In this document: piece after piece, positions 1 through 64,000 of the stretch | Layout of the letters: each line of letters begins with the position of its first letter | Position numbering within the stretch: the first letter of the stretch is position 1 | Assembly (NCBI GenBank): GCA_025998875.1 | Contig: AP024675.1 | Coordinates: forward strand, 1,273,549-1,337,548 | DNA from: Bacteroidota bacterium | GTDB taxonomy: Bacteria > Bacteroidota > Rhodothermia > JANXDC01 | Reading direction: 5' to 3' | DNA length: 64,000 nucleotides | Notes under the pieces: model-generated | What the model was told of the DNA's origin: nothing | The model's input: only the letters and a program-made list of their open reading frames with translations | Databases searched by the model: none | Position numbers and translations under genes: made by a program

Positions 1-720
1 CCGGAGATGGCCATCGTAGGGGATATCGGACAGGCTTTGCGCCAGCTGGCCCGGAAGCTGGAGGGATTTCGCGTCTCGGGGGCCTGGATCGATACCCTGC
101 GCGAAGCCGAGGCCCGCGCCCGCGAGCATCTGGAGCCGGAGATCGCCTCTGCTCAGAGTCCGGTCAATCCCCTTCGCGTGGCCGCGGAACTGGATCGCAT
201 GCTCACCGAGCGCACCATCCTCGTCATGGACGGGGGCGACTTTGTCGGGGCCGCCGCGCGGGTGCTTCGACCCCGAGGGCCGGGACTGTGGCTCGATCCG
301 GGTCCGCTGGGCACGCTGGGGGCAGGACCTGGATACGCGATGGCCGCCCGACTGGCCCGGCCCGATCACGAGGTAATCATCCTCTACGGAGACGGCTCCT
401 TTGGCCTGCACGCCATGGAGTTCGAGGCCATGGTCCGACAGCGCATCAAGGTTATCGGGATTATCGGCAACGATGCGGCCTGGACTCAGATCCTCCGAGG
501 TCAAGTGGCCATGTACGGGCCCCAGCGGGTGGTGGCCACCCGCCTTGCGGAGGTGCGCTACGAACGCCTGGTCGAAGCCCTCGGAGGGTGGGGGCTCTAC
601 GTCGAGCGGCCCGAAGAGCTCCGTCCGGCTTTAGAACGCGCGCTCGGTGAAGAGCGTCCCGGCGTGATCAACGTGCGCATCGGTGCTACGCAGGCCCGGG
701 CCGAATCAATCAGCTTCTGA
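1..720 (+). CDS. Thiamine-pyrophosphate-dependent enzyme, C-terminal TPP-binding domain (5' partial, gene begins upstream of window)
   Basis: Frame of ORF 7..720 is open back to position 1; GDGSFG...GND TPP/Mg-binding signature typical of acetolactate-synthase-like enzymes. Confidence 0.7.
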   Translation, partial: PEMAIVGDIGQALRQLARKLEGFRVSGAWIDTLREAEARAREHLEPEIASAQSPVNPLRVAAELDRMLTERTILVMDGGDFVGAAARVLRPRGPGLWLDPGPLGTLGAGPGYAMAARLARPDHEVIILYGDGSFGLHAMEFEAMVRQRIKVIGIIGNDAAWTQILRGQVAMYGPQRVVATRLAEVRYERLVEALGGWGLYVERPEELRPALERALGEERPGVINVRIGATQARAESISF

Positions 721-785
721 GTGAGTTTGTTCAGGATACGGCTTTCGGCTACCTTACCGGAGCTGGCTACCTCGGGGGGCGAAAT

Positions 786-1700
786 ATGCCTGTGCGCGGC
801 TGTTGGCTGATTGTTCCGCTGTTTCTGTTTTCCGGAGCCATCATCCAGCCGGATCCATTCGCGGAGATCGAGTCCCGCTACGGGCTCCGGCTCGGTGTGG
901 CGGCGCTTAACCTCACCACGGGGGAGTCGCTTTACTACCGCGCTGATACCCTGTTCCCCACGGCTTCGGTGATCAAGCTCCCCGTGCTTGTGGAGCTATA
1001 TCGACAGTACGCGCGCGGATACCTGAGCCCCCAGGATACGGTCTATCTGCATGCTGCCCGTCTGTATCCCGGAAGCGGGATTTTGCAGTATTTGTCCGTG
1101 CCCCGGGTGCTTAGCCTCCAGGATGCGGCCGTGCTCATGATCATCCTCAGCGATAACACGGCCACCAATCTGGTCTTCGATAAGCTGGGCCCGCATCACG
1201 AAGCCCGGCTGGATTCCGTCAATCGCACCCTGCGCGCGCTGGGGCTTGAGAAGACCACCATGCACAATAAACCCTTCAGCTTGCAGACGCGCAAGAACAC
1301 CCCGGAAGCGCTCCGATATGGCATCGGCATGACGACCCCTCGCGAGATGGTGGAGCTGCTGCGCAAGCTCGCCCGCGGGGAGGTGGTCTCCCCGCAGGCC
1401 TGCCGAGAGATGATCGAGATCCTCAAACAGCAGCAGTGGACCGAGGTCGCCCCTCGGTATTTGCCTGTAGAGGCCGATTCGCTGCAGATCGCACACAAAA
1501 CCGGCGCCATCAGCACAGCCCGCTGTGACGTGGGCCTCATCTTCAGCCCCCGGGACACGATCGCCTACGCCGTGATGACCGACGGCGTGCAGGATCCTCG
1601 CTGGAGTATCGATCACAAAGGCAATGTGGCTGCCGCTGAAGCGGCGCGCCTGCTCTACGAACGACTCCATCGCAGGCCATCGGGAGGGAAGGGGTCATGA
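786..1700 (+). CDS. Class A serine beta-lactamase-like protein
   Basis: N-terminal hydrophobic signal; S-x-x-K (SVIK), SDN and KTG motifs in canonical order and spacing. Confidence 0.8.
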   Translation: MPVRGCWLIVPLFLFSGAIIQPDPFAEIESRYGLRLGVAALNLTTGESLYYRADTLFPTASVIKLPVLVELYRQYARGYLSPQDTVYLHAARLYPGSGILQYLSVPRVLSLQDAAVLMIILSDNTATNLVFDKLGPHHEARLDSVNRTLRALGLEKTTMHNKPFSLQTRKNTPEALRYGIGMTTPREMVELLRKLARGEVVSPQACREMIEILKQQQWTEVAPRYLPVEADSLQIAHKTGAISTARCDVGLIFSPRDTIAYAVMTDGVQDPRWSIDHKGNVAAAEAARLLYERLHRRPSGGKGS

Positions 1701-2092
1701 AGAAGCTGCTGGGAGTGCTGCTCCTACTCAGCGCGGGCTGCGGGACGGTCGGACCGCTGGAACGCCGTCTGGAGGGCTCCTGGGAATGGGTACAGTCCAC
1801 GGGGGGAATAGCCGGGCTTCACCTCACCCCGCAGTCCGAAGGTTATGTGCAGCAGCTGGTCTTTCGGACCAACGGCGAGCTGGAGATCTGGCGCTCGGGT
1901 AAGCGGCTGAGCCTACTGCGCTATCGTATTGAACATAAGCCCACCATGCTGAGCCCGGAGCCGGCCGACGTGCTGGTCTATGACGAGCCATTTCGGCCTG
2001 AACAGCTTATCCGCTGGGGGCGAGGGGATACACTGTACCTGATCGATGTGTGCTTCGACTGCTACGTGCACACGTACGTGCGCAGGCGCTAA
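1697..2092 (+). CDS. Small lipoprotein of unknown function
   Basis: Signal peptide with lipobox (LLSAGC); ATGA-type overlap with upstream stop; no recognisable catalytic motif. Confidence 0.5.
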   Translation: MKKLLGVLLLLSAGCGTVGPLERRLEGSWEWVQSTGGIAGLHLTPQSEGYVQQLVFRTNGELEIWRSGKRLSLLRYRIEHKPTMLSPEPADVLVYDEPFRPEQLIRWGRGDTLYLIDVCFDCYVHTYVRRR

Positions 2093-2248
2093 ACCCCGCA
2101 TACCGGCCCTGGCTGGATGGGCCCAAAAGAAGGGCCCCGCGAAGGATGATTCCAGGTCCAGAGGCCGCTCCGATGAGAAAGCCGGGAGCCCTCGCGCCGC
2201 GCCGGTGTCGGCCTTGAGGGCGCTGCACGGAGGGCTCCCCGGCGAGGG

Positions 2249-3223
2249 TCAGAGGGGGGCAGCGTACAGGTGCACAAGCCGCTTTTCGTGCCACAGGGCA
2301 AATCCCACCAGGCCGCCTTCACGCTCTGGCCCGGGAATCTGAAGCTGTCCCACGCCCACCCGGGCAGGCAGGACCTCCCAGCGGGCCATTGTGAGCGCTT
2401 TGCAGAATGTCCCGAGCTCGGGGCCGGATTCGTTTTCCGCCCGAAGCAGGCCCAGCGCATAACTGCGCAACAGGCGTTCGTGCACCCCGCGCCAGAGTTC
2501 AGAATGGGCAAATACGTCCATCCCCAGCACCTTTGCTCTGTAGGTGGCAATGATGCCTACGATCCCCTCCTCTACGAGCGTCCGCGGGATGTGCAGAGGA
2601 TGCGCGTTGGACAGTACGGATGCATAGCTTTCCGTATCCGAGTACCGATCTGCCTCCTCCAGGGCCCGGAAGACTTCGTGCCAGATCAGGCTCTGATCGG
2701 GCAGGGGGGTTTTGCGTAGATACCAGTTGGACCGAAGGCTTGTGATTTTCCTGCGCCGCAGGACGATATCCGTGAGCGCCTCCCTTTCGACCTCAAACGC
2801 CCTCCGGAAGCCCCATCGGCCCCTCTCTACGCAGGAGACAGGGATCACATGTTCGCCCTTGTTCAGGAGCAGGCTGATGTTTACTGTGCGCGTCTGCATG
2901 CCGCCTGTGAGCAACGTGCCCTCCGGGATGAAGACCAGACTCGGCTTTTGCACGGACACGGATAGGCGGGGAACCGTGGGGGTGCGAAGCTCATCGACCT
3001 GTGCCCACCCCTCCCGGAGCGCCTCCTCCAGCAGGACGTAGGGAGATGAGGGCGATTGCGGCCAGCATGCCCTGAGCGGCCACAGCTCCAGGTCCTTCTG
3101 CTGTCGTATGGGCGGAAGGAGTTCCAGTTCCGCGGAGCCACCGAAAAGGGAAAGGACGTGCGCGCTTTCGGACATAGGTCTTTGCTCCCGCTGCGTGTTC
3201 CTGTTTCCCGATTTATGATGCAA
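2249..3223 (-). CDS. Hypothetical protein (324 aa), last gene of minus-strand zinc-finger/sigma cluster
   Basis: Long ORF with protein-like composition (W, F, Y, K present) unlike GC-artefact ORFs; start may be internal Met at ~3175. Confidence 0.45.
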   Translation of the reverse strand: MHHKSGNRNTQREQRPMSESAHVLSLFGGSAELELLPPIRQQKDLELWPLRACWPQSPSSPYVLLEEALREGWAQVDELRTPTVPRLSVSVQKPSLVFIPEGTLLTGGMQTRTVNISLLLNKGEHVIPVSCVERGRWGFRRAFEVEREALTDIVLRRRKITSLRSNWYLRKTPLPDQSLIWHEVFRALEEADRYSDTESYASVLSNAHPLHIPRTLVEEGIVGIIATYRAKVLGMDVFAHSELWRGVHERLLRSYALGLLRAENESGPELGTFCKALTMARWEVLPARVGVGQLQIPGPEREGGLVGFALWHEKRLVHLYAAPL

Positions 3224-3286
3224 AACAGATGCGGTTGTGACCGATTCTGGGTGGTTTTCTGAAGATGGGATTGTGACGGAGAGCGA

Positions 3287-3913
3287 CTATACCTGCCGGC
3301 TCTCTCGGGCGTGGCGCACGCTTCGGCTCCAGAATTGCCGCAGAGCTTCCGGGGTAAGCGCAAGCGGGAGGTGGTAGAATAGCTCCCGCACGCTCTCCCA
3401 GTGTTTCAGCAGAGGATAGAGACGAACAAGGCCCGGGAAGCACTCCGCTATCGAGTCCCAGCCCTCCGGGGTGCGGAGGGGTCCGGACAGGAGATCAGAG
3501 ATCTCCTTCCACCGGTAGCCCAGCTCCCGGAGCAGATAGAGCGCAAGCAAACGAACGTCATGGCGTCCCCATTCCGGTTCCTCGAGCTGATCGGCGTCAG
3601 ATGGCCGTGCTATAGGCGCTTCCAGGTCGGGATGGGGCCGCAGAATATCGGCTCCCAGCCGGGTCAGGATCTCCTCAACAATCCATCTCGGAATCCCCAG
3701 CCTGTGGGCGATTTCCGCCTCGGTGGGGGAGCGCTCCAGCTGCTGATAGAGCCAGCGCCAGGCCCGGAGTACGGCCCCAACGTGTCGGCGTGCCGAGGGG
3801 CTCAGATTCAGTAGAGGGCCCACAAAGCGGAGCATCTGCCAGCGAATGTGCTGTAGGGCGAAAGCAGAAAACGGAACCCCTCGATCCGGATCAAAGCGCC
3901 GCACCGCCTCCAA
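3287..3913 (-). CDS. Sigma-70 family RNA polymerase sigma factor (group 3 / FliA-like), regions 2.3-4; conserved region 2.2 lies upstream of first available start codon
   Basis: FDPDRGVPFSAFALQHIRWQM (region 2.3/2.4-like), SPTEAEIAHRLGI (region 3-like), LALYLLRELGYRWKEISDLL (region 4-like). Frame translated by hand upstream of the TTG at 3913 gives ...FEDFLQEGCIGLLEAV (region 2.2 consensus) with no ATG/GTG/TTG back to an in-frame TGA at 4223-4225. Confidence 0.55.
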   Translation of the reverse strand: MEAVRRFDPDRGVPFSAFALQHIRWQMLRFVGPLLNLSPSARRHVGAVLRAWRWLYQQLERSPTEAEIAHRLGIPRWIVEEILTRLGADILRPHPDLEAPIARPSDADQLEEPEWGRHDVRLLALYLLRELGYRWKEISDLLSGPLRTPEGWDSIAECFPGLVRLYPLLKHWESVRELFYHLPLALTPEALRQFWSRSVRHARESRQV

Positions 3914-4125
3914 GAGGCCGATACACCCCTCCTGAAGGAAGTCCTCGAAGCAGAACGCCCGCCGGAGTCCGCATCCGAACAGCCGTCTGCTTAATCGGTA
4001 CGCCTCCAGGCGGATTTGAGGTGTCAGCGCATCGAGCAGTACAGCATAGGCCCTCTCCTCACCTCGCTGGGCGCGCAGGACGAGAGGAAGCAGCGAATCC
4101 GGAGCGGCAGCAGGTACCTCCTCGT

Positions 4126-5199
4126 TTACCGGCTCAGAAGCAACAGCGTGTGGGGTCCGACCCGGAACGTGTCGGGGAGGTCGATCTTCGCCCCGAGCAG
4201 GTCGGTGCCAACGGGCCGAAGTTCAACGTCTCCGAGCAACACGGGTTCCCGCCAGGCCGGATCGTAAAGGGCCACCCGGACCCTCTGGCTTTTCCGTCCC
4301 CGCATGCCCAGGATCAGGCACATGCTATCCAGGCTTTGCTCTACCGCCCAGTTCCAGCCGGCCAGTCTGCCCCGGGCTACAGACCAGAAGTCCAGCAGAG
4401 GGGCGCTGTACATCTCCAATCTGGTCTGCCGCTGCCAGCTGGCCCGCCGTTGCCAGCGCGCGCGGGGGCGCTTGGAGGCCGCGATCCTCAAGGCCAGGAG
4501 GGTGCTGGATCGGGGCTCCGGGATTATGGCCTGGAGGGCCTGAGATATATGGTACCACAAGGAGGGGGGCAGTGCGCCGGGAAGTCGGGAGACCAGCAGT
4601 TCGGCCTCCGCCCGACAGGCCGGACAGCTCTGCAGGTGCTGTGCTGTCCTCAGGTAGCCCCCCCGTCGCAGAAAGCGTGCGAGGTTTCGGGGCGAGGGGC
4701 AGAGCCGACGGACGCTCTGACGGGCTTTCGCCTGCATTTCCCGAAAAGCCTCCCGGCACTCCGCGCACCGCTCCAGATGGGCGCGCGTGGATTCGGGCAG
4801 GGCGGGATGGAAAAAGGCTTCTTCTTCGGGGGCGAAAAGGGCCTCGCGGGGCAGGTCTGCGATCTCTTCGAGCACCTTCCACCGTTGCGGACAGCGCAAC
4901 AGCTTCCGAAGCTGGTCCCAGTCTCCCTCCCGGACAACGGCATCGAAGAGGATGCGGAGTTCTGCGGACGGACGCGCGCCGGTGGGCAGAAGCAGAATGG
5001 CCTCCGGAAGTCGGCCTCCCCGCTTCCGGGCCTGAGGGGTATGCAACCAGCGCCGGAGCTGCTCCTGGAAGATGTTGCGGGCTTCCCAGGGCACGAGCAC
5101 AACGTCTTCAGGCGGCCAGCTGGCCCGACGGACCTCGAAGTCCGGGGGCCAGTCCAGACCGGTCCACTCGAGCCCGAAGACCTGCACCACGGTTTTCAT
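4126..5199 (-). CDS. Hypothetical protein with two H-x3-C-x2-C (ZAS-like zinc-finger) motifs; candidate anti-sigma factor
   Basis: HLERCAEC (aa 141-148) and HLQSCPAC (aa 188-195); protein-like composition, whereas the overlapping plus-strand ORF 3790..5439 is Pro/Arg/Gly-rich. Confidence 0.5.
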   Translation of the reverse strand: MKTVVQVFGLEWTGLDWPPDFEVRRASWPPEDVVLVPWEARNIFQEQLRRWLHTPQARKRGGRLPEAILLLPTGARPSAELRILFDAVVREGDWDQLRKLLRCPQRWKVLEEIADLPREALFAPEEEAFFHPALPESTRAHLERCAECREAFREMQAKARQSVRRLCPSPRNLARFLRRGGYLRTAQHLQSCPACRAEAELLVSRLPGALPPSLWYHISQALQAIIPEPRSSTLLALRIAASKRPRARWQRRASWQRQTRLEMYSAPLLDFWSVARGRLAGWNWAVEQSLDSMCLILGMRGRKSQRVRVALYDPAWREPVLLGDVELRPVGTDLLGAKIDLPDTFRVGPHTLLLLSR

Positions 5200-5303
5200 C
5201 GTCCTCTTCTGCCCGGGGGAGCGCTGTATCGCTCAGGGTCGATGGAACTCCCCCTGGAATATGGCGCTCTGCCCGATCAAAAGAAAGCAGACCCTGAACC
5301 CCC

Positions 5304-7820
5304 TTACGGATTCGGCTTCAGGATTTGCTCGATGCGCGCGAGCGCGTCCTCCAGGTGCAGGCGCGTGTTGCGGTCCGGCACGCGCCGCAGCGCGCTCCGG
5401 ATTTCCCGTTGCAGGGCCTGCAGTTCTCCCCGCACATAGGGGCGGATGTCGGACTGGGATACGCTTAGGCTCATGCTCTCCCCAGAAGCGCCCGGGCTCG
5501 GGGGTGAGGGGGGTTCCTGGCGCATCAGATAGGCCATGCGCTCCAGATAGCCGCGCTGCAGGTTGCGTCGGAAGGGATCGATTGGTCGGGCGGTGGCCAG
5601 CTCCGACCAGACCCCACGGCGCAGATCCAGAAGCATATCGGCGAGCCGGTATGGAGGGGTTGAGCCGGCCAGGGCTTCGGCTTCGATCAGGCGTCCCATG
5701 CGGGACGGATCGAGCACCCGGTTGAGCACCCCGACCTGTAGCGTCCGCACGCGTTCCATTGCCCCCGCAGGCTCGATGCGGCGCAGGATCGCCGTGTCGA
5801 GCATCCAAGTCGGGGTCTGAAAGGCGTGTCGGATCAGGAAGTCCATGGCTGCCCGCTGCTTTTGCCGGGGCACAGGCTCATAGACCGGCCCTTCCTGGTC
5901 ATAGGTTTTACGGGTTCTATAGACGCCCCCGATGTTCGTGATCACATGTCCCATGTACCGATTCCACTGCGCCAGCACCTGTTCGTAGAGCTCGCGCAGG
6001 TCCGCATAATCCTTGCCCGGTGCGGAGGTCCAGCTGATCAGATTGGGCAGGATGCGCTTGAGGTTGGCGATTCCGTATTCGCCGGCCTTCATGGCGTCAT
6101 CGCCCAGGTCCTCGGTCTGCGAGGTGGGATCGACCGAGCTGGGGTCGCCGAATCGATACAGCGGGTCGCCCTCGTGCTCTCGGATCCAGGAATCCAGCAC
6201 GGGCTTTTCCTCATCCGGGGTACGCGCTCCCGGAATGGGGCGATAACCCCAGGCGATGGCGTAGACGTCATAGGGGCCGATGGCGGGCATCAGGCAGGCC
6301 CCATCGCCGGGCTGGGCCACGTAGTTGAATCGGGCGTAATCCATGATGGAGGGCGCCGTGCCCATGCGGCAGGTAAAGGTGGGCGAGCGCAGGGAGTCGA
6401 CCGGATAGGCGGAGCTGGCCTTCATGTTGTGCGGCAGGCCCAGGGTATGGCCGACCTCATGGGCGGCCACGAAGCGGATCAGCTGGCCCATTGTTTCTTC
6501 GTCGAACTGCACGGCACGCGCCTTCGGGTTCGCGGCGGCCGTCTGCACGAAGTACCAGTTCCGCAGCAGGTTCATCACGTTGTGATACCATCCAATGTCC
6601 GCCTCCAGGATCTCCCCGGAACGCGGGTCGTGCACGTTCGGGCCGTAGGCGTTCTGGATCTCCGAGGCGAAATACCGGATCACGGAATACCGCACGTCTT
6701 CGGGATTGAATTCCGGATCCTCTTCCGGACCGGGAGGATCTTTGGCGATGATGGCGTTTTTGAAGCCGGCCGCCTCGAAGGCCTTGTTCCAGTCCTCTAC
6801 GCCCTGTTTGAGGTATTTACGCCATTTTACGGGCGTGGCCGGATCGATGTAGTAGACGATGGGTTTTTGGGGTTCTACGAGTTCTCCGCGGGCAAAGGCC
6901 TCCGGATCCTTGGGTTCCAGGCGCCAGCGCACGATGTAGCGCCGTCTGGCGGCGCGCTGTTCGTCACGTCCATAGTCCACCTGTTCGATGCGGAAGTAGC
7001 CCACGCGTTCGTCATAGAGGCGGGGCATCATGGGCTCTTTGGGCAGGAGGATCATGGAATGGTGCATCTCGAGCGTAATCGTGCGCGTGGAGGCCTGCGA
7101 GGGGGGTTCCTGGGCGTCATAGGTGAGCAGGTTGCGCACCTCGATGTTGAGCGGATAGCTGTGCGCGTACAGAAGCAGGGTGCGGGATTCGTCCAGGCGC
7201 GTTACCCGAAAACGCTCTCGGCGAGTTCGGTCCAGGCCCAGTACGGGTACGTCGCGCGTGAAGAGCTCCGTGATCTCGATGACGACGGAGTGCGAGTCGG
7301 GCCCGATGGCCTGGATGTCGAAGGCGCGGATGACGGGCTCGAAGTTCGAGTTGCGTACGGCCTGGTATATGGGCAGGGAATCGGCCGCCACGTTCTGGTA
7401 GGAGACCGTGCGCAGGAGCACCCTATCTGCCAGACGTTCCCAGCGCACCACCTGTCGGTTGAGTTCTTCACCCCCGTAGCCAATGCCGTTGGCCGTTCGG
7501 GCGATGCGGCTCACCCAGAGCATCTCACGCCCCAGGAGGCTATCGGGGATCTCGTAGTAGTAACGGGACCCGACCTGGTGGACATCGAACAGCCCCTTAT
7601 CTGTGCGCGCATCCTGGGGGATCACCTGCCGATAGGGTCGGGGCCCCGTCTGAGGCTGGGATGGGCGAGGGGCCGGACTTTGAGTCTGGTTCTGCCCGGA
7701 TGCGGTCTCGGTCCGTGGCGGGGCCGCAGAGCCAGCAGGCGAGCTCGGGCCAGGGGTGCGCGTAGTGGCACAACCGATCAGCAAAGAGGGGATAACAAAG
7801 AACCCGATAACAAAACGCAT
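5304..7820 (-). CDS. Zinc-dependent metalloprotease lipoprotein (HEXXHXXGXXH zincin)
   Basis: AAHEVGHTLGLPHN motif; start placed at internal ATG 7818-7820 giving lipoprotein signal MRFVIGFFVIPSLLIGC; Pro/Ser-rich linker after signal. Confidence 0.75.
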   Translation of the reverse strand: MRFVIGFFVIPSLLIGCATTRTPGPSSPAGSAAPPRTETASGQNQTQSPAPRPSQPQTGPRPYRQVIPQDARTDKGLFDVHQVGSRYYYEIPDSLLGREMLWVSRIARTANGIGYGGEELNRQVVRWERLADRVLLRTVSYQNVAADSLPIYQAVRNSNFEPVIRAFDIQAIGPDSHSVVIEITELFTRDVPVLGLDRTRRERFRVTRLDESRTLLLYAHSYPLNIEVRNLLTYDAQEPPSQASTRTITLEMHHSMILLPKEPMMPRLYDERVGYFRIEQVDYGRDEQRAARRRYIVRWRLEPKDPEAFARGELVEPQKPIVYYIDPATPVKWRKYLKQGVEDWNKAFEAAGFKNAIIAKDPPGPEEDPEFNPEDVRYSVIRYFASEIQNAYGPNVHDPRSGEILEADIGWYHNVMNLLRNWYFVQTAAANPKARAVQFDEETMGQLIRFVAAHEVGHTLGLPHNMKASSAYPVDSLRSPTFTCRMGTAPSIMDYARFNYVAQPGDGACLMPAIGPYDVYAIAWGYRPIPGARTPDEEKPVLDSWIREHEGDPLYRFGDPSSVDPTSQTEDLGDDAMKAGEYGIANLKRILPNLISWTSAPGKDYADLRELYEQVLAQWNRYMGHVITNIGGVYRTRKTYDQEGPVYEPVPRQKQRAAMDFLIRHAFQTPTWMLDTAILRRIEPAGAMERVRTLQVGVLNRVLDPSRMGRLIEAEALAGSTPPYRLADMLLDLRRGVWSELATARPIDPFRRNLQRGYLERMAYLMRQEPPSPPSPGASGESMSLSVSQSDIRPYVRGELQALQREIRSALRRVPDRNTRLHLEDALARIEQILKPNP

Positions 7821-7973
7821 GGACGTGCTTCCTTCGTCTCTCGGCTCTGCAAGATAGGCCCTGCAGGGGATCAAGAAACGGACGTATCGTAACATTATCG
7901 TGAAGAACGGGATCTTCTTGCCCGTGCTTTGCGTATAGAGCACGCTTGATGCCCGGACTCCGCCTGGCAGGGA

Positions 7974-9470
7974 TTGTATGCGTTGGAAGGGCTCAGAAAA
8001 AGCACTTTGCCAATCCGGATTGCGGTCCTCTGGCTAGGCAGTCTAGCCGTCGGGGCCGCCGATGCCCAGCCTGTACTCCGCTGGGGTGCAGATCCCAGCG
8101 GGGGAGCCCCACACGTCTTTGCCGATCCCCGGAATCCGGATCGGTATATTGGTTTTGAGAAGGAGTTCGTGGAAGCGCTAGCGGCTGTTCTGGGCCGCCG
8201 GCCCGTCATGGTGCCCACGGACTGGGAGAGCATTGTCTCCGCACTCAATCGGGGTGAGTTTGACATCATCGTCAACGGGCTGGAGCCCACCACGGATCGG
8301 GCGCGGCACATCCTCTTCAGTCGACCCTATTACCTCTTCCGCCAGCAGCTTGTGGTGCGCCGAGAGGAAGAGCGCATCCGCTCGCTGGCCGATTGTCGGG
8401 ATCGGCTCGTGGGCACGCTCGTCAACACCACATCCAGTCGACTGCTCGCCCGGGAAGGCATTCGCTACAGAGGCTACGCCGATCCCCCGGCCGCGTATCG
8501 GGATCTGGAGCTGGGGCGCGTCGATGCGGTGCTCATGGATCTGCCTATTGCGCAGTACTATGCTTTTTCCAATCCCCGCCTCAAGCCAGCCGGAGAGCCG
8601 TTTTATGTGAGCGCCTATGTGGTGGGCATGCGCAAGGCGGATTCTTTGCTTAAAGCCCAGATTGATGCGGCCATCGATACCCTGTTGCGCAACGGCACGA
8701 TGGAGCGCATCCTGCGCAGATGGAACCTCTGGGATGAGCTCCAGCCCCAGCTGCTGAGAGGCGAGGCACGCTATGAGGTGGCCGCCTCGGATTTCAACTG
8801 GACTGAAGCCCTGCTCCGGTTGGGGCGTGCGGCGCTTGTGACCGTGTTGCTGGCCTTTGGGGCCATGGCCGTGGCCCTGCTATTGGGGATTCCTCTGGCT
8901 CTGGGACAGGAGCAGGGTCCGCGCTGGGTTCGTGCCCTGTGTACGGGTTATGTTGAGTTCTTCCGGGGCACGCCCGTGCTCGTACAGCTGCTTTTCTGGT
9001 ATTTCGGGTTGCCCAAGGTGGGCATTGTACTTCCGGGCTGGTTTGTGGCCCTGGTGGGGCTGGGGTTGAACTACGCCGCCTACGAATCGCAGATCTATCG
9101 GGCGGCGTTTGCCGCCATACCCCGCGGGCAGTGGGAGGTGGCCTATGCGCTGGGTATGAATCCGGGGCTTGCGTTTCGGCGCATCATCTTGCCCCAGGCC
9201 ATGCGGATCGCCCTGCCCCCGGTGACGAACGACTTTGTCTCGCTCTTTAAGGATACCTCGGTGGCCTTTGCCATCTCTGTATGGGAGCTGGCCACGGCGT
9301 ACCGAGAGCTGGCCAACGCCTCTCAGGAGTTTCTCCTGCTGGGGGCGGTAACCTCCGCGTTTTATCTGGCCATGAGCGTGCCGTTAGCTCGCCTGGCACG
9401 CCGACTGGAGCGGCGTCTCATGCACGAGCGAAGTCCGGCTGCCGTGTTGCAGGAGGAAACCGGCCCATGA
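7974..9470 (+). CDS. Polar amino-acid ABC transporter, fused periplasmic substrate-binding domain and permease
   Basis: N-terminal signal plus binding-protein-like domain followed by multi-helix permease region; translationally coupled to downstream ATPase. Confidence 0.7.
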   Translation: MYALEGLRKSTLPIRIAVLWLGSLAVGAADAQPVLRWGADPSGGAPHVFADPRNPDRYIGFEKEFVEALAAVLGRRPVMVPTDWESIVSALNRGEFDIIVNGLEPTTDRARHILFSRPYYLFRQQLVVRREEERIRSLADCRDRLVGTLVNTTSSRLLAREGIRYRGYADPPAAYRDLELGRVDAVLMDLPIAQYYAFSNPRLKPAGEPFYVSAYVVGMRKADSLLKAQIDAAIDTLLRNGTMERILRRWNLWDELQPQLLRGEARYEVAASDFNWTEALLRLGRAALVTVLLAFGAMAVALLLGIPLALGQEQGPRWVRALCTGYVEFFRGTPVLVQLLFWYFGLPKVGIVLPGWFVALVGLGLNYAAYESQIYRAAFAAIPRGQWEVAYALGMNPGLAFRRIILPQAMRIALPPVTNDFVSLFKDTSVAFAISVWELATAYRELANASQEFLLLGAVTSAFYLAMSVPLARLARRLERRLMHERSPAAVLQEETGP

Positions 9471-10204
9471 TAGCGGTTCAAGGCCTGCAGAAGTGGCGGG
9501 GCGATCGCCACGTACTGCGCGGGGTGAGCTTTCAGGTGCCCGAGGGCACCGTGCTCGGCGTGATCGGGGCTTCCGGAAGCGGCAAGACAACCCTGCTGCG
9601 TTGTCTTATGGGGCTGGAGCCCTTCGAGGCGGGCTCTGTATCCTGGCGGGAGATACAGCTCCAGGGAGGGCTTCCGGAGTCGGTCTGGCGTCGTCAGCGC
9701 GATCAATGGCGCCGTCATGTGGGTATGATTTTTCAGCATCTGTACCTGTTCCCTCACCTCACCGTGCTGGGCAACCTCATCGAGGCCCCGGTCCGTGTGT
9801 TGCGCATGCCGGTCCCGGAGGCCGAAGCGCGTGCCCGGCAACTTCTGGCATGGTTCGGGCTGGAGGGATTTGCCCATCGCTATCCGGCCTCGCTTTCCGG
9901 CGGGGAACAGCAGCGCGTTGCCATCGCCCGTGCGCTCATGATGCGCCCGGATGTCCTGTTGCTCGATGAGCCCACCAGCGCCCTCGATCCTGTGCGGTCA
10001 GCCGACGTGCGGGCCCTGCTCCGAAAGTACGTCTCTGAGGGGCATACGATGATCATCGTCTCCCACGCGATCGGTTTTTTGCGGGGGCTGGCCGATTACC
10101 TGCTCTACCTGCAGGAAGGCGAGGTGGTAGAATACGGGCCGGCAGAGGCCGTGCTTCTGGCCCCGCAGGATCCCCGCACACAGGCTTTTCTGCGCTACGC
10201 CTGA
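9467..10204 (+). CDS. Amino-acid ABC transporter ATP-binding protein
   Basis: Walker A GASGSGKTT, ABC signature LSGGEQQRVAIARAL; start set at ATG 9467 overlapping upstream stop (ATGA). Confidence 0.85.
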   Translation: MIAVQGLQKWRGDRHVLRGVSFQVPEGTVLGVIGASGSGKTTLLRCLMGLEPFEAGSVSWREIQLQGGLPESVWRRQRDQWRRHVGMIFQHLYLFPHLTVLGNLIEAPVRVLRMPVPEAEARARQLLAWFGLEGFAHRYPASLSGGEQQRVAIARALMMRPDVLLLDEPTSALDPVRSADVRALLRKYVSEGHTMIIVSHAIGFLRGLADYLLYLQEGEVVEYGPAEAVLLAPQDPRTQAFLRYA

Positions 10205-10260
10205 GGCTGGCACGGGGATCGGGTCGGGCGTAAATTGAACCCACAGCCATCGGAGCCTAT

Positions 10261-11898
10261 ATGCGAAAGTGGTCTGCGGCCCTCGGGATCGCCCTGGCGG
10301 CTCTGCTCGGTCTGGGCTTTGCCCGGGATTCGGACTGGTTCTTTGAGCTGCGCAAGCATTTTACCATCTTCAGCGAGCTCTACACGGAGGTGGCCACCTA
10401 TTACGTGGACGAAGTGCCCCCCTCGAAGCTCATCCGCGGTGCTATAGAGGGCATGCTTGAGCTTCTGGATCCGTATACGAGCTTTATCGACGAAACCCAG
10501 CGCGAGGATGTGGAGCTGCTCACCAGCGGACGCTACGGGGGCGTTGGCCTGTCTATTGGCGAGCGCGAGGGGCAGATTGTCGTGCTGCGGCCGCTGGAGG
10601 GATATTCCGCCTTTCGTCAGGGCATCCGGGCCGGGGATGTGCTCCTGGAGGTCAACGGGCAGCCCCTGCAGGGCCTGAGCACAGCGGAGGTGAGCGCCCT
10701 GCTGCGCGGGGAGCCCAATACGACCGTCTCCGTCAAGGTGTTGCGGGAGGGTGAGCCCGAGCCCCTGGAGTTCGTGCTCGTGCGCGAGCGCGTCAAGCTG
10801 CGCGACGTGGCCTATGCCGGCCGGGTGGCGCCGGGGATCGGGTATGTGCGTCTGGAGCGATTCTCCGAGGGCGCTCCCAGGGAATTCGCCGAGGCGATCG
10901 CACAGCTGCGGCGTGAGGGCGCGCTGGAGGGTTTGATCCTGGACCTGCGGGGCAATCCGGGCGGGTTGCTGGAGGCCGCCGTGGCCGTGTTGGGGCATTT
11001 CCTGCCCCGGGGTAGTCCGGTGGTCACCATGCGCGGTCGCCGCGGGGCGCTGGAGCGGGAGTACCGCACCACCGACCCCCCGACGCTGCCGGATGTGCCC
11101 CTGGTTGTGCTCGTCGACAGGGAAAGCGCCAGCGCTTCCGAGATCGTAGCCGGCACCATCCAGGATCTCGACCGGGGCGTGATCATGGGTGAGCGCACCT
11201 TCGGCAAAGGGCTTGTCCAGATCATCCGCCCGCTTTCCTACAACACCTCGGTCAAGATCACCACGGCCCGGTATTATATTCCCAGCGGGCGCTCCATTCA
11301 GGCCATCGACTACGCCGCCCATACCCGCAACGGGGGGCGCCTCATACCCGATAGCCTGCGCCGCCCGTTCCGGACCCGTACGGGGCGGGTGGTGTACGAC
11401 GGAGTCGGCATAGAGCCCGATGTCCCCGTCGCCCGCCGGGCCATGAGCCCGCTTGAGGAAGCGCTCGCCCGGCGTATGCTGATCTTCGAATTCGCCAACC
11501 GGTTTGCCGCCCGGCATCGGACCATCCCGGATACGTTTTCCGTCTCCGATGCCCTGTATGCGGAGTTCCAGGCCTTTCTACGTGAGCGGGGATTTTCTTA
11601 CGAGACCCCCCTGGAACGCGGGCTTCGTGAGCTGGAACAGAGGGCTCAAGAGCAGGGACTGCTGGAGGCGTTGCGTTCCGAGCTGGAGGCGCTTGGCCGG
11701 GCTGTGGCCGCCGAGAAGGCGCGCGATTTCCTGCGCTATGCGCCTCAGATCAAGCGAGAGCTTCGCCGGGAGATCCTGGCCCGCTACTACGGCACCTCCC
11801 GCCTCATCGCGCTCGAGCTGGAGGAAGACGAGCTCCTCAGGCGCGCCATAGCGCTGCTGCGCAGCCCCGAGCAGTACCGTCGGATTCTGGGCGGTTAG
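10261..11898 (+). CDS. Carboxyl-terminal processing peptidase (S41 family) with PDZ domain
   Basis: Signal peptide; PDZ-like segment; S41 motifs LDLRGNPGG, SASASEI, GERTFGKG. Confidence 0.8.
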   Translation: MRKWSAALGIALAALLGLGFARDSDWFFELRKHFTIFSELYTEVATYYVDEVPPSKLIRGAIEGMLELLDPYTSFIDETQREDVELLTSGRYGGVGLSIGEREGQIVVLRPLEGYSAFRQGIRAGDVLLEVNGQPLQGLSTAEVSALLRGEPNTTVSVKVLREGEPEPLEFVLVRERVKLRDVAYAGRVAPGIGYVRLERFSEGAPREFAEAIAQLRREGALEGLILDLRGNPGGLLEAAVAVLGHFLPRGSPVVTMRGRRGALEREYRTTDPPTLPDVPLVVLVDRESASASEIVAGTIQDLDRGVIMGERTFGKGLVQIIRPLSYNTSVKITTARYYIPSGRSIQAIDYAAHTRNGGRLIPDSLRRPFRTRTGRVVYDGVGIEPDVPVARRAMSPLEEALARRMLIFEFANRFAARHRTIPDTFSVSDALYAEFQAFLRERGFSYETPLERGLRELEQRAQEQGLLEALRSELEALGRAVAAEKARDFLRYAPQIKRELRREILARYYGTSRLIALELEEDELLRRAIALLRSPEQYRRILGG

Positions 11899-12623
11899 CG
11901 CGCCCATCGGCGCAGCTGCCCGATGGCGGCCCGGAAATCCCTCGGATACGGCGCCTCGACCGTGATCGGAACGCCGGTTTCCGGATGGGGAAAGGTGATC
12001 TGGAGGGCATGCAGGGCGGTTCGGGCGATCAGCGGGTGATCCGAACGCCCCGGTCGGTAGGCGCGCTTAAGACGGCTCAGCTCCAGGGGGCGACCCGATC
12101 CATACAGGGGGTCGGCGACAATGGGCAACCGTACTGCGGCCAGATGAGCCCGAATCTGGTGCGTGCGGCCGGTTAGCGGTCGGGCCTCCAGGAGCGCGTA
12201 GCCTCTCCACCGTTCCAGCACGCGCAGAAGTGTCTGCGCAGGCTTGCCCCGGCGGGGATCGACGAGGGTGCGGTGGCGCCGGTCCCCATCGGGCAACAGA
12301 GGGAGGTCAATCTTTGTCTCTTCCCAGGTGGGTTGTCCTTCGACCAGAGCGTGGTAGCACTTCTCTACCCGCCTTGAGGCGAAAGCCTCATTGAGCGCGC
12401 GATGGGCCTCCGGCGTGCGTGCCAGCAGGAGCACCCCCGAGGTGTCCGCATCCAGCCGGTGTACGGGCAACAGGGGGCCGTAGCGTTCTCCAAGAAGCGT
12501 GGCTACAAAGGGAAGCTCCGGATCGTAGCCGTCAGGTACGGAGCGCAACCCGGGAGGTTTGTCGATCACAAGCAGGTGCTCATCCTCCCAGAGGATCTTC
12601 ACCGGGGCCGTTCTCATGGACAT
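11895..12623 (-). CDS. RluA-family pseudouridine synthase
   Basis: HRLDADTSG catalytic motif; N-terminal EDEHLLVIDKPPGL. Confidence 0.8.
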   Translation of the reverse strand: MSMRTAPVKILWEDEHLLVIDKPPGLRSVPDGYDPELPFVATLLGERYGPLLPVHRLDADTSGVLLLARTPEAHRALNEAFASRRVEKCYHALVEGQPTWEETKIDLPLLPDGDRRHRTLVDPRRGKPAQTLLRVLERWRGYALLEARPLTGRTHQIRAHLAAVRLPIVADPLYGSGRPLELSRLKRAYRPGRSDHPLIARTALHALQITFPHPETGVPITVEAPYPRDFRAAIGQLRRWAR

Positions 12624-14526
12624 CGAAAGGTTCAGGTTGCGGGGAATGTGGGGCGGAAAATCGGCTCTTTTCCAGATCGCGACGCAGGCTGATCAGCTCC
12701 TGTCGGCGCTCCAGTAGTTTTCTCATCTCTTCTTCGCCGGCTTCGCCTCTGCGGGTGCGCTCGGCGATCTGGCGGCTGTTTTCCTCGATCACCCGATCCA
12801 GCCGCCAGCATTTCAGGCGCCGGATCGCGTCCTCGGCCGCCTCGTGGGGATCGGGTTCCGGATCTGCGGAGAGGATCCTCCGTTCCAGCCAGCCCAGGCT
12901 CAGGTCATAGCGTTCCGTAAGCACCTCGAGCATGAGCTCTCCCAGCGGGGTACGTTCAAGCATCCGCATCCAGCGCGGTACCTCAATGGGTTCTCCCGCT
13001 TGCCAGGCCTGCAGGAGCCGGGCGGCCAGCTCTCGCGATGGGCCGTGAGTGAATTCCTCCAGGTTCATGTATGCGAATACGTGCTCCACCAGCCGGGCTC
13101 CGTATTCGAGCATGAGCCGCAGTAGCAGGCGCTCCGGAGGCGGTGGACCGGGAGGGCTTGTTGGGGGGCGGCTCTCCGCGCCGGGCGCTGTAGCGGAGTG
13201 CGGCCGCGCGAAGGAGGGCTTGTCCGCCGAGCGGGCGATGTGGGATTCCAGTTCACCCTGCAGCATCGCCTCGGGCAGGTGCAGGGTGCTGGCAAGCAGG
13301 CGCACATACGCCGTGCGCCGGAGGACGTCCGGAATACGGCCGATCAGGCGCAGAAGCAGGCGCGCGGTTCTGGCCTGCCGTTCCGGATCCGTGGAGGCAT
13401 CGATGCCGCCCAGCTCCTGTTCCAGCACAAAATGGAGGAAATCGCGCTCCTGTTGGCTCCGATAGGCCAGAAAGGCCTCGCGGCCTTGCCGGCGCAGAAA
13501 GCTATCCGGGTCTTCCCCCTGGGGCAGGCGCAGTACCCGCACCTCGAAATTCAGCGTCAGCAGCATCTCCAGGGCGCGCAACGTGGCCCTGAGTCCGGCC
13601 TCATCGCCGTCGAATAGAATGGTGACGCGCCGCGTATACCGGCTCAGCAAGCGGGCCTGTTCAGGGGTCAGCGCCGTGCCCCCGGAGGCGACGGCCTCTT
13701 CGAATCCGTATTCGTGCAGGGCCAGCACATCGGCATAGCCCTCCACGAGCAGGGCCTCGTCCCTGGCGCGGATCGCCTCCCGGGCCTGGTATAGCCCATA
13801 GAGCACCTCGCCTTTGCGGTACAGAGGGGTCTCAGCGGTGTTGACGTACTTGGGCTGATTGGGGATTGCCTGCAGCAGTCTGCCGGCGAACCCGATCACC
13901 TTCCCTGAAGGGCTTGTGATGGGGAACATGAGGCGATCCCGAAAGCGGTCCACGTAGGTGCCGTCCTTTCGGGGCAGGAGCAGATTGGTCCGCACAAACG
14001 GGTCAGGGTCCAGACCCATGGCCTGAACATGACGGGCCAGCGCATCCCAGCCGGCCGGGGCGTAGCCCAATCCGAAGCGTTGCGCGATGCGCTCGGAAAT
14101 CCCCCGACGGCGGAGGTAGTTCTGGGCCCGCTTTCCCGAGCGCGCGCGCAGCTGCTCGGAAAAAAACCGCATAGCCTCTCGCAGGGCCTCGTAGAGGGCC
14201 TCCTGATCGCGGGAGCGAGCCCCCCGCGGGTCGGGATCGGGCAGGGGGACGCCGAAGCGTTCGGCCAGCAGGCGCACGGCCTCCGGGAAGGAAACGCGCT
14301 CGTATTCCATGACGAAGGTAAAGACATCCCCGCCCCGGCCACAGCCGAAGCATTTGAAGAGCCCTTTATCCGGGGCGACCGTAAAAGAGGGGGTTTTTTC
14401 CGTGTGGAACGGGCACAGACCGACCCAGTTTTTGCCGCGGCGTTTGAGCGAGACGGCTTCTCCGATGACGAGCAGGATGTCGGCCGCCAGGCGTACTTCC
14501 TCGATTTTCTCCGGGGGCCAGCTCAT
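12580..14526 (-). CDS. dnaG: DNA primase
   Basis: CHC2 zinc finger (CPFHTEKTPSF...FKCFGCGRGGD), Toprim-like core; start set at ATG 14524-14526 overlapping cinA stop. Confidence 0.85.
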   Translation of the reverse strand: MSWPPEKIEEVRLAADILLVIGEAVSLKRRGKNWVGLCPFHTEKTPSFTVAPDKGLFKCFGCGRGGDVFTFVMEYERVSFPEAVRLLAERFGVPLPDPDPRGARSRDQEALYEALREAMRFFSEQLRARSGKRAQNYLRRRGISERIAQRFGLGYAPAGWDALARHVQAMGLDPDPFVRTNLLLPRKDGTYVDRFRDRLMFPITSPSGKVIGFAGRLLQAIPNQPKYVNTAETPLYRKGEVLYGLYQAREAIRARDEALLVEGYADVLALHEYGFEEAVASGGTALTPEQARLLSRYTRRVTILFDGDEAGLRATLRALEMLLTLNFEVRVLRLPQGEDPDSFLRRQGREAFLAYRSQQERDFLHFVLEQELGGIDASTDPERQARTARLLLRLIGRIPDVLRRTAYVRLLASTLHLPEAMLQGELESHIARSADKPSFARPHSATAPGAESRPPTSPPGPPPPERLLLRLMLEYGARLVEHVFAYMNLEEFTHGPSRELAARLLQAWQAGEPIEVPRWMRMLERTPLGELMLEVLTERYDLSLGWLERRILSADPEPDPHEAAEDAIRRLKCWRLDRVIEENSRQIAERTRRGEAGEEEMRKLLERRQELISLRRDLEKSRFSAPHSPQPEPFDVHENGPGEDPLGG

Positions 14527-15803
14527 GCTTCCTTTGCGGGTAGCGAGGCTTCCTCTTCGGATTCCAGTCCCACCAGATATCGCCACAGCCAGAAGAGCGC
14601 GGCCTGCACAGCGCGCTCTTTGTTGCGGCGTCGATCCTGTTCAAAAAGGAAGCGTCGCGCCCGGGTTCCCTCCGGGGTCGAAAGGCCGATCCAGACCAGC
14701 CCCACCGGCTTTTCCGGACTGCCCCCTGTGGGGCCAGCGATGCCTGTGGTGGAAATGCCTATCTGGGCGCCGAAGCGCTGGCGCACGCCCTCGGCCATCT
14801 GACAGGCTACGGGTTGGCTCACCGCCCCGTATCGGGCGATGGACTCCGCCTCAATCCCGAGCAGGGCCACCTTGGCTTCATTGGCATAGGCCACCACACC
14901 GCCCAGGAGGTAGCGGGAGCTGCCGGGAATGTCTGTGATCCGGTCCAGCAGCAGGCCGCCCGTACAGGATTCCGCCACGGCGATTGTGCGGTTTTGTTCG
15001 GCAAGCAAACGGCCGACGACGGCCGGGAGCGTTTCCTCGTCGGTGCCGTAGATATACCGTCCGGCGCGGGTGCGGATGTATGCTTCCAGCTCCTCGATAG
15101 CCCGGTTGAGCGCCTCTTCGTCCTCCCCGCGCGCAGTTATGCGCACGCGCACGCCCAGCGGGCCGGGCAGGTAGGCCACCTCCAGGCCGCGACACAGCCA
15201 GGGGCTGAGCTCTCCGATACGTTCGGCCAGGGCCGATTCGCCGATGCCGGCCGTCAGCAGGGTGCGCATGCGCAGGCGGGTTCCCCGATGGCGCGTCCGC
15301 AGGCGGGGAAGCACGAAAGCCTCCATCATGGCCTGCATCTCGTAGGGCACACCGGGGAGTACGATGAGGATGCGGCCTTCGCGTTCGAACCAGATCCCCG
15401 GCGCCGTGCCAAGCTCGTTGGGGATGAGTTCTCCTTCCCGGGGCAAGAGGGCCTGTTTGAGGTTGTTTTCTGGCATCGGGCGGCCGCGGGAGGTGAAAAA
15501 GGCGCGCATGCGCGCTACCCATTCCGCGTTCAGCTCCAGATGCCAGCCGAAATATTCGGCCAGGGCCTCCACGGTGCGATCATCGTGCGTGGGGCCCAGT
15601 CCTCCGGTGCTGATGAGCACTTCCCCTGCGGTCCACAGGCTGCCGACCGCCTCCCGGATCAGGACCGGATCGTCGCCTACGGTGAGCTGCCGAATGACCC
15701 GGATGCCGATCTCGGTGAGTTTTCCCCCGATCCAGGCCGCGTTCGTGTTAACCACCTGGCCGATCAGGAGCTCATCCCCTATGGATAGAACGGCCGCTCT
15801 CAT
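14523..15803 (-). CDS. cinA: CinA-family competence/damage-inducible protein (MoCF-binding domain plus nicotinamide-nucleotide amidohydrolase domain)
   Basis: MRAAVLSIGDELLIGQVVNTNAAWIG N-terminus at internal ATG 15801-15803; C-terminal CinA domain ESCTGGLL; the N-terminal 100 aa of the track ORF are Arg/Pro-rich and not protein-like. Confidence 0.8.
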   Translation of the reverse strand: MRAAVLSIGDELLIGQVVNTNAAWIGGKLTEIGIRVIRQLTVGDDPVLIREAVGSLWTAGEVLISTGGLGPTHDDRTVEALAEYFGWHLELNAEWVARMRAFFTSRGRPMPENNLKQALLPREGELIPNELGTAPGIWFEREGRILIVLPGVPYEMQAMMEAFVLPRLRTRHRGTRLRMRTLLTAGIGESALAERIGELSPWLCRGLEVAYLPGPLGVRVRITARGEDEEALNRAIEELEAYIRTRAGRYIYGTDEETLPAVVGRLLAEQNRTIAVAESCTGGLLLDRITDIPGSSRYLLGGVVAYANEAKVALLGIEAESIARYGAVSQPVACQMAEGVRQRFGAQIGISTTGIAGPTGGSPEKPVGLVWIGLSTPEGTRARRFLFEQDRRRNKERAVQAALFWLWRYLVGLESEEEASLPAKEA

Positions 15804-16461
15804 GGATCTGCTCGTAGTGTCGAGACCAGGATTCCGGATCGCGATACCAATCCCGAAGCAGGGATTCCTGGGCTTCCGAAAGCAAGCCCATGCGCCGGGC
15901 CTGTTGCAGGAGGGCTTCCAGTCCGCAGAGGGCCACGGCCGATAGCCCTGCCTCGGCCAGACGCGCCGCCGTGCCGGGCAGGCTGTAGCTGAAGATCGCG
16001 ACAATCCCCCGCATATGGGCCTTCTCGCGCCGCAGGGCTTCGGCCGCTCGGATGCTGGAAGAGCCCGTCGAGATGAGGTCCTCGATGAGCACCGTGCGCG
16101 CACCCGGGATCAGACGGCCCTCGACCTGACGACCCCGTCCGTGTTCTTTGGGCTGTGGTCGCACGTAAACCATAGGCAACCGGAGTCGGTCCGCCACCCA
16201 GGCCGCATGAGGGATGCCGGCCGTGGCCGTGCCCGCAAGGAGTTCCACGTCGGGATATCGTTGCCGGATCGTTTCCGCCAGCGCCTCGGCCACGAAAGCC
16301 CGCAACTCCGGATCCGCCATCAGCAGCCGGTTGTCGCAGTACAAAGGGGCCCAGAGGCCAGAGGCCCACCGGAACGGTTCCTCGGTCCGGAACAGCACAG
16401 CGCCCAGGCGCAGTAGCCCCTCGGCTACGCGGGGGGCGAAGGTATGAGCGATCTCGAGCAT
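15772..16461 (-). CDS. pyrE: Orotate phosphoribosyltransferase
   Basis: PRPP-binding motif VLIEDLISTGSS; size and N-terminal pattern of type I phosphoribosyltransferases. Confidence 0.8.
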   Translation of the reverse strand: MLEIAHTFAPRVAEGLLRLGAVLFRTEEPFRWASGLWAPLYCDNRLLMADPELRAFVAEALAETIRQRYPDVELLAGTATAGIPHAAWVADRLRLPMVYVRPQPKEHGRGRQVEGRLIPGARTVLIEDLISTGSSSIRAAEALRREKAHMRGIVAIFSYSLPGTAARLAEAGLSAVALCGLEALLQQARRMGLLSEAQESLLRDWYRDPESWSRHYEQIHESGRSIHRG

Positions 16462-16593
16462 ACATGTAAGGTAGCACGGCCGTTTTCTGTTTGGCCAGAC
16501 CGCACTTCACGAAACATTCACCGAATCGGGTGACACCCCGGCGGCTCATGAGGCTTCTAACCAGGTGAAGCGCACGGACACAGGAGGACGTCC

Positions 16594-16842
16594 ATGTATA
16601 CGATCAAGCAGGAAGTCGACGCACGCGGCATGGCCTGCCCGGGACCCCTTATGGAGCTGGTCCGGATGGCCAAGAAGGCACAGCCCGGAGATGTAATCGC
16701 CGTCATCTCCTCCGATCCGGGGTCGATCAAGGATATCCCGGCCTGGGCCGAAAAGGTTGGGCACCGACTGCTCGAGGTCATCGAGCTCGACAACCGAGCA
16801 CGCAAGTTCGTCATCGAGATTCAGGCCAGGAAGCCGCTATGA
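16594..16842 (+). CDS. TusA-family sulfurtransferase (sulfur carrier)
   Basis: 82 aa; conserved CPGP motif (MACPGPLM). Confidence 0.8.
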   Translation: MYTIKQEVDARGMACPGPLMELVRMAKKAQPGDVIAVISSDPGSIKDIPAWAEKVGHRLLEVIELDNRARKFVIEIQARKPL

Positions 16843-17975
16843 AACCGTACCGCATTCTCATCGTCGGGGGCGGGGTGGGGGGCACGTTGCTGGCTAACCT
16901 TCTGGTCAGGCGCCTGAGGCCCGAAGAGGCCCAGGTGACGTTGCTGAGCCGGGATGGGGAGCATGTATACCAGCCCGGCTGGCTCTACGTGGCCGTCGAG
17001 GATGAGGAAGAGACCGAGCTGTCTCGTCCCGAGAAGGAACTGCTGCGGCAGGAGGTCTTTTTCCTACATGATGAAGCGGAGCGCTTCGATCTGGATCGCC
17101 GCCAGGTGTGGACGCATTCCGGTGAGCGGGTGCCCTACGATATGCTTGTAATCGCCACCGGATCGCGCCTGGATCTGGATCGTATTCCGGGTCTGCGGGA
17201 GGGAGCGCATCATTTTTACTCCGCCGTGGGTGCGCGCAACCTGCAGCATGCCCTGCGCGCTTTCCGGGGAGGGCGAATCGTGATCGGTATCGGCGGTATG
17301 CCGTTTAAGTGCCCCGTGGCCCCGCTGGAGTTTACCTTCCTGCTGGACGACTACCTGCGCCGGCGCAACCTGCGCCAGCAGAGCGAGATTGTCTATACCT
17401 TCCCCATCGGTCGTTGCTTTCCAATCGAATCCGTGGCCGAACTGGCCCAACGGTATCTCGATGAGCGGGCCATCCGCACAGAGTTCTTCTTCGATATCGA
17501 CGGTATCGATCCGGAGCGCCGTCGTATTTCCAGTCTGGTCGGGGAGCTGGAATACGATCTGGCCGTGATCATTCCCCCGCATCGGGGCGCAGAGGCGATC
17601 ATCGCCAGCCAGATCGGGGATGAGGAGGGCTGGATCCCCACGGATCGCTACACGCTCCAGATGGAAGGGGTTGAACAGGTATGGGTGATCGGGGATGCGA
17701 CGAACATCCCCATTTCCAAGGCCGGCTCCACGGCGCATTATCAGGCCCACGTGGTCGCTGAGCGCATCACGGCCTTTGTGCGGGATCAGGAACCGGAGGC
17801 GCACTACGATGGACACGTACAGTGCTTTCTCGAACTCGGCGAGGGAAAGGCCACGCTACTGGATTTCAATTACGAGATGCCCCCCAGCCCGCCCAGGCCA
17901 TCGCGTTTTTACCACATCGCCAAAAAGCTCTTTAACCGGGCTTACTGGTATCTGATTCCACCGGGTCGGATATAG
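16839..17975 (+). CDS. FAD-dependent pyridine-nucleotide-disulfide oxidoreductase, sulfide:quinone oxidoreductase-like
   Basis: N-terminal Rossmann [10 protein letters not shown]; [10 protein letters not shown] segment; ATGA overlap with tusA-like gene. Confidence 0.65.
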
Positions 17976-19194
17976 GGCCGTTTCCGGAGCCGCCGAAGCG
18001 TTGGGCCACATAGGCCTCCAGAAGGGCGATGAACTCCTCGGCGATGTGTTCGCCTTTGAGCGTCGTGTGGTGCCGGCCGTCTATGTAAACGGGCGCGCGG
18101 GGCGACTCCCCCGTTCCGGGGAGGCTGATGCCGATATCGGCGTGCTTGGACTCCCCGGGGCCGTTGACCACGCACCCCATTACGGCTACTTTGAGCTGTT
18201 CCACGCCCGGATAGCGGACTCGCCATTCCGGCATACGGGTGGCGATGTGCTCGGAGACGCGCTGGGCCAGCTCCTGGAAGAAAGTCGAGGTGGTGCGTCC
18301 ACAGCCCGGACAGGCCGATACGGAGGGGCTCAGCTGCCGCAACCCCAGGGCCTGCAGGATTTCGCGGGCGACCTCCACTTCACGGGTGCGTGGTTCTCCC
18401 GGTGCGGGGGTGAGGGAGATGCGGATCGTGTCCCCGATTCCCTCCAGCAGCAGGGGGGTGAGGGCCGCGGTCGAGGCCACAATGCCCTTGACCCCCATAC
18501 CCGCCTCGGTCAGGCCCAGGTGTAAGGGAGCCGGGGTGCGGCGGGCCAGTTCCCGATAGACCCACCACAGGTCCGGGGGGCTGGAAACCTTGGCCGACAA
18601 GATGATCTGATCCTCTCGGAGCCCGTAGCGGAGGGCCAGCTCATAGCTGCGCACAGCCGATTCCACAATGGCCTCCAGGAGTACCTCATGGGCCGAGCGG
18701 GGCTCCGGACGACGGGCGTTGTTGTCCATGAGCTCGGTGAGCAGGTATGTATCCAGGGAGCCCCAGTTGACCCCGATGCGTACGGGTTTGCCGTATTCAC
18801 GGGCCACCTCGACCATCGTGCGGAAGTTGCTATCCTGCTGGGCCCCCCGGCCCACCGTGCCGGGGTTGATGCGGTATTTATCGAGCGCACAGGCCATTTC
18901 GGGATAGCGTCGCAGGAGCAGATGCCCGTTGAAGTGGAAGTCCCCCACCAGCGGCACATCTGCCCCCATGTCCTCGAGCCGTTTGCGAATCTCCGGCACG
19001 GCCTGGGCGGCTCGATCCGTGTTGACCGTGATGCGCACGACCTCGCTTCCGGCCCGATATAGCTCCGCCACCTGCCAGGCCGTGGCCTGCGCATCTTCCG
19101 TAGGGGTGTTCGTCATGGACTGGACCACCACAGGGTGGGCGCCGCCGATAGGGACGGTTCCCACCCAAACGGTCGGGGTTGTACGACGCGCCAT
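17932..19194 (-). CDS. ispG: 4-hydroxy-3-methylbut-2-en-1-yl diphosphate synthase
   Basis: GcpE signatures: CPGCGRT and [13 protein letters not shown] cysteine motifs; start taken at internal Met ([12 protein letters not shown]). Confidence 0.85.
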
Positions 19195-19258
19195 GGAATG
19201 GTTCCTTCTATTCGGCCAGGGTTGCAACGCTTAAGGGGGGCAAGAGGATTCCAGCCGG

Positions 19259-20749
19259 CTATCCCTGCTGATGCTGGCGCCAGGCTCGCAGCCGCCGCAA
19301 CAGCCACCAGTGACCCACATCCACGTAGGCCACCTCGAAGGTGGCGCGATAGGTAAGCCAGAGACCCAAAAGACCGAACAGCAAGTTGCCCCCCCACATC
19401 CCCAGCCAGGGGGGAATATGGCCGCGGTCGGCCATTTTTTCTCCCTGGATGAGCAATACCCAGTAGATGAGGAAGCAGAAGGTGCTGATCGTGGCTGCGG
19501 TTCCGATCCCGCCCTTGCGCACGGTGGCGCCCAGTGGGGCGCCCAGCAGGATGAAGAGCACACAGGCGACAGAGACGGCCAATTTTTTGTGGATTTCCAC
19601 CTCGTACTGGGCGATCCGATTCCGGCGCCAGGAGAGGAGGTTGGCCGCGTTATCGGCCTGGTTGCGCAACATGCGCGCCCGGGCGGCGGCGCGGTGGGCC
19701 CACAGCAATGCGGAATCCGGTGGAGCGCCGAGCAGGGCGTGAAGTTTCCCCCCGGCGGATCGGGGCTTTGCCTGCTGGGCTGCCAGAAGCCTCCGATACA
19801 GGAGCGTGTCTCCGGGTGCAGGGGGCGTGAGCAGCTCATCCCAGGCGCGCAGTACGCTGTCGCGTCGGAAAAGGCGGCTTTCCCGCTCCAGGCGCAGCCG
19901 GTCTCCCCTGATCTCTCGACGCAGGGTGTCGGCGGCCGCGCGCAGCTCGCCCAGCGTCATGGTGCGATCCGTTCCCCGTTGCGGACCCGATTCGGAACGG
20001 ACCAGCCGATATTCGGATAGATCGAAGTACAGCACCAGCTCCTGAAAGCGCATGCGCTCATAGCGATGATCCGTGCCCGATGGCAGACCGATCTGCCGAT
20101 CCACCGCCCCCTCTTGCAACACCAGACGCAGTGTCCGTCCCCCCGCGCGAAACTGCAGTATGCCTTCCCGGGCCGTGATCACGGCGGTACGGTTGAATCC
20201 CTCCGCATAGTCGTAGATCAACAGCCCGTGCAGGCGTCCGTTGTTTTCTATGCGTTCCACATAGATGCTATAGCCCTCCAGGCCCGTGTAGAAGGTTCCG
20301 GGCCGCAGGGCGAAGGCGGGTCGGGTCTGCCGTATATCGATCCACAACGCCCGGGCACGCGCGTTGGCCCGGGGCAGGATCTCGGCGGCGAAAACAGCCA
20401 TCAGCACCATGAGCAGCGCGCCGACCAGGAGCGTCGGCCGCATAAGCTGGAGCAGATGAATGCCTGCGGCCCGTGCCGCGGTGAGTTCATGAAATTCGGC
20501 CATATCCCCGTAGGCCACCAGCGCGGCCACCAGCACGGCCATGGGCACGGCCAGCACGACCATATAGGCCAGATTGTAGGCGATAAGCTCCAGAATCGTG
20601 CCCGCTCCCAGATCCTTGCCCACAAGCTCCGGCAGGTACCGGGCCAGAAACTGCAGCAGGAGCAGGAACATGAGCAGGCTGAAGGCGAACAGAAACGGCC
20701 CGATATGCGCGCGCAGCAGCAGGCGATCGAGATGGCGGAGTCGGAGCAC
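19259..20749 (-). CDS. LptF/LptG-family (YjgP/YjgQ) LPS export permease
   Basis: Six predicted TM helices split by a large periplasmic loop; N-terminal LDRLLLRAHIGPFLFAF typical of family. Confidence 0.65.
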   Translation of the reverse strand: MLRLRHLDRLLLRAHIGPFLFAFSLLMFLLLLQFLARYLPELVGKDLGAGTILELIAYNLAYMVVLAVPMAVLVAALVAYGDMAEFHELTAARAAGIHLLQLMRPTLLVGALLMVLMAVFAAEILPRANARARALWIDIRQTRPAFALRPGTFYTGLEGYSIYVERIENNGRLHGLLIYDYAEGFNRTAVITAREGILQFRAGGRTLRLVLQEGAVDRQIGLPSGTDHRYERMRFQELVLYFDLSEYRLVRSESGPQRGTDRTMTLGELRAAADTLRREIRGDRLRLERESRLFRRDSVLRAWDELLTPPAPGDTLLYRRLLAAQQAKPRSAGGKLHALLGAPPDSALLWAHRAAARARMLRNQADNAANLLSWRRNRIAQYEVEIHKKLAVSVACVLFILLGAPLGATVRKGGIGTAATISTFCFLIYWVLLIQGEKMADRGHIPPWLGMWGGNLLFGLLGLWLTYRATFEVAYVDVGHWWLLRRLRAWRQHQQG

Positions 20750-20957
20750 GGCCGGTCCTTGCTTCGGGTCCGGGAAGTCACGTACTTTTTGCCCCGATCC
20801 AAGATAGCCTGCCTGTCGGGGTCGGGCAATGCGGATCGCAGACCGGAGACGTTTCTACCAGAAGAGGTCACTTCCTGCCTGAGCCGTTGCTACGGTAACG
20901 TTGCCGCCCAATATCGACCGGAGTCAGAGCAGGCGGCGCATATAGAAACGCATCTGT

Positions 20958-23900
20958 ATGGTCGGACAGCAGGATGGGCGGGCGTTCTCTGGACGCCCTC
21001 TCGGATTCTTCATGATTGCGCTCACCCTGTGGGGGCTGGCCTCAGGGTCTGTTCCCCGGGGTACAGATCGGTTTTTCCCTGCTCAGCACACCCTTTCGCC
21101 CCCGGCCGTGGGGGCCGACAGCGCGGCGGCGGATACGGGTCGGTCCGCGTTGCCATATCGCCTTCGGTCCTACTGGGTCAGCCCGCTCTTTCCCCGACGG
21201 GTGGAACCCCTTGTCGCCCTGCCCCTGCCGGGCTCCGTGTGGCGCCATGAGGTGCGGCCGGATTCCACCTATAGCCGCATGACCGCGCGGGAAACCGTCT
21301 CCGGCCTTACCGTCCGGATACCGCTCACGGTCGATTATCTGAGCTATCGACAGGAGCGGCTCCGATACGACCTCGCCCGCACCTGGCGGGAGCTGTTGCG
21401 CCTTCGCCAGCAGGAGCAGGCCGCTTCGCGGGGGTTGCTGGATCTGCGCATCGAGGTGCCTGGAGGAAGGTCTTCGGCTTTTAGCACGCTCTTTGGCGCT
21501 CCGACTGTGTCCCTTCGGGTAAACGGCCAGGCCGATATCGATCTGGGCCTGTCCATACAGAACAACCGCGACCCCAACCTACCTCCACAGCAACAGAAGC
21601 GCATCGATCCCCTCTTCGGGCAGAACATCCGGCTCGGGATTTCCGGGGGTATCGGGGATAAGCTGACGGTCTCGACGGACTGGGATACGCAGCGCATGCT
21701 GGATTTTGAAAACCGTCTCAAGCTCCAGTACATCGGCTATGAGGACGAGATCATCAAACGCATCGAGGCCGGAAACGTCTCCCTGCAGACCCCCTCGCAG
21801 CTCATCAGCGGCGGGCAGGCGCTTTTCGGAATTCGCTCCGATCTACAGCTGGGTCCGGTGCGTCTGTCGACGGTCTTCAGTCAGCAGGACGGCGAAAGGG
21901 CGCGCATTGTGCTCGACGGCGGGGTGGAGGAGAACGTCTTTGAGCTCAAGGCTACCGATTACGAGGATGATACGCACTTCTTTCTGGGTTTTTACTTCCG
22001 CAATCGCTGGGGGATCGGCCCGGGGCAGGCCTTCAGCCGTCCACCGACCATCCTGGCCGAGGTACAGATAACCGATGTGGAGGTCTGGGTGTTGCGCCAG
22101 AGCCAGCAGCGGTTGCAGGAAAATGAACGCGACGCGGTGGCGCTGCTGGAGCTCGGTGAGGCCGGGGAGAGCCGACCACCCGATCCAGCGCTGGACCGCT
22201 TCTCGGATGCGGTGCTTGAGCGCCTGCGGCTTTCCAACCAGGTCACAGACATCCTGGAGCGCGAGCTGGGGGTAAGCCCGCGGGCCTACGTACAGGGCAC
22301 TTTTCTTCGGCTGGAGCCGGGCCGGGACTACACTTTCGACCCCAACTTGGGGTATATCAGCCTGCGTACGAGCCTGTCGAATTTCCAGGCGGTGGCGGTG
22401 GCCTACCGCTATGTAGATGCCTCCGGGCGGCTGGTAGAGGTGGGGGACTTCGCCCGGGGAGGGGGGTCGAGTGGATCCCAGATCAACCGCCTGGTGCTCA
22501 AGCTCATCCGACCCACCAATCCGGTGCCCGGGGATCCGTCCTGGGATCTGGTGTTGCGCAACATATACCGATTGCCCGGGAGCAATTTCCGGGCCGGGGA
22601 GCTGCAGCTCGATGTCGTCTATCGCAAACCCGGACTGCCGGAGTCGCGCACCTTGCCCGGGCTGGATATCCGGCAGCGGGATGGTCGGCCCGTTTCGCTT
22701 CTGCAGCTGACCGGGCTGGACAGGCTCAACGACAATCAGGCTCCCCAGCCGGATGATCGCTTCGATTTTCTGCCGGGTTATACAATCAACGAACGCGAGG
22801 GGCGGCTTCTTTTTCCCGTGCTGGAGCCCTTCGGAAGCACGCTCCGGCAGGCCATCTACCAGGCGGCCGCCGAGCGCGCGGACCTCAAGGAGCTGGAAAA
22901 CACCCTCGTCTTTGATGCCCTCTACCGAGAAACCCGCGTCGAGGCCCGACGCGACCCGCGCGATGTCTATTTCATCAAGGGGCGATCTCGCGGCAGCGCA
23001 CGCCAGCAGTACAGCCTGGGTGCCGGGCTGGGTGGGGTCGTGGAGGGCAGTATTCGCGTGCTCAGCGGGGGCGTGCTTGTGCCCCCTTCGGCCTATACGG
23101 TGGACTACATCACGGGCACGATTACCTTTACCGATCCCACCTATCTGCAACCGGGACGGCAGATCATCGTGGAATTCGAACAGCAGAAAGCCTTCCGACT
23201 GCAGCAAAAGACCCTGCTCGGCCTGCGGGCCGACTACGATGCGGCAGAAAATCTCAAACTCGGGGCCACTTTCCTGCAGCTGGGCGAACAGCCCATCGCC
23301 GATAAAAACCGCATCGGCGAGGAGCCGGTCCGCAACCTGATCTGGGGGCTGGACGGCAACTACACGGTGGAATCCCGCTGGCTGACGCGTCTGCTCGATG
23401 TCCTGCCGCTAGTGCAGACCAAAGCCCCCTCCAAACTGCAGGTGCGCGGTGAGGTGGCGCAGCTGGTGCCGGGATTTGTGAGCACCGCCCTGGTCCGTCA
23501 GACCCAGGAGCGGCTGCGCCGCGAAGGCTATCCGGTGCCTCCGGATGAGCGTCGGGGGGTGTCCTATATCGACGACTTTGAGGGCGTGCGCAGCGCGGTC
23601 TCCCTGCTCAGTCCGGGGATCTGGCGTCTGGCCAGCGTGCCCGACTCCATAGGCCGGGTGCGCGGCAGTACGGCCTTTGATGATTCCCTGAAGACAACCT
23701 GGCGCGCCTGGTTGTCTTGGTATGCCATCCCCATTCAGCTCTATGGACAGGATAAAGCCCCTCTGGGCCCGGAGACATGGCCCATTCAGCAGCGCCAACT
23801 CTTCCCCGAACGCCAGGTGCAGCGGGGACAGGACTACCTGCAAACTTTTGATCTATGGTATCTGCCCGGAGAGCGAGGGCCGTACAACTACAACCGCGAT

Positions 23901-26900
23901 CTGGCCGGCTTCAAGGCCGATCCCCGCTCCGCCTGGGCCGGGATCATGACCCGTATTCCGGATGGATACAACAACTTCGAAATCAACAACATCGAGTTTC
24001 TCGAGTTCTGGTTTGCTCCCCAGCTGCGTCCCGGGGATCGGGGCCGACTGTATATCGACATCGGCTATATCAGCGAGGACGTCATTCCGAACGGACAGCT
24101 GAACACAGAAGACGGGCTGGATTCGACCAGTAACTCGTTTACACGCGACCCGTGGGGAAAGGTATCCCGGGGGATCAAGGATCAACTGCTTTCCAACGAC
24201 CCCCGCGTGCGTGCCTACGAGGACGTGGGGTTGGATGGGATGCGGGACGAAGAAGAACGCCTCCATTTCCGGGACTTTCTGGAGGCCGTACGCAGGCAGT
24301 TCGGGGAGAACTCCCCGGAGTATCAACGCCTCTGGAACGATCCCTCTGCGGACAATTACCGCTACTATCTGGATCCGACTCTTCCGGCCGAGGTGGGCTG
24401 GCAGGAGCGATTTCGGCGCTATTTCCCCGGTTTGGAGGGCAACACCCCGCTTGCGCAGTCCGGTATCCTGGGTTCGACAAAGTTTCCGGATACCGAGGAC
24501 CTCAACGGTAACAACGCCCTGGATACACGCAACGCGTATTTTCAGTACGAGCTGGAGCTCGATCCGGAGCAGATGCAGCCGGGCAGGGGATATGTGGTCG
24601 ACCGGCGGGAGGTCGAAATCGGAGGGGTACGGCAGACCTGGTATCTGGTGCGCATTCCTCTGGCGCAGTACCGGCGTCGGGTGGGGGACATCCGGGACTT
24701 CAAGGTGGTTGAGGCCCTCCGATTCTGGCTTACAGGCTTCAGCCAGCCGGTCACGTTGCGCTTTGCCACCCTGGAGCTGGTCGGTAGCCAGTGGACGCGT
24801 CTGAACGTGGGCACGCAGAATCCGGATACCCGCTTTGAGGTGGCCACGATCAATATCGAGGAAAACGCCACGCGCACCCCCATTCCCTACAAGAGCCCTC
24901 CCGGGGCGATCCGTCCGGTCGATCGCACGACGCTGGAGCAGATTCAGCGCAACGAGCAAGCGCTTTTGTTGCGGGTGCAAAACCTCTATCGAGGCGACGA
25001 GCGGGCGATCTTTAAAACCTTCGGAGGCTTGAACCTGTTGCGTTATTCCAACCTGCGTATGGACGTCCACGGCGAGGGATACGAGAAAGCGGAGGAAGCG
25101 GAACTGTTTGTGCGGATCGGTTCGGATTTGCTGCGCGATTACTACGAATACCGGCAACCGGTGAAACCGACCCCCCTGTTGCCGGGAGGGGCCAGCGCCT
25201 ATACGGCCGAGCTTCTATGGCCCGCCGAGAACCGGGTCAATATCCTCCTGGATCGGCTCAATCAGCTCAAGCAACTGCGAGATGAGCGGGGGATTCCCGA
25301 GGATTCTCTTTTCGGGGCTCCGGAGTTGCTCGACTACGAGGATGTGCCCCCCGGGGCGGGCCTGTATATTCGGGGTAGACCCAGCCTGAGCCAGGTTACC
25401 AAGATCGCTGTCGGAATCCGAAACCCGCGCACGGGCCGAGCCGTGCTGAATGCGGAATTCTGGATAAACGAGCTGCGCGTGACGGGCTTCGATGCCCGAT
25501 CCGGATGGGCCGCCGTGGGCAGTGCCAGCCTGCAACTGGCCGATCTGGCTCAGCTGGATTTCAGCCTGGACCGCCGCACGGCGGGATTCGGTTCTGTGGA
25601 AAGCCGGCTCGAAGAGCGCGGCAAGGAAGATCGCTTCAGCTGGTCGCTGAACACGCGCTGGAACCTGGAGCGCTTCTATCTTGCCCGTTACGGATGGCAA
25701 ATCCCTCTGTCCGTCACCTGGCAGCAGTCCCGCACTACGCCCACCTACGCTCCCGGGGCAGGGGGCGATGTGCAGTTGGTCACCATTCGCCGATTGATCG
25801 AGCGGGATACGACGTTGGATCCGGCCCTCCGGCGTATGCGGGTCGATTCCCTCTATCAGGCGGCCCGTACCCAGCGGCAGACACGTTCCATCGCCCTTCC
25901 GAGCATTCGAAAATCGGGTTCTACACACCCGCTGGGTCGGTACCTGCTCGATCCGCTGGGGGTGCAGTTTTCCTATGTCGAGGAGGAGGCCTCCAGTCCC
26001 ACGCTGATCTTCGATCGCCGCTGGCAGTGGTCTACGACGGCGCAGTATCAGCTCACCTTGCCTCGCCTGGCCGTTGTGCGCCCATTCCGTTTTCTGGAGG
26101 GGGTTCCGGTACTGGACCTGCTGGCCGATCTTCGTCTGAATTACCTGCCCAGCTCCCTCTCCTTGCAGGCCGGGCTATCGCGACAGCTCATCCGCACGCA
26201 GGACCGGCCCACGACGGGGGATCTGCGCCAGCAACCCGGTCTGCCCCTGGAGGCCATCAAGCCGGTTCGGGAAACGCATCAGCTGCAGTATCGGGAGGGG
26301 ATGGGCCTGCAGTATAACCCCTTCCCGTTTCTCGGGCTCGGGTACACGTACAATGGACAGACGAGCCTGGCCGCGCTGGGGGTGGATACGATCTATGTGA
26401 CCCTGCAGGATACGGTGCGACTGCGCCGGTTGCGGGTGCTCTCGGAACGCGCCGTCTGGGATCGCCTGTGGGGGCGCTATCCGGGGGTCCGACCGGAGAC
26501 GTACACGCAGAGCTTTTCGGCCACCTTCACTCCCCGGTTCAGCGCCTACCCCGCCTTGCGCTGGCTTGTGCTCTCTGGCGCTTATACGGGAGACTTTTTG
26601 TGGAACAACGGTCCGGCGGGGGACAGTACGGGCGCCCAGATAGGCAACCAGGCCGACTGGCGGATAAACGGGCAGCTGCGTATCGGGGAGCTGTGGAGTT
26701 CGGCTCGCTGGTATCAGGAGCTGCAGGCCTGGTCGCGCGGCGGTAGCCGGGCTTCTGAGCCCCTCTGGAAACAGCTCTGGAGGCGGGTGCTTTTCGCCCT
26801 TACGAGCCTACGCCAGATAGACCTCTCCTTCACCCAGCGGCAACAGGCCCGAAATGCGGGCTTTGCCGGTCCGGCCGGGTTGCGCGCGCTTTTTGCCGAT

Positions 26901-28121
26901 GATCCCAGTCGTCGCTCTCCCTCCCTGGCCTACCGGCTGGGCTGGGAACGCACGCTCGATCCACAGCAGCGCGTGCGCGTAGGCGGGGTGCGGTTTCTGG
27001 ACAGCTGGCAGCAGACCCGGCAGATAGGGGCGCGCACGAGCCTTTCCCTGTTGCCCGAGTTACGGCTGGATCTGAACTGGGATGGGCAGTGGCAGGGCAA
27101 TCTGCAGAGTACGGTTACCTTTGATCCAATGCAGAGGCGCTTTCAGGAGGCTACCACCCGAGAAGGGCAGACGACGCTTACGACTTGGGGGCTGCGGGGC
27201 TCCTACGGTCGGTTTTTCCGGGCTCAATGGGCTCGACTGCAGGCCGACGGTATACAGGGCGGCGAGGTGCGGGACCGCGACGGAGACGGTTTCGTGGTGG
27301 GTTCGAACGCCTCGCTGCTGTGGGATTTTCAACGCACCTTTGGCGGTCCGTTCTCCGGCGTGCGGGATCGCTATGGTATGCTTGTTCTGCCGCTTCCGAA
27401 CTGGCAGGTCGTCTGGACGGGGCTGGAGCGCCTCTGGATTCTGCGCCGGCTGGTCAGCTCGATCGTCCTGCGCCACGGATATGTGGGGCAGTACCAGGCC
27501 TCCTGGAGGGCTAATCTCAACGCGGGGGCACCCTTCACCTACCGCATCGGGGGGATTCGAGTCTACGACACAATCCCCGCCTACGAGGGGCGCGATCTGA
27601 GCATAGCGCAGCGTTTTGCGCCCTTGATCGGTCTCAGCCTGACCTGGAAGGGGGACGTGCGTACGGAGCTCACCTATAATCAGGCGCGCATCGTCTCGCT
27701 CAGCTTTTCGAACGCGAACGTGAACATACGCCGCGTGGCCGAGCTCAGCTTTCGAACCAGCTACCGGCGTTCCCGCTTCCGGCTTCCTTTTTCCCTCTTC
27801 GGCATACGCTCGCTGGATAACGATGTGACGATAGGGCTGGCCATTTCGTTCAGCCAGGAGGTGCGCGATGTCTATTACCTGAGCCAGGACCTCGATGAGG
27901 CGCTTTCGGGTGCTCTGCGCATCGAAGATCTGCGGCCGCGTACCAGTGACGGTTCCGCCCGCTGGGTCATAGAACCCACCTTCGGATACACCTTTTCCAG
28001 CCGGGTCACAGCCGAGTTTCGCTGGCGCATCGAGGACGTGGCCCCGCGCGGCTCCTCGCGCGTGACGCCCTCGACCACGCAGCAGATCGGCTTTAAAATT
28101 CGGGTTGGCATCACATCCTGA
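20958..28121 (+). CDS. sprA: Giant outer-membrane protein, SprA/Sov-like type IX secretion translocon (2387 aa)
   Basis: Single uninterrupted 7.2-kb ORF; N-terminal signal; beta-rich composition with frequent aromatic residues; size and taxon context match SprA. Start may be internal Met at ~21012. Confidence 0.6.
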   Translation: MVGQQDGRAFSGRPLGFFMIALTLWGLASGSVPRGTDRFFPAQHTLSPPAVGADSAAADTGRSALPYRLRSYWVSPLFPRRVEPLVALPLPGSVWRHEVRPDSTYSRMTARETVSGLTVRIPLTVDYLSYRQERLRYDLARTWRELLRLRQQEQAASRGLLDLRIEVPGGRSSAFSTLFGAPTVSLRVNGQADIDLGLSIQNNRDPNLPPQQQKRIDPLFGQNIRLGISGGIGDKLTVSTDWDTQRMLDFENRLKLQYIGYEDEIIKRIEAGNVSLQTPSQLISGGQALFGIRSDLQLGPVRLSTVFSQQDGERARIVLDGGVEENVFELKATDYEDDTHFFLGFYFRNRWGIGPGQAFSRPPTILAEVQITDVEVWVLRQSQQRLQENERDAVALLELGEAGESRPPDPALDRFSDAVLERLRLSNQVTDILERELGVSPRAYVQGTFLRLEPGRDYTFDPNLGYISLRTSLSNFQAVAVAYRYVDASGRLVEVGDFARGGGSSGSQINRLVLKLIRPTNPVPGDPSWDLVLRNIYRLPGSNFRAGELQLDVVYRKPGLPESRTLPGLDIRQRDGRPVSLLQLTGLDRLNDNQAPQPDDRFDFLPGYTINEREGRLLFPVLEPFGSTLRQAIYQAAAERADLKELENTLVFDALYRETRVEARRDPRDVYFIKGRSRGSARQQYSLGAGLGGVVEGSIRVLSGGVLVPPSAYTVDYITGTITFTDPTYLQPGRQIIVEFEQQKAFRLQQKTLLGLRADYDAAENLKLGATFLQLGEQPIADKNRIGEEPVRNLIWGLDGNYTVESRWLTRLLDVLPLVQTKAPSKLQVRGEVAQLVPGFVSTALVRQTQERLRREGYPVPPDERRGVSYIDDFEGVRSAVSLLSPGIWRLASVPDSIGRVRGSTAFDDSLKTTWRAWLSWYAIPIQLYGQDKAPLGPETWPIQQRQLFPERQVQRGQDYLQTFDLWYLPGERGPYNYNRDLAGFKADPRSAWAGIMTRIPDGYNNFEINNIEFLEFWFAPQLRPGDRGRLYIDIGYISEDVIPNGQLNTEDGLDSTSNSFTRDPWGKVSRGIKDQLLSNDPRVRAYEDVGLDGMRDEEERLHFRDFLEAVRRQFGENSPEYQRLWNDPSADNYRYYLDPTLPAEVGWQERFRRYFPGLEGNTPLAQSGILGSTKFPDTEDLNGNNALDTRNAYFQYELELDPEQMQPGRGYVVDRREVEIGGVRQTWYLVRIPLAQYRRRVGDIRDFKVVEALRFWLTGFSQPVTLRFATLELVGSQWTRLNVGTQNPDTRFEVATINIEENATRTPIPYKSPPGAIRPVDRTTLEQIQRNEQALLLRVQNLYRGDERAIFKTFGGLNLLRYSNLRMDVHGEGYEKAEEAELFVRIGSDLLRDYYEYRQPVKPTPLLPGGASAYTAELLWPAENRVNILLDRLNQLKQLRDERGIPEDSLFGAPELLDYEDVPPGAGLYIRGRPSLSQVTKIAVGIRNPRTGRAVLNAEFWINELRVTGFDARSGWAAVGSASLQLADLAQLDFSLDRRTAGFGSVESRLEERGKEDRFSWSLNTRWNLERFYLARYGWQIPLSVTWQQSRTTPTYAPGAGGDVQLVTIRRLIERDTTLDPALRRMRVDSLYQAARTQRQTRSIALPSIRKSGSTHPLGRYLLDPLGVQFSYVEEEASSPTLIFDRRWQWSTTAQYQLTLPRLAVVRPFRFLEGVPVLDLLADLRLNYLPSSLSLQAGLSRQLIRTQDRPTTGDLRQQPGLPLEAIKPVRETHQLQYREGMGLQYNPFPFLGLGYTYNGQTSLAALGVDTIYVTLQDTVRLRRLRVLSERAVWDRLWGRYPGVRPETYTQSFSATFTPRFSAYPALRWLVLSGAYTGDFLWNNGPAGDSTGAQIGNQADWRINGQLRIGELWSSARWYQELQAWSRGGSRASEPLWKQLWRRVLFALTSLRQIDLSFTQRQQARNAGFAGPAGLRALFADDPSRRSPSLAYRLGWERTLDPQQRVRVGGVRFLDSWQQTRQIGARTSLSLLPELRLDLNWDGQWQGNLQSTVTFDPMQRRFQEATTREGQTTLTTWGLRGSYGRFFRAQWARLQADGIQGGEVRDRDGDGFVVGSNASLLWDFQRTFGGPFSGVRDRYGMLVLPLPNWQVVWTGLERLWILRRLVSSIVLRHGYVGQYQASWRANLNAGAPFTYRIGGIRVYDTIPAYEGRDLSIAQRFAPLIGLSLTWKGDVRTELTYNQARIVSLSFSNANVNIRRVAELSFRTSYRRSRFRLPFSLFGIRSLDNDVTIGLAISFSQEVRDVYYLSQDLDEALSGALRIEDLRPRTSDGSARWVIEPTFGYTFSSRVTAEFRWRIEDVAPRGSSRVTPSTTQQIGFKIRVGITS

Positions 28122-28132
28122 AGGAGAGGATC

Positions 28133-28678
28133 ATGAAGATCTATACCCGAACCGGAGACGAGGGGTATACTTCGCTTTTCGGGGGAAGAAGGCTGTCCAA
28201 AGACGCCCTCCGGGTGGAAGCCTACGGTTCGGTCGATGAACTCAACGCCGTTCTGGGGGTGGTACTCGTAGAGGACCCCCCGGCAGGACTCGTTGAGCCC
28301 CTGCAGGAGGTCCAGCGAGACCTCTTTGTCGTGGGGAGCGACCTGGCCGCTCCGGAGGAGAACGCCTATGTGCCTCGCGTGCGCGGGGAGATGACCCACA
28401 GGCTGGAAGTCTGGATCGACGGCTGGGAGGCGGAGCTAGAGCGGCAGAAGTACTTTATCCTCCCCGGAGGCTCCAGGGCGGCCGCGTTTCTGCATCTGGC
28501 CCGCACGGTATGTCGCCGGGCCGAGCGGGTATGTGTGGCCCTGGCCCGAGAGGAGCCCGTCAATCCGGAAATTCTGCGCTACCTGAATCGACTTTCCGAT
28601 GCGCTGTTCGTGATGGCTCGATGGGCCAATCGGCAGGCCGGGATCCCCGATAGGCCCTGGCAGGCGCCGCAGCGATAG
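28133..28678 (+). CDS. PduO-type ATP:cob(I)alamin adenosyltransferase
   Basis: N-terminal MKIYTRTGDEGYTSL signature. Confidence 0.85.
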   Translation: MKIYTRTGDEGYTSLFGGRRLSKDALRVEAYGSVDELNAVLGVVLVEDPPAGLVEPLQEVQRDLFVVGSDLAAPEENAYVPRVRGEMTHRLEVWIDGWEAELERQKYFILPGGSRAAAFLHLARTVCRRAERVCVALAREEPVNPEILRYLNRLSDALFVMARWANRQAGIPDRPWQAPQR

Positions 28679-28738
28679 TTGCCCGAAAACCGGTGGGTCG
28701 CCTTTTTTCCACCATCCCCACAAGCAAGGGAGCAACGT

Positions 28739-30268
28739 ATGGAGAACGTCCGTCCGCAGGTCGCTTCCGATCTCGTCGGGGATCGGGGCTTTTTCGGCCA
28801 TCCCCGCGGGCTATCGACCCTGTTTTTCACCGAACTCTGGGAGCGCTTCAGCTACTACGGGATGCGCGCCCTGTTGATCCTGTTCATGACCGCGCCCGTG
28901 GCCTCCGGAGGGCTGGGCTTCGATGTGGCCACCGCCGGAGCCATATACGGGCTGTACACGGCCCTGGTGTACATGACGGGTTTGCCCGGCGGGTGGATCG
29001 CCGACCGGTTTCTGGGCGCCCGGCGCGCCGTCTTGCTGGGGGGTATCATCATCGCCTGTGGCCACTACAGCATGTTCCTTCCGGCCGTGACGGATCTCTT
29101 CGGGGACCTCGTCCCCTTCTATACGGGCCTTGCGCTCATCGTTGTCGGCACGGGGCTTCTTAAGCCGAACATCAGCACGATGGTGGGCATGCTCTACGGA
29201 CCAGAGGATATCCGTCGGGATGCCGGCTTTTCCCTCTTCTACATGGGCATTAACCTGGGCGCCTTCATCGCGCCGTTTGTCTGCGGTTATCTGGGCCAGC
29301 GCATTGACTGGCACTACGGCTTCGGGGCCGCGGGCCTGGGGATGACGCTGGGTCTGGTGCAGTATGTGCTGGGGGGCCGACATCTGGGACAGGCCGGGCT
29401 CCGGCCCCAGCGCCGGATCGATCCCGCGGAGCGGGCTCGTGACCTGCGCCTGTTGCTGGGGGGAATTGCGGGCCTTCTCGGGGTGATCGCACTGGCTATA
29501 GGGCTCGACCGGGCGGGGCTGTGGCGGCTTTCGGTGCAGGGGGTCACGCGCACCCTGGGCCTGCTCCTGCTCGGCGTGCCGCTTGTGTACTTCGGATCCC
29601 TCTTTCTGCGGGGACGGTGGACCGCCCTCGAGCGGGGCAGGCTTGCGGCCGTGTTTGTGCTCTTTCTGTTTTCCGCTCTGTTCTGGTCCGCTTTCGAACA
29701 GGCGGGATCGACGCTGAACCTGTTCGCGGATCGGTACACGAACACCGTGCTGTTCGGATTTTCCTTTCCTTCGAGCTGGTTTCAGTCCGTAAACGCCTTC
29801 TTCATCATCGTGCTTTCCGGGGTTTTTGCCGGGCTCTGGCTCTGGCTTGCCCGGAGGGGACGGGAACCCTCTTCGCCGGCCAAGTTCGCCTGGGGGCTTT
29901 TCTTTGTGGGGCTGGGGTTTCTCCTGCTCGTGCCCGCGGCCTGGATGGCCCAGAACGGGGTCAAGGTGAGCCCGTTGTGGCTGATTGCCACCTACCTCTG
30001 CCATACCATCGGGGAACTCTGTCTGAGCCCCGTGGGGCTGAGCACGGTCACTAAGTTGGCCCCGGAACGGGTAGTGGGGCAGATGATGGGCGTCTGGTTT
30101 CTGTCCATTTCCGTGGGCAACTTTATAGGCGGGCAGGTTGCCGGGCTATTCGAGCGACTGCCCCTGCCCGGGCTGTTTCTGGCCATCTTCGCCACTACGG
30201 CCGGATCAGCGCTCGTGCTGGCGTGGCTGGTGCCTCATATTCGACGGCTCATGGGAGGGGTGCACTGA
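28739..30268 (+). CDS. Proton-dependent oligopeptide transporter (POT/PTR2 family)
   Basis: FGHPRGLSTLFFTELWERFSYYGMRALLILFM signature; multiple TM helices; start set at ATG 28739. Confidence 0.85.
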   Translation: MENVRPQVASDLVGDRGFFGHPRGLSTLFFTELWERFSYYGMRALLILFMTAPVASGGLGFDVATAGAIYGLYTALVYMTGLPGGWIADRFLGARRAVLLGGIIIACGHYSMFLPAVTDLFGDLVPFYTGLALIVVGTGLLKPNISTMVGMLYGPEDIRRDAGFSLFYMGINLGAFIAPFVCGYLGQRIDWHYGFGAAGLGMTLGLVQYVLGGRHLGQAGLRPQRRIDPAERARDLRLLLGGIAGLLGVIALAIGLDRAGLWRLSVQGVTRTLGLLLLGVPLVYFGSLFLRGRWTALERGRLAAVFVLFLFSALFWSAFEQAGSTLNLFADRYTNTVLFGFSFPSSWFQSVNAFFIIVLSGVFAGLWLWLARRGREPSSPAKFAWGLFFVGLGFLLLVPAAWMAQNGVKVSPLWLIATYLCHTIGELCLSPVGLSTVTKLAPERVVGQMMGVWFLSISVGNFIGGQVAGLFERLPLPGLFLAIFATTAGSALVLAWLVPHIRRLMGGVH

Positions 30269-30338
30269 GGGGAGTGGTAAACAAATCCCGGGGTCGGGTA
30301 ATTTTGCTCTGATCCAAACCCAACCAGAGGGAAACATC

Positions 30339-31469
30339 ATGCTTGTCGGGGTTCCCAGGGAGATCAAGCCTTACGAGAACCGGGTGGCAATCACCCCGGC
30401 CGGGGTGCATGAATTTCGCAAGCGGGGACATCGGGTGCTCATAGAGGCCGGAGCCGGGCTGGGGAGCGGGTTTACGGATGCCCAGTACCGCGAGGCGGGG
30501 GCGGAAATCCTCGACACCGCCGAGGAGGTCTACGCACGCGCGGAGATGATCCTGAAGGTTAAGGAGCCCATCGAGCCGGAGTACCGGTTGTTGCGAGAAG
30601 ATCAGATCGTCTTCACGTTTTTTCATTTCGCCGCCAGCCGGGAGCTCACCGAGGCCGTTATGCGCTCTCGTTGCGTGGCTATAGCCTATGAGACCGTGCA
30701 ACGGGCCGATGGCTCCCTGCCCCTGCTCATCCCCATGAGCGAGGTGGCCGGGCGTATGTCCATCCAGGAGGGGGCCAAGTACCTGGAGAAGACCCATGGC
30801 GGGAAGGGGATTCTGCTGGGTGGGGTTCCGGGGGTGCGTCCGGCCCATGTGCTCATCCTGGGTGGGGGGGTGGTGGGCTCCAATGCGGCCCGCATTGCCG
30901 CTGGCATGGGAGCGCAGGTGACGATCCTGGATGTGAACCTGTACCGGTTGCGGCAGCTCTCGGAGGTCATGCCGGCCAATGTGATTACGCAGGTCTCCAA
31001 CGAGCATACGATCCGGGAGCTGTTGCCCTCGGTGGATCTGGTCATCGGTGCGGTGCTGATCCCGGGTGCCCGGGCACCCCATCTGATCACGCGCGACATG
31101 CTGGGGCTTATGCGGCCGGGCACGGTGGTCATCGACGTGGCCGTTGATCAGGGCGGCTGCATCGAGACCTGTCATCCGACCACACACGAAAACCCCACCT
31201 ACGTGGTCGATGGGATCGTGCACTACTGCGTGGCCAATATGCCTGGCGCGGTGCCCATGACCTCCACGATCGCGCTCACCAACGCCACCCTTCCCTATGC
31301 CCTCGAACTGGCGGATAAGGGATGGGTGCGGGCGTTGCGGGAGAACCGGGAGCTGCTGGCGGGCGCCAACGTGGTGCACGGGCGGATCGTCTATCCGGGC
31401 GTGGCCGAGGCCTTCGGGCTGCCCCTGTCGGACCTGCAGGAAGTGCTCGGACAGCATTCCATGCTCTGA
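30339..31469 (+). CDS. ald: Alanine dehydrogenase
   Basis: N-terminus [23 protein letters not shown]; NAD-binding GGGVVG; start ATG at 30339, upstream part of track ORF is not protein-like. Confidence 0.85.
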
Positions 31470-31915
31470 TGCTGGAAATTTCTGTACTGCTCCTGCCCCA
31501 TGGGGCCCGCTGGGGGCTTCCAGAGTACGCCACCGAGGGCGCAGCCGGTCTGGATCTGCGCGCGGCTATAGAGGAACCCCTGCTGCTGGAGCCCGGCGGA
31601 CGCGCCCTTGTGCCCACCGGGCTCGCCCTGGCCTTGCCCCCCGGCTACGAGGCCCAGGTACGGCCCCGCAGCGGTCTGGCGCTGCGTCATGGGGTGACCG
31701 TACTCAACGCACCGGGCACGATAGATAGCGATTACCGGGGCGAGGTGCAGGTGATCCTCATCAACCTGGGGAAAGAACCCTTTCTGATACAACCCGGCGA
31801 GCGCATCGCCCAGCTCATCATCGCCCGTTATGAACGCATCCGATGGCGGTTGGTGCCGGAATTGGAAGCCACCCGGCGCGCTGCGGGCGGTTTTGGGCAC
31901 ACGGGCCGTCTGTAG
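31469..31915 (+). CDS. dut: dUTP diphosphatase
   Basis: dUTPase motifs [20 protein letters not shown]; start ATG 31469 overlaps ald stop. Confidence 0.85.
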
Positions 31916-32036
31916 CCTGTCCGTAACCGCTTCTTTACAACCCCATCGAACTTTTTGCTGTCGCTTTGCGTCTATAGAGGCGAGTTTTCCGGGGATCAAA
32001 GGATAATTCCCAGAAGCACAAAAAGGGGAAAGTGAC

Positions 32037-34934
32037 ATGCGGTATGTGCGGTTATTGTGGGTAGCGGGTCTGTTGATGGGCTACGCGTTGGGCGCAGAGG
32101 CCCAGGATCGAGCTATTCTCGTCAGCGGACGCGTCATCGACGCCAAAGAGCGTATTGCGCTCCCCGGTGCGAACGTGGTGCTGCGCGCCCTTCCGGATAC
32201 GACCCGGATGTTCGGCGTGGCTGCCGATATGCAGGGGAATTTCGCCGTCCGGCTTCCGGCTCCGGGCCGGTACCGACTCTATATCTCCTTTGTGGGCTAT
32301 AAGCCCCTGCAGCGCGAGCTCAATGTGACCGCTGCGGTGAATCTGGGCACGCTGGCTCTGGAGCCGGCGCCGCTTACGGCCGGAGAGGTCACCGTCGAGG
32401 CCGTGCAGGAGCGGGCCGTGGTCAAGGGAGACACGATCCAGTTCAATGCGGCGGCCTTTAAGGTCACGCAGGACGCCACGGCGGAGGATCTGGTCAAAAA
32501 GCTGCCCGGGGTTACGATCGAGAACGGGCAGGTGCAGGCGCAGGGGGAAACCGTGCGCCGGGTGCTCGTTGATGGCCGGGAATTTTTCGGCCAGGATCCT
32601 ATGGCCGTACTGCGCAACCTGCCAGCGGAAGTCGTGCAGAACATTCAGGTCTTTGATCGACTCAGCGAGCAGGCTCAGTTTACGGGTTTCAATGATGGCA
32701 ACACGGAGCGGACGATCAATATCATCACGCGCCCGGATCGCCGTTTTGGTCAGTTCGGTCGCCTTTATGCCGGCTACGGCTCCGATTCCCGCTACATGAG
32801 CGGGGGCTCGGTGAACGTCTTCGCCGGCAACCGGCGTATCTCTCTCATCGGGCTGGGCAACAACGTCAACCAGCAAAACTTCGCCATCGAGGACATTCTG
32901 GGTGCCCTGGGCTCCTCCGGCGGAGGGGGCATGTTTCGCATGTTCGGCGCCTTCGGAGGACCTGGAGGGGGGCCCAGGGGAGGCGGCGGAGGAGGACAGG
33001 GCGGGATGTTCTTCGGAGGAGGTGGCCCCGGCGGGGGCGGAGACATGTTCCGCAACGTGGGCAATTTCCTCGTCGGAGAGCAGCCCGGCCTGAATACGAC
33101 CCACTCCGTGGGGATCAACTATTCCGATGTGCTCAACAACGGGAAAATTCAGCTAACGGGAAGCTACTTCTTCAACCGGCTGGGCAATCAGGCCGAGACG
33201 TACACAAACCGGCAGTACTTCTCCGACATAGCGGCTTTCCAGCAACGCTATGAGGAGGTGAACCGCAATCAGAGCACGAACTACAACCATCGCCTCAACC
33301 TCCGCATGGAGTATACGATCGATCCGAACAACAGCCTGCTCATCACCCCCCGGATCAGCTTCCAGGATAACGGCACGCGCAACACGCTGCGGGGTATTAC
33401 GCTTCTGCCCTCCGGGCAGTCCTTGAGCCAGACCTCCAATGCCTATACATCGGACCTGTTTGGCTACAACGGCAGCGTGGAGGCGCTCTACCGGCGCCGG
33501 TTCGCCGTACAAGGCCGCACCTTCTCTGTGCGTCTGAACACGGGTTTTAATAACCGCTCTCAGGAGAGTGAGCAGAATTCGGTCAATGTTTTCTTCCGCA
33601 ACGGTCCCCTGGGACCGATCGAGATCGATTCTACCTTCAGCCAGCACGTCCAGGATCGGCGTCCTGGCTACAGCGTGGATCTGGACATCAGCTACACGGA
33701 GCCCGTAGGTCGGTACGGACAGCTGCAGCTGGAATACGAGCCCACCTTCGAGCGCAGATGGGCGGACAAGCAGACCAGCCAGCTGGATCCGAGTACGGGG
33801 CTACTGGGCGATCCCATCCCCGCGCTCTCCAGCCAGTTTGACAACACGATCCTCACCCAGCAGGGGGTGCTCAGCTACCAGTATCGGAGGCAGGCTACAC
33901 GCCTGACCCTGCGTCTGACGTATCAGCACCGCCGCATGATGGGGGATCAGACCTATCCCTACGCCGTGCGGGTGGATCGGTCCTTTAACACGCTGCTGCC
34001 CTTTGCGGAATTCGAGTATCGTCTGGGCCCGACGCAGAATCTGCGCTTTACGTACCGCACCTGGTCGAGCCTGCCCTCCATTAACCAGCTGCAGCCTGTG
34101 GTGGATAACTCCAATCCCCTCTTTCTCTCCAGCGGCAATCCGGATCTGGAGCCCAGCTATAACCACATAGGCCTAATCCGGTATCAGGCGACCGATCCGC
34201 TGGGAGGACGCTTCTTCCTGGCCGTCCTGAACGTGAACTACGGGTTCAACTACGTGACCAATGCCACGATCCTGGCCCGGCGGGATACTCTGTTGCCCAA
34301 CGGGGTCCTGTTGCCGCGCGGGGCGCAGTACTCCTATCCCACAAACCTGGACGGCAACCGGGGTGCGCGTCTTTTCCTGGTGCACAGCCGGCCTTTGGGC
34401 CTGCTCAGAACAAACATGAACCTGCTTGCGGGGCTCAACTACACCCGTACCCCCGGGCTGATCTCCGGGCTTCGCACCTGGTCTGATCTCTATGGGCTCA
34501 ACAGCGGACTGGGACTTACGAGCAACATCAGCGAACGGGTGGACTTCAACCTCATGTACAACTTCAACCTCAACCAGGTGCGCACCTCCACAGGTGCGGG
34601 GGACAGCCGCTATCAGCTCCATCGCGTTTCGGCAAACGTGAACCTGCAACCGTGGGGCCGGTTTGTGTTCAGCTCCCAGTTCGCCTATAGCCAGTATCGG
34701 GGGCTCGGGGGGGAGCTCGACAAGCCCGTATTGCTCTGGAACGCCGCGCTGGGGGTGAAATTCCTCAAGGACAACGCCGGCGAGCTGCGCATCGGGCTGG
34801 CCGATATCCTCAATCAGAATAAAAACATCAACCGTAACGTGACCGAGCAGTACATCCAGGACGTGCGCACCCAGGCGCTGGGCCGATATCTCATGTTCAG
34901 CTTCTCCTACCGGTTGCGCAACTTCCGGGTATAG
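32037..34934 (+). CDS. Outer-membrane beta-barrel protein with N-terminal carboxypeptidase-regulatory-like domain (TonB-dependent-receptor-like)
   Basis: Signal peptide; CarbopepD_reg-like N-terminus; plug-like segment; long beta-barrel with terminal aromatic residue; internal Gly-rich MF repeat. Confidence 0.65.
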   Translation: MRYVRLLWVAGLLMGYALGAEAQDRAILVSGRVIDAKERIALPGANVVLRALPDTTRMFGVAADMQGNFAVRLPAPGRYRLYISFVGYKPLQRELNVTAAVNLGTLALEPAPLTAGEVTVEAVQERAVVKGDTIQFNAAAFKVTQDATAEDLVKKLPGVTIENGQVQAQGETVRRVLVDGREFFGQDPMAVLRNLPAEVVQNIQVFDRLSEQAQFTGFNDGNTERTINIITRPDRRFGQFGRLYAGYGSDSRYMSGGSVNVFAGNRRISLIGLGNNVNQQNFAIEDILGALGSSGGGGMFRMFGAFGGPGGGPRGGGGGGQGGMFFGGGGPGGGGDMFRNVGNFLVGEQPGLNTTHSVGINYSDVLNNGKIQLTGSYFFNRLGNQAETYTNRQYFSDIAAFQQRYEEVNRNQSTNYNHRLNLRMEYTIDPNNSLLITPRISFQDNGTRNTLRGITLLPSGQSLSQTSNAYTSDLFGYNGSVEALYRRRFAVQGRTFSVRLNTGFNNRSQESEQNSVNVFFRNGPLGPIEIDSTFSQHVQDRRPGYSVDLDISYTEPVGRYGQLQLEYEPTFERRWADKQTSQLDPSTGLLGDPIPALSSQFDNTILTQQGVLSYQYRRQATRLTLRLTYQHRRMMGDQTYPYAVRVDRSFNTLLPFAEFEYRLGPTQNLRFTYRTWSSLPSINQLQPVVDNSNPLFLSSGNPDLEPSYNHIGLIRYQATDPLGGRFFLAVLNVNYGFNYVTNATILARRDTLLPNGVLLPRGAQYSYPTNLDGNRGARLFLVHSRPLGLLRTNMNLLAGLNYTRTPGLISGLRTWSDLYGLNSGLGLTSNISERVDFNLMYNFNLNQVRTSTGAGDSRYQLHRVSANVNLQPWGRFVFSSQFAYSQYRGLGGELDKPVLLWNAALGVKFLKDNAGELRIGLADILNQNKNINRNVTEQYIQDVRTQALGRYLMFSFSYRLRNFRV

Positions 34935-34957
34935 CTCGGCCGCTTTTCTCACCCCCC

Positions 34958-34992
34958 GGAGCCGGACCTGGGAACAGGTCCGGCTCTTTTTT
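34958..34992 (+). terminator. Rho-independent terminator downstream of outer-membrane protein gene
   Basis: Perfect 10-bp stem GAGCCGGACC / GGTCCGGCTC with 8-nt loop followed by TTTTTT. Confidence 0.75.
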
Positions 34993-35064
34993 GGTCGGTT
35001 CATGCCTCCGCTTGCCCGAGTGCGGGCGGGGATGCTTTTTTGGTGGGCGTAAGAAGGCAGGAGG

Positions 35065-35871
35065 ATGCGTATGCATACCCGTTGGGTGGGGGGAGTGTTG
35101 ATCGGCCTCCTCGGCATAAGCCCCGCCTCTTTATGGGGGCAATCGGAAGATATGCCGTTCGGCCGTCCGCTATTGCGGCCGCAGGTTTCCTGGGTTTCGG
35201 CCTCGCGTTCCCCCTGGGAGGGGTCCCTGCAGATCATCCTGTTGCGCGGGGGCCCTCGCACGGATGTAGAGCAGGCCCTTATTGCGCAGGGATACGGAGA
35301 TCTGGACGAGGAGGCTCCCTACGTGGGGGGGCTGGAACATCCCCGATCCGATGGGGGCGATTACCTGTCCGTGCAGCTGCGCATGCAGCGCCAGCTGGCC
35401 GAGTCGCTCTCCGGGGGATTGCTTCTGGGGCTGAGCACAAAAGGGATGACCAACGGCTACGACCGGCCTACGCGTGTCACGGCCGATGTGGGCTACCGGA
35501 CCTACTGGATAAGCCCGATCCTGGCCTATCGGATGTTGCCCTATGTGGACGTTTTCGTGGGGCCGTCTGTGTTGCTGGCGCAACTGGAGGCGCGTCTGGG
35601 CCGGGCTACGCTGCTGGATTACGTGCGCGCTGTCGTCTACCGTCCCGTGCCTGGATTTACGATGGGCCTCCGGTTGTTTTCCTTCAGTGAGACGGGGCTG
35701 TTTCTGGAGCTGACGGCCCAGTATCGATACGGGGCGTTTATGCGCTCTCCGAATCTCGAGCTGAGCTTCGAGAATCCGGATACACAGCAGCCCGTCACCC
35801 AGCGCCTGAGCCCTTTTAATCTGGGCTTTCGGTACCTGAGTGCGGGTATCGGGTTGGGCTATCGATTCTGA
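35065..35871 (+). CDS. Predicted outer-membrane beta-barrel protein, unknown function
   Basis: Signal peptide; alternating hydrophobic pattern; C-terminal aromatic (…GLGYRF). Confidence 0.5.
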   Translation: MRMHTRWVGGVLIGLLGISPASLWGQSEDMPFGRPLLRPQVSWVSASRSPWEGSLQIILLRGGPRTDVEQALIAQGYGDLDEEAPYVGGLEHPRSDGGDYLSVQLRMQRQLAESLSGGLLLGLSTKGMTNGYDRPTRVTADVGYRTYWISPILAYRMLPYVDVFVGPSVLLAQLEARLGRATLLDYVRAVVYRPVPGFTMGLRLFSFSETGLFLELTAQYRYGAFMRSPNLELSFENPDTQQPVTQRLSPFNLGFRYLSAGIGLGYRF

Positions 35872-36842
35872 AGCGCAGCCTCATAGAGCCTATCCGCGGC
35901 GGCTTGCAGTTCAGCGCTGGCTTCCAGGCCCGAGATCCAGGCTTCCGGGAACCCCCCCTGCCCGTGCAGAGCCCCGCAGAGGGAGCCGATGAGCGCGCCT
36001 ACCGTGTCCGTATCACCCCCTGTGTTAATACCCGACAGCAGGGCGGTTTCTGGCTGATGGAAAACACGGCCAAAGAGCACCAGGGCGAATGGACCCAGCT
36101 GATGAGCTTTGCCTCTCAGCCCGCCGAGCCGTTCGGCCAGCTCCAGCGGAATTTCGTGGTGTACAGCCCAGAGTGCGCGCGTCCGCGCGATCAGAAAGGC
36201 AGCCTCCGGATACGGGCAGACGAATAGCAGGGTCCGGCCCAGCTCATCCATCCATGTGTGGGGATCGAAGGTATCCGGATCGGATCGGGCCAGCTCCCGT
36301 ATAGCCCAGGCGTGCAGGAAGGCCCCCGCGATCGCCTTGGGGTGGGCGTGCGTGACGCGTGTGAGGCTTTCTGCCTCCCTCCAGGCCTGCTCAGGCGCTG
36401 TATCCCGGGCCGCCCACCAGAGCCCCAGAGGAGCTACGCGCATGAGCGCCCCGGCCGTATCCGCACACGGATCTCCGCTCTCTTTCGGATCCCAGCCCGC
36501 TTCCAGCCGCAGCACAGCCTCCCGGCTGTATCGTCCCCAACGTCGCGCACCGGAACGATACATGCGCACCAGCGCCCGCGCGAAAGCCTGTGGCTCTGCC
36601 CCGCCCGCCTCACAGAGCGATTCCAGCAGGGCCAGCATCTGTTGGGTATCGTCCGTCCATTGGCCGGCCTTCAAACCCTCCAGATCGAAGTGATCGTCTT
36701 CATAGGTGCGGATGCCGCGGTAGTAGGTGCGGATCTGCAGATGACTCCGCCCCTCGGCGGGCATGCCCAGAGCATCTCCGATGGCGGTTCCCAGCACAGC
36801 TCCCCGGAAGCGGTCCTGAAGAACAGGTGCGCGATCTCGCAT
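35859..36842 (-). CDS. ADP-ribosylglycohydrolase family protein
   Basis: GAVLGTAIGDALG and GQWTDDTQ motifs. Confidence 0.8.
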   Translation of the reverse strand: MRDRAPVLQDRFRGAVLGTAIGDALGMPAEGRSHLQIRTYYRGIRTYEDDHFDLEGLKAGQWTDDTQQMLALLESLCEAGGAEPQAFARALVRMYRSGARRWGRYSREAVLRLEAGWDPKESGDPCADTAGALMRVAPLGLWWAARDTAPEQAWREAESLTRVTHAHPKAIAGAFLHAWAIRELARSDPDTFDPHTWMDELGRTLLFVCPYPEAAFLIARTRALWAVHHEIPLELAERLGGLRGKAHQLGPFALVLFGRVFHQPETALLSGINTGGDTDTVGALIGSLCGALHGQGGFPEAWISGLEASAELQAAADRLYEAALQNR

Positions 36843-36845
36843 GGG

Positions 36846-37730
36846 TTATGATGCCTGCGAATGCGGAGAGGGAGATTGGGGTGGAAGGGCCGTCAGCCGA
36901 TCGATGGCCTCAAAATCGCGTTCCGTTTTGCGGACCCGACAGAGCACGACCTCCGGATCATGCTCCAGAAACAGCCACCAGCCCTCCTCGGCAGCCTGTT
37001 CCAGAAGCAAGGTTTTTTCCTCCATCGTGGTCTGCGCGCACATGTCGTAGGCCATAATCCAGGGCAGGCCTATGTGATGGACGGTCGGCAGCAGATCGGC
37101 CGCGTACAGCAAGGTATGGTTGCCGTCGGAGACCTTGAGGAGTTGCTGGCCACGGGTGTGCCCGTTGACAACCCGGGTGGCGATTCCGGGCAACACCTCC
37201 ACGTTGCCGTCCAGGAACTCAAGTTGCCCGTGCTCCAGCAGAGGGAGGAAGTTTTCCGGCAGAAAACTTGCGCGCTCCCGGGGGTTTGGCGCTATGGCCG
37301 CCTCCCATTGCGAACGCTGCACGTAGTAGGTAGCCCTGGGAAAAGTGGGCACCGCCCTTCCCGCCTCGGCCCAGCGTGTTGCCCCTCCTGCGTGATCGAA
37401 GTGCAGGTGGGTCAGAAAAACGTCCGTTACGTCTTCCGGACGCAGACCGAGGGCTTCCAGACCCCGCTCCAGGGTTTGCTCTCGCTGGTCGATGGCGTAC
37501 ATATCGGCGAATTTCTCCGAGTATTTGGTCCCGATGCCCACATCGACCAGCACCACGTGCCCGTTGCCGATCAAGAGCAGGCAACGCGTGCCTAGCAGGA
37601 TCCGGTTGCGTTCGTCCGGAGGGGCACGCCGCTCCCAGAGCACCCGGGGTACGACCCCGAACATGGCTCCTCCATCGAGCCGAAACCAGCCGGCCTGCAG
37701 GGCATACACCGTATAGGGTCCGATACGCAT
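36846..37730 (-). CDS. MBL-fold metallo-hydrolase
   Basis: HLHFDHAGG metal-binding motif. Confidence 0.8.
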   Translation of the reverse strand: MRIGPYTVYALQAGWFRLDGGAMFGVVPRVLWERRAPPDERNRILLGTRCLLLIGNGHVVLVDVGIGTKYSEKFADMYAIDQREQTLERGLEALGLRPEDVTDVFLTHLHFDHAGGATRWAEAGRAVPTFPRATYYVQRSQWEAAIAPNPRERASFLPENFLPLLEHGQLEFLDGNVEVLPGIATRVVNGHTRGQQLLKVSDGNHTLLYAADLLPTVHHIGLPWIMAYDMCAQTTMEEKTLLLEQAAEEGWWLFLEHDPEVVLCRVRKTERDFEAIDRLTALPPQSPSPHSQAS

Positions 37731-37731
37731 C

Positions 37732-38343
37732 CTACGTTATCCGTCCATTTCCCTGAATGCGACGTTGCAGCAGGGCCGTGCCCACCTGCCGGTGCAGATG
37801 TTCCACCAGGACCGAGAGGCGGGCGTTTTCGGAACGCACCTCCAGAAGCTCCTGTCCCTGCTCCAGGCTCAGCTCCCCGTGCGCGGCTAGGAAAAAAGAA
37901 ACGCGCCGGTAGCGGTTGTAATTGGCTAAATCGGGACGTTTGCCGATGGTTTCGATGAGCTTGATATGCAGGGCAATGGCCCGCTCCCGGAGCGGTTCAT
38001 CGAGGGGTTCCAGTTCGATGTCGTCGAAGAAGCGAACGGTGGCCTCCAGATAAGGGGCTTCCCGGAACGTCTCCAGGATCTCAAAGCGTCGCTCTCCATA
38101 GAGCAGCACGTCCATCCGTCCATCCGGATAGGCGCGCACCAGGCGCACGATACGCGCCGAACACCCTACAGAGGCCAGTTCGCCTTCTGAACGCTGCCAG
38201 ACCACCCCAAGAGGGCGCGCCTCTTCCAGACAAGCCCGTACCAACAGGCGATTGGGGTACTCGGATACGTGCACCGGAAGGGTGGTCTCCGGATACAGGA
38301 TAGCAGGGAGGGGAAAGAGCAACAATCGCGTGTCGCTAGCCAT
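37732..38343 (-). CDS. LON N-terminal (substrate-binding) domain protein
   Basis: LLLFPLPAILYPETTLPVHVSEYPNRLL pattern typical of Lon N-domain. Confidence 0.6.
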   Translation of the reverse strand: MASDTRLLLFPLPAILYPETTLPVHVSEYPNRLLVRACLEEARPLGVVWQRSEGELASVGCSARIVRLVRAYPDGRMDVLLYGERRFEILETFREAPYLEATVRFFDDIELEPLDEPLRERAIALHIKLIETIGKRPDLANYNRYRRVSFFLAAHGELSLEQGQELLEVRSENARLSVLVEHLHRQVGTALLQRRIQGNGRIT

Positions 38344-38502
38344 GCCGGTTACGTGCGCCAGGGCGCGCCAACGAATATATGCGTTCGTGCTTTTCTGTCG
38401 CCAACGGGGGTCGGGAAAAAGTTGCCTGCAGGAATGCCCCTGAAGGGAAAAAAGCGGTGCTCGAAAGCGGCCTTAGAGGCTGCTCTGCGACCCCAGAGCG
38501 CC

Positions 38503-38517
38503 TGGCAAGGCCTTTGT
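38503..38517 (+). promoter_or_regulatory. Candidate sigma-54 (-24/-12) promoter upstream of flgF
   Basis: TGGCAAGGCCTTTGT versus consensus TGGCACG-N4-TTGCW, with GG and TTG correctly spaced, about 35 nt upstream of flgF start; a GAFTGA-type activator is encoded at the operon end. Confidence 0.3.
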
Positions 38518-38551
38518 CTGAGGTTCCCGAGCGGATCCGGAGAAGGCCTCT

Positions 38552-39277
38552 ATGCTTGATCGCATTCGCAACGCCACGCAGGCCATGAGCCTGCTTATGC
38601 GCCGCCAGGAGCACCTGGCCCATCAGCTGGCCAATCTGCAGACAGCCGGATACAAGCGGGATCGCCTCTTCCAGGAGCTGCTCGACGAGACCCTGGTGGA
38701 GGATCTGACCTATCAGAGCGAAATCCGCGTGGGCCAGTGGCTGGAGATGGCGCAGGGGCTTCTGGAACATACCGGAGGCATGCTGGACCTGGCCCTCGAG
38801 GGGCCCGGATGGTTTGTGCTCGAGCAGGGCGGAGAGCGCTTCTACACACGCGATGGTCGGTTCTCTATAGATGCATCTGGATTTCTGCGCACCATCTCGG
38901 GCGCCTTCGTGCTCGGTCAGGCGGGGCCGATCCGAATTCCGGAGGCCGATCAGAGGGCCGGGCTGCGCATCGACCCGGACGGGAGTCTGTGGTCGGGTGA
39001 GCGTATGCTGGACCGGATTCAGGTGGTTCGGTTCTCTCGCCCGGATCGGCTGCAGAAGGTGGGAGCTTCCCTGTTGCGCGCCCCTGAGGATATGCCTCCG
39101 GAGTCCGATCGGCAGAGCGTGTTGCGCCAGGGATATCTGGAGCGCTCCAATGTGGATCCGTTGCGCGTGATGACCGAGCTCATCGCCGTTCATCGGCTTT
39201 TTGAGTTTCAGCAACGCGCGCTCATGAACACAGACGGATTACTCTCCCGCGTCGCCACGGAAATGGCCAGACTCTAA
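38552..39277 (+). CDS. flgF: Flagellar basal-body rod protein FlgF
   Basis: N-terminal rod motif NLANLQTAGYK; C-terminal LERSNVD. Confidence 0.8.
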   Translation: MLDRIRNATQAMSLLMRRQEHLAHQLANLQTAGYKRDRLFQELLDETLVEDLTYQSEIRVGQWLEMAQGLLEHTGGMLDLALEGPGWFVLEQGGERFYTRDGRFSIDASGFLRTISGAFVLGQAGPIRIPEADQRAGLRIDPDGSLWSGERMLDRIQVVRFSRPDRLQKVGASLLRAPEDMPPESDRQSVLRQGYLERSNVDPLRVMTELIAVHRLFEFQQRALMNTDGLLSRVATEMARL

Positions 39278-39297
39278 GAGGAGGAGCACGAACGAAG

Positions 39298-40083
39298 ATG
39301 TTGCGAGCTCTTTATACCGCCGCCCTGGGTATGCGCGCTCAGCAGCTGGGCGTCGACACGATCGCACACAACCTGGCTAACGCCAATACGACCGCCTTTA
39401 AGCGCGCACGCATGGAATTTCAGGACCTGTTCTATCAGCTTGTGCCCGTGGTGCCGGAACAGCGCGACCAGCGCACTCCCCCGGCCGCCCTGGAGCTGGG
39501 ACATGGCGTGCAGGCCGTGGCCACCGCGCGCAGCTTCCTGCAGGGAAGCCTGCTCGAGACGGGCAACCCGCTGGACCTGGCCCTCATGGGCGACGGCTTC
39601 TTCCAGATCGAACGGCCCGATGGAACCATCGTCTATACCCGGGATGGATCCTTTACGCTCAATGAGAACGGGGAGATCGTAACCTCAACCGGCTTGCCCC
39701 TGGCCGGCCGCTTCACCATTCCTCCGGAGGCCGACTCCGTTACGATCGGCGCCGACGGCGTGATCCTGGTCACCCTGCATGGGCAGAGTCAGTCGATCCA
39801 GGTCGGCCAGATCGAACTGGCCCGCTTTATCAACCCGGAGGGGCTCCGGCCCATCGGGGGCAACCTTTATGAGGCCACCCCGAGCTCTGGAGAGCCCATA
39901 CTGGGTGTTCCGGGAGCCGATGGGCTGGGTACCATCAAGCAGGGTTTCCTGGAACAGTCCAACGTGGATGTGGTCCAGGAGATGGTCAACCTCATCGTGG
40001 CTCAGCGGGCCTATGAAATCAACACGAAAATGGTCCAAACGACCGATGAGCTCTGGTCCATGACCAACAACATCAAACGATGA
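39298..40083 (+). CDS. flgG: Flagellar basal-body rod protein FlgG
   Basis: HNLANANTTAFK N-terminus; C-terminal LEQSNVD...AQRAYE. Confidence 0.85.
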   Translation: MLRALYTAALGMRAQQLGVDTIAHNLANANTTAFKRARMEFQDLFYQLVPVVPEQRDQRTPPAALELGHGVQAVATARSFLQGSLLETGNPLDLALMGDGFFQIERPDGTIVYTRDGSFTLNENGEIVTSTGLPLAGRFTIPPEADSVTIGADGVILVTLHGQSQSIQVGQIELARFINPEGLRPIGGNLYEATPSSGEPILGVPGADGLGTIKQGFLEQSNVDVVQEMVNLIVAQRAYEINTKMVQTTDELWSMTNNIKR

Positions 40084-40742
40084 GGCTCCTGCTAACTATA
40101 GGATGGCTGCTGGCCTCAGGCGGGCCGGATCCGGGGGCGATACAGAAGGCCGTTGAAGAGGTCCTGGGGCGGCGTTTTGCCGATCGCCTCCCGTACTGGA
40201 AGGTGGAACTGCGCCGGATCCCGGCCTGGCCAGAGGAGAGGGCTTTCCGGATCGAATATACCGACCCCCATCCCCCCCGGGGGCTTGCGCTCTGCTGGAT
40301 GGTGGATGCTCAGGGCGCGCTTCGACGTCCGGTGAGCATCTATGTCGCCCATTTCGATACGGTCTGGACCCTCACGCGCGCCCTCAGGGCCGGAGAGGCG
40401 ATCGGGCCCGATGCCGTGCGGCCGCGCTGGATGGAGGTGACGCATCTCGGCGCGTCTTACGTGCGCCGCCCAGAACAGTGGCGCAATATGCGGACGCGTC
40501 TTCCCCTGCGGGCCGGGGCCGTGCTCCTGGTGCATCAGCTCGAGCCTCAGCCCGTTCTCCGTCCTGGAGAGGCTGTCACCCTGCTGGTGCGACGCGACGG
40601 ATTCGAGCTCGCTCTGCCTGCCATAACGCGGGGCGGTGGACCGGTGGGGACGATCATCCGGGTTTATGCTCCGGATACACGTCGGGTATACGAGGCGGAA
40701 ATCCTTGATTCGAGGACCGTGCTATGGAGGCGTACCCTGTAG
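40080..40742 (+). CDS. flgA: Flagellar P-ring assembly chaperone FlgA-like
   Basis: Signal peptide; size and position between flgG and flgH; ATGA overlap. Confidence 0.55.
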   Translation: MRLLLTIGWLLASGGPDPGAIQKAVEEVLGRRFADRLPYWKVELRRIPAWPEERAFRIEYTDPHPPRGLALCWMVDAQGALRRPVSIYVAHFDTVWTLTRALRAGEAIGPDAVRPRWMEVTHLGASYVRRPEQWRNMRTRLPLRAGAVLLVHQLEPQPVLRPGEAVTLLVRRDGFELALPAITRGGGPVGTIIRVYAPDTRRVYEAEILDSRTVLWRRTL

Positions 40743-41374
40743 TCCGTCTGCTGAGCACAGGCGTGCTCCTGTTCGCACTGACCTGTTCCGTTCATGGACA
40801 GATTCGCTCCCTCTATGGCGATGTGCGGGCCTATCGGGTGGGTGATGTGATCACCGTCATCCTGCTTGAGTCGGCCCAGGCGCAACGGGAGTCCCGGTGG
40901 GCTAACGCCTCCGAGGCCTCCTCCGAAGGAGGGGCCGTCCTGCAGGGAGGGGTACTCCCGGGTAGCCCCTCAATCGGGCTGAACACCAGCGCCAAAAACG
41001 CGGCAAGTAACCAGAATCAGTCCGTCCAGCGGGATCTGCTGCGGGCCACCCTGAGCGCGCGTGTTGTGGGCACAGATGAGGGGGGGAATCTGCTCATCGA
41101 GGGCCAGCGCACCGTGGAGATCAATGGAGAGCGGCATCTGATGCGCATTCGCGGCGTGGTGCGCCCCTTCGATGTGCGGGCCGACAATACGGTGCTGTCC
41201 ACCCAGATCGCCGATGCGCAGATCACATATCGTCGCGATGGGCTGTTGCATCGGTTTGCGCGTCCGGGGTTCTGGACGCGTCTGCTGGCCGCGGCGCTGA
41301 GCGGTGTGGTGCTGTACGCGGCGGTAGGAAAACTGCTCAAGAGCGCAACCCCGAAAACCTCCACGACGCAATAG
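40724..41374 (+). CDS. flgH: Flagellar L-ring protein FlgH
   Basis: Lipoprotein-like signal; SLYGDVRAYRVGDVITVILLE motif. Confidence 0.8.
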   Translation: MEAYPVVRLLSTGVLLFALTCSVHGQIRSLYGDVRAYRVGDVITVILLESAQAQRESRWANASEASSEGGAVLQGGVLPGSPSIGLNTSAKNAASNQNQSVQRDLLRATLSARVVGTDEGGNLLIEGQRTVEINGERHLMRIRGVVRPFDVRADNTVLSTQIADAQITYRRDGLLHRFARPGFWTRLLAAALSGVVLYAAVGKLLKSATPKTSTTQ

Positions 41375-41378
41375 GGCT

Positions 41379-42551
41379 ATGCAGATCCTCTTGACCGCGT
41401 TCGTTGCCGCAGACGGCCTCCGGGCGCGCATGCGCGCAGGCCTTCTGCTGTCCGTCCTGCTCCGGGCGCTTATGTCCGGGGACCTGCAGGCCCAGAGCCG
41501 GATCAAGGATGTGGCCACGCTGCAGGGTGTGGCGCCGGTCGAGGTCATCGGCTACGGCCTGGTTACAGGTCTGGATCGTACGGGAGATCGGACCCTGTCC
41601 CGGAGGGGTGGGCAGTTTACGGTGCAGGCCGTGGCGAACATGCTCCGGCACTTCGGGATCACGGTCGACCCGGCGCTGCTGAATACGCGCAATGTGGCGG
41701 CCGTGATGGTCACCGCCGAGATCAGCCCGCTCTATGGCAAGGGAAGCCGGGTGGATGTGACGGTTTCCTCCCTGGGAGATGCGACCAGCCTCTACGGTGG
41801 GGTGCTGCTACTTACACCCCTGATCAATCCCGCCGACGGGGAGGTGTATGTGACCGCCCAGGGCCCTCTGGTGGTGGGGGGTATGCAGGCTGAGGCGGCC
41901 GCGGGGGCCTTTTTCTCCCGCTCCGGGCGCAATCACGCCCTCACGGCTCGGGTCATCGGAGGCGGCGTGGTGCAGAAGGAGCTGCCGAGGACCTTGCAGC
42001 CCGGTCAGCCCATTACGCTGTTGCTCAAGGAGCCGGACTTCACCACGGCGCATCGGATCGCGGAGGCCATCAATGGCGCCGCTCTGGGCGCTCAGGCCCG
42101 CGTGCTTCACGGGGGAGCGGTGGAAGTGAGCATCTCGTCTGAAAAAGACTGGTTTGCCACCCTGGCCGCCATCGAGGCCCTGCCCGTGGAGGTCGATGTG
42201 CCCGCTCGTGTGGTGATCAACGAGCGCACGGGCACGGTCGTGGCCGGAGGAGAGGTGCGTATCGGACCGGCTATGGTGGCACACGGCAATATCCGGATCC
42301 AGACGCAGGTCAGTCCGGCCGTATCCCAGCCGGCTCCGTTTTCCCCTCAGGGACAGACGACCGTGGTGCCCGTTCCGGAGAGCCAGATTCAGGAGGAGGG
42401 CGGACGGCTTTTTGTCCTTCAGCCCAACACCACCGTGGCCGATCTGGCCGCTGCGCTCAACGCCGTCGGGGTGTCGCCTCGCGATATCGTGGCCATCTTT
42501 CAAGCTCTGGCCCGGGCCGGCGCCCTGCGGGCCGAAATCGTAGTGCTGTGA
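41379..42551 (+). CDS. flgI: Flagellar P-ring protein FlgI
   Basis: RIKDVATLQGV N-terminal motif; size ~370 aa. Confidence 0.85.
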   Translation: MQILLTAFVAADGLRARMRAGLLLSVLLRALMSGDLQAQSRIKDVATLQGVAPVEVIGYGLVTGLDRTGDRTLSRRGGQFTVQAVANMLRHFGITVDPALLNTRNVAAVMVTAEISPLYGKGSRVDVTVSSLGDATSLYGGVLLLTPLINPADGEVYVTAQGPLVVGGMQAEAAAGAFFSRSGRNHALTARVIGGGVVQKELPRTLQPGQPITLLLKEPDFTTAHRIAEAINGAALGAQARVLHGGAVEVSISSEKDWFATLAAIEALPVEVDVPARVVINERTGTVVAGGEVRIGPAMVAHGNIRIQTQVSPAVSQPAPFSPQGQTTVVPVPESQIQEEGGRLFVLQPNTTVADLAAALNAVGVSPRDIVAIFQALARAGALRAEIVVL

Positions 42552-42859
42552 GCTTTATGCGTCCTGAAACGGTGACGATAATACATCCGAGGCAAGATCC
42601 CGCTGCGTTTCCGGGGGATCGGGCCCGGTTGCAACAGGCCGCGCGCTCCTTTGAGGCGCTCTTCGTGCGCGAGGTCGTGCGCGTGCTGATGCGCGAGTTA
42701 CTCGCTAGCGGAGGTCCTGAGGTGCGCATGGTACAGGATCAATGGCTCGATGTGCTGAGCCAACAGCTTCTGCAACAACATCGCACCGGCATTGCGGAGG
42801 CCGTGCTGCGGCGATGGGCCTCCGGGCACGGTTCCGTTTCCGAGGAGATCCAACCGTGA
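42548..42859 (+). CDS. Rod-binding protein (FlgJ N-terminal domain only, no muramidase domain)
   Basis: ARSFEALFVREVVRVLMRE resembles the FlgJ N-domain FEAMFLQMMLKSMR; 103 aa. Confidence 0.6.
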   Translation: MSFMRPETVTIIHPRQDPAAFPGDRARLQQAARSFEALFVREVVRVLMRELLASGGPEVRMVQDQWLDVLSQQLLQQHRTGIAEAVLRRWASGHGSVSEEIQP

Positions 42860-43374
42860 ATCCCTCCTTCCAGGCCATAGAGATCGCCTCCTGGGAACAT
42901 CTGCTGGGGCTCCTGCGGCAGGAGTGCGCCCAGCTGGAGATTCTAAAGACGACGCTGGAAGAACAACTGGAGGCGTTGCGCCGAATCGACCTGGAGGCGC
43001 TGGATCGCTGTGTGGAGGCGGAAAACGCCGTGCTGTTCCTGTTGCATCGCATCGAGCGCCAACGGCGAGAGCTGTTGCGCCACATGGGGACGATGCTGGG
43101 GCTGGAGACGGAAGAGATCTCCTGCGAGTGGTTGCTGGAGGGCGCCCCGGAGCGCTTCGGCAATCAGCTCCGGTCTCACCTGCTGAAGCGGCGTATGTTG
43201 CTGGAAGGCGTGCTGGCATGTCAGGTCCGCGTGCAGAAGGTGCTCGAATATGCCCAGCAGCTGCTGCGGGATCGGTATCGGGAGATCGCCCCTCCGGGGG
43301 CTGTAATCGCCTACGATCGCACCGGATCGCGGGCCGGAGCCGTGGAGGCAAGCTGGATCGATCAGACCGCATAA
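42856..43374 (+). CDS. FlgN-like flagellar chaperone
   Basis: GTG start overlapping upstream stop; helical Leu/Glu/Arg-rich 172-aa protein immediately upstream of flgK. Confidence 0.45.
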   Translation: MNPSFQAIEIASWEHLLGLLRQECAQLEILKTTLEEQLEALRRIDLEALDRCVEAENAVLFLLHRIERQRRELLRHMGTMLGLETEEISCEWLLEGAPERFGNQLRSHLLKRRMLLEGVLACQVRVQKVLEYAQQLLRDRYREIAPPGAVIAYDRTGSRAGAVEASWIDQTA

Positions 43375-43378
43375 CGCG

Positions 43379-44755
43379 ATGGCCGGGATCAACAACCTCT
43401 TCGAGCTCAGCAAACGCGCGCTGCTGGCCTACCAGGGTGCGATGAACACGGTGGGCCACAACGTGGCCAACGCGCAAACCCCGGGCTACTCGCGCCAGCG
43501 TGTGGATCTGCGCCAGAGCGGGGTACAGGAGGGGCGCTGGTATCTGGGTCTGGGTGTGCGTCTGGAGGGCGTCGAACGGTTGCGGGATCGGTTTCTGGAG
43601 ACCCAGATCCTGGAGCAGACGGCGCGCTGGGGGCGCTTTTCGCGGGAGCGCGCGCTACTGGAGCGCCTGGAAGGGCTGTTCTTGCCACGCACCGAGGGGG
43701 GGCTGGAGGCGGCTTTCGAGCGCTTCTGGAACGCCTGGAACGACCTGGCCGCTCAGCCCGACAGCCTGGCCGTTCGAGGCGAGGTGCGCGAGGCCGCGCG
43801 CGCCCTGGTCCACCTCTTCCACAGCCAGGATCGCTATCTGCAAACGCTCGGGGAGCAGGCGCTCCAAGAAGCCCGACAGAAGGTCGATCGCGTCAATGAG
43901 CTCCTCGGGCAGATCGCCCGGATAAACCAGCAGGAGCATACCAACCGCCTGCAGGGAGTGGTGGATAACACCTTGCTCGATGAGCGGGATCGGCTGGTGC
44001 GGGAGCTGGCCGGATTGGTGGAGCTCACCGCCCAGACCGACCCCCGAACGGGTATGCTCGTGCTCTTCAGCGGGGGGCTCGCCCTCGTTCAGGGAGAAAA
44101 GGCCGAGACCCTGGAATTCGATGCCGACCCCGCAAGGGCGACCTTCTCGCTTCGGCTACGGAATGCGCAGGTGGCCTTCCGTCCCGCCCACGGGGAGCTG
44201 GGGGGGCTTAGGGAATTCCTGCAGGATACCCTTCCCGAACTGCGGGCCCGGTTGGATACCCTGGCCGGAGAGCTTGTTGCGGCGGTAAACACCCTGCATA
44301 TGGGCGGGTTTACTCTGGATGGACAGACCGGGATCGCCTTCTTTGACCCCTCCGGCACCACTGCGGCCACCATCGAGCTGGACTCAGCCGTACAGGGGGA
44401 TGTTAGCCGCATCGCGGCCGCTGACAGGCCCGATGAGCCGGGCAATAACGCCGTAGCGCGTGCCATAGCCGGTCTGCGGCTACAGCGGTGGCTTGACTCT
44501 GGGCTGGCCACACCGGGGGAGTTTCTCTCCTCCCTTTATGGTCTGGTCGGCTCCCGAAGCCAGCAGGCCCGCGCCCGGGCGGATGCGCAGCAGGCCATTC
44601 TGGATCATCTGCAGACACTGGGTGAGGCTATCTCCGGAGTGTCGCTCGATGAGGAAATGACCCACCTGATCCGCTTCCAGCAGGCCTATGGAGCCGCAGC
44701 GCGGGTGTTGCAAACGGTACAAGAGATGGTAGAGACGCTGTTGAGCCTGAAGTAG
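43379..44755 (+). CDS. flgK: Flagellar hook-associated protein 1 (FlgK)
   Basis: N-terminal rod/hook family motif; C-terminal conserved helix; 458 aa. Confidence 0.8.
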   Translation: MAGINNLFELSKRALLAYQGAMNTVGHNVANAQTPGYSRQRVDLRQSGVQEGRWYLGLGVRLEGVERLRDRFLETQILEQTARWGRFSRERALLERLEGLFLPRTEGGLEAAFERFWNAWNDLAAQPDSLAVRGEVREAARALVHLFHSQDRYLQTLGEQALQEARQKVDRVNELLGQIARINQQEHTNRLQGVVDNTLLDERDRLVRELAGLVELTAQTDPRTGMLVLFSGGLALVQGEKAETLEFDADPARATFSLRLRNAQVAFRPAHGELGGLREFLQDTLPELRARLDTLAGELVAAVNTLHMGGFTLDGQTGIAFFDPSGTTAATIELDSAVQGDVSRIAAADRPDEPGNNAVARAIAGLRLQRWLDSGLATPGEFLSSLYGLVGSRSQQARARADAQQAILDHLQTLGEAISGVSLDEEMTHLIRFQQAYGAAARVLQTVQEMVETLLSLK

Positions 44756-44765
44756 GAGCTCTCCC

Positions 44766-45656
44766 ATGCGCATCACCCAGGGCATATGGCATCGAGAGGC
44801 GCTTCGGCATCTGGAGCGTCTTCAGGAAGCGCTTCATGAGGTGCAGACCCGCATTGGAACAGGATACCGCATCAACCGGCCCTCCGATGATCCGGCCGCG
44901 CTCGTTATGGCCCGGCGACTGGCCCAGGAGCGCGCGTTGCGGGAAGGATACCTGCGACACATCGATTTTGCCCGCGGCTTTACCGAGGCCACCGCCGGAG
45001 CGCTGGATCGTATGCTCAACCAGCTGGCCGAGTTGAGCGAGCTGGCCACGCGCGGGGCCAGCGATGGGCTCGGCCCCGAAGAGCGCCGCTCCCTGGCCGC
45101 CCAAGCGCGCGCGCTCCTGCAGGAGCTGGTTTCCGAGCTCAACGGCCAGCACGCCGGCTGGTATCTGTTCTCCGGAACCCGGATTCATACGCAACCCTTC
45201 CTCGATGGAGGGGGAACGTATCTCTACCAGGGCAACGGAGAGGAATTGCTCCGGGATGTGGGCCCGGGAGTGACCGTTCCCCTGGGCCTTCCGGGAAACC
45301 GCATTCACGATCTGGGAGGTGGACAGACCCTGACGGGCGTAGCTCTGGGCCTTGTCGCCGCGCTCCAGTCCGGAGATCGGGCCGCCATTCAGGGGAGCAT
45401 AGGGGAGTTGGCGCGGGCCCAGGAGCATGTGCGCGCCCTGGCGGTGGAGATGGGCGCCCGGCTGAGGTGGCTCGATAGTCTGCAGGAGCGCCACCTGAGC
45501 GACATCGAACAGCTGGAGGCGCTGCGCTCCCGCCTGGAGGATACCGATTACGCGCGCGCTGCCTCGGAGCTCGAGCGGGTGCAGACCGTTTATACGGCCA
45601 CGGCGAAAGTGATCAGCTGGCGTTTGCCCCAGAGTCTGGTCGATTACCTGCGATAA
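44766..45656 (+). CDS. flgL: Flagellar hook-associated protein 3 (FlgL)
   Basis: Flagellin-like N-terminus (RPSDDPAA) and flagellin-like C-terminal helix; follows flgK. Confidence 0.75.
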   Translation: MRITQGIWHREALRHLERLQEALHEVQTRIGTGYRINRPSDDPAALVMARRLAQERALREGYLRHIDFARGFTEATAGALDRMLNQLAELSELATRGASDGLGPEERRSLAAQARALLQELVSELNGQHAGWYLFSGTRIHTQPFLDGGGTYLYQGNGEELLRDVGPGVTVPLGLPGNRIHDLGGGQTLTGVALGLVAALQSGDRAAIQGSIGELARAQEHVRALAVEMGARLRWLDSLQERHLSDIEQLEALRSRLEDTDYARAASELERVQTVYTATAKVISWRLPQSLVDYLR

Positions 45657-45666
45657 GGAGTTTGCT

Positions 45667-46278
45667 ATGACGCGTCCGGAAGAGTTACACACAGCCATCG
45701 CGCTGCTGGAGGCTGAGCACTACCAGGAGGCGCTTCCGCTCTGGAAAGCGGCTCTGGAACGCGATCCGCATGATCCGGTCGCCCTGTGGGGGTGCGGGAT
45801 CTGTCTGGAGCAGCTGGGCCAACTCCAGGAAGCGGTCCGCGTCTACGAGGCCCTGCTCGGGTCTGAAGCGCTGGAGGCCCGGTTTCGGGTCGCTATCCTC
45901 AACAACCTGGGCCTGTGCTACTTCCGTCTGGGCCGCTATGAAGAGGCCCGCTCCTGTTTCGCCTCCGCTCTGCCGGAGGATCCGTCGGCCTGTTCGGGTC
46001 GCCATCTGGCCATGACGCTGATCGAACTGGGAGCCTATACCGAAGGGGTGGATCAACTGGTGCGCACGCTGCGCCACCATCCCCAGGATGTGCCGGCCCT
46101 GCTGCTGCTGGCCGGATATCTGGAGGAGGTGGGGGCTTTCGACCGGGCGGCTACCTACTACGAGTGGGCCCGGGACGTGATCAGGGCAAACAGTCCTGAG
46201 CATCCGGATCTGCGGTTTATCGAGGCGCGCATCGAAGGCCTGGCCATCCACAGGCAGAGCACAGGGGAGCGGACATGA
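45667..46278 (+). CDS. TPR-repeat protein
   Basis: Repeated Ala/Leu/Tyr-rich 34-residue helical pattern. Confidence 0.6.
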   Translation: MTRPEELHTAIALLEAEHYQEALPLWKAALERDPHDPVALWGCGICLEQLGQLQEAVRVYEALLGSEALEARFRVAILNNLGLCYFRLGRYEEARSCFASALPEDPSACSGRHLAMTLIELGAYTEGVDQLVRTLRHHPQDVPALLLLAGYLEEVGAFDRAATYYEWARDVIRANSPEHPDLRFIEARIEGLAIHRQSTGERT

Positions 46279-47648
46279 AGCCGCGCATCAGCCTGGCCAT
46301 GATTACGCGCAACGAAGAAAAAAACCTGCCCGAGGCGCTCCGTTCCGTCCAGGGCGTGGTCGATGAGGTGGTGATCGTGGATACAGGCTCAACGGATGGG
46401 ACGATCCGCATCGCGCGCGCCTGGGGTGCTCGGGTCCTTTCCGTACCCTGGGAGGAGGATTTCGCGCGGGCCCGAAACGCGGCGCTGCCCCACATCCGCG
46501 GCGACTGGTTGCTGTGGATGGATGCCGATGAGCGGCTGGTCCCCGAAAGCCGGCCGTTTTTTGATCTGTTGCCGGAGCAGGCAGATCCTCCGATCGGATT
46601 CCGGGTATACCTGCGCAACTGGACCGAGGACCGGCGCTCCTTTGATCTCTCCTGGGCGATGCGGCTGGTACGCCTCTTTCCGGGCCTTGCCTTCACGGGT
46701 CGCGTGCACGAACAGCTCTCCAGCGCCCTGGCCCGACACGGGGGTGTGGTGCTCGACAGTCCGGTAGTGCTCGATCACTTCGGCTACGGGCTTTCCGCAG
46801 AACAGATGCGGCTCAAGTTGGAGCGCAACTATCGGCTCCTGGCGCAGCAGATCAAAGAAGAGCCTCACAACGCCTATGCGCACCTGACCATGGGGCTCAA
46901 CCGCCTGAGCGCCGGAGATTTCGGGGCGGCTGTACGCCATTTTCGCCTGGCGCTTCGGCTTCGCCAGGGTCTGGATTCGATGCTCCTGCTAGCCGCGCAC
47001 AACGGACTGGCCCGGGCGTATCTGGAGCAGGGAGAACTGGAGCAGGCCTACCGGTGGGCACGCCGTTCCTTGCGTTTGGAGAAAAGCCAGGCCTGTCCCT
47101 ATTTGGTTCTGGGAGATATCTATCGGCGCCGGGGACAGCGCAAGCGGGCCTATGCGGTCCTGCAGAGCGCCCTGCAGTATGGTCCAGAGCGCTCCCGGGC
47201 TGCCTATGACATAAATCCCCATCGACCGGCGCTGTACGAGACGATCCTCGGGCTGGCCCTGGAGCTGGGCCGATACGAAGAGGCGCGCCTTTTTCTGGAG
47301 CGGCTGTGGGTGCTCAAGCCGGAGCGGGCGATCGCCGAGTGGCGCTATCGCATGGCCGTCGCATGCGGTGCGCCCGCACAGCAGGTGCTGGAGGCCTACG
47401 AAGCCCTGCTTGGCTTTCTAGAGAGGGAGGCAGAAGCCGATGCCCCCCTGCACCTGCTGTTAGCGGAAGGGCGGCTGGCAGAGGCCGCGGGGGGTTACGA
47501 AATGGCGCTATGCCGGTTTCCAAATGCTCCGCTCCTGCTGCGTCGTCTAGCCGGGGTTCGAGTCAAGCTGGGCGATCTGCGTGGGGCACATGCTTTGCTG
47601 AGCGAGGGTTTGCCGGTTGCCGGAGCAATCAAGGAGGTCCGTGCATGA
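46275..47648 (+). CDS. Family-2 glycosyltransferase with C-terminal TPR domain
   Basis: GT2 N-terminus SLAMITRNEEKNLPEAL...VVDEVVIVDTGSTDGT, DxD-like WMDADE; C-terminal TPR repeats; ATGA coupling to both neighbours. Confidence 0.75.
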   Translation: MKPRISLAMITRNEEKNLPEALRSVQGVVDEVVIVDTGSTDGTIRIARAWGARVLSVPWEEDFARARNAALPHIRGDWLLWMDADERLVPESRPFFDLLPEQADPPIGFRVYLRNWTEDRRSFDLSWAMRLVRLFPGLAFTGRVHEQLSSALARHGGVVLDSPVVLDHFGYGLSAEQMRLKLERNYRLLAQQIKEEPHNAYAHLTMGLNRLSAGDFGAAVRHFRLALRLRQGLDSMLLLAAHNGLARAYLEQGELEQAYRWARRSLRLEKSQACPYLVLGDIYRRRGQRKRAYAVLQSALQYGPERSRAAYDINPHRPALYETILGLALELGRYEEARLFLERLWVLKPERAIAEWRYRMAVACGAPAQQVLEAYEALLGFLEREAEADAPLHLLLAEGRLAEAAGGYEMALCRFPNAPLLLRRLAGVRVKLGDLRGAHALLSEGLPVAGAIKEVRA

Positions 47649-48130
47649 ACACGGCCGAAGTTTCCATCCCCTTTGCCAGCCGCGAAGCCTTTCTGGGCCT
47701 GGACCGGCGTCAGCAGGCCACCGAAGAGCTGGTGGAACTGGTGGCCTTTTCCGTCTCGGGCCAACCCCTGGCCGTTCCCATGGAGAACGTTCAGGAGGTG
47801 ATCTCCTGGCGCGAGGTCACGCGCGTGCCGCTGGCGCCGTCGTACTATCGGGGCGTGATCAACCTGCGCGGCACGATCGTGCCCGTGCTGGATACGGCCC
47901 TTCGGCTGGGTCTGCCGGGGGGTCGGGTGGAGCAGCTGGTCGTTCTGCAGACGAGCCGGGGGCTGGTGGCGTTGACCATAGACGAGACGCGGGATGTGTT
48001 GCGCGTGCCCCCCGAGGCGCTCGAGTACGATGTGGAAAGGGCAACCTATACGGATGGCCGTTTCTTTCAGGCTGTCTGCCGGTCAGGTGAGCACCTGTAC
48101 CTTGTCCTAAACGGGGAGGCGCTGCTGTAG
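47645..48130 (+). CDS. cheW: Chemotaxis coupling protein CheW
   Basis: 161-aa CheW-like domain (VAFSVSGQPLAVPMENVQEV); start ATG 47645 overlaps upstream stop. Confidence 0.8.
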   Translation: MNTAEVSIPFASREAFLGLDRRQQATEELVELVAFSVSGQPLAVPMENVQEVISWREVTRVPLAPSYYRGVINLRGTIVPVLDTALRLGLPGGRVEQLVVLQTSRGLVALTIDETRDVLRVPPEALEYDVERATYTDGRFFQAVCRSGEHLYLVLNGEALL

Positions 48131-49033
48131 ATGCCCGGCATGGAACCCGATATCACGGCACAGAGGGTGCGCTGGGAGGGGTTTTCTATACCTCCCCTGT
48201 CGGCCACGTTCGCCGATATGGTGCGCCTGATGAACCAGCCCGAGCTGATCGAGGTCCGGCGCGTGGTGGAGATCATCGGCCGCGATCCGGCTGTGACGGC
48301 CCGCATTTTACGCATCGTAAACTCCGCCTATTACGGGCTCCGGGCCAGAGTGGGTACGGTCGAGCACGCCGTGGTGCTTCTGGGGGCGGAAGCCACCGTG
48401 GGGTTTGTTATCGGCATGGGCATAATCAACATGCGGCGGCATTTCCATCCAACGATGCGCCATCTGGTTCTGCACCTCATTCGGCATCTGGTTGCCACAG
48501 GCGCCCTGGCCGGGCAGATCGCCCAGCTCGCCCACCTTGCCACCGCCCAGGGCAGGGGACTGGAGTTTACCGCCGGGCTCCTGCACGATCTGGGCAAGAT
48601 CGTGCTCCTGTACAACGTCCCGGACAGGTATCAAACCCTTTGCGGCGCCTCCCGACAGGAGGCCTGTGCGGAGGAGGAGAGCGCCTTCGGGCTCAATCAC
48701 GCCGAGCTGGGGGCGCTTCTGGCCGAGCAGTGGGCCTTTCCGGAAGCGCTCGTCGAGGCCATTCGCTGGCATCACTGCCCTGAAGAGGCCCCCCCAGCGT
48801 ATCGGCCTATCGCCCAGGTGGTCCACCTTGCCGATACGGCCGCCTACCGAATGGGACTGGGGTTTCATGCCGGAGAGGAGGCGATTGCGGACAGTGAGCT
48901 TGCCAAAAGGTGGGAAAAAGCCTGTGGCCCGAACGTGCCAGCCTTCGAGGAACTATTCCGGCATTTGGAATCTGGAAAGCCCCAGTTGCACCAGTTCGTC
49001 GATACCTTGCTCGGATCGGATAGGGAACCGTGA
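48131..49033 (+). CDS. HDOD-domain signalling protein
   Basis: HD-related output domain pattern (ILRIVNSAYYGL..., HDLGKIVL, HAELGALLAEQW). Confidence 0.7.
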   Translation: MPGMEPDITAQRVRWEGFSIPPLSATFADMVRLMNQPELIEVRRVVEIIGRDPAVTARILRIVNSAYYGLRARVGTVEHAVVLLGAEATVGFVIGMGIINMRRHFHPTMRHLVLHLIRHLVATGALAGQIAQLAHLATAQGRGLEFTAGLLHDLGKIVLLYNVPDRYQTLCGASRQEACAEEESAFGLNHAELGALLAEQWAFPEALVEAIRWHHCPEEAPPAYRPIAQVVHLADTAAYRMGLGFHAGEEAIADSELAKRWEKACGPNVPAFEELFRHLESGKPQLHQFVDTLLGSDREP

Positions 49034-49887
49034 GTATACTGCCGGAGCCGTATTTCACTGAACTCAGCCACCTGCTGCAGCAGGCCACGGGGATATACTT
49101 CGATGCAAGCAAAAAGTACTTCCTCGAGGCCCGTGTACAGCTGCGCATGCGCACGCTGGGTATTGCCTCCCTGGAGGAATACGTGCGCTATCTGCGGCAG
49201 GGGGCGCATCGTGCCCAGGAACTCAAGCAGCTCCAGGAGCTCGTGGCCGTACATGAGACCTACTTTTTCCGCCACCCCCAGCAGATGGACCTGCTCCGCC
49301 AGGAGGTCTTTCCCCGCTGGGGAGAGCGGATACGGAGGCCGGGCGCCCGGGTGCGGATCTGGTCCAGTGGGTGTTCGAGCGGGGAGGAGCCGTATTCGAT
49401 CGCGATCCTTCTTGTGGAGCATTTCGGCTACGAGCTTGTGCGGGACCGTTTTGAGCTCCTGGCCACCGATCTGAGCGAGGCGATTCTGCACAAGGCTCGT
49501 CGGGCTATTTACGGTCCGGCTTCCTTTCGGGGGCATATGCCCGAGGCGTATCTGGGCCGTTACTTCCGGACCCACAGACAGGGCCGGGCGCTGTGCGAGG
49601 AAATCCGATCCCTTGTGCGCTTCCAGACGCTCAATCTGAAAGATTCCCTATGGCCCATCGGCGCCGGATGGGATCTGATTCTGTGCCGGAACGTGCTGAT
49701 CTACTTCGACGCCCCAACCAAGCAGCACATACTTCGGCGGTTTTTCGAATTGCTGTTGCCGGGTGGGTATCTGGCTCTTGGAGAGTCGGAATCCCTTTAT
49801 GGCTACACGGACGACTTTCGGGTTATCTCCGGGAAAGGAGCCATGCTGTACCAGAGACCGCAGGCCACGGGAGGGGAGCAGAGATGA
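49030..49887 (+). CDS. cheR: Chemotaxis protein methyltransferase CheR
   Basis: SAM-dependent CheR motifs (RIWSSGCSSGEEPYSIAILL, CRNVLIYFD); GTG start overlapping upstream stop. Confidence 0.85.
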   Translation: MSILPEPYFTELSHLLQQATGIYFDASKKYFLEARVQLRMRTLGIASLEEYVRYLRQGAHRAQELKQLQELVAVHETYFFRHPQQMDLLRQEVFPRWGERIRRPGARVRIWSSGCSSGEEPYSIAILLVEHFGYELVRDRFELLATDLSEAILHKARRAIYGPASFRGHMPEAYLGRYFRTHRQGRALCEEIRSLVRFQTLNLKDSLWPIGAGWDLILCRNVLIYFDAPTKQHILRRFFELLLPGGYLALGESESLYGYTDDFRVISGKGAMLYQRPQATGGEQR

Positions 49888-51614
49888 GCGAGTTTAGAGA
49901 CATTCTCGATGAGTTCATCCAGGAGAGCCGGGAACTGCTGGAGCAGGCCGAGGGGGCCCTCATCGAGTTGGAGCGCAGGCCTCAGGAAGGGGCCCTGCTC
50001 GATGCGATCTTCCGGGCCTTTCATACGATCAAGGGCACGGCCTCCTTTGTGGGTCTGGAGCGTACGACCCAGCTCACGCACCGGGCCGAAGATCTGCTCA
50101 ACCGGATGCGCAAGGGGGAACTGCCCGTCACGCCGGCTGTGCTGGACGTGCTCTTTTCCGTAATCGATCGGACGCGCCGGCTTATCGAGTCCGTACAGAG
50201 CCGAGAGGCCGAAGAGGAGTCCATCGATGATGTCCTGCTGATGATCGAGGTGATCCTGGATGTCGAGGTGGGTCCGGGCCGGCCGATATCGCACCACGCG
50301 GAAGCCGTTGAGGGGGCGCAGAGGGAGTCGGACGCTTCGTCACCGATTCAGCCGTCCCAGGAGGGACGCCCCGCTTCCCGCTCCGGGCCCGCTGGGGCAG
50401 AGCCGCGAATGGGGCTCTCGGAGCAGACCATCCGGGTGGATGTGGAGCGATTGGACCATCTCATGAACCTGGTCGGGGAGCTTGTCCTGAGCCGCAATCA
50501 GCTTCTGGAGCTGGCGCGCGTGTTACGGGCCGAGTTGCAGGGAAACGACTCCGCAGAGCGGGTATGGGATATGCTGGCCCAGCTGGATTGGATCACCAAC
50601 GAGATCCAGCGCGCCGTCACCCGTACGCGTATGGTGCCTGTGGGCCGGGTTTTCGCCCGTTTCGAGCGCATGGTGCGCGACCTGGCCCGGGAGCTCGAGA
50701 AGTCCATTCGTTTTGAAGCCTTCGGGGCAGATACGGAGGTTGATAAATCCGTGGCCGAGGTGCTCGTCGATCCCCTGGTGCACCTGATCCGCAATGCGGT
50801 CGATCACGGCATCGAATCTCCCTCTGAGCGCCTGCAGCGGGGCAAACCTGCCGAGGGCAAGGTGCAGCTACGCGCCTATCAGGAGGGAAACACGATCGTG
50901 CTCGAAGTAAGCGATGATGGCCGGGGCATCGATCCGAATTTTGTGCGGCGCCGCGCCGTCGAAAAGGGGCTCCTTTCCCGGGAAGCGGCCGAGGGGCTTT
51001 CGGACCTCGAGGCCCTGCAGTTGATCTTTCTGCCCGGCTTTTCCACGCGCACGGAGGCCAGCAACCTCTCCGGCCGGGGGGTGGGCATGGATGTGGTGCG
51101 GACGAATCTGGCTCGCATAGGGGGCTCGGTGAGCGTGCAGACCGAGCCCGGTCAGGGCACCACCTTTACACTGCGCCTGCCGCTTACGCTGGCTATCATC
51201 CCCGGTCTGACCGTGGGCGTATACGAGGAGTGCTTCATCATCCCGCTGTCGACGGTGCTGGAGATCGTTCGCCTCTCCGATTATCGGGTCGAGGTCAGCG
51301 AGGGACGACGGGTGATCGTGCTTCGGGATCAGATCTTGCCCCTGTACTGGCTCCACGAACTCCTGCAGGTGCCCGCGGGCGCGCCGCCGGCAGGGGAGTA
51401 CGTGGTGGTGCTCGCCGTCGGGGAGCAGCGTTTCGGGCTCGTGGTACACACCCTGGTGGGACAGGAAGAGGTGGTGGTCAAGTCCATCGGTTCGGTCTTT
51501 GGCCAGCTTCCCGGTATTGCGGGCGGCACCATTCGGGGCAATGGGCAGGTGGGCATTATCCTGGATATTCCGGAGCTGTATCGCTACGCGCAGACCCTGG
51601 CATGGGCGGCATGA
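49884..51614 (+). CDS. cheA: Chemotaxis histidine kinase CheA
   Basis: P1 His box FRAFHTIKGTASFVG; HATPase N/G boxes; C-terminal CheW-like domain; start ATG 49884. Confidence 0.9.
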   Translation: MSEFRDILDEFIQESRELLEQAEGALIELERRPQEGALLDAIFRAFHTIKGTASFVGLERTTQLTHRAEDLLNRMRKGELPVTPAVLDVLFSVIDRTRRLIESVQSREAEEESIDDVLLMIEVILDVEVGPGRPISHHAEAVEGAQRESDASSPIQPSQEGRPASRSGPAGAEPRMGLSEQTIRVDVERLDHLMNLVGELVLSRNQLLELARVLRAELQGNDSAERVWDMLAQLDWITNEIQRAVTRTRMVPVGRVFARFERMVRDLARELEKSIRFEAFGADTEVDKSVAEVLVDPLVHLIRNAVDHGIESPSERLQRGKPAEGKVQLRAYQEGNTIVLEVSDDGRGIDPNFVRRRAVEKGLLSREAAEGLSDLEALQLIFLPGFSTRTEASNLSGRGVGMDVVRTNLARIGGSVSVQTEPGQGTTFTLRLPLTLAIIPGLTVGVYEECFIIPLSTVLEIVRLSDYRVEVSEGRRVIVLRDQILPLYWLHELLQVPAGAPPAGEYVVVLAVGEQRFGLVVHTLVGQEEVVVKSIGSVFGQLPGIAGGTIRGNGQVGIILDIPELYRYAQTLAWAA

Positions 51615-52687
51615 ACATGGAGCGGCGCATACGGGTACTCGTCATAGACGATTCGGCTTTTATCCGGCACGCCATCCGGCGCGTGCTCAGCGAGGCCCCC
51701 ACGATCGAGGTGTTGGATATGGCGGCCAACGGTCGGGAGGGGCTGGAGAAGATCCGCGCGCTGCAGCCGGATCTGGTGACGCTCGATCTGGAAATGCCCG
51801 AGATGGACGGGTTTGCTGTCCTGCGCGCACTCCAGCAGGAGGGGCTGCAGGTACCCGTGATCGTGGTCAGCTCCCTGACGCAGGAAGGCGCCGAGGCCAC
51901 CTTGAGGGCGCTGGAGCTGGGTGCGGTGGATTTTGTGCCCAAAACCCATGGGCCGGGCGCCACCGACATTGCCCGGCTGCGCCGAGAGTTGCTGCTAAAG
52001 ATCGAACAGGTGGCATCCGGATACCGGGCTCCCCTCGCCGCTGCCCCTCCTCAAAGGACTCGGTGGGGTGTGCCGGCTCGGAGCGAGGTTCCGGAGCTGG
52101 TGCTCATCGGCGCTTCCACCGGGGGACCTATGGCCCTGCAGCGGATCTTCTCGGCCTGGCGCACCCCGCTCCCGGTTCCGGTGGTTGTCGTGCAGCATAT
52201 GCCCCCATTTTTTACCGCAAGCCTGGCCAGAAGGCTCGATAGCGTATCGGCGCTGCATGTCAAAGAAGCCGAAGATGGGGAACGACTCCAGCCCGGATGG
52301 GCCTACGTGGGGCCCGGCGGACGTCAGATGCGTCTGCTACGTCGCAAAGGAGAGCTCGAGATAGAACTTCACGATGAGCCCTACCCGTCACCCTTTCGGC
52401 CCTCGGTGAATATGGTGGCCAGTTCCGTAGCGGCCATCTGCGGCCCGAGGGCCATCGGGGTGATTCTCACGGGTATGGGAGACGATGGAGCTCTGGGCCT
52501 GAAGGCCATGCGCGATCGAGGGGCCTTCGTTATCGGACAGGATGCGGCCACCTCGGTCATCTATGGCATGCCCAGAGCCGCCTTTGAGCTCGGAGCGGTC
52601 AACGTCCAGTTGCCCCTGGATGAAATTCCGGAGGCTGTAGAGCGATTACTTGCCTGTGCAAGCCCTATCGCCGTGGCGAAAGCATAA
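51611..52687 (+). CDS. cheB: Chemotaxis response regulator protein-glutamate methylesterase CheB
   Basis: Receiver domain (VLVIDDSAFIR...VTLDLEMPEMDG) plus methylesterase domain (GASTGGP, GMGDDG). Confidence 0.9.
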   Translation: MNMERRIRVLVIDDSAFIRHAIRRVLSEAPTIEVLDMAANGREGLEKIRALQPDLVTLDLEMPEMDGFAVLRALQQEGLQVPVIVVSSLTQEGAEATLRALELGAVDFVPKTHGPGATDIARLRRELLLKIEQVASGYRAPLAAAPPQRTRWGVPARSEVPELVLIGASTGGPMALQRIFSAWRTPLPVPVVVVQHMPPFFTASLARRLDSVSALHVKEAEDGERLQPGWAYVGPGGRQMRLLRRKGELEIELHDEPYPSPFRPSVNMVASSVAAICGPRAIGVILTGMGDDGALGLKAMRDRGAFVIGQDAATSVIYGMPRAAFELGAVNVQLPLDEIPEAVERLLACASPIAVAKA

Positions 52688-52704
52688 ACAGGAGGGAGCA
52701 TCCT

Positions 52705-53091
52705 ATGGAGCTCACCATTCTGGTCGTGGACGATTCCCCCACCATGCGGCGGATCATCTGCAACACGCTGGACCGGCTCGGCTACAAGAATCATGTGGAG
52801 GCCGAAAACGGACAGCAGGCCTGGGAACTCATTCAGAAAGGGGGGATCAACTTCCTGCTTACAGACTGGAACATGCCCGAGATGAACGGCCTGGAGCTGG
52901 TAACAACCATACGGCGTTCGCCGGCGCATAAAGATCTGCCCATCATTATGATCACCACCAAGGGCATGACCGAAGAGGTGCTGGAAGCCGTCAAGGCCGG
53001 GGTGAATAACTATATCGTCAAACCGTTCACCCCCGAGGTGCTGGAAGAGAAGATCAAAGCCGTTCTGGCCAAGATGGCCGTAGCTAGATAA
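52705..53091 (+). CDS. cheY: Chemotaxis response regulator CheY
   Basis: 128-aa single receiver domain (DDSPTMRR, TDWNMPEMNG, KPF). Confidence 0.9.
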   Translation: MELTILVVDDSPTMRRIICNTLDRLGYKNHVEAENGQQAWELIQKGGINFLLTDWNMPEMNGLELVTTIRRSPAHKDLPIIMITTKGMTEEVLEAVKAGVNNYIVKPFTPEVLEEKIKAVLAKMAVAR

Positions 53092-53108
53092 CGGGAGGGG
53101 AAGAGGCC

Positions 53109-53744
53109 ATGGAGAAGAACGGACAAAACGTGCAACAGCAGGTACTGGAGCGCATCGAGCAACTCAAGCATTTGTTCTTGCTGGGGCAGGAGATCCTGCC
53201 GTTTCTGGAGCAGTTGTTCATCTTTCTGAAAGAAATCGCCCCCTTGATGAGCGAGCTCTCGCGATCCGTTTTTGAAGGCTCGTTGCGCATGCCGGAGGCC
53301 ACTAACGAGATCGAGTCCATACACGCCAAAACCTCAGACGCCACGTTCCGTATTCTGGCCCGTACCGAACAGCTGCTCGCCGACCTGGAGACCCTCCGTA
53401 TGGAGCTGGCCTCCGGAGAAAACACCGGACAGTGGGCCGAAAAGGTCGACCGGGCCCACGAGGCCGTGATGGATATCATGACCTCCCTGCAGTTTCACGA
53501 CATCGTGACGCAGAAGCTGGCCGCCGTACGGGATGTGCTCACGCGCGTGCAGAATCAGCTCATCGAGCTTTTTGAGAGCTTCCATCGGCTGGAAATCGAC
53601 TCCAACCTCAAGCGCAACCTTATGGCCGCCATGGGCATTACCGAGGAGGAACTGCAGCGCCTTGTGGCACTGCGCAATCACCAACCCGCGGCGAAACCGG
53701 AGGTGAGCATTTCGCAGGCCGATATCGATGCGCTCTTTGCCTGA
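53109..53744 (+). CDS. CheZ-like chemotaxis phosphatase (remote homolog)
   Basis: Helical 211-aa protein directly after cheY; LQFHDIVTQKL matches CheZ active-site segment FQDLTGQVI (D-x3-Q). Confidence 0.5.
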   Translation: MEKNGQNVQQQVLERIEQLKHLFLLGQEILPFLEQLFIFLKEIAPLMSELSRSVFEGSLRMPEATNEIESIHAKTSDATFRILARTEQLLADLETLRMELASGENTGQWAEKVDRAHEAVMDIMTSLQFHDIVTQKLAAVRDVLTRVQNQLIELFESFHRLEIDSNLKRNLMAAMGITEEELQRLVALRNHQPAAKPEVSISQADIDALFA

Positions 53745-53820
53745 GCGTTGCGCTGGCCCGCCGGAGGGGTTAAATTGCCCTCCACAGACGAGAGCGGGAC
53801 GGTGGAGGGTCAAGGCAGGT

Positions 53821-55293
53821 ATGGCTACGGGTTCCCGAAGGGTTCTCATTGTTGAGGATGAGCCCTTGCTCAATACGTATCTCAAAAAACTGCTCACCCG
53901 GCACGCTTTCGAGGTGGACACCTTCATCGACCCCGAACAGGCCCTGGAGGCCTTCAGCAGGCAACCGTATGATCTGGTGATCACAGATTACAAGATGCCC
54001 AATCTGACCGGTGAGGATGTGCTTCGTCGGGTCAAGGAAATGAAACCGGATGTGGGCGTTATCGTGATCACCGCATACGGGACGATTCAGAACGCGGTTC
54101 GCTGTATCCAGTTGGGGGCTTTCGATTACATCACCAAGCCGTTTCCTCCGGATGCGCTCATCGAACGCATACAGGCCTTCTTTGCCCAGCGGGAATCTGC
54201 CCCGCTGGAAGGGGAGGGTAGGGAGTCGAGACGTCGGCGATCGAGCAGAAGCGAATACGGGGCGGTTTTCATCGGCGAGCATCCCAAGATCGTGCAGCTG
54301 CGTCAGCTGGCCCGTCAGCTGGCGCAGAACGATGCCCCCGTGCTCATTCAGGGGGAAAACGGTACGGGCAAGGAGGTACTGGCGCGTTTCATCCACGCCC
54401 ACAGCCGACGTGCCCGGGGCCCCTACGTGGCCATCAACTGCGCCAATTTGCCGCGGGAGCTGGTCGAAAGTACCCTGTTCGGGCATAAAAAAGGGGCTTT
54501 TACCGGCGCCATCGAGGATGCCTCCGGAGCTTTCGAGCAGGCCCGAGGGGGTACGTTGCTGCTTGATGAAATCACGGAGATCGAGCTGCCTATCCAGGCC
54601 AAGCTGCTGCGCGTGCTCCAGGAGCGGGAGTTTACCCGCGTGGGGAGCCATGAGCCCATTGTGGCCGATGTGCGCGTGATCGCCACCACGAACCGGGACA
54701 TTCACGAGGCCATCGCGCGGGGGCTGTTCCGTGAGGACCTGTATCACCGCCTGAGCGTCTTCCCGATCGTGATCCCTCCCCTTCGGGAACGGGCTTCCGA
54801 CATCCCGGTTCTGGCGCGCCACTTCGTGCAGAAGTATACCGCTCTCTATAACCTGCCCGAAAAGGAGCTCGCTTCCGATCTGGTGGAGGCGCTGCTGGCC
54901 TACGACTGGCCGGGAAACGTGAGACAGCTGGAAAACCTCATCCACCGGGGTGTGTTGCTCTCCGGAGATCGGAGGCGGATCGAGGTCGAGGACGTCTTTT
55001 CCGAGTATTTCTCCGACCGCGTACTGTTCCGCGCGGTGCGGCGTGGTTCGGAGGAAAAAACCCGCACCCTCGAGCCCGTAGCCGGGGATGCTTCTGATGA
55101 GCCTTCGGCCTCGGCGCTTGTTTCGGAGCCGGATGTGCCGCTAAAACCCCTCGAGGAGGTGGAGCGTTTGCTGATTCTGAAGGCGCTGGCGGAGGCCAAC
55201 CAGAATCAGCAGCGCGCCGCCGCCATGCTCGGCATCAGCGCGCGCACGATCCGCAACAAACTCCGCCAGTACCGACAGCAGGGTTTACTCTAA
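53821..55293 (+). CDS. Sigma-54-dependent response regulator (FleR/FlgR-like)
   Basis: N-terminal receiver; AAA+ Walker A GENGTGKE; GAFTGA sigma-54 contact motif; C-terminal HTH. Confidence 0.85.
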   Translation: MATGSRRVLIVEDEPLLNTYLKKLLTRHAFEVDTFIDPEQALEAFSRQPYDLVITDYKMPNLTGEDVLRRVKEMKPDVGVIVITAYGTIQNAVRCIQLGAFDYITKPFPPDALIERIQAFFAQRESAPLEGEGRESRRRRSSRSEYGAVFIGEHPKIVQLRQLARQLAQNDAPVLIQGENGTGKEVLARFIHAHSRRARGPYVAINCANLPRELVESTLFGHKKGAFTGAIEDASGAFEQARGGTLLLDEITEIELPIQAKLLRVLQEREFTRVGSHEPIVADVRVIATTNRDIHEAIARGLFREDLYHRLSVFPIVIPPLRERASDIPVLARHFVQKYTALYNLPEKELASDLVEALLAYDWPGNVRQLENLIHRGVLLSGDRRRIEVEDVFSEYFSDRVLFRAVRRGSEEKTRTLEPVAGDASDEPSASALVSEPDVPLKPLEEVERLLILKALAEANQNQQRAAAMLGISARTIRNKLRQYRQQGLL

Positions 55294-55773
55294 CGGTTCC
55301 CGACGCAGCTGCCGCAGGATGCGTTCGGCCAGCGCCCGTCGTACCTCGATCCGATCATAATAGCCGCCCTGGAGCCGCTCTACTATGAGCTCCGAATCAG
55401 CGGGGCCCGAGGTCTCCAACTCACGGCTCTTCTCCGAACTCCGCACCAGCTCCTCGGCCAGCTGACGGATAAAATCGTCCCGGTTATAGAAGCCTTCTTG
55501 CAGGCGGGCCTGGATTGTCCTCAGATGGGCCTGTCGCTCCCGATCGAGGGCGTACAGCGCCTGACGGGCGAACTGGACTGTGCGGGCTTCGGGCTCCTGC
55601 CAGGCGCGGATCTCCAGGCGTACGGCCTCCGGGGAAGCGCCTGTCTCCGGGGGCTCATCGGTGGGCCTGGTTGCGGAGGGTTCCGCGGTGCGGACTTTGC
55701 CGGGCGAGCCTCCCCGAATCCCGGTGGACGGGGAGGGTTGTGCGGCGTCGGGAAGTAGCTTGCGAATATCCAT
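55285..55773 (-). CDS. Hypothetical protein, disordered N-terminus with duplicated C-terminal helix motif (possible FlgM-like anti-sigma-28)
   Basis: Pro/Ser/Thr-rich N-terminus then two copies of a G-aromatic-Y...D...I..LAE..L segment loosely resembling FlgM C-terminus; last gene of filament operon. Confidence 0.3.
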   Translation of the reverse strand: MDIRKLLPDAAQPSPSTGIRGGSPGKVRTAEPSATRPTDEPPETGASPEAVRLEIRAWQEPEARTVQFARQALYALDRERQAHLRTIQARLQEGFYNRDDFIRQLAEELVRSSEKSRELETSGPADSELIVERLQGGYYDRIEVRRALAERILRQLRREPLE

Positions 55774-55776
55774 GGC

Positions 55777-56124
55777 CTACCCTTCCCACTCTAGCCATCC
55801 CCCATCGGATGATCGAGGCCGATAGCGGTCCTGGGCCTCCGCGTAACGGTGAAGCTCCGCCAAAGCGGCCTCACAGGCGGCCAGCTGTTCTCGTAAGCGG
55901 CTTTCGAGCTCCCGCTCCTTCTGGGCGATCCGTTCTAGGCAATCGCGCATCTCTTGGTCTTCGCTTTGGCCGGTCTGCGGCTCCCGAAGGAGTTCCTGCA
56001 ATTCCCGTTCCCTTTCTTCGAGCAGTTCGAGCGCGCCCGTGGTATCATGAGTGTGCAAGGCGTTCAGGATCTGCTCCGTAAGGTGCTCGATGCGCCGCAG
56101 GCGCGCCGTTGCTCTCATGGTCAT
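55777..56124 (-). CDS. Hypothetical coiled-coil protein (possible FliT-like chaperone)
   Basis: 115 aa, Glu/Leu/Arg-rich heptad pattern; location downstream of flaG/fliD/fliS; overlaps flaG 3' end by ~80 nt so start is uncertain. Confidence 0.3.
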   Translation of the reverse strand: MTMRATARLRRIEHLTEQILNALHTHDTTGALELLEERERELQELLREPQTGQSEDQEMRDCLERIAQKERELESRLREQLAACEAALAELHRYAEAQDRYRPRSSDGGWLEWEG

Positions 56125-56533
56125 CCCCCTGGAGGCTGCTCAGCAGGTTCTGCAGGCTCTGGACCAGCTCCAGAAACTCCGTGGGCGGAATCTCCCGGAT
56201 CACCTCTCCCGTGTCCGGATCGATCAGGCGCGTGATGATACGGCCTGTTTCCGGATGCACCTGAAAGGTAATCGCGATCCGATTGGCCCGCAAGACCATA
56301 TCCCGCTGCCGGAGCCATTCCTGCAGATGCCGGATCTGTAGGCCCAGCTCGGAAAGCTCAACGGCTTCCTGAAGCCCGGCGTTGTTCTGCCGCTCCGGGG
56401 TATTCGAGAGCTCGGATTCGGAAAAGTGCGTCGATCGATCCGAAGCCGTCGCCTCTGAGGGGGCGACCGGACGTACGGGGGGAAGGGGGGCCGGCAGGGG
56501 TTGTATGCGTTCTATGGGTGCGAGGTTGGCCAT
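56045..56533 (-). CDS. flaG: Flagellar protein FlaG
   Basis: ITFQVHPETGRIITRLIDPDTGEVIREIPPTEFLEL matches FlaG core. Confidence 0.7.
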   Translation of the reverse strand: MANLAPIERIQPLPAPLPPVRPVAPSEATASDRSTHFSESELSNTPERQNNAGLQEAVELSELGLQIRHLQEWLRQRDMVLRANRIAITFQVHPETGRIITRLIDPDTGEVIREIPPTEFLELVQSLQNLLSSLQGDDHESNGAPAAHRAPYGADPERLAHS

Positions 56534-56549
56534 GACGGCTCCTCCTCTA

Positions 56550-58028
56550 TTATCGGTGGATCGTCAGTTGCGCCATGTAGGCCTGCAAGGCGCTCATCTG
56601 GGATTCGGCTTTGGAGAGCGCATCCCGCAGTTGAGCAAACTGCCGGCGCAGTTGCTCTTCGCGCACCTTCATGCGCGCCTCGAAGTCCGATATCTGTTTG
56701 TTCGTGCGCCCAAGCTGAGCGTCTATGCTCTCCTGCATGCGCTGCAGGGTGCCATCCTGCCGCCGGTAGCTATCGACCAGCGCGTTGAGCCGGGTGGCCA
56801 GCCCATCTGGGCCGGCAAAGAAGGCCCGCACAGCCTCCGGATCCTCCTCCAGCGCCTGTGCCAGCCGGGCCGGATGGGAGATCGTCAGCCGTCCTTCCCG
56901 GTCGGCGGTGATGCCCAGCGCGGCGAGCGTGCTGTAGGTGCCGGAGACGCGCTCCAGCGCGCTTCGCCGCAGACTGCCGAGCAGGCCCAGCACAAGGCCA
57001 TCGCCCGCCAGCGGGCCACGGGTCCGGGAGGCGGAGTTTATGCTCGTGTGGGTGCGCAGCGTGGAGAGCGCCTCGTTGTAGGCGCGCAAAAAGTCCTCTA
57101 TCGATCGGCGCGCCGCGGCCCCATCGCGGGAAACGGTTACGGTGACCTCCTGGGTCGTGGGGGCCAGGAGGGTAAGGGTGAGCCCTTCGATGGCATCGGA
57201 AACGGTGTTCCCGTCCCGGTAAAACGGCAGGCCGTTTATCGTGAAGGCCGCATTCAAGGACGAGGAGGCCGCATCTGTTCCCGGATCGGCCAGGTATCCT
57301 CCGGAGGATCCGGATGCCAGCCCGTTTCGGGAAAGCTCCAAGGCGCCGAGCAGGCCACCTGCGGAATCGATAAAGCCAAGCCGATATGTATACCCCGTCT
57401 GGGAACTGCTCAGGAGCAGACGGACCGTTCCCCTGTGCTCCTGCACCACGGAGACAGTGGGCTTCTCGGAGCGCAACAACAGGCCATCGGATACGGCCTG
57501 ATCGAGAGCACCTGCAATGGCCGCGGCGATCTCCTGCAGGATGGTGGCGTTATCCGATCCGGTGGGATTGAGCGTGACGGCGATTTGCAGACGCCCTTCG
57601 GGGTCGGATTCGGTGGGATGGGCCACTTCGAGCCAGAAGGTCTGGGGACCGTTTGCGTCGAAGAAGGCGCGCAGCTCAGATCCGCTCCGACTGTACTGCT
57701 GCGAGACGCGTGTGTCGGCCCGTGCCAGGCGCTGGACCGAAACGGTATACGTGGCCGGTGAGGCCAGTTGCGAAGCGCTGACCCGCAGGAGCTCAGGGTG
57801 AGAGGAGCTGGCGGTTTTGGCCACGAAGGCCCCACCTTGAGGATCGAGGAGGTTGTTCAGCTGGGTCTGCAGCGCACTCAAGCGGCTTTGCAGCTCAGCG
57901 AGCGCGGAGCGGCGCGTCTCCAGACGTTTGCGCTGCTCGAGGAGTCGGTTTTTGGGCGTGCTTTCGTACTGGATGATCTTCTCGATCAACTGCTCATAGG
58001 GATCGTTGAGCAACTGGTTGATCAGCAT
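56550..58028 (-). CDS. fliD: Flagellar filament cap protein FliD
   Basis: N-terminal and C-terminal coiled-coil FliD regions; start placed at ATG 58026-58028, 2 nt after fliS stop (track ORF begins at GTG 58058). Confidence 0.8.
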   Translation of the reverse strand: MLINQLLNDPYEQLIEKIIQYESTPKNRLLEQRKRLETRRSALAELQSRLSALQTQLNNLLDPQGGAFVAKTASSSHPELLRVSASQLASPATYTVSVQRLARADTRVSQQYSRSGSELRAFFDANGPQTFWLEVAHPTESDPEGRLQIAVTLNPTGSDNATILQEIAAAIAGALDQAVSDGLLLRSEKPTVSVVQEHRGTVRLLLSSSQTGYTYRLGFIDSAGGLLGALELSRNGLASGSSGGYLADPGTDAASSSLNAAFTINGLPFYRDGNTVSDAIEGLTLTLLAPTTQEVTVTVSRDGAAARRSIEDFLRAYNEALSTLRTHTSINSASRTRGPLAGDGLVLGLLGSLRRSALERVSGTYSTLAALGITADREGRLTISHPARLAQALEEDPEAVRAFFAGPDGLATRLNALVDSYRRQDGTLQRMQESIDAQLGRTNKQISDFEARMKVREEQLRRQFAQLRDALSKAESQMSALQAYMAQLTIHR

Positions 58029-58030
58029 GG

Positions 58031-58339
58031 CTATCGCTTGAGCACGTGGTTTTTCCACTGCTGGCGTAGTTCGGCCAGCACTTCACGTACGGCCTCGAAA
58101 TGGCCATTGTGCGTCTGATGCAGACAGTACATGTAGAGCTCGAAGAACGTACGGGCCACCTCCTCGTAGTCGAAATTCAGGCTGTTGATCAGCTCCCGGA
58201 GTACGAGGCGCAGCCGGTCACGGTCGCGGCGCGCACAGGCCTGTAGCCCGAGGTCATAGAGGGTAAGGACTAATTCTTCCGGGGAGGCAGACAGAATTTC
58301 CTGCTGTTTGTACTGTCGGGCGTACTGCTGGGCGAGCAT
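58031..58339 (-). CDS. fliS: Flagellar export chaperone FliS
   Basis: 102-aa helical bundle protein with FliS-like core (LTLYDLGLQACARRD...FELYMYC). Confidence 0.75.
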   Translation of the reverse strand: MLAQQYARQYKQQEILSASPEELVLTLYDLGLQACARRDRDRLRLVLRELINSLNFDYEEVARTFFELYMYCLHQTHNGHFEAVREVLAELRQQWKNHVLKR

Positions 58340-58386
58340 GGCGCTGTTTCCCTTGCTTGCTGGATCCGGACATCAAGTCCTGTACC

Positions 58387-58421
58387 GGAAAAGGAGGGGA
58401 GGGGTTTCCGCCCTCCCCTCC
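58387..58421 (-). terminator. Rho-independent terminator downstream of fliC
   Basis: On minus strand: stem GGAGGGGAGGG, loop CGGAAA, stem CCCTCCCCTCC, then TTTTCC; lies 10 nt after fliC stop. Confidence 0.7.
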
Positions 58422-58430
58422 AGGTTGCTA

Positions 58431-59309
58431 TTAGCGGAACAGGGAGAGCACGGCCTGGGGATTGGCGTTGGCCTGCGCCAGGGCAACGGTGGCCGTCTGC
58501 TGCAGGATCTGCAACTTGGCCACGCGCAGCTGCTCCTTGGCAAAATCGGCATCAAAGACCCGGCTGCGAGCCCCCTCCGTGTTCGTGATCTGCGCGGAGA
58601 GCATGTTTTCCTTGACCGTGAGCCGCGTCTGGAAGGCGCCCAGGTCCCGGATGGCCGCGCTTACCGTGGAAATTGCCTGGTCAATAGAGGCCAGCGCCGC
58701 CGAGAAGCTGGCCGCCGACGACGATCCGGTGAGCGCACCCGATCCGGTGACCACCCCGCTGAGCAGACCCACGGACTGGAAGGTCGTGGTGCTGCCGCTG
58801 GAGGTGATGGAGAAGGTCACGGTGTCGGAGTTGTCCGGACCCACGTGGAACTGGAGGGTGCTCGAGGAAGAGTTGTAGTCCTTCAGCAGGGCGCGTCCGT
58901 TGTACTTGGTCTGCTCGACGATCTGGTCGATCTCCCGACCCAGGGCCTGGATGTCGGCCACGATGGCGGTGCGCTCCTCTTGCGCCATGGAATCATTGGC
59001 CCCGCGGGTGACCTTCTCCTTGATCGTCTGCAGGATGTCCATGATCGACTGCAGACCGCCCTCGGCCACCGAGAGCATGTTCTTGGCGTCCCCGATGTTG
59101 TCCAGGGCCGCGCTCAGCCCCCGAATGCGGGCCTCGAGCTTCTTGCCCAGGGCATAGCCGGCCGAATCGTCCTCGGCCGAGTTGATCCGATAGCCCGTGG
59201 CCAGACGCGTCTGCCGCACGCCCAGCTCCCGGTTGATGCGAAAGAGCGAATTGAGCGCGCCCAGGGACTGAGCATCGGAATTGATGCGCGTCAGATCTCC
59301 GAACGGCAT
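58431..59309 (-). CDS. fliC: Flagellin
   Basis: Conserved flagellin N-terminal (LRINSAEDDSAGYA) and C-terminal (QILQQTATVALAQANANPQAVLSLFR) helices; short Ser/Thr-rich central region. Confidence 0.9.
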   Translation of the reverse strand: MPFGDLTRINSDAQSLGALNSLFRINRELGVRQTRLATGYRINSAEDDSAGYALGKKLEARIRGLSAALDNIGDAKNMLSVAEGGLQSIMDILQTIKEKVTRGANDSMAQEERTAIVADIQALGREIDQIVEQTKYNGRALLKDYNSSSSTLQFHVGPDNSDTVTFSITSSGSTTTFQSVGLLSGVVTGSGALTGSSSAASFSAALASIDQAISTVSAAIRDLGAFQTRLTVKENMLSAQITNTEGARSRVFDADFAKEQLRVAKLQILQQTATVALAQANANPQAVLSLFR

Positions 59310-59379
59310 GGCAGTACTCCTTTTTACTTGGGGTTTGGGGTGGTTGGCCAGGTTCTCTGGCTTTTCTTCTCCGAGGGTA

Positions 59380-59407
59380 GTTATCGGTACGATGAGAAAA
59401 AACTTAA
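59380..59407 (-). promoter_or_regulatory. Candidate sigma-28 (FliA) class III promoter for fliC
   Basis: Minus strand reads TTTAAG-N14-ACCGATAA versus consensus TAAA-N15-GCCGATAA; -10 element ~70 nt upstream of fliC start. Confidence 0.5.
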
Positions 59408-59575
59408 ATTGTCCCTGGGGGGGTATGTCTGTACCGAACCAGATGGCGGGCCTGCAGGGCCGATATTCTGATCAGTCCAATGGGGAGCGGGAAGACGGCC
59501 AGGCAGGACAGGGGATGGGATTGACGACCGCCGTTCTGGTCCCGACAGAGCCGGGGTAATTTTTTCCGCATCTCG

Positions 59576-62362
59576 ATGGGGAATGAATTTGGCCTGCTCG
59601 GCTGTGTATGTCGAGGAAAGGAAGGCGTTATGTCGGCTGATCGGCGGCTGTACCGGCGTTATCCTGCCCGGGGACCCTGGCCAGAGGTGAACGTGTCCGT
59701 GATCGTAGTGAACTACAACCGAGCCTCTTGCCTGCAGGATTGCTTCGATAGCCTGTTTCATCAAACATATCGAAATTTTGAAATCATTCTTGTAGATGAC
59801 GGAAGTTCGGATAATTCCAGAGATATTTTATTGAATATTTTTGAAAAAAATAGGAAAGACAAAAAAATTCCTTTTAGAATGATAATTCAACAAAATAGTG
59901 GACATCCTTCTTATCCCATAAATAGAGCTATGAGGCTTGCGAGAGGAAAGTATATACTTTTTCTTTCGTCAGACGACATGATACATCATAAGTGTATAGA
60001 AATATTTGTAAAAATTTTAGATGAAATGCAAGAATATGGATATGTTTATTGTGATAGAGTGGATTTCAAAGATAAAAACATTTTAAAAATAGTAAAATCA
60101 AATTATTTTGATGCTGATAAGTTAATTTTTGAAAATTTTGTTTCTTATTGTTCTATGTTTAGAAAAGAAATATTTAAAAAAGTTAAAAAAATTAAAAAAG
60201 TTGGCTTTGAAGATTGGAATTTATGGATTGAATTTCTAAAGTTTGGTTATCATGGATTTTATGTTCCTGAGCCTCTGTTTCTGTATCGAATAAACGAAGA
60301 TGGATTGTTTTCGAAAAATATAGAAGAAAAAGAAAAGAATATTGCCCAGCTGATCCGGGAAAATACAGTGTTATACCACCCGGAGGTGCTCAACTGGGCG
60401 TTCAAGGTGCTGGGCGAAAGGCAGGAACCTCCGCTCTTCAGCATTATCGTGCCTACCCGCAACAGGCCGGAGTGGCTTCGGGAGGCCCTTCGGAGCATTC
60501 AGCAGCAGACCGTGGCCAATTTTGAGGTGCTCGTCGTCAACGATGGGGGGCAGGATGTCTCCCACGTGGTCGCATCCCTCCAGGACAGTCGATTTCGATA
60601 CATCGCGCTTCCGGAGCGGCGGGGACTGGCTGCCGCCCGCAACCGGGGCCTTGAGGAGGCGCGCGGCCGGTATGTGGCTTTCCTGGATGATGATGATCGC
60701 TTCCTGCCCCATCATCTGCAAACGGCCTGGATCGCCCTCTCCGAGGGGGCGCGCGTGGTCTACACGGACGCGCTGCGCGCCGTCTGGGCACCCCTGCCCC
60801 GGGGAGGGGAAGCGATTGTCGATCTCTGTCTGCCGTATCGGCTTGACTTCCATCCCGATCGGCTTCTACTGGGCAACATCGCGCCCGTAAACTGCTTCGT
60901 GCTGGAGCGCGAACTCATTGAGCGATACGGCCCCTTTGATGAGTCCTTGCCCGTGCTGGAGGACTGGGAGTTCTGGTTGCGCCTGTCGCGGCGGGTGCGC
61001 TTTCGGCGCATCCCTGAGCCCACGGTGTGGGTCAACTGGCGGCCCCACGGCCAGAACCTGACCCACAGCCGGGAGCAGGATTTCGCCCGGGCCCGTGCCC
61101 GCATTCAGGCCCGATACCGTCGGGCCCTTGTCCGGCTTGCGCCCGAGAGACGGCAGGAGATCCTCCACGAGTTCCTTCGCATCTGGTCTCGGGATGGTGT
61201 GCTTCCTGAACCGCCCCTGCTCTCCATTGTGATCCTGGCACACAACCAATTTCCTCATACCCGAGCCTGTCTGCAGTCCGTGCTCACCCATACTCCGCCC
61301 TGGTCGTTCGAATGCATCGTCGTCGACAACGGCTCCACGGACGAAACGCCCCGCCTGCTTCCCCGGTGGGCAGAGGAGCATCCACAGATTCGATACATCC
61401 GCCTGGAGGAGAACCGGGGGTTTCCGGCCGGCAATAACGTGGGGCTGGCCGCCGCCCAGGGACGCTATGTGATCCTGCTCAACAACGATACCGTCGTTAC
61501 CCCCGGATGGATCGAGCGCCTGCTGCTGCCCGCCGTAACCGATCCCTCTGTGGGGCTCGTGGGGCCCGTTTCCAATCGCGTCTCCGGCAGGCAACAGCTC
61601 CCGGCCGTCGCCTACGACACCGAGACCCTCAAGGGGTTGGAGGCTTTCGCCTTGAAACGGGCGCGCTGGTATGCGGGCCGAAAGCTTGAAGTCCGACGTC
61701 TGGTGGGCTTTTGTCTGCTCATCCGACGCGAGTTGCTCGAGCGCATCGGTGGGCTGGATGAGCGCTTCGGTATGGGCAACTTCGAGGACGACGATTACTG
61801 CCTGCGCGCCGCTCTGGCCGGTTTCCGGGCCGTCGTGGCGCTGGATTGTTTCGTGCATCATACCGGAAGCCAGACTTTCCGCGCCCTATCCATAGATTAC
61901 GGCCGATTGCTGCTGGAGAACTGGGAGAAGTTCAAACATAAATGGCATCTGCCCGCCGATCTTCCCTATGGGCATCCGTATCCGTTTCCCGAGCGGCCCT
62001 TCGATCCGTCCCGGGATTACATCCCGCTACCCCGATGGGAGCGGCCGCTGGAGGACTTCGTGGCCGGTGTGCAACAAGCCCTTCTGCAGGGCGACGCGCT
62101 CCGAGCCGAGCATCTGGCCTACGAGGTCACTCGAGTCCATCCCCGAAACCCCTACGCCTGGTTGTTGCGCGCCTTGGTGGCCCGGCTGGACCGTAGATGG
62201 GATGAGGCTCTTGAGGCCGTGCGATATTCCCTTCGGCTCCAGGAGACCCCGGAAGCGCTCCAGGAACTGCGCCGTCTGCTCGAGGGCACTGGCGTGGGCA
62301 AGCAAGTGCCGCCGTATAGGGAAGAGCCCTGCCCTGAGCAGGCGGCCCTCAAGCACCTCTGA
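59576..62362 (+). CDS. Multidomain glycosyltransferase: three tandem GT2 domains plus C-terminal TPR-like region (928 aa)
   Basis: Three GT2 cores: (1) VSVIVVNYNR...ILVDDGSSDNS...SSDD; (2) FSIIVPTRNR...VVNDGGQD...DDDD; (3) LSIVILAHNQ...VVDNGSTDET...NND; start may be ATG 59630. Confidence 0.8.
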   Translation: MGNEFGLLGCVCRGKEGVMSADRRLYRRYPARGPWPEVNVSVIVVNYNRASCLQDCFDSLFHQTYRNFEIILVDDGSSDNSRDILLNIFEKNRKDKKIPFRMIIQQNSGHPSYPINRAMRLARGKYILFLSSDDMIHHKCIEIFVKILDEMQEYGYVYCDRVDFKDKNILKIVKSNYFDADKLIFENFVSYCSMFRKEIFKKVKKIKKVGFEDWNLWIEFLKFGYHGFYVPEPLFLYRINEDGLFSKNIEEKEKNIAQLIRENTVLYHPEVLNWAFKVLGERQEPPLFSIIVPTRNRPEWLREALRSIQQQTVANFEVLVVNDGGQDVSHVVASLQDSRFRYIALPERRGLAAARNRGLEEARGRYVAFLDDDDRFLPHHLQTAWIALSEGARVVYTDALRAVWAPLPRGGEAIVDLCLPYRLDFHPDRLLLGNIAPVNCFVLERELIERYGPFDESLPVLEDWEFWLRLSRRVRFRRIPEPTVWVNWRPHGQNLTHSREQDFARARARIQARYRRALVRLAPERRQEILHEFLRIWSRDGVLPEPPLLSIVILAHNQFPHTRACLQSVLTHTPPWSFECIVVDNGSTDETPRLLPRWAEEHPQIRYIRLEENRGFPAGNNVGLAAAQGRYVILLNNDTVVTPGWIERLLLPAVTDPSVGLVGPVSNRVSGRQQLPAVAYDTETLKGLEAFALKRARWYAGRKLEVRRLVGFCLLIRRELLERIGGLDERFGMGNFEDDDYCLRAALAGFRAVVALDCFVHHTGSQTFRALSIDYGRLLLENWEKFKHKWHLPADLPYGHPYPFPERPFDPSRDYIPLPRWERPLEDFVAGVQQALLQGDALRAEHLAYEVTRVHPRNPYAWLLRALVARLDRRWDEALEAVRYSLRLQETPEALQELRRLLEGTGVGKQVPPYREEPCPEQAALKHL
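59760..60350. other. AT-rich compositional island (roughly 30% GC by eye) inside the glycosyltransferase ORF, in frame
   Basis: Visibly Lys/Asn/Ile/Phe-rich AT-rich codons across ~590 bp flanked on both sides by high-GC coding sequence of the same reading frame. Confidence 0.85.
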
Positions 62363-63263
62363 GGGCGTGCGTATCGGGCATCCCCACCAGGCGGATGCCC
62401 GGCTCCCGGGCGAGCCGATCCAGCAGCTGGCGATGGATTTCGTCGGCCGTCTGCCTTCGGCCCCGTACCGGGCTTAGGTAGCGAAGCGTGAGCTTTACCC
62501 CCTGCGGGGTGATCTCGGTGTAGACATAGGGATCGAGTTTGTGTAACTGGATGGGATAGCGCTCATTGAGCCGCTGCAGGTCCTCTCGGGCCTTGCGTAC
62601 AGCCGATGCACTCACCTGGCGACCCAGCTCCTCGAGCAGGGTCCGGGCGGCCCGCCAGTCGCTCTCAAAATGGCAGGTGATCGTCAGCTCGTTCCACAGG
62701 TACTCCAGTCCCTCGGTGGCGTTGTGTAGCGGATGAGTGAAGAGCTGACCGTTGGGAATGTGCACCAGCCGTCCTGTGCTCTGCTCGCCCTCCACCCAGG
62801 CCCCCACCTCGAAGACGGTAAAACGGGTGGGCCGGATGTCGACCACATCACCCCGAATGCCGGCGATCTCCACCCGATCTCCGAGCCGAAACGGCTTGCT
62901 TACGGCGATGTATATACCCCCCGCGAAGTTCAGGATCACCTCTTTGAGCACGATCGTCAGCGCGGCGGCGACGATCGTCAGCAGCGTGAACAGCCAGCCG
63001 CTGAAGGGCGCCCAGATGGGCAGGGCCAGCAGGAGCCCCGTCGTGCCCAGCGCGATGCGCAGCCGCTTGCGGATCCGGTGTCGAATGGTCACGTCCTCGA
63101 TGCGCTGTAGCCAGCTGAGCCGCAGTACCTGATAGAGGACGCCGAGCAGAAGGAAGATGATCAGCGTCCAGAACAGGTTCTCCAGGATAGAAAGGCCGAC
63201 CCCATTTAGAAAGGTCTCTCTCAGGGCGGAGGCCAGATGTTCGATGAGTTCTACAGGGACCAT
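62349..63263 (-). CDS. MscS-family mechanosensitive ion channel
   Basis: N-terminal TM helices followed by beta-domain typical of MscS-like channels. Confidence 0.65.
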   Translation of the reverse strand: MVPVELIEHLASALRETFLNGVGLSILENLFWTLIIFLLLGVLYQVLRLSWLQRIEDVTIRHRIRKRLRIALGTTGLLLALPIWAPFSGWLFTLLTIVAAALTIVLKEVILNFAGGIYIAVSKPFRLGDRVEIAGIRGDVVDIRPTRFTVFEVGAWVEGEQSTGRLVHIPNGQLFTHPLHNATEGLEYLWNELTITCHFESDWRAARTLLEELGRQVSASAVRKAREDLQRLNERYPIQLHKLDPYVYTEITPQGVKLTLRYLSPVRGRRQTADEIHRQLLDRLAREPGIRLVGMPDTHALRGA

Positions 63264-64000
63264 TTACGTGGTGGCCGCTTCCTCGTCGTTGAAGATGTCC
63301 CCTTCGGCCGCCTCGTTGCGCAGGCGGGGTTGTTCAAGCAACTCGATACGATGCCATGCCGACAGATACCAGGTGCGCGTGGGTCGGAGCTGAACGGGTA
63401 ACCAGGACCAGGAGCGCATCTGTTCAATATAGTTCCAGTTCGCATAGGCGCTGAATTCGTCCCGCAGCTCGGTCAGCACCGCCCCGTGTTCGAGCAGAAA
63501 GCGCTGGACCTGAGCCCACTTGGGCAGGCTCGATTCCGCATGCGTCAGGCCGAAGTATCCCGCACCCCCGGGCCCATGGAGGGCCAGCAGACCCCGGCTG
63601 AGCGTCAGGGTCAGGCCGCGAAAGCTTTCCGTTGGATCCGTGAAGAAGGTGTCGAATTTCCCGATCCAGGCCTCCGGAAGGGGGGTGCGCAGATCGTAGC
63701 GTACCGCTTCCAGGTTATCAAGCCCCTCGGCGCGGGCGGCCTCCTGGAGAAAGCGCACCAGGCGCTCGTCGACGTCCACAACCAGTACGTATCGGGGGGC
63801 CCCGCTCAGAGCGGCAGCCAGGCTCATGAGATCGTCATCGCCCAGGACAAAAATCCGCCGGCCCTGCAAATCGCCCCGGGACCAGGCCAGGGCAATGCGC
63901 GCCCAGGTGGTTTCTTCTGTGACAAATCCCTGATCGAAAGCCTGTATGGCTTCCGGGCGCCGGCGGGCCAGACGGCTGAAGCGTTCCCGAATATCCTCCG
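63264..64000 (-). CDS. BpsA-like branched-chain polyamine synthase (DUF43 family), C-terminal part; gene start lies beyond window end
   Basis: RIFVLGDDDLMSLAAA motif; reading frame stays open upstream of track start (TTG 63869) to window edge with protein-like sequence. Confidence 0.55.
   Translation of the reverse strand, partial: EDIRERFSRLARRRPEAIQAFDQGFVTEETTWARIALAWSRGDLQGRRIFVLGDDDLMSLAAALSGAPRYVLVVDVDERLVRFLQEAARAEGLDNLEAVRYDLRTPLPEAWIGKFDTFFTDPTESFRGLTLTLSRGLLALHGPGGAGYFGLTHAESSLPKWAQVQRFLLEHGAVLTELRDEFSAYANWNYIEQMRSWSWLPVQLRPTRTWYLSAWHRIELLEQPRLRNEAAEGDIFNDEEAATT

Follow-up and report, generated by a model that had tools for sequence, protein, structure and literature searches.

Where does translation begin in a gene whose conserved coding region precedes its first usable start codon? 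The question is raised by a sigma-factor gene on the minus strand of a 64,000-nucleotide stretch of contig AP024675.1 (here called the window), whose host is a hot-spring Bacteroidota. The gene sits in what appears to be a three-gene minus-strand cassette, in which an anti-sigma-like protein, a sigma-70-family factor and an ARPP-1 domain protein would be encoded one after the other. The features discussed below are these:

4129..5199, minus strand: upstream gene of 357 aa, with ATG 5199 and stop TAA 4128-4126; BCX01115.1, annotated as hypothetical
4129..4222, minus strand: stretch open by chance in the sigma frame, where it does not code; coincides with the 3' end of the upstream gene
4094..4128, minus strand: junction, made up of TAA 4128-4126 and a 32-nt spacer (4125-4094) that contains GAGGAGG (4123-4117)
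4091..4093, minus strand: CTG, the proposed initiation codon and first near-cognate codon in the open frame
3287..4093, minus strand: proposed full sigma coding sequence, 268 codons plus TAG 3289-3287
about 4093-3824, minus strand: sigma region 1.2/2, with Pfam Sigma70_r2 above its cut-off
3911..3913, minus strand: TTG, the first canonical start, inside region 2.2; gives a 208-aa product in some gene callers
about 3778-3665, minus strand: sigma region 3, with Pfam Sigma70_r3 above its cut-off; a disordered linker comes after it
about 3571-3314, minus strand: atypical sigma-4-like C-terminal domain, after the disordered linker
2249..3175, minus strand: ARPP-1 domain gene of 308 aa, with ATG 3175 (Pfam PF20208, E=3e-43); downstream gene of the cassette

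A conserved region upstream of the first start codon

In the sigma frame (codon starts congruent to 3913), no stop occurs between 4222 and TAG 3289-3287; on its 5' side the frame is closed by an in-frame TGA at 4225-4223. Its earliest ATG, GTG or TTG is TTG 3913, which leaves an ORF of 208 aa (3287..3913). On the 5' side of this codon the same frame translates as ...LLPLVLRAQRGEERAYAVLLDALTPQIRLEAYRLSRRLFGCGLRRAFCFEDFLQEGCIGLLEAVRRFDPDRG, and the Pfam model Sigma70_r2 (PF04542) matches the sigma translation at 43.7 bits (cut-off 24; E=2.4e-11). With residue 1 placed at nucleotide 4126, the match spans residues 43-101, or nucleotides 4000-3824. A preliminary description of the locus had reported a sigma-70 region 2 ahead of the first start, TTG 3913, a frame free of ATG, GTG and TTG back to the TGA at 4223-4225, and a 357-aa gene in a different frame that stops at 4126-4128 inside the open stretch. 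All of this is borne out by the frame reading and the domain match.

ATG, GTG and TTG together account for 6.2% of in-frame codons across the genes of the window, and the probability that a coding stretch is free of them by chance is about 0.02 for 60 codons and about 0.01 for 71. Start-free runs of at least 60 codons occur 19 times in the 11,115 codons of the window's ordinary genes. The true anomaly is the lack of a single initiator codon; that the N-terminal third after it is also free of starts is moderately bad luck. Because of this combination, gene callers fall back to TTG 3913, GTG 3904 or ATG 3835 (products of 208, 205 and 182 aa, respectively), and in every public pipeline the gene is shortened to 182-208 aa and labelled “hypothetical”. 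The lesson for annotation is that a complete sigma factor may be hidden by truncated calls, and that relatives called from the equivalent internal methionine may share its fate. A search of the window for other start-less coding leaders found no further gene with a non-canonical start and returned mostly antisense-frame artefacts; the best-looking second candidate, at 14544-14814, was rejected because its translation is obviously that of a non-coding frame.

The 361 nt around the junction (3880-4240) are identical in six assemblies (L001-L006) from six different samples, five of them JGI metagenomes and one an SRA run assembled by Logan, and elsewhere in the 3-kb cassette these assemblies show 6-7 differences from the window. 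All populations sampled carry the start-less allele, with contigs from seven samples and 42 blocks of the collection; hot-spring samples with this organism include JGI 3300020139, 3300020153, 3300043544 and 3300077104 and the run SRR21619488. The start-codon anomaly is real, and it is fixed in the population.

Domains and classification of the predicted sigma factor

With its region 2 match, the gene product is assigned by sequence to the sigma-70 family. Region 3 is recognized as well (Sigma70_r3, PF04539; 28.2 against a cut-off of 25.3), and the coding score of the sigma frame is positive along the whole proposed coding sequence. An AF2 model built from the CTG start has a mean pLDDT of 85.6, with a value of 97 for residues 1-10, which form the first helix, and its best Foldseek matches are full-length SigB, sigma-S and SigA. 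When compared with the structures of SigA, RpoS and FliA, the profile of the family described below gives E values from 1e-25 to 1e-22. It aligns with SigA and RpoS over regions 1.2 to 3, and with E. coli FliA from region 2.1 as far as the first region 4 helices. An alignment to FliA- or SigB-type factors had been proposed as a check; the profile aligns with FliA, and full-length SigB is among the Foldseek matches of the model.

The C-terminal domain is less usual. Neither region 4 model of Pfam (PF04545, PF08281) matches the sigma protein, and HTH_23 does so below threshold only. The region 4 area is predicted by AF2 to be helical, and Foldseek aligns about 255-285 columns with full-length sigma factors, at a high global rmsd. 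The alignment suggests that some 40-45 extra residues lie between the helices “Y.W.EIA.LL” and “ALRQFYSR.RR.L”, and the domain carries conserved W/P residues that are specific to the family.

This architecture resembles that of the group 3 factors (FliA/WhiG, SigB/SigF/SigG) in the presence of regions 2 and 3 and in a size of about 268 aa. It differs from them in the absence of a Pfam Sigma70_r4 match, in the C-terminal insertion, and in NCBIfam scores that stay under the cut-offs: the best matches are FliA_WhiG (TIGR02479), at 63.5 against 189.6, and SigBFG (TIGR02980), at 49.4 against 234.35, far too low for membership in either subfamily. The partner gene also lies upstream rather than downstream, and is not an anti-sigma of the RsbW/SpoIIAB or FlgM type. 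Nor does the protein belong to the ECF factors (group 4): region 3 is present, and TIGR02937 scores 40.1 against a cut-off of 42.9.

Relatives of the sigma factor

Exhaustive HMMER searching, which alone revealed the family, recovers about 17 clusters of full-length sigma relatives of 227-307 aa. Word-indexed protein searches with the sigma factor, the upstream protein or the family profile return almost only the species' own sequences or generic sigmas, and no orthologue of the cassette above 40% identity is found among 5.8 billion proteins; none from a sister species turned up either. A scan of genome contigs with the window's sigma as query, in a collection without this species or its sister species, gives only unrelated Bacillus and Streptomyces sigmas. 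Viral contigs give generic region 2 matches only, and the family is therefore not evidently phage-borne. In a metagenome scan, the matches listed include at least four full-length family loci (L007, L008, L009 and L010).

In 22 of 22 relatives, the initial methionine lies 5-20 residues before a conserved “RAQ.G” motif. Three of the HMMER matches (P0017, P0018 and P0019) align from their own residues 6-8 with query residues 10-15 onward. A profile of the 22 relatives, with the window excluded, matches the sigma translation from D10 (nucleotide 4099) at model position 6, with 197.6 bits and E=1e-62. All family-invariant residues are retained in the window's sigma factor, whose leave-one-out family score is 199.6 bits, compared with 201-294 bits for full-length members.

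At L007-L010 the sigma gene starts with ATG and a homologue of the 357-aa protein is encoded directly upstream. Comparison with related loci had been recommended in the preliminary description, and in all four the two genes are separate. Since the sigma ATG of the relatives falls between -16 and +16 nt from the upstream stop (15-nt spacer, or overlaps of 8 or 17 nt), the arrangement suggests that the gene pair is normally translationally coupled. Two clusters have members called from the equivalent internal methionine (182/194 aa and 201 aa). Yet the cluster with the 194-aa calls also includes L007, where the full-length ORF is clean and starts with ATG; the short calls among relatives are therefore at least partly gene-caller artefacts.

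The genes found beside the sigma family differ by locus: ARPP-1, VWA plus PP2C, an E1-like ThiF protein, or GIY-YIG. Taken together, the profiles and gene neighborhoods describe an unannotated sigma family with an atypical C-terminal domain, always preceded by a double-HxxxCxxC protein. Such a layout characterizes portable modules that regulate accessory or defence functions, and this one probably deserves more follow-up than the start-codon anomaly itself.

The flanking genes of the cassette

The upstream gene scores +159 bits for coding in its own frame up to its stop. Its 357-aa protein has two HxxxCxxC motifs, HLERCAEC and HLQSCPAC, both kept in 4/4 aligned homologues, and homologues at 32-37% identity adjoin the 5' side of the sigma gene in L007, L008 and L010. 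The protein had been labelled a zinc finger. The two conserved motifs speak for this label, but the zf-HC2 model (PF13490) remains sub-threshold, at 16.3 bits against a cut-off of 22.2. The anti-sigma models of NCBIfam are far under their cut-offs, and there is a weak motif match to RsiW (E=0.28). We call the protein anti-sigma-like, with a putative anti-sigma role.

A close known parallel is with pairs of zinc-binding anti-sigma (ZAS) factors and sigma factors, such as RsrA-SigR, RsiW-SigW and ChrR-SigE. The likeness lies in the two HxxxCxxC motifs conserved in the four homologues, in weak sub-threshold matches to the zf-HC2, RsrA, RseA, ChrR and RsiW models, and in a gene of the 357-aa type that always adjoins, and often overlaps, the sigma gene. 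Unlike ZAS factors, however, the upstream protein and its homologues are far larger (278-447 aa) and have a conserved N-terminal domain, the order here is anti-sigma then sigma, and the sigma factor is not of the ECF type (group 4).

On the downstream side, the ARPP-1 gene is called with the same length of 308 aa in L001 and L003-L006. ARPP proteins are a predicted enzymatic component of conflict systems (PMC9503650), and the ARPP-1 protein is likely the output or effector of the cassette.

The junction between the upstream gene and the sigma gene

The coding frame, as judged by codon usage, changes from that of the upstream gene to that of the sigma gene at TAA 4128-4126. The overlap (4222-4129) scores -23.0 bits with a GC3 of 0.45 in the sigma frame, versus +16.2 bits with a GC3 of 0.87 in the frame of the upstream gene. 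Because codon usage switches at the upstream stop, the overlap is non-coding in the sigma frame, in which it also reads without any near-cognate start codon. The sigma-frame codon GTA 4129-4127 overlaps the upstream stop as “GTAA”, and the 11 sigma-frame codons of the junction contribute just about 0.6 bits. Full-length homology begins at about residue 10 after the stop.

The window contains 31 copies of GAGGAGG, and 352 of GGAGG where 266 would be expected; the copy of GAGGAGG at 4123-4117 is therefore not a specific signal. It was considered as a functional Shine-Dalgarno sequence and found not credible, since GGAGG is over-represented inside genes and the phylum is reported not to use Shine-Dalgarno pairing. 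SD-like cores show no enrichment upstream of the window's gene starts. SD-like motifs are common in this genome and are not avoided; Bacteroidota use A-rich, Kozak-like start contexts instead of SD pairing (PMC6847099). A scan for promoters and terminators around the locus gave nothing exceeding shuffled expectation. A near-repeat, CTGCTGCCGCTC / CTGCTTCCTCTC, is found with its copies 20 nt apart; the idea that it is a duplication scar was dropped, the repeat being probably due to chance.

CTG 4093 as the putative initiation codon

The sigma coding region would begin just past the upstream TAA, with initiation at CTG 4093-4091, 33 nt after the stop. Between TGA 4225 and 4093, the sigma frame is devoid of ATG, GTG, TTG, CTG, ATH, ACG, AAG and AGG, so that CTG 4093 is the first possible near-cognate start. 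It aligns to position 8 of the HMM from the 22 relatives (window excluded), and it would give the N-terminus M/L-LPLVLRAQRGEE, with 6 residues before the RAQ motif, compared with 5-20 in the relatives. Homology and coding signal thus reach upstream of every canonical start, and a near-cognate CTG is found where the homologues begin. In genome codon usage CTG is the dominant leucine codon (6.5% of codons, compared with 1.0% for TTG). The change from TTG to CTG is a single transition toward that codon, which we count in favor of a CTG start. We give close to an even chance to a separate, intact sigma gene of 268 codons that starts at CTG 4093-4091. Among the possibilities originally listed, a CTG-type start is also the best supported, with CTG 4093 at HMM position 8 and within the N-terminal range of the relatives.

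Ribosomes that terminate on the upstream gene may initiate at this CTG by translational coupling. In E. coli, CUG initiation takes place at about 1-2% of the AUG level (bioRxiv 10.1101/063800). A CTG start would keep the sigma factor scarcer than its ATG-started partner, and such scarcity would fit a factor that needs to stay below its anti-sigma. Against it stand a poor context (T at -3, pyrimidine-rich, no A-rich leader), an N-terminus 7 residues shorter than the family consensus, a spacing of 33 nt after the upstream stop that exceeds the distance in every relative, and the lack of a second gene with a non-canonical start in the window.

Annotated CTG, ATT, ATC and ATA starts are rare; infC, which starts with AUU, is an example of a near-cognate start. 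The sigma gene is like such genes in having an intact, conserved ORF with CTG as sole plausible initiator, and low translation could be regulatory. It is unlike them in that the candidate CTG is not conserved, the relatives having ATG, and the gene is without known autoregulatory logic of the infC/IF3 kind. The locus is a clean natural test case of whether Bacteroidota, which do without Shine-Dalgarno pairing, can start at CTG.

A functional and adaptive CTG start would go further, and we consider it improbable. Here, reinitiation after the anti-sigma gene would hold the sigma factor far below its inhibitor, and its output would rise whenever start-codon fidelity drops, for instance under IF3 limitation or translational stress in phage attack, so that the conflict-type cassette would sense perturbed translation. 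Apart from this, the sigma family would be an undescribed module with variable effectors, in which an insertion-bearing sigma-4-like domain is combined with an obligate upstream double-HxxxCxxC partner.

A possible loss of the start codon

The main rival to initiation at CTG 4093 is a recent loss of the start codon. The sigma gene would then be a cryptic pseudogene of recent origin, fixed in the species, with a transcript that is hardly translated at all. Two routes of one step each can be imagined. A G-to-A change could have turned a coupled overlap GTGA into GTAA, whereby the upstream stop was kept (TGA to TAA) and the GTG start destroyed. Alternatively, the CTG at 4093 may derive by mutation from TTG or ATG. 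A loss is favored by the lack of any canonical start in the 71 codons after the upstream stop, by the ATG found in every relative and by the poor context of CTG 4093. The family score at the low end of full-length members points in the same direction, and so does the orphan status of the cassette in this species, a pattern typical of accessory or conflict genes with rapid turnover, for which loss is frequent.

On the other hand, pseudogene signs are missing: there are no internal stops, frameshifts or lost conserved residues, and the ORF is intact over 268-279 codons. The fold is predicted confidently, the flanking cassette genes are intact, and the start-less allele is fixed in all the populations sampled. 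Strain SNPs are mostly synonymous, with 6 synonymous to 1 non-synonymous over the cassette; of the only three within the sigma gene, two are synonymous and the other is A170T, in the variable linker. These arguments do not settle the matter. The available strains are about 99.8% identical, and a divergence of about 0.2% is too little for a dead gene to gain stops, so the intact ORF and the three SNPs cannot separate a functional CTG from a recent start loss. We regard the loss as rather unlikely, but a genuine start-removing mutation is a live rival, and that part of the earlier proposal of a mutation or sequencing indel still stands.

Less likely explanations: truncation, recoding and assembly error

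Could the annotated, truncated product be the real one? Translation would start at TTG 3913, GTG 3904 or ATG 3835, giving 182-208 aa without regions 1.2-2.2. These are the sole canonical starts, one of them is chosen by every pipeline, and the internal-methionine calls in two clusters of relatives are of the same type. Yet coding signal and homology are clear over the 60 codons upstream (Sigma70_r2 from residue 43, HMM from residue 10), and the full-length ATG ORF of L007 stands against the short calls in its own cluster. TTG 3913 sits in the segment LLEAVRRFDP, which aligns to region 2.2 of solved sigma factors and their core-binding helix; because of this position, a truncated protein would lose its main RNA-polymerase-binding surface. 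TTG 3913 is very probably not the biological start, and we hold a truncated product in general to be distinctly improbable.

Recoding is very unlikely. A programmed -1 (or +2) frameshift towards the 3' end of the upstream gene, or out-of-frame initiation at CTG CTG 4113-4108 followed by a shift, would either fuse the anti-sigma to the sigma factor or feed ribosomes into the sigma frame. As in programmed -1 frameshift fusions (dnaX, IS orfAB), the ORFs are adjacent and overlap, and the downstream one is in the -1 frame, has no canonical start, and is open across the last 31 codons of the upstream gene. The out-of-frame CTG 4110 has GAGGAGG 6 nt ahead of it, and the acidic tail of the relatives' upstream proteins, [RV]PE[EP][AT]D[VA] after an LFL motif, loosely resembles the sigma-frame NEEV just past the window's stop. 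Unlike in those systems, however, positions 4260-4090 contain neither a slippery X XXY YYZ heptamer, canonical or relaxed, nor a run of at least 5 identical bases. Folding of the junction is not stronger than that of shuffled sequence (z=+0.86), and Rfam has zero matches at the gathering threshold over the whole window. The overlap carries no coding signal in the sigma frame, and in relatives the two genes are separate, with ATG starts. The SD-like motif is of a kind common in the genome and largely ignored by Bacteroidota ribosomes (PMC6847099, PMC9976891). The frameshift fusion suggested in the preliminary description is not supported, given the non-coding overlap, the missing slippery site and structure, and the four relatives with separate genes; the search for frameshift signals in the overlap, also suggested there, revealed no heptamer, homopolymer run or stable structure.

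An assembly or sequencing indel, for which the one argument is the prior rate at which metagenome-assembled genomes contain such errors, is effectively refuted by a junction that is identical in six samples with SNPs elsewhere and has no homopolymer run, and in which, on reading the sequence, no single nearby indel puts a canonical start in frame.

At the protein level, a frameshift fusion would yield the junction peptides ...TLLLLS-EPVNEEVPAAAPDSLLPLVLR or ...HTLLLLSEPVNEEVPAAAPDSLLPLVLR. From a CTG start, the N-terminal peptide would be (f)Met-LPLVLR, and the tryptic peptides AYAVLLDALTPQIR, LEAYR and AFCFEDFLQEGCIGLLEAVR are encoded upstream of TTG 3913.

A probable separate gene with a truncated annotation

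The frame of the sigma gene is open on the minus strand from 4222, just after a TGA (4225-4223), to a TAG at 3289-3287. Its first ATG, GTG or TTG is the TTG at 3913, which opens an ORF of 208 aa (3287..3913), and the translation upstream of this codon reads ...VNEEVPAAAPDSLLPLVLRAQRGEERAYAVLLDALTPQIRLEAYRLSRRLFGCGLRRAFCFEDFLQEGCIGLLEAVRRFDPDRG..., a sigma-70 region 2. The upstream 357-aa gene (ATG 5199) lies in another frame and stops at TAA 4128-4126. All these observations of the preliminary description are correct. In the translation from 4126, Pfam Sigma70_r2 matches residues 43-101 (43.7 bits, cut-off 24) and Sigma70_r3 residues 117-154 (28.2 bits, cut-off 25.3). Because a proper start is absent, gene callers pick TTG 3913, GTG 3904 or ATG 3835 (208, 205 or 182 aa), and every product is called a “hypothetical protein.” Public proteins at the locus are BCX01114.1 and BCX01115.1 (“KatS3mg041”, a Bacteroidota metagenome-assembled genome).

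A codon-usage log-odds score, trained on 19 long genes of the window, locates the change of frame. Between 4222 and 4129, the frame of the 357-aa gene is coding up to its stop (+16.2 bits, GC3 0.87), and the sigma frame is clearly non-coding (-23.0 bits, GC3 0.45). The 11 sigma-frame codons between the TAA and 4093 contribute close to nothing, and coding runs from about 4093 on (+19.4 bits over 4093-3914, +78.7 bits over 3913-3290). The 94-nt open overlap behind the idea of a fusion is therefore incidental, and the start event is confined to the roughly 35 nt past the TAA.

A word-indexed protein search returned no orthologue of sigma. An exhaustive HMMER search gives full-length relatives (P0017, P0018, P0019, P0021, P0024 and P0051; 265-297 aa, 35-39% identity), whose residues 6-9 pair with residues 10-18 of the window's 279-residue translation. 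In 22/22 aligned relatives, the Met start lies 5-20 residues ahead of a conserved “L..RAQ.G” motif. The profile of these 22, with the window sequence left out, scores 197.6 bits (E=1e-62) against the open frame, in a match that begins at D10 (nt 4099) and profile position 6; the profile's Met projects to about nt 4114, and CTG 4093 is its position 8. In leave-one-out scoring the window gene reaches 199.6 bits, which is low among full-length members (201-294 bits) yet within their range, so it is not visibly degraded. Aligned with the solved structures of SigA and RpoS, the profile spans regions 1.2 to 3; with E. coli FliA it reaches the first helices of region 4. An AlphaFold model begun at CTG 4093 (alignment of 16 sequences) has a mean pLDDT of 85.6, with residues 1-10 helical (pLDDT 97) and disorder only in the linker 156-175; its top structural matches are the full-length PDB entries of SigB, sigma-S, and SigA. 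Sigma is thus very probably a genuine gene in its own right, complete in length and annotated too short.

The gene pair in relatives

Full-length family members occur in at least four metagenome loci (L007-L010, with L009 and L010 near-identical). In all four, sigma starts with ATG and a homologue of the 357-aa protein (32-37% identity) lies directly upstream, conserving both HxxxCxxC motifs and an N-terminal block, GRLPEA.L.LP.G...PE...Y.DAVV.

Cassettes with the sigma gene pair
Window, 2249-5199, minus strand: next gene ARPP-1 (PF20208, E=3e-43)
L007, 719-3021: 15-nt spacer past the upstream TAA, GGAGGGGG preceding the ATG; next gene a GIY-YIG nuclease
L008, 904-4947: 8-nt overlap of the genes; next gene an E1-like ThiF protein matching PADLOC E1-E2 models
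L009: 17-nt overlap of the genes
L010, 4142-7828: 17-nt overlap of the genes; next genes VWA and PP2C

The comparison with orthologous loci called for earlier is answered in part: the ATG is found at the equivalent place, in relatives that are not close orthologues or sister species. Because each of these sigma genes has its own ATG beside the upstream stop, the ancestral layout would be two separate, tightly coupled genes and no fusion. In relatives, the upstream protein has the C-terminus ...LFL[RV]PE[EP][AT]D[VA]* (L007 1766-1795, L008 2218-2247). The window's 357-aa protein stops 7 residues earlier (...LLLLSR*, 4126-4150, minus strand), and acidic “NEEV” codons then follow in the sigma frame. 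This may be the trace of an old indel, or of a newly gained stop, at this lineage's junction.

Candidate start codons

From the TGA at 4225 to 4093, the sigma frame holds no canonical start and no near-cognate CTG, ATT, ATC, ATA, ACG, AAG or AGG. The first near-cognate codon is CTG 4093-4091, giving an N-terminus M/L-LPLVLRAQRGEE..., 6 residues ahead of the RAQ motif and within the family range. Translation of sigma would begin at this codon, probably with help from translational coupling to the 357-aa gene. We favor this reading tentatively, at just short of an even chance: the CTG-type start suggested at the outset has a candidate codon in a suitable place. In E. coli, CUG initiates at about 1-2% of AUG (10.1101/063800).

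Two one-step origins can be proposed. CTG 4093 would be a TTG-to-CTG transition toward the genome's dominant Leu codon (in the window, CTG makes up 6.5% of codons and TTG 1.0%). In the second, the sigma-frame GTA 4129-4127, which overlaps the upstream stop as GTAA, is one G-to-A transition from a classic GTGA stop/start overlap; the change may have left the upstream protein unaltered (TGA to TAA) while removing the GTG start of sigma. A genome-contig search with the window sigma found no sister species in which to compare them.

GAGGAGG (4123-4117) looks like a Shine-Dalgarno site. It is not taken as one because SD and SD-like cores are not enriched ahead of the window's gene starts, GGAGG and GAGGAGG are over-represented throughout the window (352 copies vs 266 expected and 31 vs 17), and SD-dependent initiation is reported lacking in Bacteroidota (PMC6847099, PMC9976891), a phylum-level generalization when applied to this organism. 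Cores that are frequent overall but show no enrichment ahead of starts fit the initiation without SD pairing that is reported for the phylum.

The junction also holds a near-repeat (4082-4113, minus strand), CTGCTGCCGCTC (4113-4102) and CTGCTTCCTCTC (4093-4082), 20 nt apart, both copies of which would read Leu-Leu-Pro-Leu in different frames. The first, 3-6 nt past GAGGAGG in the upstream gene's frame, opens a 29-codon ORF ending at TGA 4026-4024. The near-repeat is probably due to chance, but it could be what remains of a small duplication or indel.

Alternative readings

The start codon may instead have been lost recently, leaving a silent gene, which we consider unlikely but the most serious alternative. 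Six independent assemblies, each of a different sample, contain the locus. Elsewhere in the 3-kb cassette they show 6-7 differences from the window, and they are therefore distinct strains, not copies of one assembly. At about 0.2% divergence, they are too close for lesions to have built up in a dead gene. Against a loss, the 7 variable sites of the cassette (6 synonymous and 1 non-synonymous, A170T in the variable linker of sigma) lean toward constraint, although for sigma alone (2/3 synonymous) this is statistically weak.

It is improbable that a shorter protein from TTG, GTG or ATG is the real product: 4093-3914 codes in the sigma frame, the family profile matches from nt 4099, and TTG 3913 falls within region 2.2. 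Initiation at some other non-canonical codon takes what probability remains. A frameshift fusion or other recoding is more doubtful still. The overlap 4222-4129 is non-coding in the sigma frame, relatives have separate ATG-started genes, and the search for frameshift signals in 4260-4090 came back empty: no slippery heptamer, canonical or relaxed, no homopolymer of at least 5 bases, and a junction RNA whose fold is no more stable than those of shuffled sequences (z=+0.86). Across all 64 kb of the window, no Rfam match attains the gathering score. The anti-sigma/sigma translational fusion that had given the locus its priority is not supported. A sequencing indel, also raised early on, is barely credible, with 361 nt (3880-4240) identical in all six assemblies.

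The sigma family and its neighbors

Genes with near-cognate starts have precedents, as do start-loss pseudogenes, and the start anomaly adds one more case. The more interesting by-product is an unannotated sigma family, in which the sigma-4-like domain bears an insertion, a double-HxxxCxxC partner is obligate upstream, and the effector-like neighbors vary.

Members of the sigma family
3290-4093, minus strand: window sigma gene
P0017-P0021, P0024, P0029, P0032, P0033, P0040, P0046, P0051, P0081, P0163: protein relatives or clusters
L007-L010: metagenome loci

The family comprises about 17 clusters at 50% identity, of metagenomic origin nearly throughout. Its regions 1.2-3 are ordinary. When the C-terminal 94 residues are used as query, the clusters prove to have in common a distinctive C-terminal domain with invariant W/P residues (KFLVL.ILRE...Y.W.EIA.LL...P..W....P....W..V..LF..PPP.LT..ALRQFYSR.RR.L), in which Pfam Sigma70_r4 finds no match. 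About 40-45 extra residues separate the “Y.W.EIA.LL” helix from the “ALRQFYSR.RR.L” helix, and judged by its sequence the domain resembles a sigma-4 helix-turn-helix into which a large segment has been inserted.

Many public calls in the P0019 cluster (P0210-P0223) start at an internal Met aligned with the window's ATG 3835 (182/194 aa, not 265/277), as do those in the P0024 cluster (P0228, P0229; 201 aa, not 280). In L007, which belongs with P0019, the full-length ORF is nevertheless clean and starts with ATG.

By analogy with conflict and defense systems, the conserved pair, given its differing next genes, would be a portable regulatory module to which variable effector genes are attached. 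ARPP has been described as a predicted enzymatic component of conflict systems that in other contexts pairs with transcription factors (PMC9503650). The longest ARPP-1 ORF of the window starts at TTG 3223 on the minus strand (324 aa), public calls all use ATG 3175 (308 aa), and a GGAG lies 9 nt upstream of this ATG. A promoter recognized by sigma could lie in the 111 nt that separate the sigma stop (3287) from ATG 3175.

Follow-up and report, generated by a model that had tools for sequence, protein, structure and literature searches.

The window, by which we mean the whole 64-kb stretch of DNA that was analyzed (64,000 nucleotides), carries on its minus strand, in this order, a DUF4953 met-zincin, the open reading frame (ORF) 4126..5199, a sigma-70-type frame and an ARPP-1 gene (Table 1), in a neighborhood of housekeeping genes. 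The nr entry for the product of ORF 4126..5199 is a hypothetical protein, KatS3mg041_1161, from a Bacteroidota bacterium MAG. An initial annotation, made from the letters of this DNA, had noticed the H-x3-C-x2-C motif twice in this 357-residue protein, about 47 residues apart and directly upstream of a sigma gene. We confirmed both observations: HLERCAEC and HLQSCPAC lie at residues 141–148 and 188–195, exactly 47 residues apart, and the sigma-70-type frame is next on the same strand. Among 100,000 shuffled versions of the 357-residue protein, 0.2% contained at least one such motif and none contained two. The six-frame translation of the window (128,000 codons) holds three matches, two of them within ORF 4126..5199; the third, HSCRCRIC, lies at position 56316 on the plus strand in frame 3.

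Independent JGI, ENA, Logan and NCBI assemblies contain the identical protein on no fewer than 24 contigs, and the two nucleotide differences that the ORF shows among them are silent at the protein level. Since the ORF is called in independent assemblies and divergent homologs exist (27–44% identity), we regard it as a real gene. An antisense open frame of 549 residues spans the whole gene, and others of 150–240 residues overlap it. None of these overlapping frames has homologs; they are expected at a GC content of ~65%, and the minus-strand ORF is the coding one. The upstream neighbor is a large secreted met-zincin with a DUF5118-DUF5117-DUF4953 architecture (E = 1.5e-125), whose start is placed differently by different gene callers (773, 838 or 879 residues).

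Table 1 Features of the locus, in window coordinates.
Feature	Position	Strand	Remarks
ARPP-1 gene (PF20208)	2249..3223	-	E = 3e-43; downstream of the sigma gene
Partner sigma-70-family open frame	3287..4222	-	-1 frame relative to ORF 4126..5199
C-terminal domain of partner sigma	3287-3600	-	
Double zinc-motif protein ORF	4126..5199	-	Complete, 357 aa + TAA stop
N-terminal alpha/beta domain	4900..5199	-	aa 1 to ~100; putative flavodoxin/CheY-like fold (AF2)
Putative zinc module 1	4702..4893	-	aa 103-166; proposed ligands C103 (nt 4893-4891), H141, C145, C148
Motif 1, HLERCAEC	4779-4756	-	aa 141-148
Putative zinc module 2	4516..4701	-	aa 167-228; ZAS-type C167-x20-H188-x3-C192-x2-C195
Motif 2, HLQSCPAC	4638-4615	-	aa 188-195
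Disordered Arg-rich linker, predicted	4387..4512	-	aa 230-271; pLDDT <50; poorly conserved in alignment A1
C-terminal beta-sandwich domain	4129..4386	-	aa 272-357 (AF2); Ig/SOD-like
Antisense open frame	3790-5439	+	549 aa
Met-zincin, upstream neighbor	5304-7943	-	DUF5118-DUF5117-DUF4953

We collected the protein family by scanning 1.84 billion cluster representatives exhaustively with HMMER, which returned 58 proteins at E ≤ 1e-3, 30 of them at E ≤ 1e-10. Most members are 330–400 residues long and align across residues 5–210 of the window protein. A word-indexed protein search returned nothing beyond the protein itself and three fragments. Scanning the GTDB genome contigs with family patterns gave no confirmed relative, and two other alignments offered no usable conserved stretch. 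A metagenome scan yielded seven loci, mostly short, one of them from the same organism. The comparison set comprised 59 proteins, the window protein counted, and was formed from the 58 hits by removing P0053, an unrelated repeat protein, and adding P0059.

Both motifs are conserved features of this family, being kept in 38 of the 59 proteins compared (the window protein and 37 relatives). The initial annotation had taken homologs lacking the Cys and His residues as a mark against its proposal; seven family members have lost all of the zinc ligands. Three elements stand out as conserved in the family alignment, A1: the N-terminal region, which carries the signatures WGF..WP.DL, GRLP.AILYLP and FDAVV.EGDW..LR.LL.CP; motif 1, in which conservation of H141, C145 and C148 reaches 90% or more; and a "CP" at 167–168 preceding motif 2. 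Two relatives depart from the common layout. P0007 (L009 1003-1923) has a permuted domain order, in which a beta-sandwich-like segment separates the N-domain from the two zinc motifs, and ends directly after motif 2. P0019 (664 residues) lacks motif 2 and combines the N-domain and motif 1 with a PD-(D/E)XK nuclease domain (PDDEXK_1, E = 3.9e-36); either a true fusion or a chimera of the assembly could explain it.

Upstream of each motif stands a Cys-Pro, beginning at C103 and at C167, that is kept or lost along with its motif. A Cys or His occupies position 167 in 37 of the 38 relatives with motif 2 versus 2 of the 19 without it (Fisher p = 2e-11, uncorrected for phylogeny), and position 103 in 40 of the 41 with motif 1 versus 5 of the 12 without it (Fisher p = 4e-5, likewise uncorrected). 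The crossed pairs, position 103 versus motif 2 and position 167 versus motif 1, reach p values of only ~0.02–0.04. Because each upstream Cys tracks its own motif, the pattern points to two four-ligand zinc sites, predicted to be formed by C103/H141/C145/C148 (site 1) and C167/H188/C192/C195 (site 2). From first ligand to His, site 2 spans 18–25 residues in the family (mode 21), as in RsiW, RsrA and ChrR, and C167 of the window protein lies 21 residues ahead of H188. The corresponding distance for site 1 is 36–53 residues, which is non-canonical (about 20–26 for zinc-binding anti-sigma, or ZAS, domains). The fourth ligand of the ZAS signature is Cys or His (PMC4598750), with which site 2 agrees; zinc-free anti-sigma domains also exist, RseA being one (PMC4598750). 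The annotation's tandem duplication found partial backing: profile-profile comparison of repeat 1 with repeat 2 by hhalign gave a probability of 84% over 25 columns, a weak likeness that is compatible with an internal duplication without proving it.

AlphaFold2 (AF2), run with the family alignment, modeled the protein with confidence (pLDDT 82.8, pTM 0.62). The model has an N-terminal alpha/beta domain, part of a confidently modeled region reaching to about residue 130, followed by central helices (residues 136–225), a predicted disordered linker and a C-terminal beta-sandwich. Thus, the parts that had been called otherwise unrecognizable are predicted to include a CheY-like N-domain and a beta-sandwich C-domain. 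The N-domain matches no Pfam or NCBIfam model, and its motifs (WP.DL, GRLP.AILYLP and FDAVV.EGDW) do not resemble the receiver signature. Module 1 is modeled with helices at 136–144 and 146–164 and module 2 with four, at 170–179, 183–191, 193–205 and 212–225. At both sites the model places the His at the end of a helix and the CxxC at the start of the next. Structure prediction had been proposed in the initial annotation as a check on the zinc sites. A fold search with the zinc module recovered no anti-sigma domains, and Foldseek found nothing significant in the PDB. The protein has no transmembrane segment and is expected to be soluble.

Sequence kinship to known anti-sigma domains is faint. 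Pfam zf-HC2 (PF13490), the search suggested together with the initial reading, scores 16.3 bits on the window protein and so falls short of its 22.2-bit cut-off, and no Pfam or NCBIfam model rises above threshold anywhere along the 357 residues. Weak zf-HC2 matches occur in 12 of 30 family members (best 21.8 bits), and NCBIfam gives weak anti-sigma matches on both motifs. When a profile of repeat 2 (A4) was compared with all PDB sequences, ZAS proteins ranked first, weakly: DdvA (8rlz, E = 0.004), RslA (3hug, E = 0.011), RsiW (5wuq, E = 0.033) and ChrR (E = 0.11), with a CHAT protein bearing a DdvA-type domain also among the top matches. The alignment of A4 with RsiW begins at the "CP" and sets C167 opposite the RsiW zinc ligand C3. 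The whole-family profile matches RsiW at motif 1 (E = 0.11). All of these PDB and NCBIfam matches are weak (E 0.001–0.1).

A further connection runs through P0047, P0048, P0056 and P0058, tandem zf-HC2 proteins to which phmmer ties the zinc module and which clear the zf-HC2 cut-off at 25.6–32.6 bits. They share the zf-HC2 domain, a linker helix, the "CP" and a second H-x3-C-x2-C, and are homologous to residues 137–221 of the window protein. They differ in carrying the double arrangement at the N-terminus, with no CheY-like N-domain, and two of them have a membrane segment. The gene for P0047 directly follows an ECF sigma gene, in the classical order, so ordinary anti-sigma settings do include tandem zf-HC2. 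We found no description of this architecture in the literature on tandem ZAS or zf-HC2 domains.

We compared the gene neighborhoods of the relatives. A homologous sigma gene lies directly downstream in seven of eight informative cases (L009, L010, L012, L014, L016, L017 and L019), the exception being L011, where just 57 downstream codons are present. The two genes are 0–190 nt apart or overlap by 8 nt, and their adjacency holds at 27–40% identity across very different surroundings. The third gene varies, being DUF4097 in one case, a GAF histidine kinase with a response regulator or a caspase-like peptidase in others, and ARPP-1 in the window. The conserved unit is thus the gene pair and not a triplet, since the third gene differs between relatives.

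ARPP-1 was considered as part of a conserved three-gene module and rejected, its place being taken by a different gene in every relative. It is possibly a member of the regulon or operon in this genome only, or without significance. ARPP, described only through computational analysis, is predicted to act on sugars as an enzyme of ADP-ribose-related conflict systems (PMC9503650). No ARG or rhodanese-phosphatase partner of ARPP-1 was present among the called neighbors, and the sequences upstream of ORF 4126..5199 and of ARPP-1 share no promoter-like word of at least 7 nt. Membership of a defense system was likewise rejected: PADLOC gave just a weak MzaA match to sigma region 2, amid housekeeping genes. 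At L014 (8760-13212) and L010 (1-407 and 12510-13140), the pair stands beside genes for a caspase-like peptidase C14 and large TPR/NPHP3-type, WD40 and MZB-domain proteins. Those neighborhoods are typical of conflict or signaling islands of multicellular bacteria, unlike the window.

These data bear on whether the protein has anything to do with the sigma factor. It could instead be a zinc-finger protein of unrelated function, for example one that binds nucleic acid, its position reflecting operon packing and its motif likeness convergence. The sub-threshold zf-HC2 score, the fold search that found no anti-sigma domains and the joining of the N-domain and motif 1 to a nuclease domain in P0019 would suit such a protein. 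However, the same sigma subfamily is adjacent despite low identity and very different neighborhoods, the modeled ligands sit on helices and not on zinc-ribbon knuckles, and the top-ranked PDB matches are all ZAS, so that we consider an unrelated zinc protein very unlikely. As its gene sits just upstream of the sigma gene, the protein is most likely the dedicated regulator of that sigma factor.

The partner sigma is itself unusual. Read from upstream of 3913, its frame scores 43.7 bits for Sigma70_r2 and 28.2 bits for Sigma70_r3, and its best NCBIfam and PDB matches are FliA/WhiG, SigB/F/G, RpoS, SigA and RpoH, not ECF. In a profile search of 5.8 billion proteins, scores of ~300 bits went to the sigma of the window itself and to one relative, and then dropped to 90 bits for generic RpoH-like proteins that cover half of the query; this drop marks the partner as an outlying, group-3-like sigma. 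Its C-terminal 100 residues are conserved in the subfamily (..LVLAILHE..W..I..L..P...W..V..LFQ.PPP.LT.EALRQWYSR), and in the window, L009, L010, L012, L014 and L017 this domain was matched by no region-4 model in Pfam and no PDB sigma. This domain may be some other DNA-binding domain, or a region 4 interrupted by a large insertion. A ZAS protein is usually paired with an ECF sigma, a group 4 factor that has just regions 2 and 4. Region 4 is the normal contact of class-I anti-sigma domains, and the common gene order is sigma followed by anti-sigma, the reverse of the regulator-first order here.

Such departures leave room for a positive partner of the sigma factor, namely a co-factor, chaperone or adaptor for its folding, stability or promoter use, in which zinc would be purely structural. 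Conserved adjacency alone does not give the sign of regulation, a sigma without a recognizable region 4 might need a helper in promoter recognition, and the regulator-first order is unusual in anti-sigma pairs. Yet every detectable relative of the zinc module is an anti-sigma domain and no activator family was matched, and we judge a positive role unlikely.

The junction between the two genes differs from that of the relatives. ORF 4126..5199 ends at a TAA (4128-4126), and the sigma frame, in -1 relative to it, is open from 4222, 32 codons upstream of that stop. Between 4222 and TTG 3913 the sigma frame contains no ATG, GTG or TTG. TTG 3913 itself falls inside region 2, which needs codons upstream of 3913; gene callers place the sigma start at 3913 or 3904. 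Near-cognate CTG codons are in frame at 4093 and 4078, and a strong GAGGAGG lies at 4123-4117 on the minus strand with no start codon at the proper distance. We rejected a sequencing error, as the junction is identical in eight other assemblies. In the relatives, the sigma gene is separate and has an ATG and a Shine-Dalgarno sequence of its own, and in L016 the sigma ATG accounts for the 8-nt overlap with the upstream stop.

The initial annotation had raised a possible fusion of the two proteins. Production of the ORF and the sigma as one chain, by programmed -1 frameshifting or transcriptional slippage, would account for a sigma frame without a start codon, given the 32 open codons in the -1 frame and a first ATG, GTG or TTG that comes after region 2 has begun, all the same in the eight assemblies. 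However, the overlap contains no X XXY YYZ slippery heptamer and no homopolymer run of five or more, and at 65% GC chance alone is expected to leave an overlap of such length open. Because of the missing slippery site and homopolymer run, and because the relatives carry separate, ATG-started sigma genes, we regard a fusion across the TAA and the frame change as extremely improbable. Translation of the sigma from CTG 4093, a truncated product from 3913 and a recently inactivated gene are possibilities.

We propose that the protein is a soluble cytoplasmic anti-sigma factor, with a probability of about 0.62. The double zinc module would bind the adjacent sigma, and the flanking domains or the cysteines would take the releasing signal. 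In such a mechanism, the central helical module would hold two ZAS-type zinc sites, site 2 with canonical class-I spacing, and the zinc-stabilized helices would bind and occlude the sigma. Input for release could come through the CheY-like N-domain, through the C-terminal beta-sandwich, or through oxidation or zinc loss at the Cys sites. That the protein binds zinc, binds the sigma and inhibits rather than activates it is inferred, as is the nature of the signal. The anti-sigma module suggested in the initial annotation is partly supported, by the motifs, the fourth ligands, the repeat-2 profile and the sigma linkage, but not by the zf-HC2 threshold or the class of the partner. The anti-sigma reading is weakened by the sub-threshold zf-HC2 score and the weakness of the other matches, by a non-ECF sigma without detectable region 4, by the regulator-first order and by the seven ligand-less members. 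The protein is, on balance, a probable atypical anti-sigma factor.

One form of this anti-sigma function, in line with the redox or metal sensing mentioned in the initial annotation, would be an RsrA-like thiol/redox or metal sensor, in which the sigma is freed when oxidation of a CxxC drives zinc out of one site or both. The protein resembles RsrA in being soluble and without a transmembrane segment, it has six conserved cysteines in two sites, and the organism comes from hot-spring metagenomes. Most ZAS domains, however, use zinc structurally and not as redox sensors (PMC4598750), and the CheY-like and beta-sandwich domains are better candidates for signal input. Some relatives without one or both sites also retain the sigma-linked architecture, and no thioredoxin-type regulon genes lie nearby. 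We therefore hold a redox or metal sensor to be an improbable sub-case of the anti-sigma reading.

A more far-reaching proposal, which is tentative and quite doubtful as a whole, is that of a new class of cytoplasmic sigma regulator. Here, a three-domain non-ECF sigma-like factor, with a C-domain that is not a recognizable region 4, would be under the control of a pseudo-receiver, a beta-sandwich and two tandem zinc-clamped anti-sigma repeats, each repeat gripping a different sigma domain. The sigma of the window would be made only by ribosomes that finish the regulator gene and re-initiate at a near-cognate codon such as CTG 4093, which would tie its synthesis to that of the regulator.

Comparison with known systems indicates what the probable anti-sigma factor shares and where it departs. 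With the ZAS/ZASD proteins of the zf-HC2 type (PF13490; RsiW, RslA, ChrR, RsrA, DdvA) it has in common the H-x3-C-x2-C with an upstream Cys/His as fourth ligand, ligands modeled where one helix ends and the next begins, and a gene that adjoins one of the sigma-70 family. It differs in having two tandem sites in mid-protein, behind a 100-residue alpha/beta domain, instead of at the N-terminus, in missing the Pfam threshold while being paired with a non-ECF sigma, and in the first ligand-to-His spacing of site 1 (36–53 versus about 21–26). RsrA of Streptomyces is also soluble, cytoplasmic, cysteine-rich and free of a membrane anchor, but consists of a single domain of ~105 residues that has one zinc site, and its partner is the ECF factor sigma R. 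ChrR is likewise a soluble multi-domain protein that combines a ZAS domain with a C-terminal beta-rich domain that could take input, whereas its anti-sigma domain has one zinc site, there is no N-terminal alpha/beta domain and the C-domain is a cupin in place of the Ig/SOD-like sandwich. PhyR and RssB, sigma regulators with receiver domains, would share with it the coupling of a CheY-like fold, putative here, to sigma control.

The practical value of the finding is modest, the family being rare. Known zinc-binding anti-sigma domains occur singly, at the N-terminus, and control ECF sigma factors. The present family would extend the ZAS principle to two tandem zinc sites set within a soluble protein, flanked on either side by an additional and probably sensory domain, and to a partner sigma that is non-ECF and without a recognizable promoter -35-binding domain. 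If this is true, the anti-sigma domain would be re-usable for other classes of sigma factor, and the pair would provide a handle on an uncharacterized sigma subfamily of hot-spring Bacteroidota and other organisms known mainly from metagenomes.

Follow-up and report, generated by a model that had tools for sequence, protein, structure and literature searches.

Why a glycosyltransferase and a small TPR protein should be encoded between hook-associated and chemotaxis genes is the question raised by this locus, which lies in a 64,000-nt stretch of DNA (the window) from a thermophilic Rhodothermia-like bacterium. The larger product (457 aa) is probably a soluble, cytoplasmic, GmaR-like GT2-TPR protein O-glycosyltransferase that places the first sugar on flagellin, with a triple-GT2 protein extending the glycan and the smaller product (203 aa) serving as an accessory; homology, domain architecture, synteny and island context are what the analysis shows, and from these we infer which protein accepts the sugar, which sugar is donated, in what order the enzymes act and what the small TPR protein does.

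Gene order and coupling in the flagellar operon

The two genes occupy the interval between flgL and cheW, as the original prediction had placed them, and Pfam and NCBIfam searches confirmed both ORFs and their flanks. On the forward strand, flgK (43379..44755; hook-associated protein 1, 458 aa; Pfam FlgK_D1, E 4.7e-54) and flgL (44766..45656; hook-associated protein 3, 296 aa; NCBIfam TIGR02550, 190 bits against a cutoff of 127) are followed by the stand-alone TPR gene (45667..46278; 203 aa, all Pfam matches to TPR), the GT2-TPR gene (46275–47648; 457 aa, with exactly the predicted boundaries) and cheW (47645..48130; 161 aa; Pfam CheW PF01584, E 2.7e-28). This order forms part of a tightly packed flgF-to-che string, in which every junction from flgF (38552) through cheR is at most 20 nt or overlapping. 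The proposed translational coupling through ATGA stop/start overlaps holds at the TPR/GT junction (46275–46278) and the GT/cheW junction (47645–47648) but not at flgL/TPR, where a 10-nt gap separates the genes without overlap. An AAGGAG motif lies 7 nt upstream of the TPR gene ATG, and GC3 values of 0.75 (TPR gene) and 0.73 (GT2-TPR gene) are typical of real genes in the source genome. A promoter and terminator scan across the operon found nothing exceeding shuffled expectation, and it is from the gene packing that we infer co-expression with the flagellar operon genes.

The only close relative is a Rhodothermia MAG, in which the order flgK-flgL-TPR-GT-cheW is identical, the GT2-TPR ortholog is 65% identical, and the orthologs of both genes match them in length and position, with the TPR/GT ATGA coupling also kept. 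Across this pair of genomes pN/pS is 0.54 for the TPR gene and 0.36 for the GT2-TPR gene, similar to the 0.34 of flgL, which adds to the evidence that both are real genes. A metagenome scan for further close relatives returned the source genome itself and distant matches only.

Domains and closest relatives of the GT2-TPR protein

The 457-aa protein comprises an N-terminal GT2 (GT-A) catalytic domain (aa 1–196; 46275..46862, + strand), with a Glycos_transf_2 match at aa 6–91 (Pfam, E 3.6e-20), and a C-terminal TPR/helical-repeat domain (aa ~197–445) that occupies, together with a disordered tail and the stop codon, positions 46863..47648 (+). TPR families, including TPR_19 and TPR_2, match at aa ~197–447, and the AF2 model (pLDDT 91.5) contains a helical solenoid at residues 175–444. 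The GT domain carries a D36-T-G-S-T-D41 nucleotide-sugar motif, a DxD motif (D83-A-D85), H145-E146 and H168-x-G-Y. D36, T37, G38, S39, D41, D83, D85, H145 and H168 do not vary in either a 24-sequence or a 14-sequence alignment; T40 and E146 are likewise invariant across the 14 sequences and conserved at 90% or more across the 24. The window protein and GmaR have all of these residues. Conservation of every catalytic-type residue argues for an active enzyme.

The best match of the GT domain (query aa 1–196) among all PDB sequences is the GT domain of GmaR (22ao, E 4e-24), with BLASTP giving 33% identity over 196 aa (E 8e-28). GmaR is a 637-aa flagellin O-GlcNAc transferase and MogR anti-repressor of Listeria monocytogenes (PMC9638930, PMC3150276). 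The two proteins share a ~190-aa N-terminal GT-A domain with the same invariant motifs, TPR repeats directly after it, a cytoplasmic location and a gene among flagellar genes, and both systems include a short flagellin of about 290 aa. SunS and ThuS, glycocin S-glycosyltransferases that modify peptides, rank next among the PDB sequence matches (E about 1e-13) and provide the best full-length match in a Foldseek search with the AF2 model (E about 1e-17). They likewise combine a GT-A domain with C-terminal helical repeats, which recognise the peptide substrate (PDB 7MSN, 7MSK, 7MSP). The TPR part also resembles the OGT TPR domain. Unlike SunS/ThuS loci, the window locus is flagellar and lacks glycocin precursor, transporter and thiol-disulfide genes; assignment to the SunS family (TIGR04195) was rejected at 53 bits against a cutoff of 350, with flgL and cheW as neighbours and similarity confined to the fold. 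A Maf flagellin nonulosonic-acid transferase was likewise rejected, neither protein having a MAF_flag10/DUF115 Pfam match at E ≤ 0.01.

These comparisons bear on the two functions first proposed for the locus. Glycosylation of flagellar components gains computational support, the closest solved relative of the GT domain being a flagellin glycosyltransferase. The other proposal, a flagellum-associated polysaccharide, fared poorly, and we regard it as very improbable that the enzyme makes such a polymer, or a cell-envelope polysaccharide, and no protein glycan. GT2 is dominated by enzymes of polysaccharides and lipid-linked glycans, and the automatic JGI name, 'glycosyltransferase involved in cell wall biosynthesis', points the same way. 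Against this, the 457-aa protein falls in the GmaR/SunS branch of GT2, whose characterised members closest to it modify proteins or peptides; its matches to NCBIfam polysaccharide GT models are weak and far under their cutoffs; and scanning of the window ORFs revealed no flippase, polymerase, lipid-carrier or export genes nearby. It has no membrane segment (maximum 19-residue Kyte-Doolittle mean 1.03) and no signal-like N-terminus, the first β-strand of the GT fold beginning at residue 5. By its sequence features, the protein is a soluble, cytoplasmic enzyme.

The likeness to GmaR also raises a regulatory alternative, in which the GT2-TPR protein or the small TPR protein acts mainly by titrating out a flagellar regulator or chaperone, so that gene expression or the order of export follows the state of assembly. 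GmaR is itself bifunctional (PMC9638930, PMC3150276), TPR proteins are generic protein–protein scaffolds, and one homologous locus (L094) has fliW (a flagellin-binding regulator partner) in the slot of the TPR gene. However, at 457 rather than 637 aa the window protein lacks the linker and anti-repressor domains of GmaR (PMC9638930) and is GmaR-like in its enzyme half only. GmaR is matched in its GT domain alone, and GmaR 141–637 chains gave no match to the window protein at E ≤ 0.01, leaving the TPR part without specific GmaR similarity. No MogR-like gene was found among the window ORFs scanned and, with the catalytic-type residues all conserved, a mainly regulatory pair seems improbable.

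Flagellin, the triple-GT2 protein and homologous loci

The probable acceptor of the GT2-TPR enzyme is flagellin, encoded by fliC (58431..59309, − strand; 292 aa; Pfam Flagellin_N and Flagellin_C), ~11 kb from the GT2-TPR gene and not adjacent to it. Downstream of fliC, on the same strand, lie fliS (58031–58339; Pfam FliS), fliD (56550–58058; Pfam FliD_N/C) and flaG (56045–56533; Pfam FlaG). Flagellin residues 141–210 consist of 39% Ser/Thr, as against 19% for the whole protein, and so hint, only indirectly, at a transfer like that of GmaR, in which GlcNAc passes from UDP-GlcNAc to flagellin Ser/Thr. Divergent from fliC is a 928-aa triple-GT2 ORF (59576..62362, +), the first glycosyltransferase that the original prediction implied by calling the GT2-TPR protein a second one. 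It contains three Glycos_transf_2 stretches (E 1.1e-88) and a short C-terminal TPR-like region, and its first module has 25–45% GC. Gene callers start this protein at aa 19, giving 910 aa. Its ortholog in the Rhodothermia MAG relative is 54% identical and collinear, in an island next to fliC; there, three dTDP-amino-sugar genes (for FdtA, a DegT aminotransferase and a formyltransferase) separate fliC from the triple-GT2 gene, which marks a flagellin glycosylation island. No dedicated sugar-synthesis genes were found within the 64,000-nt window. The triple-GT2 protein is a probable glycan-extending enzyme. Its presence, together with the separate TPR protein, distinguishes the window system from GmaR and suggests an oligosaccharide and not the single GlcNAc that GmaR attaches.

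Synteny was then surveyed across the wider family in a locus search built on the 14-sequence subset alignment. Late flagellar genes lie within 10 kb in 25 of 80 homologous loci, spanning at least eight phyla, and within 500 bp in 16. Linkage drops with similarity rank, from 11/20 through 8/20 and 5/20 to 1/20 in successive bins of 20. Orthologs in unrelated contexts in relatives would have counted against a flagellar role; the nearest ortholog keeps flgL-TPR-GT-cheW, and the 11 linked loci among the 20 most similar homologs, from other phyla, sit beside late flagellar genes. About two thirds of family members, cyanobacterial and archaeal ones included, are not near flagellar genes, so the GT2-TPR family overall is not flagellin-specific. 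The cyanobacterial pilin glycosyltransferase Ogt was rejected as an explanation for the cyanobacterial homologs because it belongs to another family, GT41. Neighbour-joining distances among 101 GT domains are star-like past the 65% ortholog, with no resolvable flagellar clade.

Position directly after flgK-flgL, with fliC elsewhere, could mean that the enzyme glycosylates another exported axial protein (FlgK, FlgL, FliD or the hook), instead of or besides flagellin. The same placement downstream of flgK-flgL recurs in L006, L037, L040 and L094. Yet L037, L040 and L094 carry a flagellin gene further downstream, so that the post-flgL position is also a pre-fliC position, as in the order flgK-flgL-fliW-GT2TPR...fliC of L094, and an additional look-up yielded one locus with GT9-GT2TPR-fliC-fliS-fliD. 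In 18 of the 25 flagellum-linked loci no flagellar gene lies closer to the GT than fliC, Ser/Thr content is an ordinary ~10% in FlgK and FlgL against 39% in the flagellin centre, and GmaR, a characterised relative, modifies flagellin (PMC9638930). Given this balance, we assign the axial-protein acceptor only a small probability.

If flagellin is the acceptor, the N-terminal GT-A domain would take a nucleotide sugar, with the metal bound by the DxD motif, while the C-terminal TPR solenoid would hold flagellin in an unfolded or chaperone-free form. The first sugar would be attached to Ser/Thr in the short central flagellin segment ahead of flagellar type III export, after which the triple-GT2 protein encoded beside fliC probably lengthens the glycan. 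The small TPR protein, whose gene is translationally coupled to that of the enzyme, may aid acceptor recognition or hand-over as an analogue of trans-acting specificity factors. Placement after flgK-flgL would supply the enzyme while the hook-filament junction is being built, just ahead of flagellin export.

GT2-TPR flagellin glycosylation is already known in Listeria and other bacteria, which makes the case fairly ordinary, the separate TPR protein set apart. Characterised GT2-TPR examples are few in the literature searched, chiefly Listeria GmaR, while GT2+TPR proteins serve as predictors of flagellin glycosyltransferases in Clostridium (PMC13317340). The predicted enzymes of Clostridium and other Bacillota share the domain architecture and the flagellin-linkage reasoning applied here (PMC13317340), and the homolog set includes Bacillota loci (L012, L025, L045, L054 and L074). 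Theirs lie inside fliC-flanked hypervariable islands, whereas the window GT2-TPR gene sits inside the flgF-flgL/che operon and the island is split in two places. If confirmed, the present case would take GmaR-type flagellin glycosylation beyond Bacillota, into a thermophilic Rhodothermia-like lineage, and offer structural biologists and glyco-engineers a compact, thermostable GT2-TPR enzyme that lacks the Listeria regulatory domain. The survey suggests that, across many phyla, a GT2-TPR gene beside fliC or flgKL commonly marks flagellin glycosylation.

The stand-alone TPR protein

The 203-aa protein matches TPR families only (Pfam TPR_16, E 1.9e-23). It is acidic (pI 5.1) and cytoplasmic, with no hydrophobic or membrane segment. 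Its AF2 model (pLDDT 92) consists of 11 helices, arranged as five TPR hairpins and a capping helix, and fold searches retrieved generic TPRs only (consensus TPR, OGT/SPY TPR, PilF and MamA). A database of 5.8 billion proteins contained two clusters only, namely the protein itself and a 61% ortholog; by these matches it is lineage-restricted, found in two lineages only. Local BLAST and phmmer comparisons with the GT2-TPR homologs and with neighbouring proteins recovered only generic repeat similarity, and no specific feature of the protein links it to flagellin.

The protein is most likely, by analogy, an accessory or adaptor subunit of the glycosyltransferase. In Desulfacinum (L004) and a Marinimicrobia MAG (L006), too, genes for TPR-only proteins are found beside flagellum-linked GT2-TPR genes. 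The analogy draws on FlmG (Caulobacter) and Maf-1 or Maf-2 with GlfM (Shewanella and others), cytoplasmic enzymes encoded at flagellar loci. In FlmG and Maf-1 it is the TPR domain that binds flagellin, and Maf-2 requires the separately encoded GlfM (PMC7591256; bioRxiv 10.1101/2023.12.03.569772), so that a TPR domain or a small cis-encoded factor follows the same acceptor-recognition logic as the window pair. Their catalytic folds (the Maf DUF115 domain, the FlmG C-terminal domain) are nevertheless unrelated to GT2, and the sugars they transfer are nonulosonic acids. GlfM, an 89-aa four-helix bundle, differs from a five-repeat TPR protein, and the window GT already has a TPR domain of its own; the analogy would be functional only (bioRxiv 10.1101/2023.12.03.569772). 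Identity as a GlfM-type factor (~90 aa, four-helix bundle) was rejected, the window protein having 11 helices and a GT2 partner instead of Maf.

An unlikely but weightier alternative than those above is that this protein is unrelated to glycosylation, being either a TPR-type chaperone that helps to export some flagellar protein or a functionless remnant of gene fission. Small size, acidity and weak, sub-threshold matches to chaperone models speak in its favour. These matches (class II T3SS chaperones LcrH/SycD and SctY) score 35.1 bits against 104.8 for TIGR02552 and 29.7 against 70 for NF052415, far under the cutoffs and as expected of any TPR protein, and the assignment was rejected; T3SS chaperone structures are absent from the top 50 fold matches, and the window already encodes FlgN and FliS as well as an ORF with weak, sub-threshold FliT similarity. 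This alternative is also favoured by looser constraint than in the neighbours (pN/pS against the Rhodothermia MAG ortholog 0.54, compared with 0.36 for the GT2-TPR gene and 0.34 for flgL) and by Ignavibacteriales homologs in which an N-terminal TPR-like region is fused to GT2-TPR. The match to that N-terminal region is weak (iE 0.003) and poorer than to the C-terminal repeats, so that fission has no support beyond architecture. The retained ATGA coupling to the GT in the MAG relative also speaks against a protein unrelated to glycosylation.

More tentatively, and with lower confidence than in the enzyme itself, the GT2-TPR enzyme and the 203-aa protein could be parts of a three-part GT2-class flagellin glycosylation system, in which the TPR protein sets acceptor-site specificity or passes glycosylated flagellin to FliS and the export gate, and glycosylation is timed, through the location of the genes in the flgKL operon, to coincide with the finished hook-filament junction. 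Such a system would be a GT2 counterpart of Maf-2/GlfM in a phylum where flagellin glycosylation is unstudied; of all the components, only the separately encoded TPR protein might introduce a new principle.

Gene order between flgL and cheW

A 203-aa TPR protein (45667–46278, + strand) and a 457-aa GT2-TPR protein (46275–47648, + strand) lie between flgL and cheW in a window of ~63% GC; ORF, Pfam and NCBIfam matches bear out the positions originally predicted for both. The smaller product matched only TPR families in Pfam (TPR_16, E = 1.9e-23), while the larger combines Glycos_transf_2 (residues 6–91, E = 3.6e-20) with TPR families (residues ~197–447), in line with the domains that had been predicted. 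The flanking genes encode FlgL (TIGR02550, 190 bits; cutoff 127) and CheW (PF01584, E = 2.7e-28). The + strand reads flgF, flgG, flgA, flgH, flgI, a small ORF in the flgJ position, flgN, flgK, flgL, TPR, GT2-TPR, cheW, HDOD, cheR, cheA, cheB, cheY, a CheZ-like gene and a sigma-54 response regulator. All flgF-to-cheR junctions checked are ≤20 nt or overlapping. The predicted ATGA overlaps are present at TPR/GT2-TPR and GT2-TPR/cheW, but not at flgL/TPR, where a 10-nt gap separates the genes. By sequence reading, each of the three starts (TPR, GT2-TPR and cheW) has a Shine-Dalgarno-like motif (AAGGAG/GGAG) upstream, and a consensus scan for promoters and terminators inside the gene string returned nothing above chance.

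The single close relative of the GT2-TPR protein among the matches listed (65% identity), from Rhodothermia/'Bacteroidetes' MAGs, displays the identical order: flgK, flgL, a 206-aa TPR gene, GT2-TPR, cheW, HDOD, cheR and onward. Amino-acid identity is 59–64% for the TPR and GT2-TPR genes and 68% for flgK/flgL, with pN/pS of 0.54 (small TPR), 0.36 (GT2-TPR) and 0.31–0.34 (flgK/flgL); the two genes are thus similar to flgK/flgL in divergence and constraint. The relative (locus L001) also retains the HDOD/HD-domain gene between cheW and cheR (48131–49033) and the 211-aa gene after cheY (53109–53744), its counterpart of the latter giving only a faint CheZ match. The listed flgN ORF (42742–43374) has an ATG start overlapping the upstream ORF by 118 nt; FlgN of the relative has 167 aa, in keeping with the 168 aa that a GTG start at 42868 would give.

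A GmaR-like enzyme half

Among all PDB sequences, the best match of the 457-aa protein was the GmaR glycosyltransferase domain (entry 22ao, E = 4e-24, query residues 1–196), with 33% identity across the whole GT domain. The glycocin S-glycosyltransferases ThuS and SunS followed at E of about 1e-13, and ordinary GT2 enzymes reached only ~1e-2. Family alignments of 24 and 14 members both keep D36, T37, G38, S39, D41, W59, F63, N68, W78, D83 and D85 (DxD), H145, H168, G170 and K181 without variation; T40, A84, E146 and Y171 never vary in the smaller alignment and are conserved in the larger, and GmaR carries nearly all of these residues. In the confident AlphaFold2 model (pLDDT 91.5, pTM 0.84), a GT-A fold leads into a helical solenoid (residues 175–444), with SunS and ThuS as best full-length structural matches (E about 1e-17) and then TPR domains, including that of OGT.

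GmaR, the Listeria enzyme that places O-GlcNAc on flagellin, comprises a GT domain, TPR domain, linker and anti-repressor domain over 637 aa (PMC9638930). The PDB sequence search found no region of the 457-aa protein matching GmaR beyond its GT domain. Because the protein also stops after its TPR part, without GmaR's regulatory half, it is GmaR-like in the enzyme half only, and the missing anti-repressor domain argues against a GmaR-style regulatory role. Polysaccharide synthesis, the second function originally proposed, is disfavored by the solubility of the protein, which contains no hydrophobic segment, by the lack of export genes near GT2-TPR, and by its characterized relatives: GmaR and SunS/ThuS act on proteins or peptides, not polysaccharides.

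The window enzyme is a putative new member of an already known kind, the GT2-TPR flagellin glycosyltransferases, of which GmaR is experimentally established; similar genes already serve as predictors in Clostridium (PMC13317340). The window differs from known GT2-TPR systems in that the gene sits inside a flgF–flgL/che operon, the glycosylation genes are split between two sites, and an extra TPR protein is present. The enzyme itself would not surprise a specialist, and only the partner TPR protein could hold something new.

Flagellar linkage across the family

The family is large: the protein search gave at least 308 matches (E ≤ 1e-5) among its scored candidates, and the genome scan at least 583 confirmed relatives. 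We searched the 10-kb flanks of 80 further homologous loci (L-numbers), from named genomes, with profiles of the window's flagellar proteins. Late flagellar genes were found at 25/80 loci, compared with the few percent that we roughly estimate for a random 20-kb stretch of a flagellated genome; a 26th locus, L027, gave flagellar matches in the first pass. A flagellar gene lies ≤500 bp from GT2-TPR at 16 of the 25 linked loci, and fliC is the nearest at 18. Linkage drops with similarity rank (11/20, 8/20, 5/20 and 1/20). Together with the flgL–TPR–GT–cheW order kept in the 65% relative, the 11 linked loci among the 20 most similar uphold the predicted flagellar association.

Linked loci come from Desulfacinum, Marinimicrobia, Bacteroidota, Ignavibacteria, Acidobacteriota, Actinomycetota, Gemmatimonas and Bacillota. 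GT2-TPR shortly after flgK–flgL recurs (L006, L037, L040 and L094); L094 reads flgF-G-A-H-I, x, flgN, flgK, flgL, fliW, GT2-TPR ... fliC, fliS, fliD, and an extra locus reads GT9, GT2-TPR, fliC, fliS, fliD. In L094 (GCA_031362565.1), fliW (9537–9986 of that locus), encoding a flagellin-binding protein, fills the slot of the window's 203-aa TPR gene, a purely positional analogy.

Family membership is not uniformly flagellar: no flagellar genes were within reach of the cyanobacterial and archaeal loci or the large glycosyltransferase islands L003 and L095. The invariant motifs are shared by homologs from non-flagellated cyanobacteria (L044, L046, L061, L066, L076, L079 and L080) and from archaea (L029, L051 and L083), where the family must act on other proteins. 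GT-domain distances are star-like beyond the close ortholog. Flagellin-adjacent GT2-TPR genes are often tandem paralogs or giant fusions of 1000–1360 aa with 2–3 GT2 domains plus TPRs (among L021, L032, L033, L050, L004, L026 and L074), which points to frequent duplication and fusion.

Flagellin, a probable glycosylation island and the small TPR protein

The sole flagellin of the window (fliC, 58431–59309, − strand, 292 aa) contains 39% Ser/Thr at residues 141–210, compared with 19% over its whole length and about 10% in FlgK and FlgL. This composition, together with fliC as the usual neighbor of linked GT2-TPR genes, points to flagellin as the probable acceptor and disfavors other axial proteins. 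Divergent from fliC is a 928-aa ORF (59576–62362, + strand) with three GT2 domains (E = 1.1e-88), the first glycosyltransferase implied by the original prediction. This triple-GT2 gene is sharply mosaic in GC: its first GT2 module (59576–60475) has 25–45% GC, the remainder ~65% and the genome 63%. Its collinear ortholog in the relative (54%) lies in a fliC-adjacent island, separated from fliC by three genes, which encode FdtA, a DegT-type aminotransferase and a formyltransferase and together are typical of the synthesis of dTDP-3-amino-3,6-dideoxyhexose N-formyl sugars. In the relative all of this falls within ~4 kb of 26–40% GC (L091, 5700–9600), as is characteristic of variable islands for flagellin glycosylation. 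The three sugar genes are absent from the window, and the pattern suggests that the island was horizontally acquired and partly lost there.

From homology, architecture, synteny and island context, we infer a mechanism in which the C-terminal TPR solenoid of GT2-TPR would bind flagellin in the cytoplasm and the GT-A domain would use a nucleotide sugar, placing the first sugar on Ser/Thr residues of the central segment. The triple-GT2 enzyme may then extend the glycan, the small TPR protein may aid recognition or hand-over, and co-transcription with flgKL would make the enzyme available shortly ahead of filament assembly.

The small TPR protein is acidic (pI 5.1), GT2-TPR being basic (pI 9.3), and its model (pLDDT 92) comprises eleven helices, forming five TPR hairpins and a capping helix. 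Structural matches were generic TPRs; sequence-profile matches to T3SS chaperone models were sub-threshold, as any TPR protein gives. A search of 5.8 billion proteins, which requires shared exact words, returned only the protein itself and a 61% ortholog. Because FlmG and Maf-1 bind flagellin through their TPR domains and Maf-2 requires the separately encoded GlfM (PMC7591256; bioRxiv 10.1101/2023.12.03.569772), an adaptor role is plausible, only by analogy; the protein may instead have a role unrelated to glycosylation. In Desulfacinum (L004) and in a Marinimicrobia MAG (L006), flagellum-linked GT2-TPR likewise has TPR-only genes beside it, which are not orthologous. In the Ignavibacteriales homologs, GT2-TPR is preceded within the same protein by a TPR-like N-terminal region, whose similarity is too generic for us to claim gene fission as the origin of the small protein.

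Downstream of flaG (− strand, 55285–55773 and 55777–56124), a 162-aa ORF without Pfam match and a 115-aa ORF with a weak, below-cutoff FliT match (E = 3e-4) may encode FlgM-like and FliT-like proteins, respectively; near the position corresponding to the former, the relative carries a 137-aa gene, also without Pfam match. The window that holds this complete flagellar/chemotaxis region also encodes the type IX secretion protein SprA (20958–28121, 2387 aa); this hot-spring Bacteroidota/Rhodothermia-like organism combines flagellum genes with at least the T9SS gene sprA.

What the first reader, a model, noticed from the sequence alone, without database searches (positions are those of the whole stretch)
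53109..53744. Remote CheZ-like phosphatase directly downstream of cheY
A helical 211-aa protein follows cheY by 18 bp. Its segment LQFHDIVTQKL matches the CheZ catalytic segment FQDLTGQVI, with Asp and Gln in D-x3-Q spacing. CheZ was long thought to be restricted to Proteobacteria; a divergent CheZ in this lineage would be worth confirming.
Basis: partly seen in the sequence, partly recalled or inferred. Interest (0 to 1): 0.5.

Follow-up and report, generated by a model that had tools for sequence, protein, structure and literature searches.

The report
Divergent CheZ phosphatase next to cheY
The 211-residue protein after cheY is a real but divergent member of the CheZ family, the enzyme that switches off the chemotaxis signal protein CheY, and such CheZ proteins outside Proteobacteria have been reported since 2010, so this is an ordinary, under-annotated gene.

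Summary
ORF 53109..53744 (+) encodes 211 residues. It starts 17 nt after a canonical cheY and ends a tightly packed cheR-cheA-cheB-cheY operon inside a flagellar cluster.

The CheZ reading is supported by sequence and gene context:
- Pfam CheZ scores E 2.3e-6, 28.1 bits, just under the 30.7-bit cut-off.
- A profile of 29 homologues has E. coli CheZ (1KMI) as its best solved-structure hit, pairing D131/Q135 with catalytic D143/Q147.
- The same profile matches 11 CheZ proteins, most of them so named by their sources, at 99.3% probability, E 1e-20.
- D131 and Q135 are the only invariant columns in 116 aligned sequences.
- The C-terminus ISQADIDALFA matches the CheY-binding peptide of CheZ.
- A cheY homologue lies directly upstream in about 75 of 80 related loci (Bacteroidota, Calditrichota, Marinimicrobia, Kryptonia, Latescibacterota).

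The predicted structure has the CheZ plan: helical hairpin, flexible linker, short terminal helix. Fold searches returned only generic coiled coils, so they neither support nor refute.

Novelty is low. Papers already report CheZ in Sphingobacteriia, Ignavibacterium and Rhodothermales. This protein is labelled "hypothetical". No biochemistry exists for this clade.

The parts
49030..49887 (+). cheR (methyltransferase), first of the tightly packed che genes
   Evidence: Pfam CheR E 1.6e-53 and CheR_N E 6.7e-14. Its start overlaps the stop of the HDOD gene by 4 nt.
49887..51614 (+). cheA (histidine kinase; Hpt, dimerisation, HATPase and CheW domains; no P2 hit)
   Evidence: Pfam hits. The public gene call is 576 aa.
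51614..52687 (+). cheB (receiver domain plus methylesterase)
   Evidence: Pfam CheB_methylest E 1.5e-61 and Response_reg E 1e-23.
52705..53091 (+). cheY, the presumed substrate
   Evidence: NCBIfam CheY equivalog E 3.5e-37, below that model's curated cut-off. 47% identical to E. coli CheY over 125 aa, E 3e-44. D9, D10, D54, T84, Y103 and K106 are conserved (read from the alignment).
53092..53108 (+). 17-nt cheY-cheZ spacer with the purine-rich run GGGAGGGGAAGAGG
   Evidence: Sequence read directly. No terminator-like site lies between the two genes.
53109..53744 (+). cheZ-like gene, 211 aa (divergent CheZ-family phosphatase)
   Evidence: Pfam PF04344 E 2.3e-6, 28.1 bits, cut-off 30.7. Family profile vs PDB: best hit 1KMI_Z, E 4.5e-5. 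hhalign vs 11 CheZ proteins: probability 99.3%, E 1.1e-20. 309 representative homologues at E<=1e-3.
53187..53300 (+). N-terminal arm, residues 27-64, with near-invariant P31, F39, P45, P62 and A64; specific to this clade, role unknown
   Evidence: Alignments A2 and A4. For most representatives this is the best-matching stretch.
53487..53519 (+). Catalytic segment LQFHDIVTQKL, residues 127-137; D131 codon 53499..53501, Q135 codon 53511..53513
   Evidence: Aligned to E. coli FQDLTGQ (D143/Q147) by hmmsearch and hhalign. D131 and Q135 are the only invariant columns among 116 sequences. 143 of the 151 proteins listed carry Q-x-[QHEN]-D-[ILVMF]-x-x-Q.
53709..53741 (+). C-terminal peptide ISQADIDALFA, residues 201-211; presumed CheY-binding helix after a flexible linker
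   Evidence: E. coli CheZ ends ASQDQVDDLLDSLGF. Q203, I206, D207 and F210 are near-invariant. It aligns with SQ-DIDALF of named CheZ proteins. The model shows helix 203-210 after a low-confidence linker at about 191-202.

Best explanation
The gene encodes a divergent CheZ-family phosphatase that is co-transcribed with cheY and shortens the lifetime of phosphorylated CheY, resetting the flagellar switch. By analogy with E. coli CheZ (structure 1KMI; this part rests on established knowledge, not on a test here), two subunits pair their helical hairpins (about residues 6-101 and 107-160) into a four-helix bundle. The C-terminal helix (ISQADIDALFA), held on a flexible linker, tethers CheY-P. Gln135 then enters the CheY active site to position the attacking water, while Asp131 contacts the conserved CheY lysine (K106 here). 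Shown here: family membership by sequence, conservation of the two catalytic residues and of the tethering peptide, CheZ-like predicted topology, and conserved adjacency to cheY. Inferred: dimerisation, the catalytic mechanism, the activity itself and the identity of the substrate.
For: - Pfam CheZ is the best family hit: E 2.3e-6, covering residues 108-210, which include the active site and the C-terminal peptide.
- A 29-sequence family profile has E. coli CheZ 1KMI_Z as its top PDB hit, E 4.5e-5, with FqDItsQ aligned on FQDLTGQ and lPtA on IPDA.
- hhalign against E. coli CheZ alone gives E 2.3e-5. Against 11 CheZ proteins it gives 99.3% probability, E 1.1e-20, 162 columns.
- 25 of 29 homologues hit Pfam CheZ, and three of the five re-scanned exceed the cut-off: 42.7, 37.8 and 31.0 bits.
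- D131 and Q135 are the only invariant positions in 116 sequences.
- The C-terminus matches the CheZ tethering peptide.
- A cheY homologue lies upstream on the same strand within about 100 nt in 72 of 80 loci from several phyla, and within 220 nt in 75.
- The gene order cheB-cheY-cheZ is the same as in E. coli.
- The AF2 models (pLDDT 71-72) show hairpin, linker and terminal helix.
- The AXXFQ motif next to DXXXQ described for CheZ (PMC7750401) is ALQFQ-DITSQ in the family consensus and SLQFH-DIVTQ here.
Against: - The Pfam score of this protein is below the curated cut-off (28.1 vs 30.7 bits). The NCBIfam CheZ equivalogs score far below theirs (13.8 vs 350; 12.4 vs 257).
- A single-sequence search of solved structures finds nothing.
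- Fold searches give no hit at E<=0.001, and 1KMI does not appear among the listed hits, which are generic helical hairpins.
- The hairpin is about 25 residues shorter than in E. coli and lacks the tip region.
- Ser and His replace the usual Ala and Gln of the AXXFQ motif.
- Neither this protein nor, as far as my searches found, any member of this clade has been tested biochemically.
Confidence: 0.85

Rival explanations
1. It is an active CheZ-type phosphatase, but its main or additional targets are other receiver domains in the cluster, such as CheB, the sigma-54 response regulator encoded 77 nt downstream, or second CheY paralogues elsewhere.
For: Receiver domains flank the gene: CheB upstream and the sigma-54 activator at 53821..55293 downstream. 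Many related loci carry two cheY genes ahead of cheZ. From my own recollection of Lertsethtakarn & Ottemann 2010, which I could not open here, H. pylori CheZ also acts on CheAY and weakly on CheV2.
Against: The conserved neighbour across phyla is the single-domain cheY, not cheB or the sigma-54 regulator, whose positions vary. The C-terminal peptide matches the one that binds CheY in E. coli.
Confidence: 0.1
2. It is a non-catalytic coiled-coil protein, for example a chemoreceptor-like or scaffolding helical hairpin, whose CheZ resemblance is coiled-coil bias.
For: The fold searches return chemoreceptor cytoplasmic domains and other coiled coils as best hits. The profile also hits a T. maritima soluble chemoreceptor, E 3e-4. 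One homologue has a sub-threshold Pfam MCPsignal hit, and JGI names one homologue a methyl-accepting chemotaxis protein.
Against: Coiled-coil bias would not keep exactly the catalytic Asp and Gln invariant in 116 sequences. Nor would it keep a non-coiled C-terminal SQxDIDxLF peptide, or reach E 1e-20 against named CheZ proteins in register. The chemoreceptor-like matches cover only the N-terminal arm.
Confidence: 0.04
3. The ORF is not a gene: a chance open frame in GC-rich DNA.
For: GC-rich sequence here produces many overlapping spurious ORFs, including two antisense ones across this locus (53084..53479 and 53334..53984, minus strand).
Against: The plus-strand product has a 77%-identical homologue and hundreds of distant ones with conserved motifs. 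Public gene calls agree on it, and it fits operon spacing.
Confidence: 0.01

Closest known systems
E. coli CheZ (PDB 1KMI; Pfam PF04344)
   Same: - Length of about 211-214 aa.
- Gene placed directly after cheY, in cheR-cheB-cheY-cheZ order.
- Catalytic F-x-D-x3-Q segment aligned in register, D131/Q135 with D143/Q147.
- The P-x-A and T-x-x-A-x-x-x-L stretch of the first hairpin helix.
- C-terminal S-Q-x-x-[IV]-D-x-L-[LF] peptide.
- Predicted plan of hairpin, linker and terminal helix.
   Different: - Only about 18% identity over the aligned columns.
- The hairpin is about 25 residues shorter. The E. coli tip segment, which PMC7750401 says binds the short form of CheA (F97/W98), is absent.
- The N-terminal arm carries clade-specific near-invariant prolines and aromatics.
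- The score is below the Pfam and NCBIfam cut-offs.
Alphaproteobacterial CheZ (e.g. Azospirillum brasilense protein phosphatase CheZ, P0250; Azorhizobium CheZ of PMC7750401)
   Same: - Reached directly by the family profile, E 1.5e-12.
- AxxFQ-DITxQ segment and a nearly identical C-terminal peptide: consensus ISQADIDALFD versus ISQADIDALFA here.
- No CheA-short binding tip (PMC7750401).
   Different: Alphaproteobacterial proteins are longer (about 240-325 aa) with a different N-terminal region. In Azorhizobium cheZ is an orphan gene (PMC7750401), whereas here it follows cheY.
Helicobacter pylori CheZ(HP) (HP0170), the 'remote CheZ orthologue'
   Same: A precedent that a CheZ too divergent for simple searches keeps phosphatase activity dependent on the active-site residues and the C-terminal region. 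That detail is my recollection of Lertsethtakarn & Ottemann 2010; its existence and its remote-orthologue status are cited in PMC7750401 and PMC9321776.
   Different: Not compared by sequence here, because no H. pylori sequence was available in the tools. In Campylobacterota cheZ sits next to trhP rather than cheY and localises through ChePep (PMC9321776, PMC7750401).
CheC/CheX/FliY phosphatases
   Same: Same cellular job, CheY-P dephosphorylation; they use Asp/Asn or Glu/Asn pairs in an analogous way (established knowledge).
   Different: An unrelated alpha/beta fold. No hit to these families for this protein.

Membership tests
CheZ (Pfam PF04344) | Significant match to the family profile | tested here: inconclusive
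   On its own the protein scores E 2.3e-6 but 28.1 bits, under the 30.7-bit curated cut-off. NCBIfam CheZ equivalogs score far below their cut-offs. With a family profile the match becomes clear: 1KMI_Z is the top PDB hit at E 4.5e-5, and hhalign against 11 CheZ proteins gives 99.3% probability, E 1.1e-20. Close homologues exceed the Pfam cut-off.
CheZ (Pfam PF04344) | Catalytic Asp and Gln in D-x3-Q spacing on the second hairpin helix (E. coli D143/Q147), preceded by AxxFQ | tested here: met
   D131/Q135 align with D143/Q147. They are the only invariant columns in 116 sequences. The preceding motif is SLQFH here and ALQFQ in the family consensus (motif from PMC7750401).
CheZ (Pfam PF04344) | C-terminal amphipathic CheY-binding peptide after a flexible linker | tested here: met
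   ISQADIDALFA versus E. coli ASQDQVDDLLDSLGF and the CheZ consensus ISQADIDALFD. The model shows low-confidence linker residues at about 191-202 followed by helix 203-210.
CheZ (Pfam PF04344) | Long helical hairpin that dimerises into a four-helix bundle | tested here: inconclusive
   [not shown]
CheZ (Pfam PF04344) | Genomic association with cheY and chemotaxis genes | tested here: met
   It lies 17 nt downstream of cheY in a cheR-cheA-cheB-cheY operon. cheY is upstream within about 100 nt in 72 of 80 related loci. The order is the same as in E. coli.
CheZ (Pfam PF04344) | Acceleration of CheY-P dephosphorylation | not testable with these tools
   This needs biochemistry. My literature searches found no assay for any member of this clade.
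Enterobacterial-type CheZ (NCBIfam equivalogs NF008368 / NF041271) | Hairpin-tip residues that bind the short form of CheA, and full-length equivalog score | tested here: not met
   Scores are 12.4 and 13.8 bits against cut-offs of 257 and 350. The roughly 25-residue E. coli tip segment has no counterpart in this family. So this is a CheZ-family member but not an equivalog of the enteric protein.

The most novel reading that the evidence does not exclude
The protein stands for a large, coherent, essentially unstudied CheZ clade. The clade spans Bacteroidota (Rhodothermales, Balneolales, Kryptonia, Ignavibacteria), Calditrichota, Marinimicrobia and Latescibacterota, with fixed cheY-cheZ synteny. 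It carries its own conserved N-terminal module (near-invariant P31, F39, P45, P62) that could be a new localisation or partner-binding device. If the clade is vertically inherited, CheZ would be an ancient component of chemotaxis in that superphylum rather than a proteobacterial invention spread by transfer.
Probability: 0.3. Interest if true: 0.35.

Novelty: new member of a known kind. Interest (0 to 1): 0.15.

Why it matters
The result mainly helps annotation. The protein is labelled "hypothetical" in public records. Relatives are variously named hypothetical, CheZ, "DUF3418 domain-containing protein" or "methyl-accepting chemotaxis protein". Recognising it as CheZ completes the chemotaxis pathway of this hot-spring Bacteroidota genome and predicts a fast CheZ-type signal reset. 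The wider clade has a shorter hairpin and a distinctive N-terminal arm. It could serve as a thermostable, minimal CheZ for structural work, or for asking how CheZ is localised without the CheA-short contact. It does not overturn any current view, because CheZ outside Proteobacteria has been in the literature since 2010 (PMC12887009, PMC3362086, PMC7409140).

Tried and rejected
- A single-sequence search of PDB sequences found only a chance capsid hit, E 1.9.
- The afdb50 library was not available.
- The key paper, Lertsethtakarn & Ottemann 2010, is not held. Its conclusion on CheZ distribution is taken from PMC12887009, which cites it.
- The promoter and terminator scan was at background level and uninformative.
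- Looking up the names of ten representatives gave almost no names or taxa.
- I considered a chemoreceptor fragment, because of the N-terminal arm matches, and rejected it: the catalytic and C-terminal features are CheZ-specific and invariant.
- I considered DUF3418, the HrpA C-terminal domain that NCBI uses to name the Caldithrix homologues, and rejected it as a coiled-coil artefact. This protein has no such hit, and in the homologues the hits overlap the CheZ hairpin.

Full report
**Observation.** The window holds an ATG-initiated ORF at 53109..53744 on the plus strand, encoding 211 residues. It begins 17 nt after the stop codon of ORF 52705..53091, and the spacer contains GGGAGGGG.

The upstream product is a CheY:
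- NCBIfam CheY equivalog E 3.5e-37, 127.4 bits, below that model's 189-bit cut-off.
- Pfam Response_reg E 2.6e-31.
- 47% identity to E. coli CheY over 125 residues.
- From that alignment I read the acid pocket (D9, D10), the phosphorylation site (D54), and T84, Y103 and K106 as conserved.

The segment LQFHDIVTQKL is residues 127-137. A bare D-x3-Q is not informative, because composition alone predicts 0.67 occurrences; the protein has exactly one. Gene calls on four other public contigs carrying the identical protein use the same boundaries. The two overlapping antisense ORFs have no support, and GC-rich DNA is expected to produce such frames.

**Context.** The gene closes a run of plus-strand genes with overlapping or nearly abutting ends:
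- cheW-domain ORF, 47306..48130
- HDOD protein, 48131..49033
- cheR, 49030..49887
- cheA, 49887..51614
- cheB, 51614..52687
- cheY, 52705..53091

Upstream lie flgG, flgA, flgH, flgI, flgN, flgK and flgL. Downstream lie a sigma-54 response regulator (53821..55293) and, on the minus strand, fliT-like, flaG and fliD genes. The order cheR-cheB-cheY-cheZ in E. coli K-12 is the same apart from cheA. The identical protein is recorded as a hypothetical protein of a hot-spring Bacteroidota MAG, and the only close relative (77% identity) comes from another Bacteroidota MAG.

**What it is.**
- Pfam CheZ (PF04344) is the best family hit: E 2.3e-6, 28.1 bits, against a curated cut-off of 30.7. It covers residues 108-210, that is, the active-site helix and the C-terminus.
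- An exhaustive HMMER search of 1.8 billion representative proteins found 309 relatives at E<=1e-3.
- In a 29-sequence alignment the invariant positions are F39, P45, P62, Q128, D131, I132 and Q135. Q203, I206, D207 and F210 are nearly invariant.
- That profile has E. coli CheZ (1KMI chain Z) as its best hit among all PDB sequences, E 4.5e-5. FqDItsQ lies on FQDLTGQ, so D131 pairs with D143 and Q135 with Q147. lPtA lies on IPDA in the first helix.
- hhalign gives E 2.3e-5 against E. coli CheZ alone.
- hhalign gives 99.3% probability, E 1.1e-20 over 162 columns, against an alignment of eleven proteins, most of which their sources name CheZ, including Azospirillum brasilense and E. coli.
- 25 of the 29 relatives hit Pfam CheZ on their own. 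Of five homologues re-scanned, three exceed its cut-off.
- In a 116-sequence alignment that mixes this clade with named CheZ proteins, the only invariant columns are D131 and Q135.
- 143 of the 151 proteins listed carry Q-x-[QHEN]-D-[ILVMF]-x-x-Q. The other eight are mostly short sequences, probably fragments.
- The C-terminus ISQADIDALFA parallels the E. coli tethering peptide ASQDQVDDLLDSLGF and is almost identical to the consensus of the CheZ alignment, ISQADIDALFD.
- The AXXFQ motif reported next to DXXXQ in CheZ (PMC7750401) is ALQFQ in the family consensus and SLQFH here.

**Structure.** Two AlphaFold2 runs, with 29 and 116 aligned sequences, gave mean pLDDT 70.9 and 71.9. Both show the same plan:
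- a long helix (about residues 6-101), a tight turn, and a return helix (107-160);
- two short helices;
- a low-confidence linker (about 191-202);
- a terminal helix (203-210).

This is the CheZ layout of hairpin, linker and CheY-binding helix. Relative to E. coli the hairpin is about 25 residues shorter (the gap). It therefore lacks the apical segment that PMC7750401 describes as the CheA-short contact.

**Related loci.** A scan of one genome per species returned 80 loci. Their record titles name Balneolales and other Bacteroidota, Kryptonia, Ignavibacteria, Calditrichota, Marinimicrobia/Fidelibacterota and Latescibacterota. One Lentisphaeria MAG and one Chloroflexota MAG also appear. A cheY homologue lies upstream on the same strand within about 100 nt of the match in 72 loci, within 220 nt in 75, and is missing in only two. 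The other che genes move around: cheB and cheR are on the opposite strand in Balneolales, and cheA is downstream in Kryptonia. The cheY-cheZ pair is therefore the conserved unit.

**Mechanism.** The protein most likely acts as CheZ does in E. coli, which is established knowledge from the 1KMI complex. A homodimeric four-helix bundle presents Gln135 to the CheY active site to orient the hydrolytic water. Asp131 pairs with the conserved CheY lysine. The C-terminal helix on its flexible linker captures CheY-P. Family membership, the catalytic pair, the peptide, the topology and the synteny are shown here. Dimerisation, catalysis and substrate choice are inferred. I put 0.85 on this reading.

The main rival keeps the enzyme but widens its targets to CheB, the neighbouring sigma-54 regulator or other CheY paralogues (0.1). 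A non-catalytic coiled-coil reading (0.04) rests on weak chemoreceptor-like matches of the N-terminal arm and on the fold-search lists. It cannot explain the invariant Asp/Gln and the C-terminal peptide.

**Comparison with what is known.** The protein passes the feature-based tests for the CheZ family: catalytic pair, tethering peptide and cheY association. It does so through a family profile, while its own Pfam score sits just under the cut-off. It is not an equivalog of the enteric protein, because the NCBIfam scores are far below cut-off and the hairpin tip is absent.

**Novelty.** The idea that CheZ is confined to Proteobacteria is no longer current.
- PMC12887009 states that CheZ also occurs in Aquificia, Deferribacteres, Nitrospiria and Sphingobacteriia, citing Lertsethtakarn & Ottemann 2010. 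I could not open that paper.
- The Ignavibacterium album genome paper lists cheZ in its flagellar cluster (PMC3362086).
- A Rhodothermales transcriptome paper lists a CheZ whose locus tag (AWN76_017500) falls between those of CheA (017495) and a CheY (017505) (PMC7409140).
- JGI and UniRef already name several clade members CheZ.

What remains open is modest: no member of this clade has been assayed, its N-terminal arm is unexplained, and annotation is inconsistent. I rate it a new member of a known kind, interest 0.15.

Noticed in passing
[not shown]
   Followed up: partly
homologues P0216, P0218 and P0220 (Caldithrix abyssi, Calditrichota LG25): NCBI names these CheZ-clade proteins 'DUF3418 domain-containing protein'. 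On P0216, PF11898 scores 28.0 bits (cut-off 25) over the hairpin, while PF04344 CheZ scores 31.0 (cut-off 30.7). The name is probably wrong.
   Followed up: partly
representative proteins P0013-P0151: Most of the best 150 representatives are 250-470 aa and match in two or more stretches. They share the same N-terminal arm, QVQDITSQ and the C-terminal SQxDIDxLF, with a variable insertion in between. Their taxa were not determined.
   Followed up: no
window 48131..49033 (+): An HDOD-domain gene (Pfam E 2.2e-48) sits inside the che operon between cheW and cheR, overlapping cheR by 4 nt. HDOD genes also lie just upstream of cheY-cheZ in many Marinimicrobia loci.
   Followed up: no
window 49887..51614 (+): CheA shows Hpt, dimerisation, HATPase and CheW domains, but there is no Pfam hit for a P2 (CheY-binding) domain.
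   Followed up: no
homologues P0015 (RMG27755.1) and P0204: Two clade members are labelled as coming from archaeal MAGs (Methanobacteriota, Jordarchaeaceae) on short contigs of about 5 kb. These are probably mis-binned bacterial contigs.
   Followed up: no
window 55285..55773 (-) and 58308..59471 (+): Two ORFs within the flagellar cluster have no Pfam hit at E<=1e-3: 162 aa beside the fliT-like gene, and 387 aa between fliD and a large glycosyltransferase.
   Followed up: no
window 46275..47648 (+), 47306..48130 (+) and 59576..62362 (+): Glycosyltransferase-family-2 genes flank the flagellar and chemotaxis cluster: one fused to TPR repeats, and one of 928 aa with three GT2 stretches. This may point to flagellin glycosylation. 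The cheW ORF as listed overlaps the first by about 340 nt, so its true start is probably further downstream.
   Followed up: no
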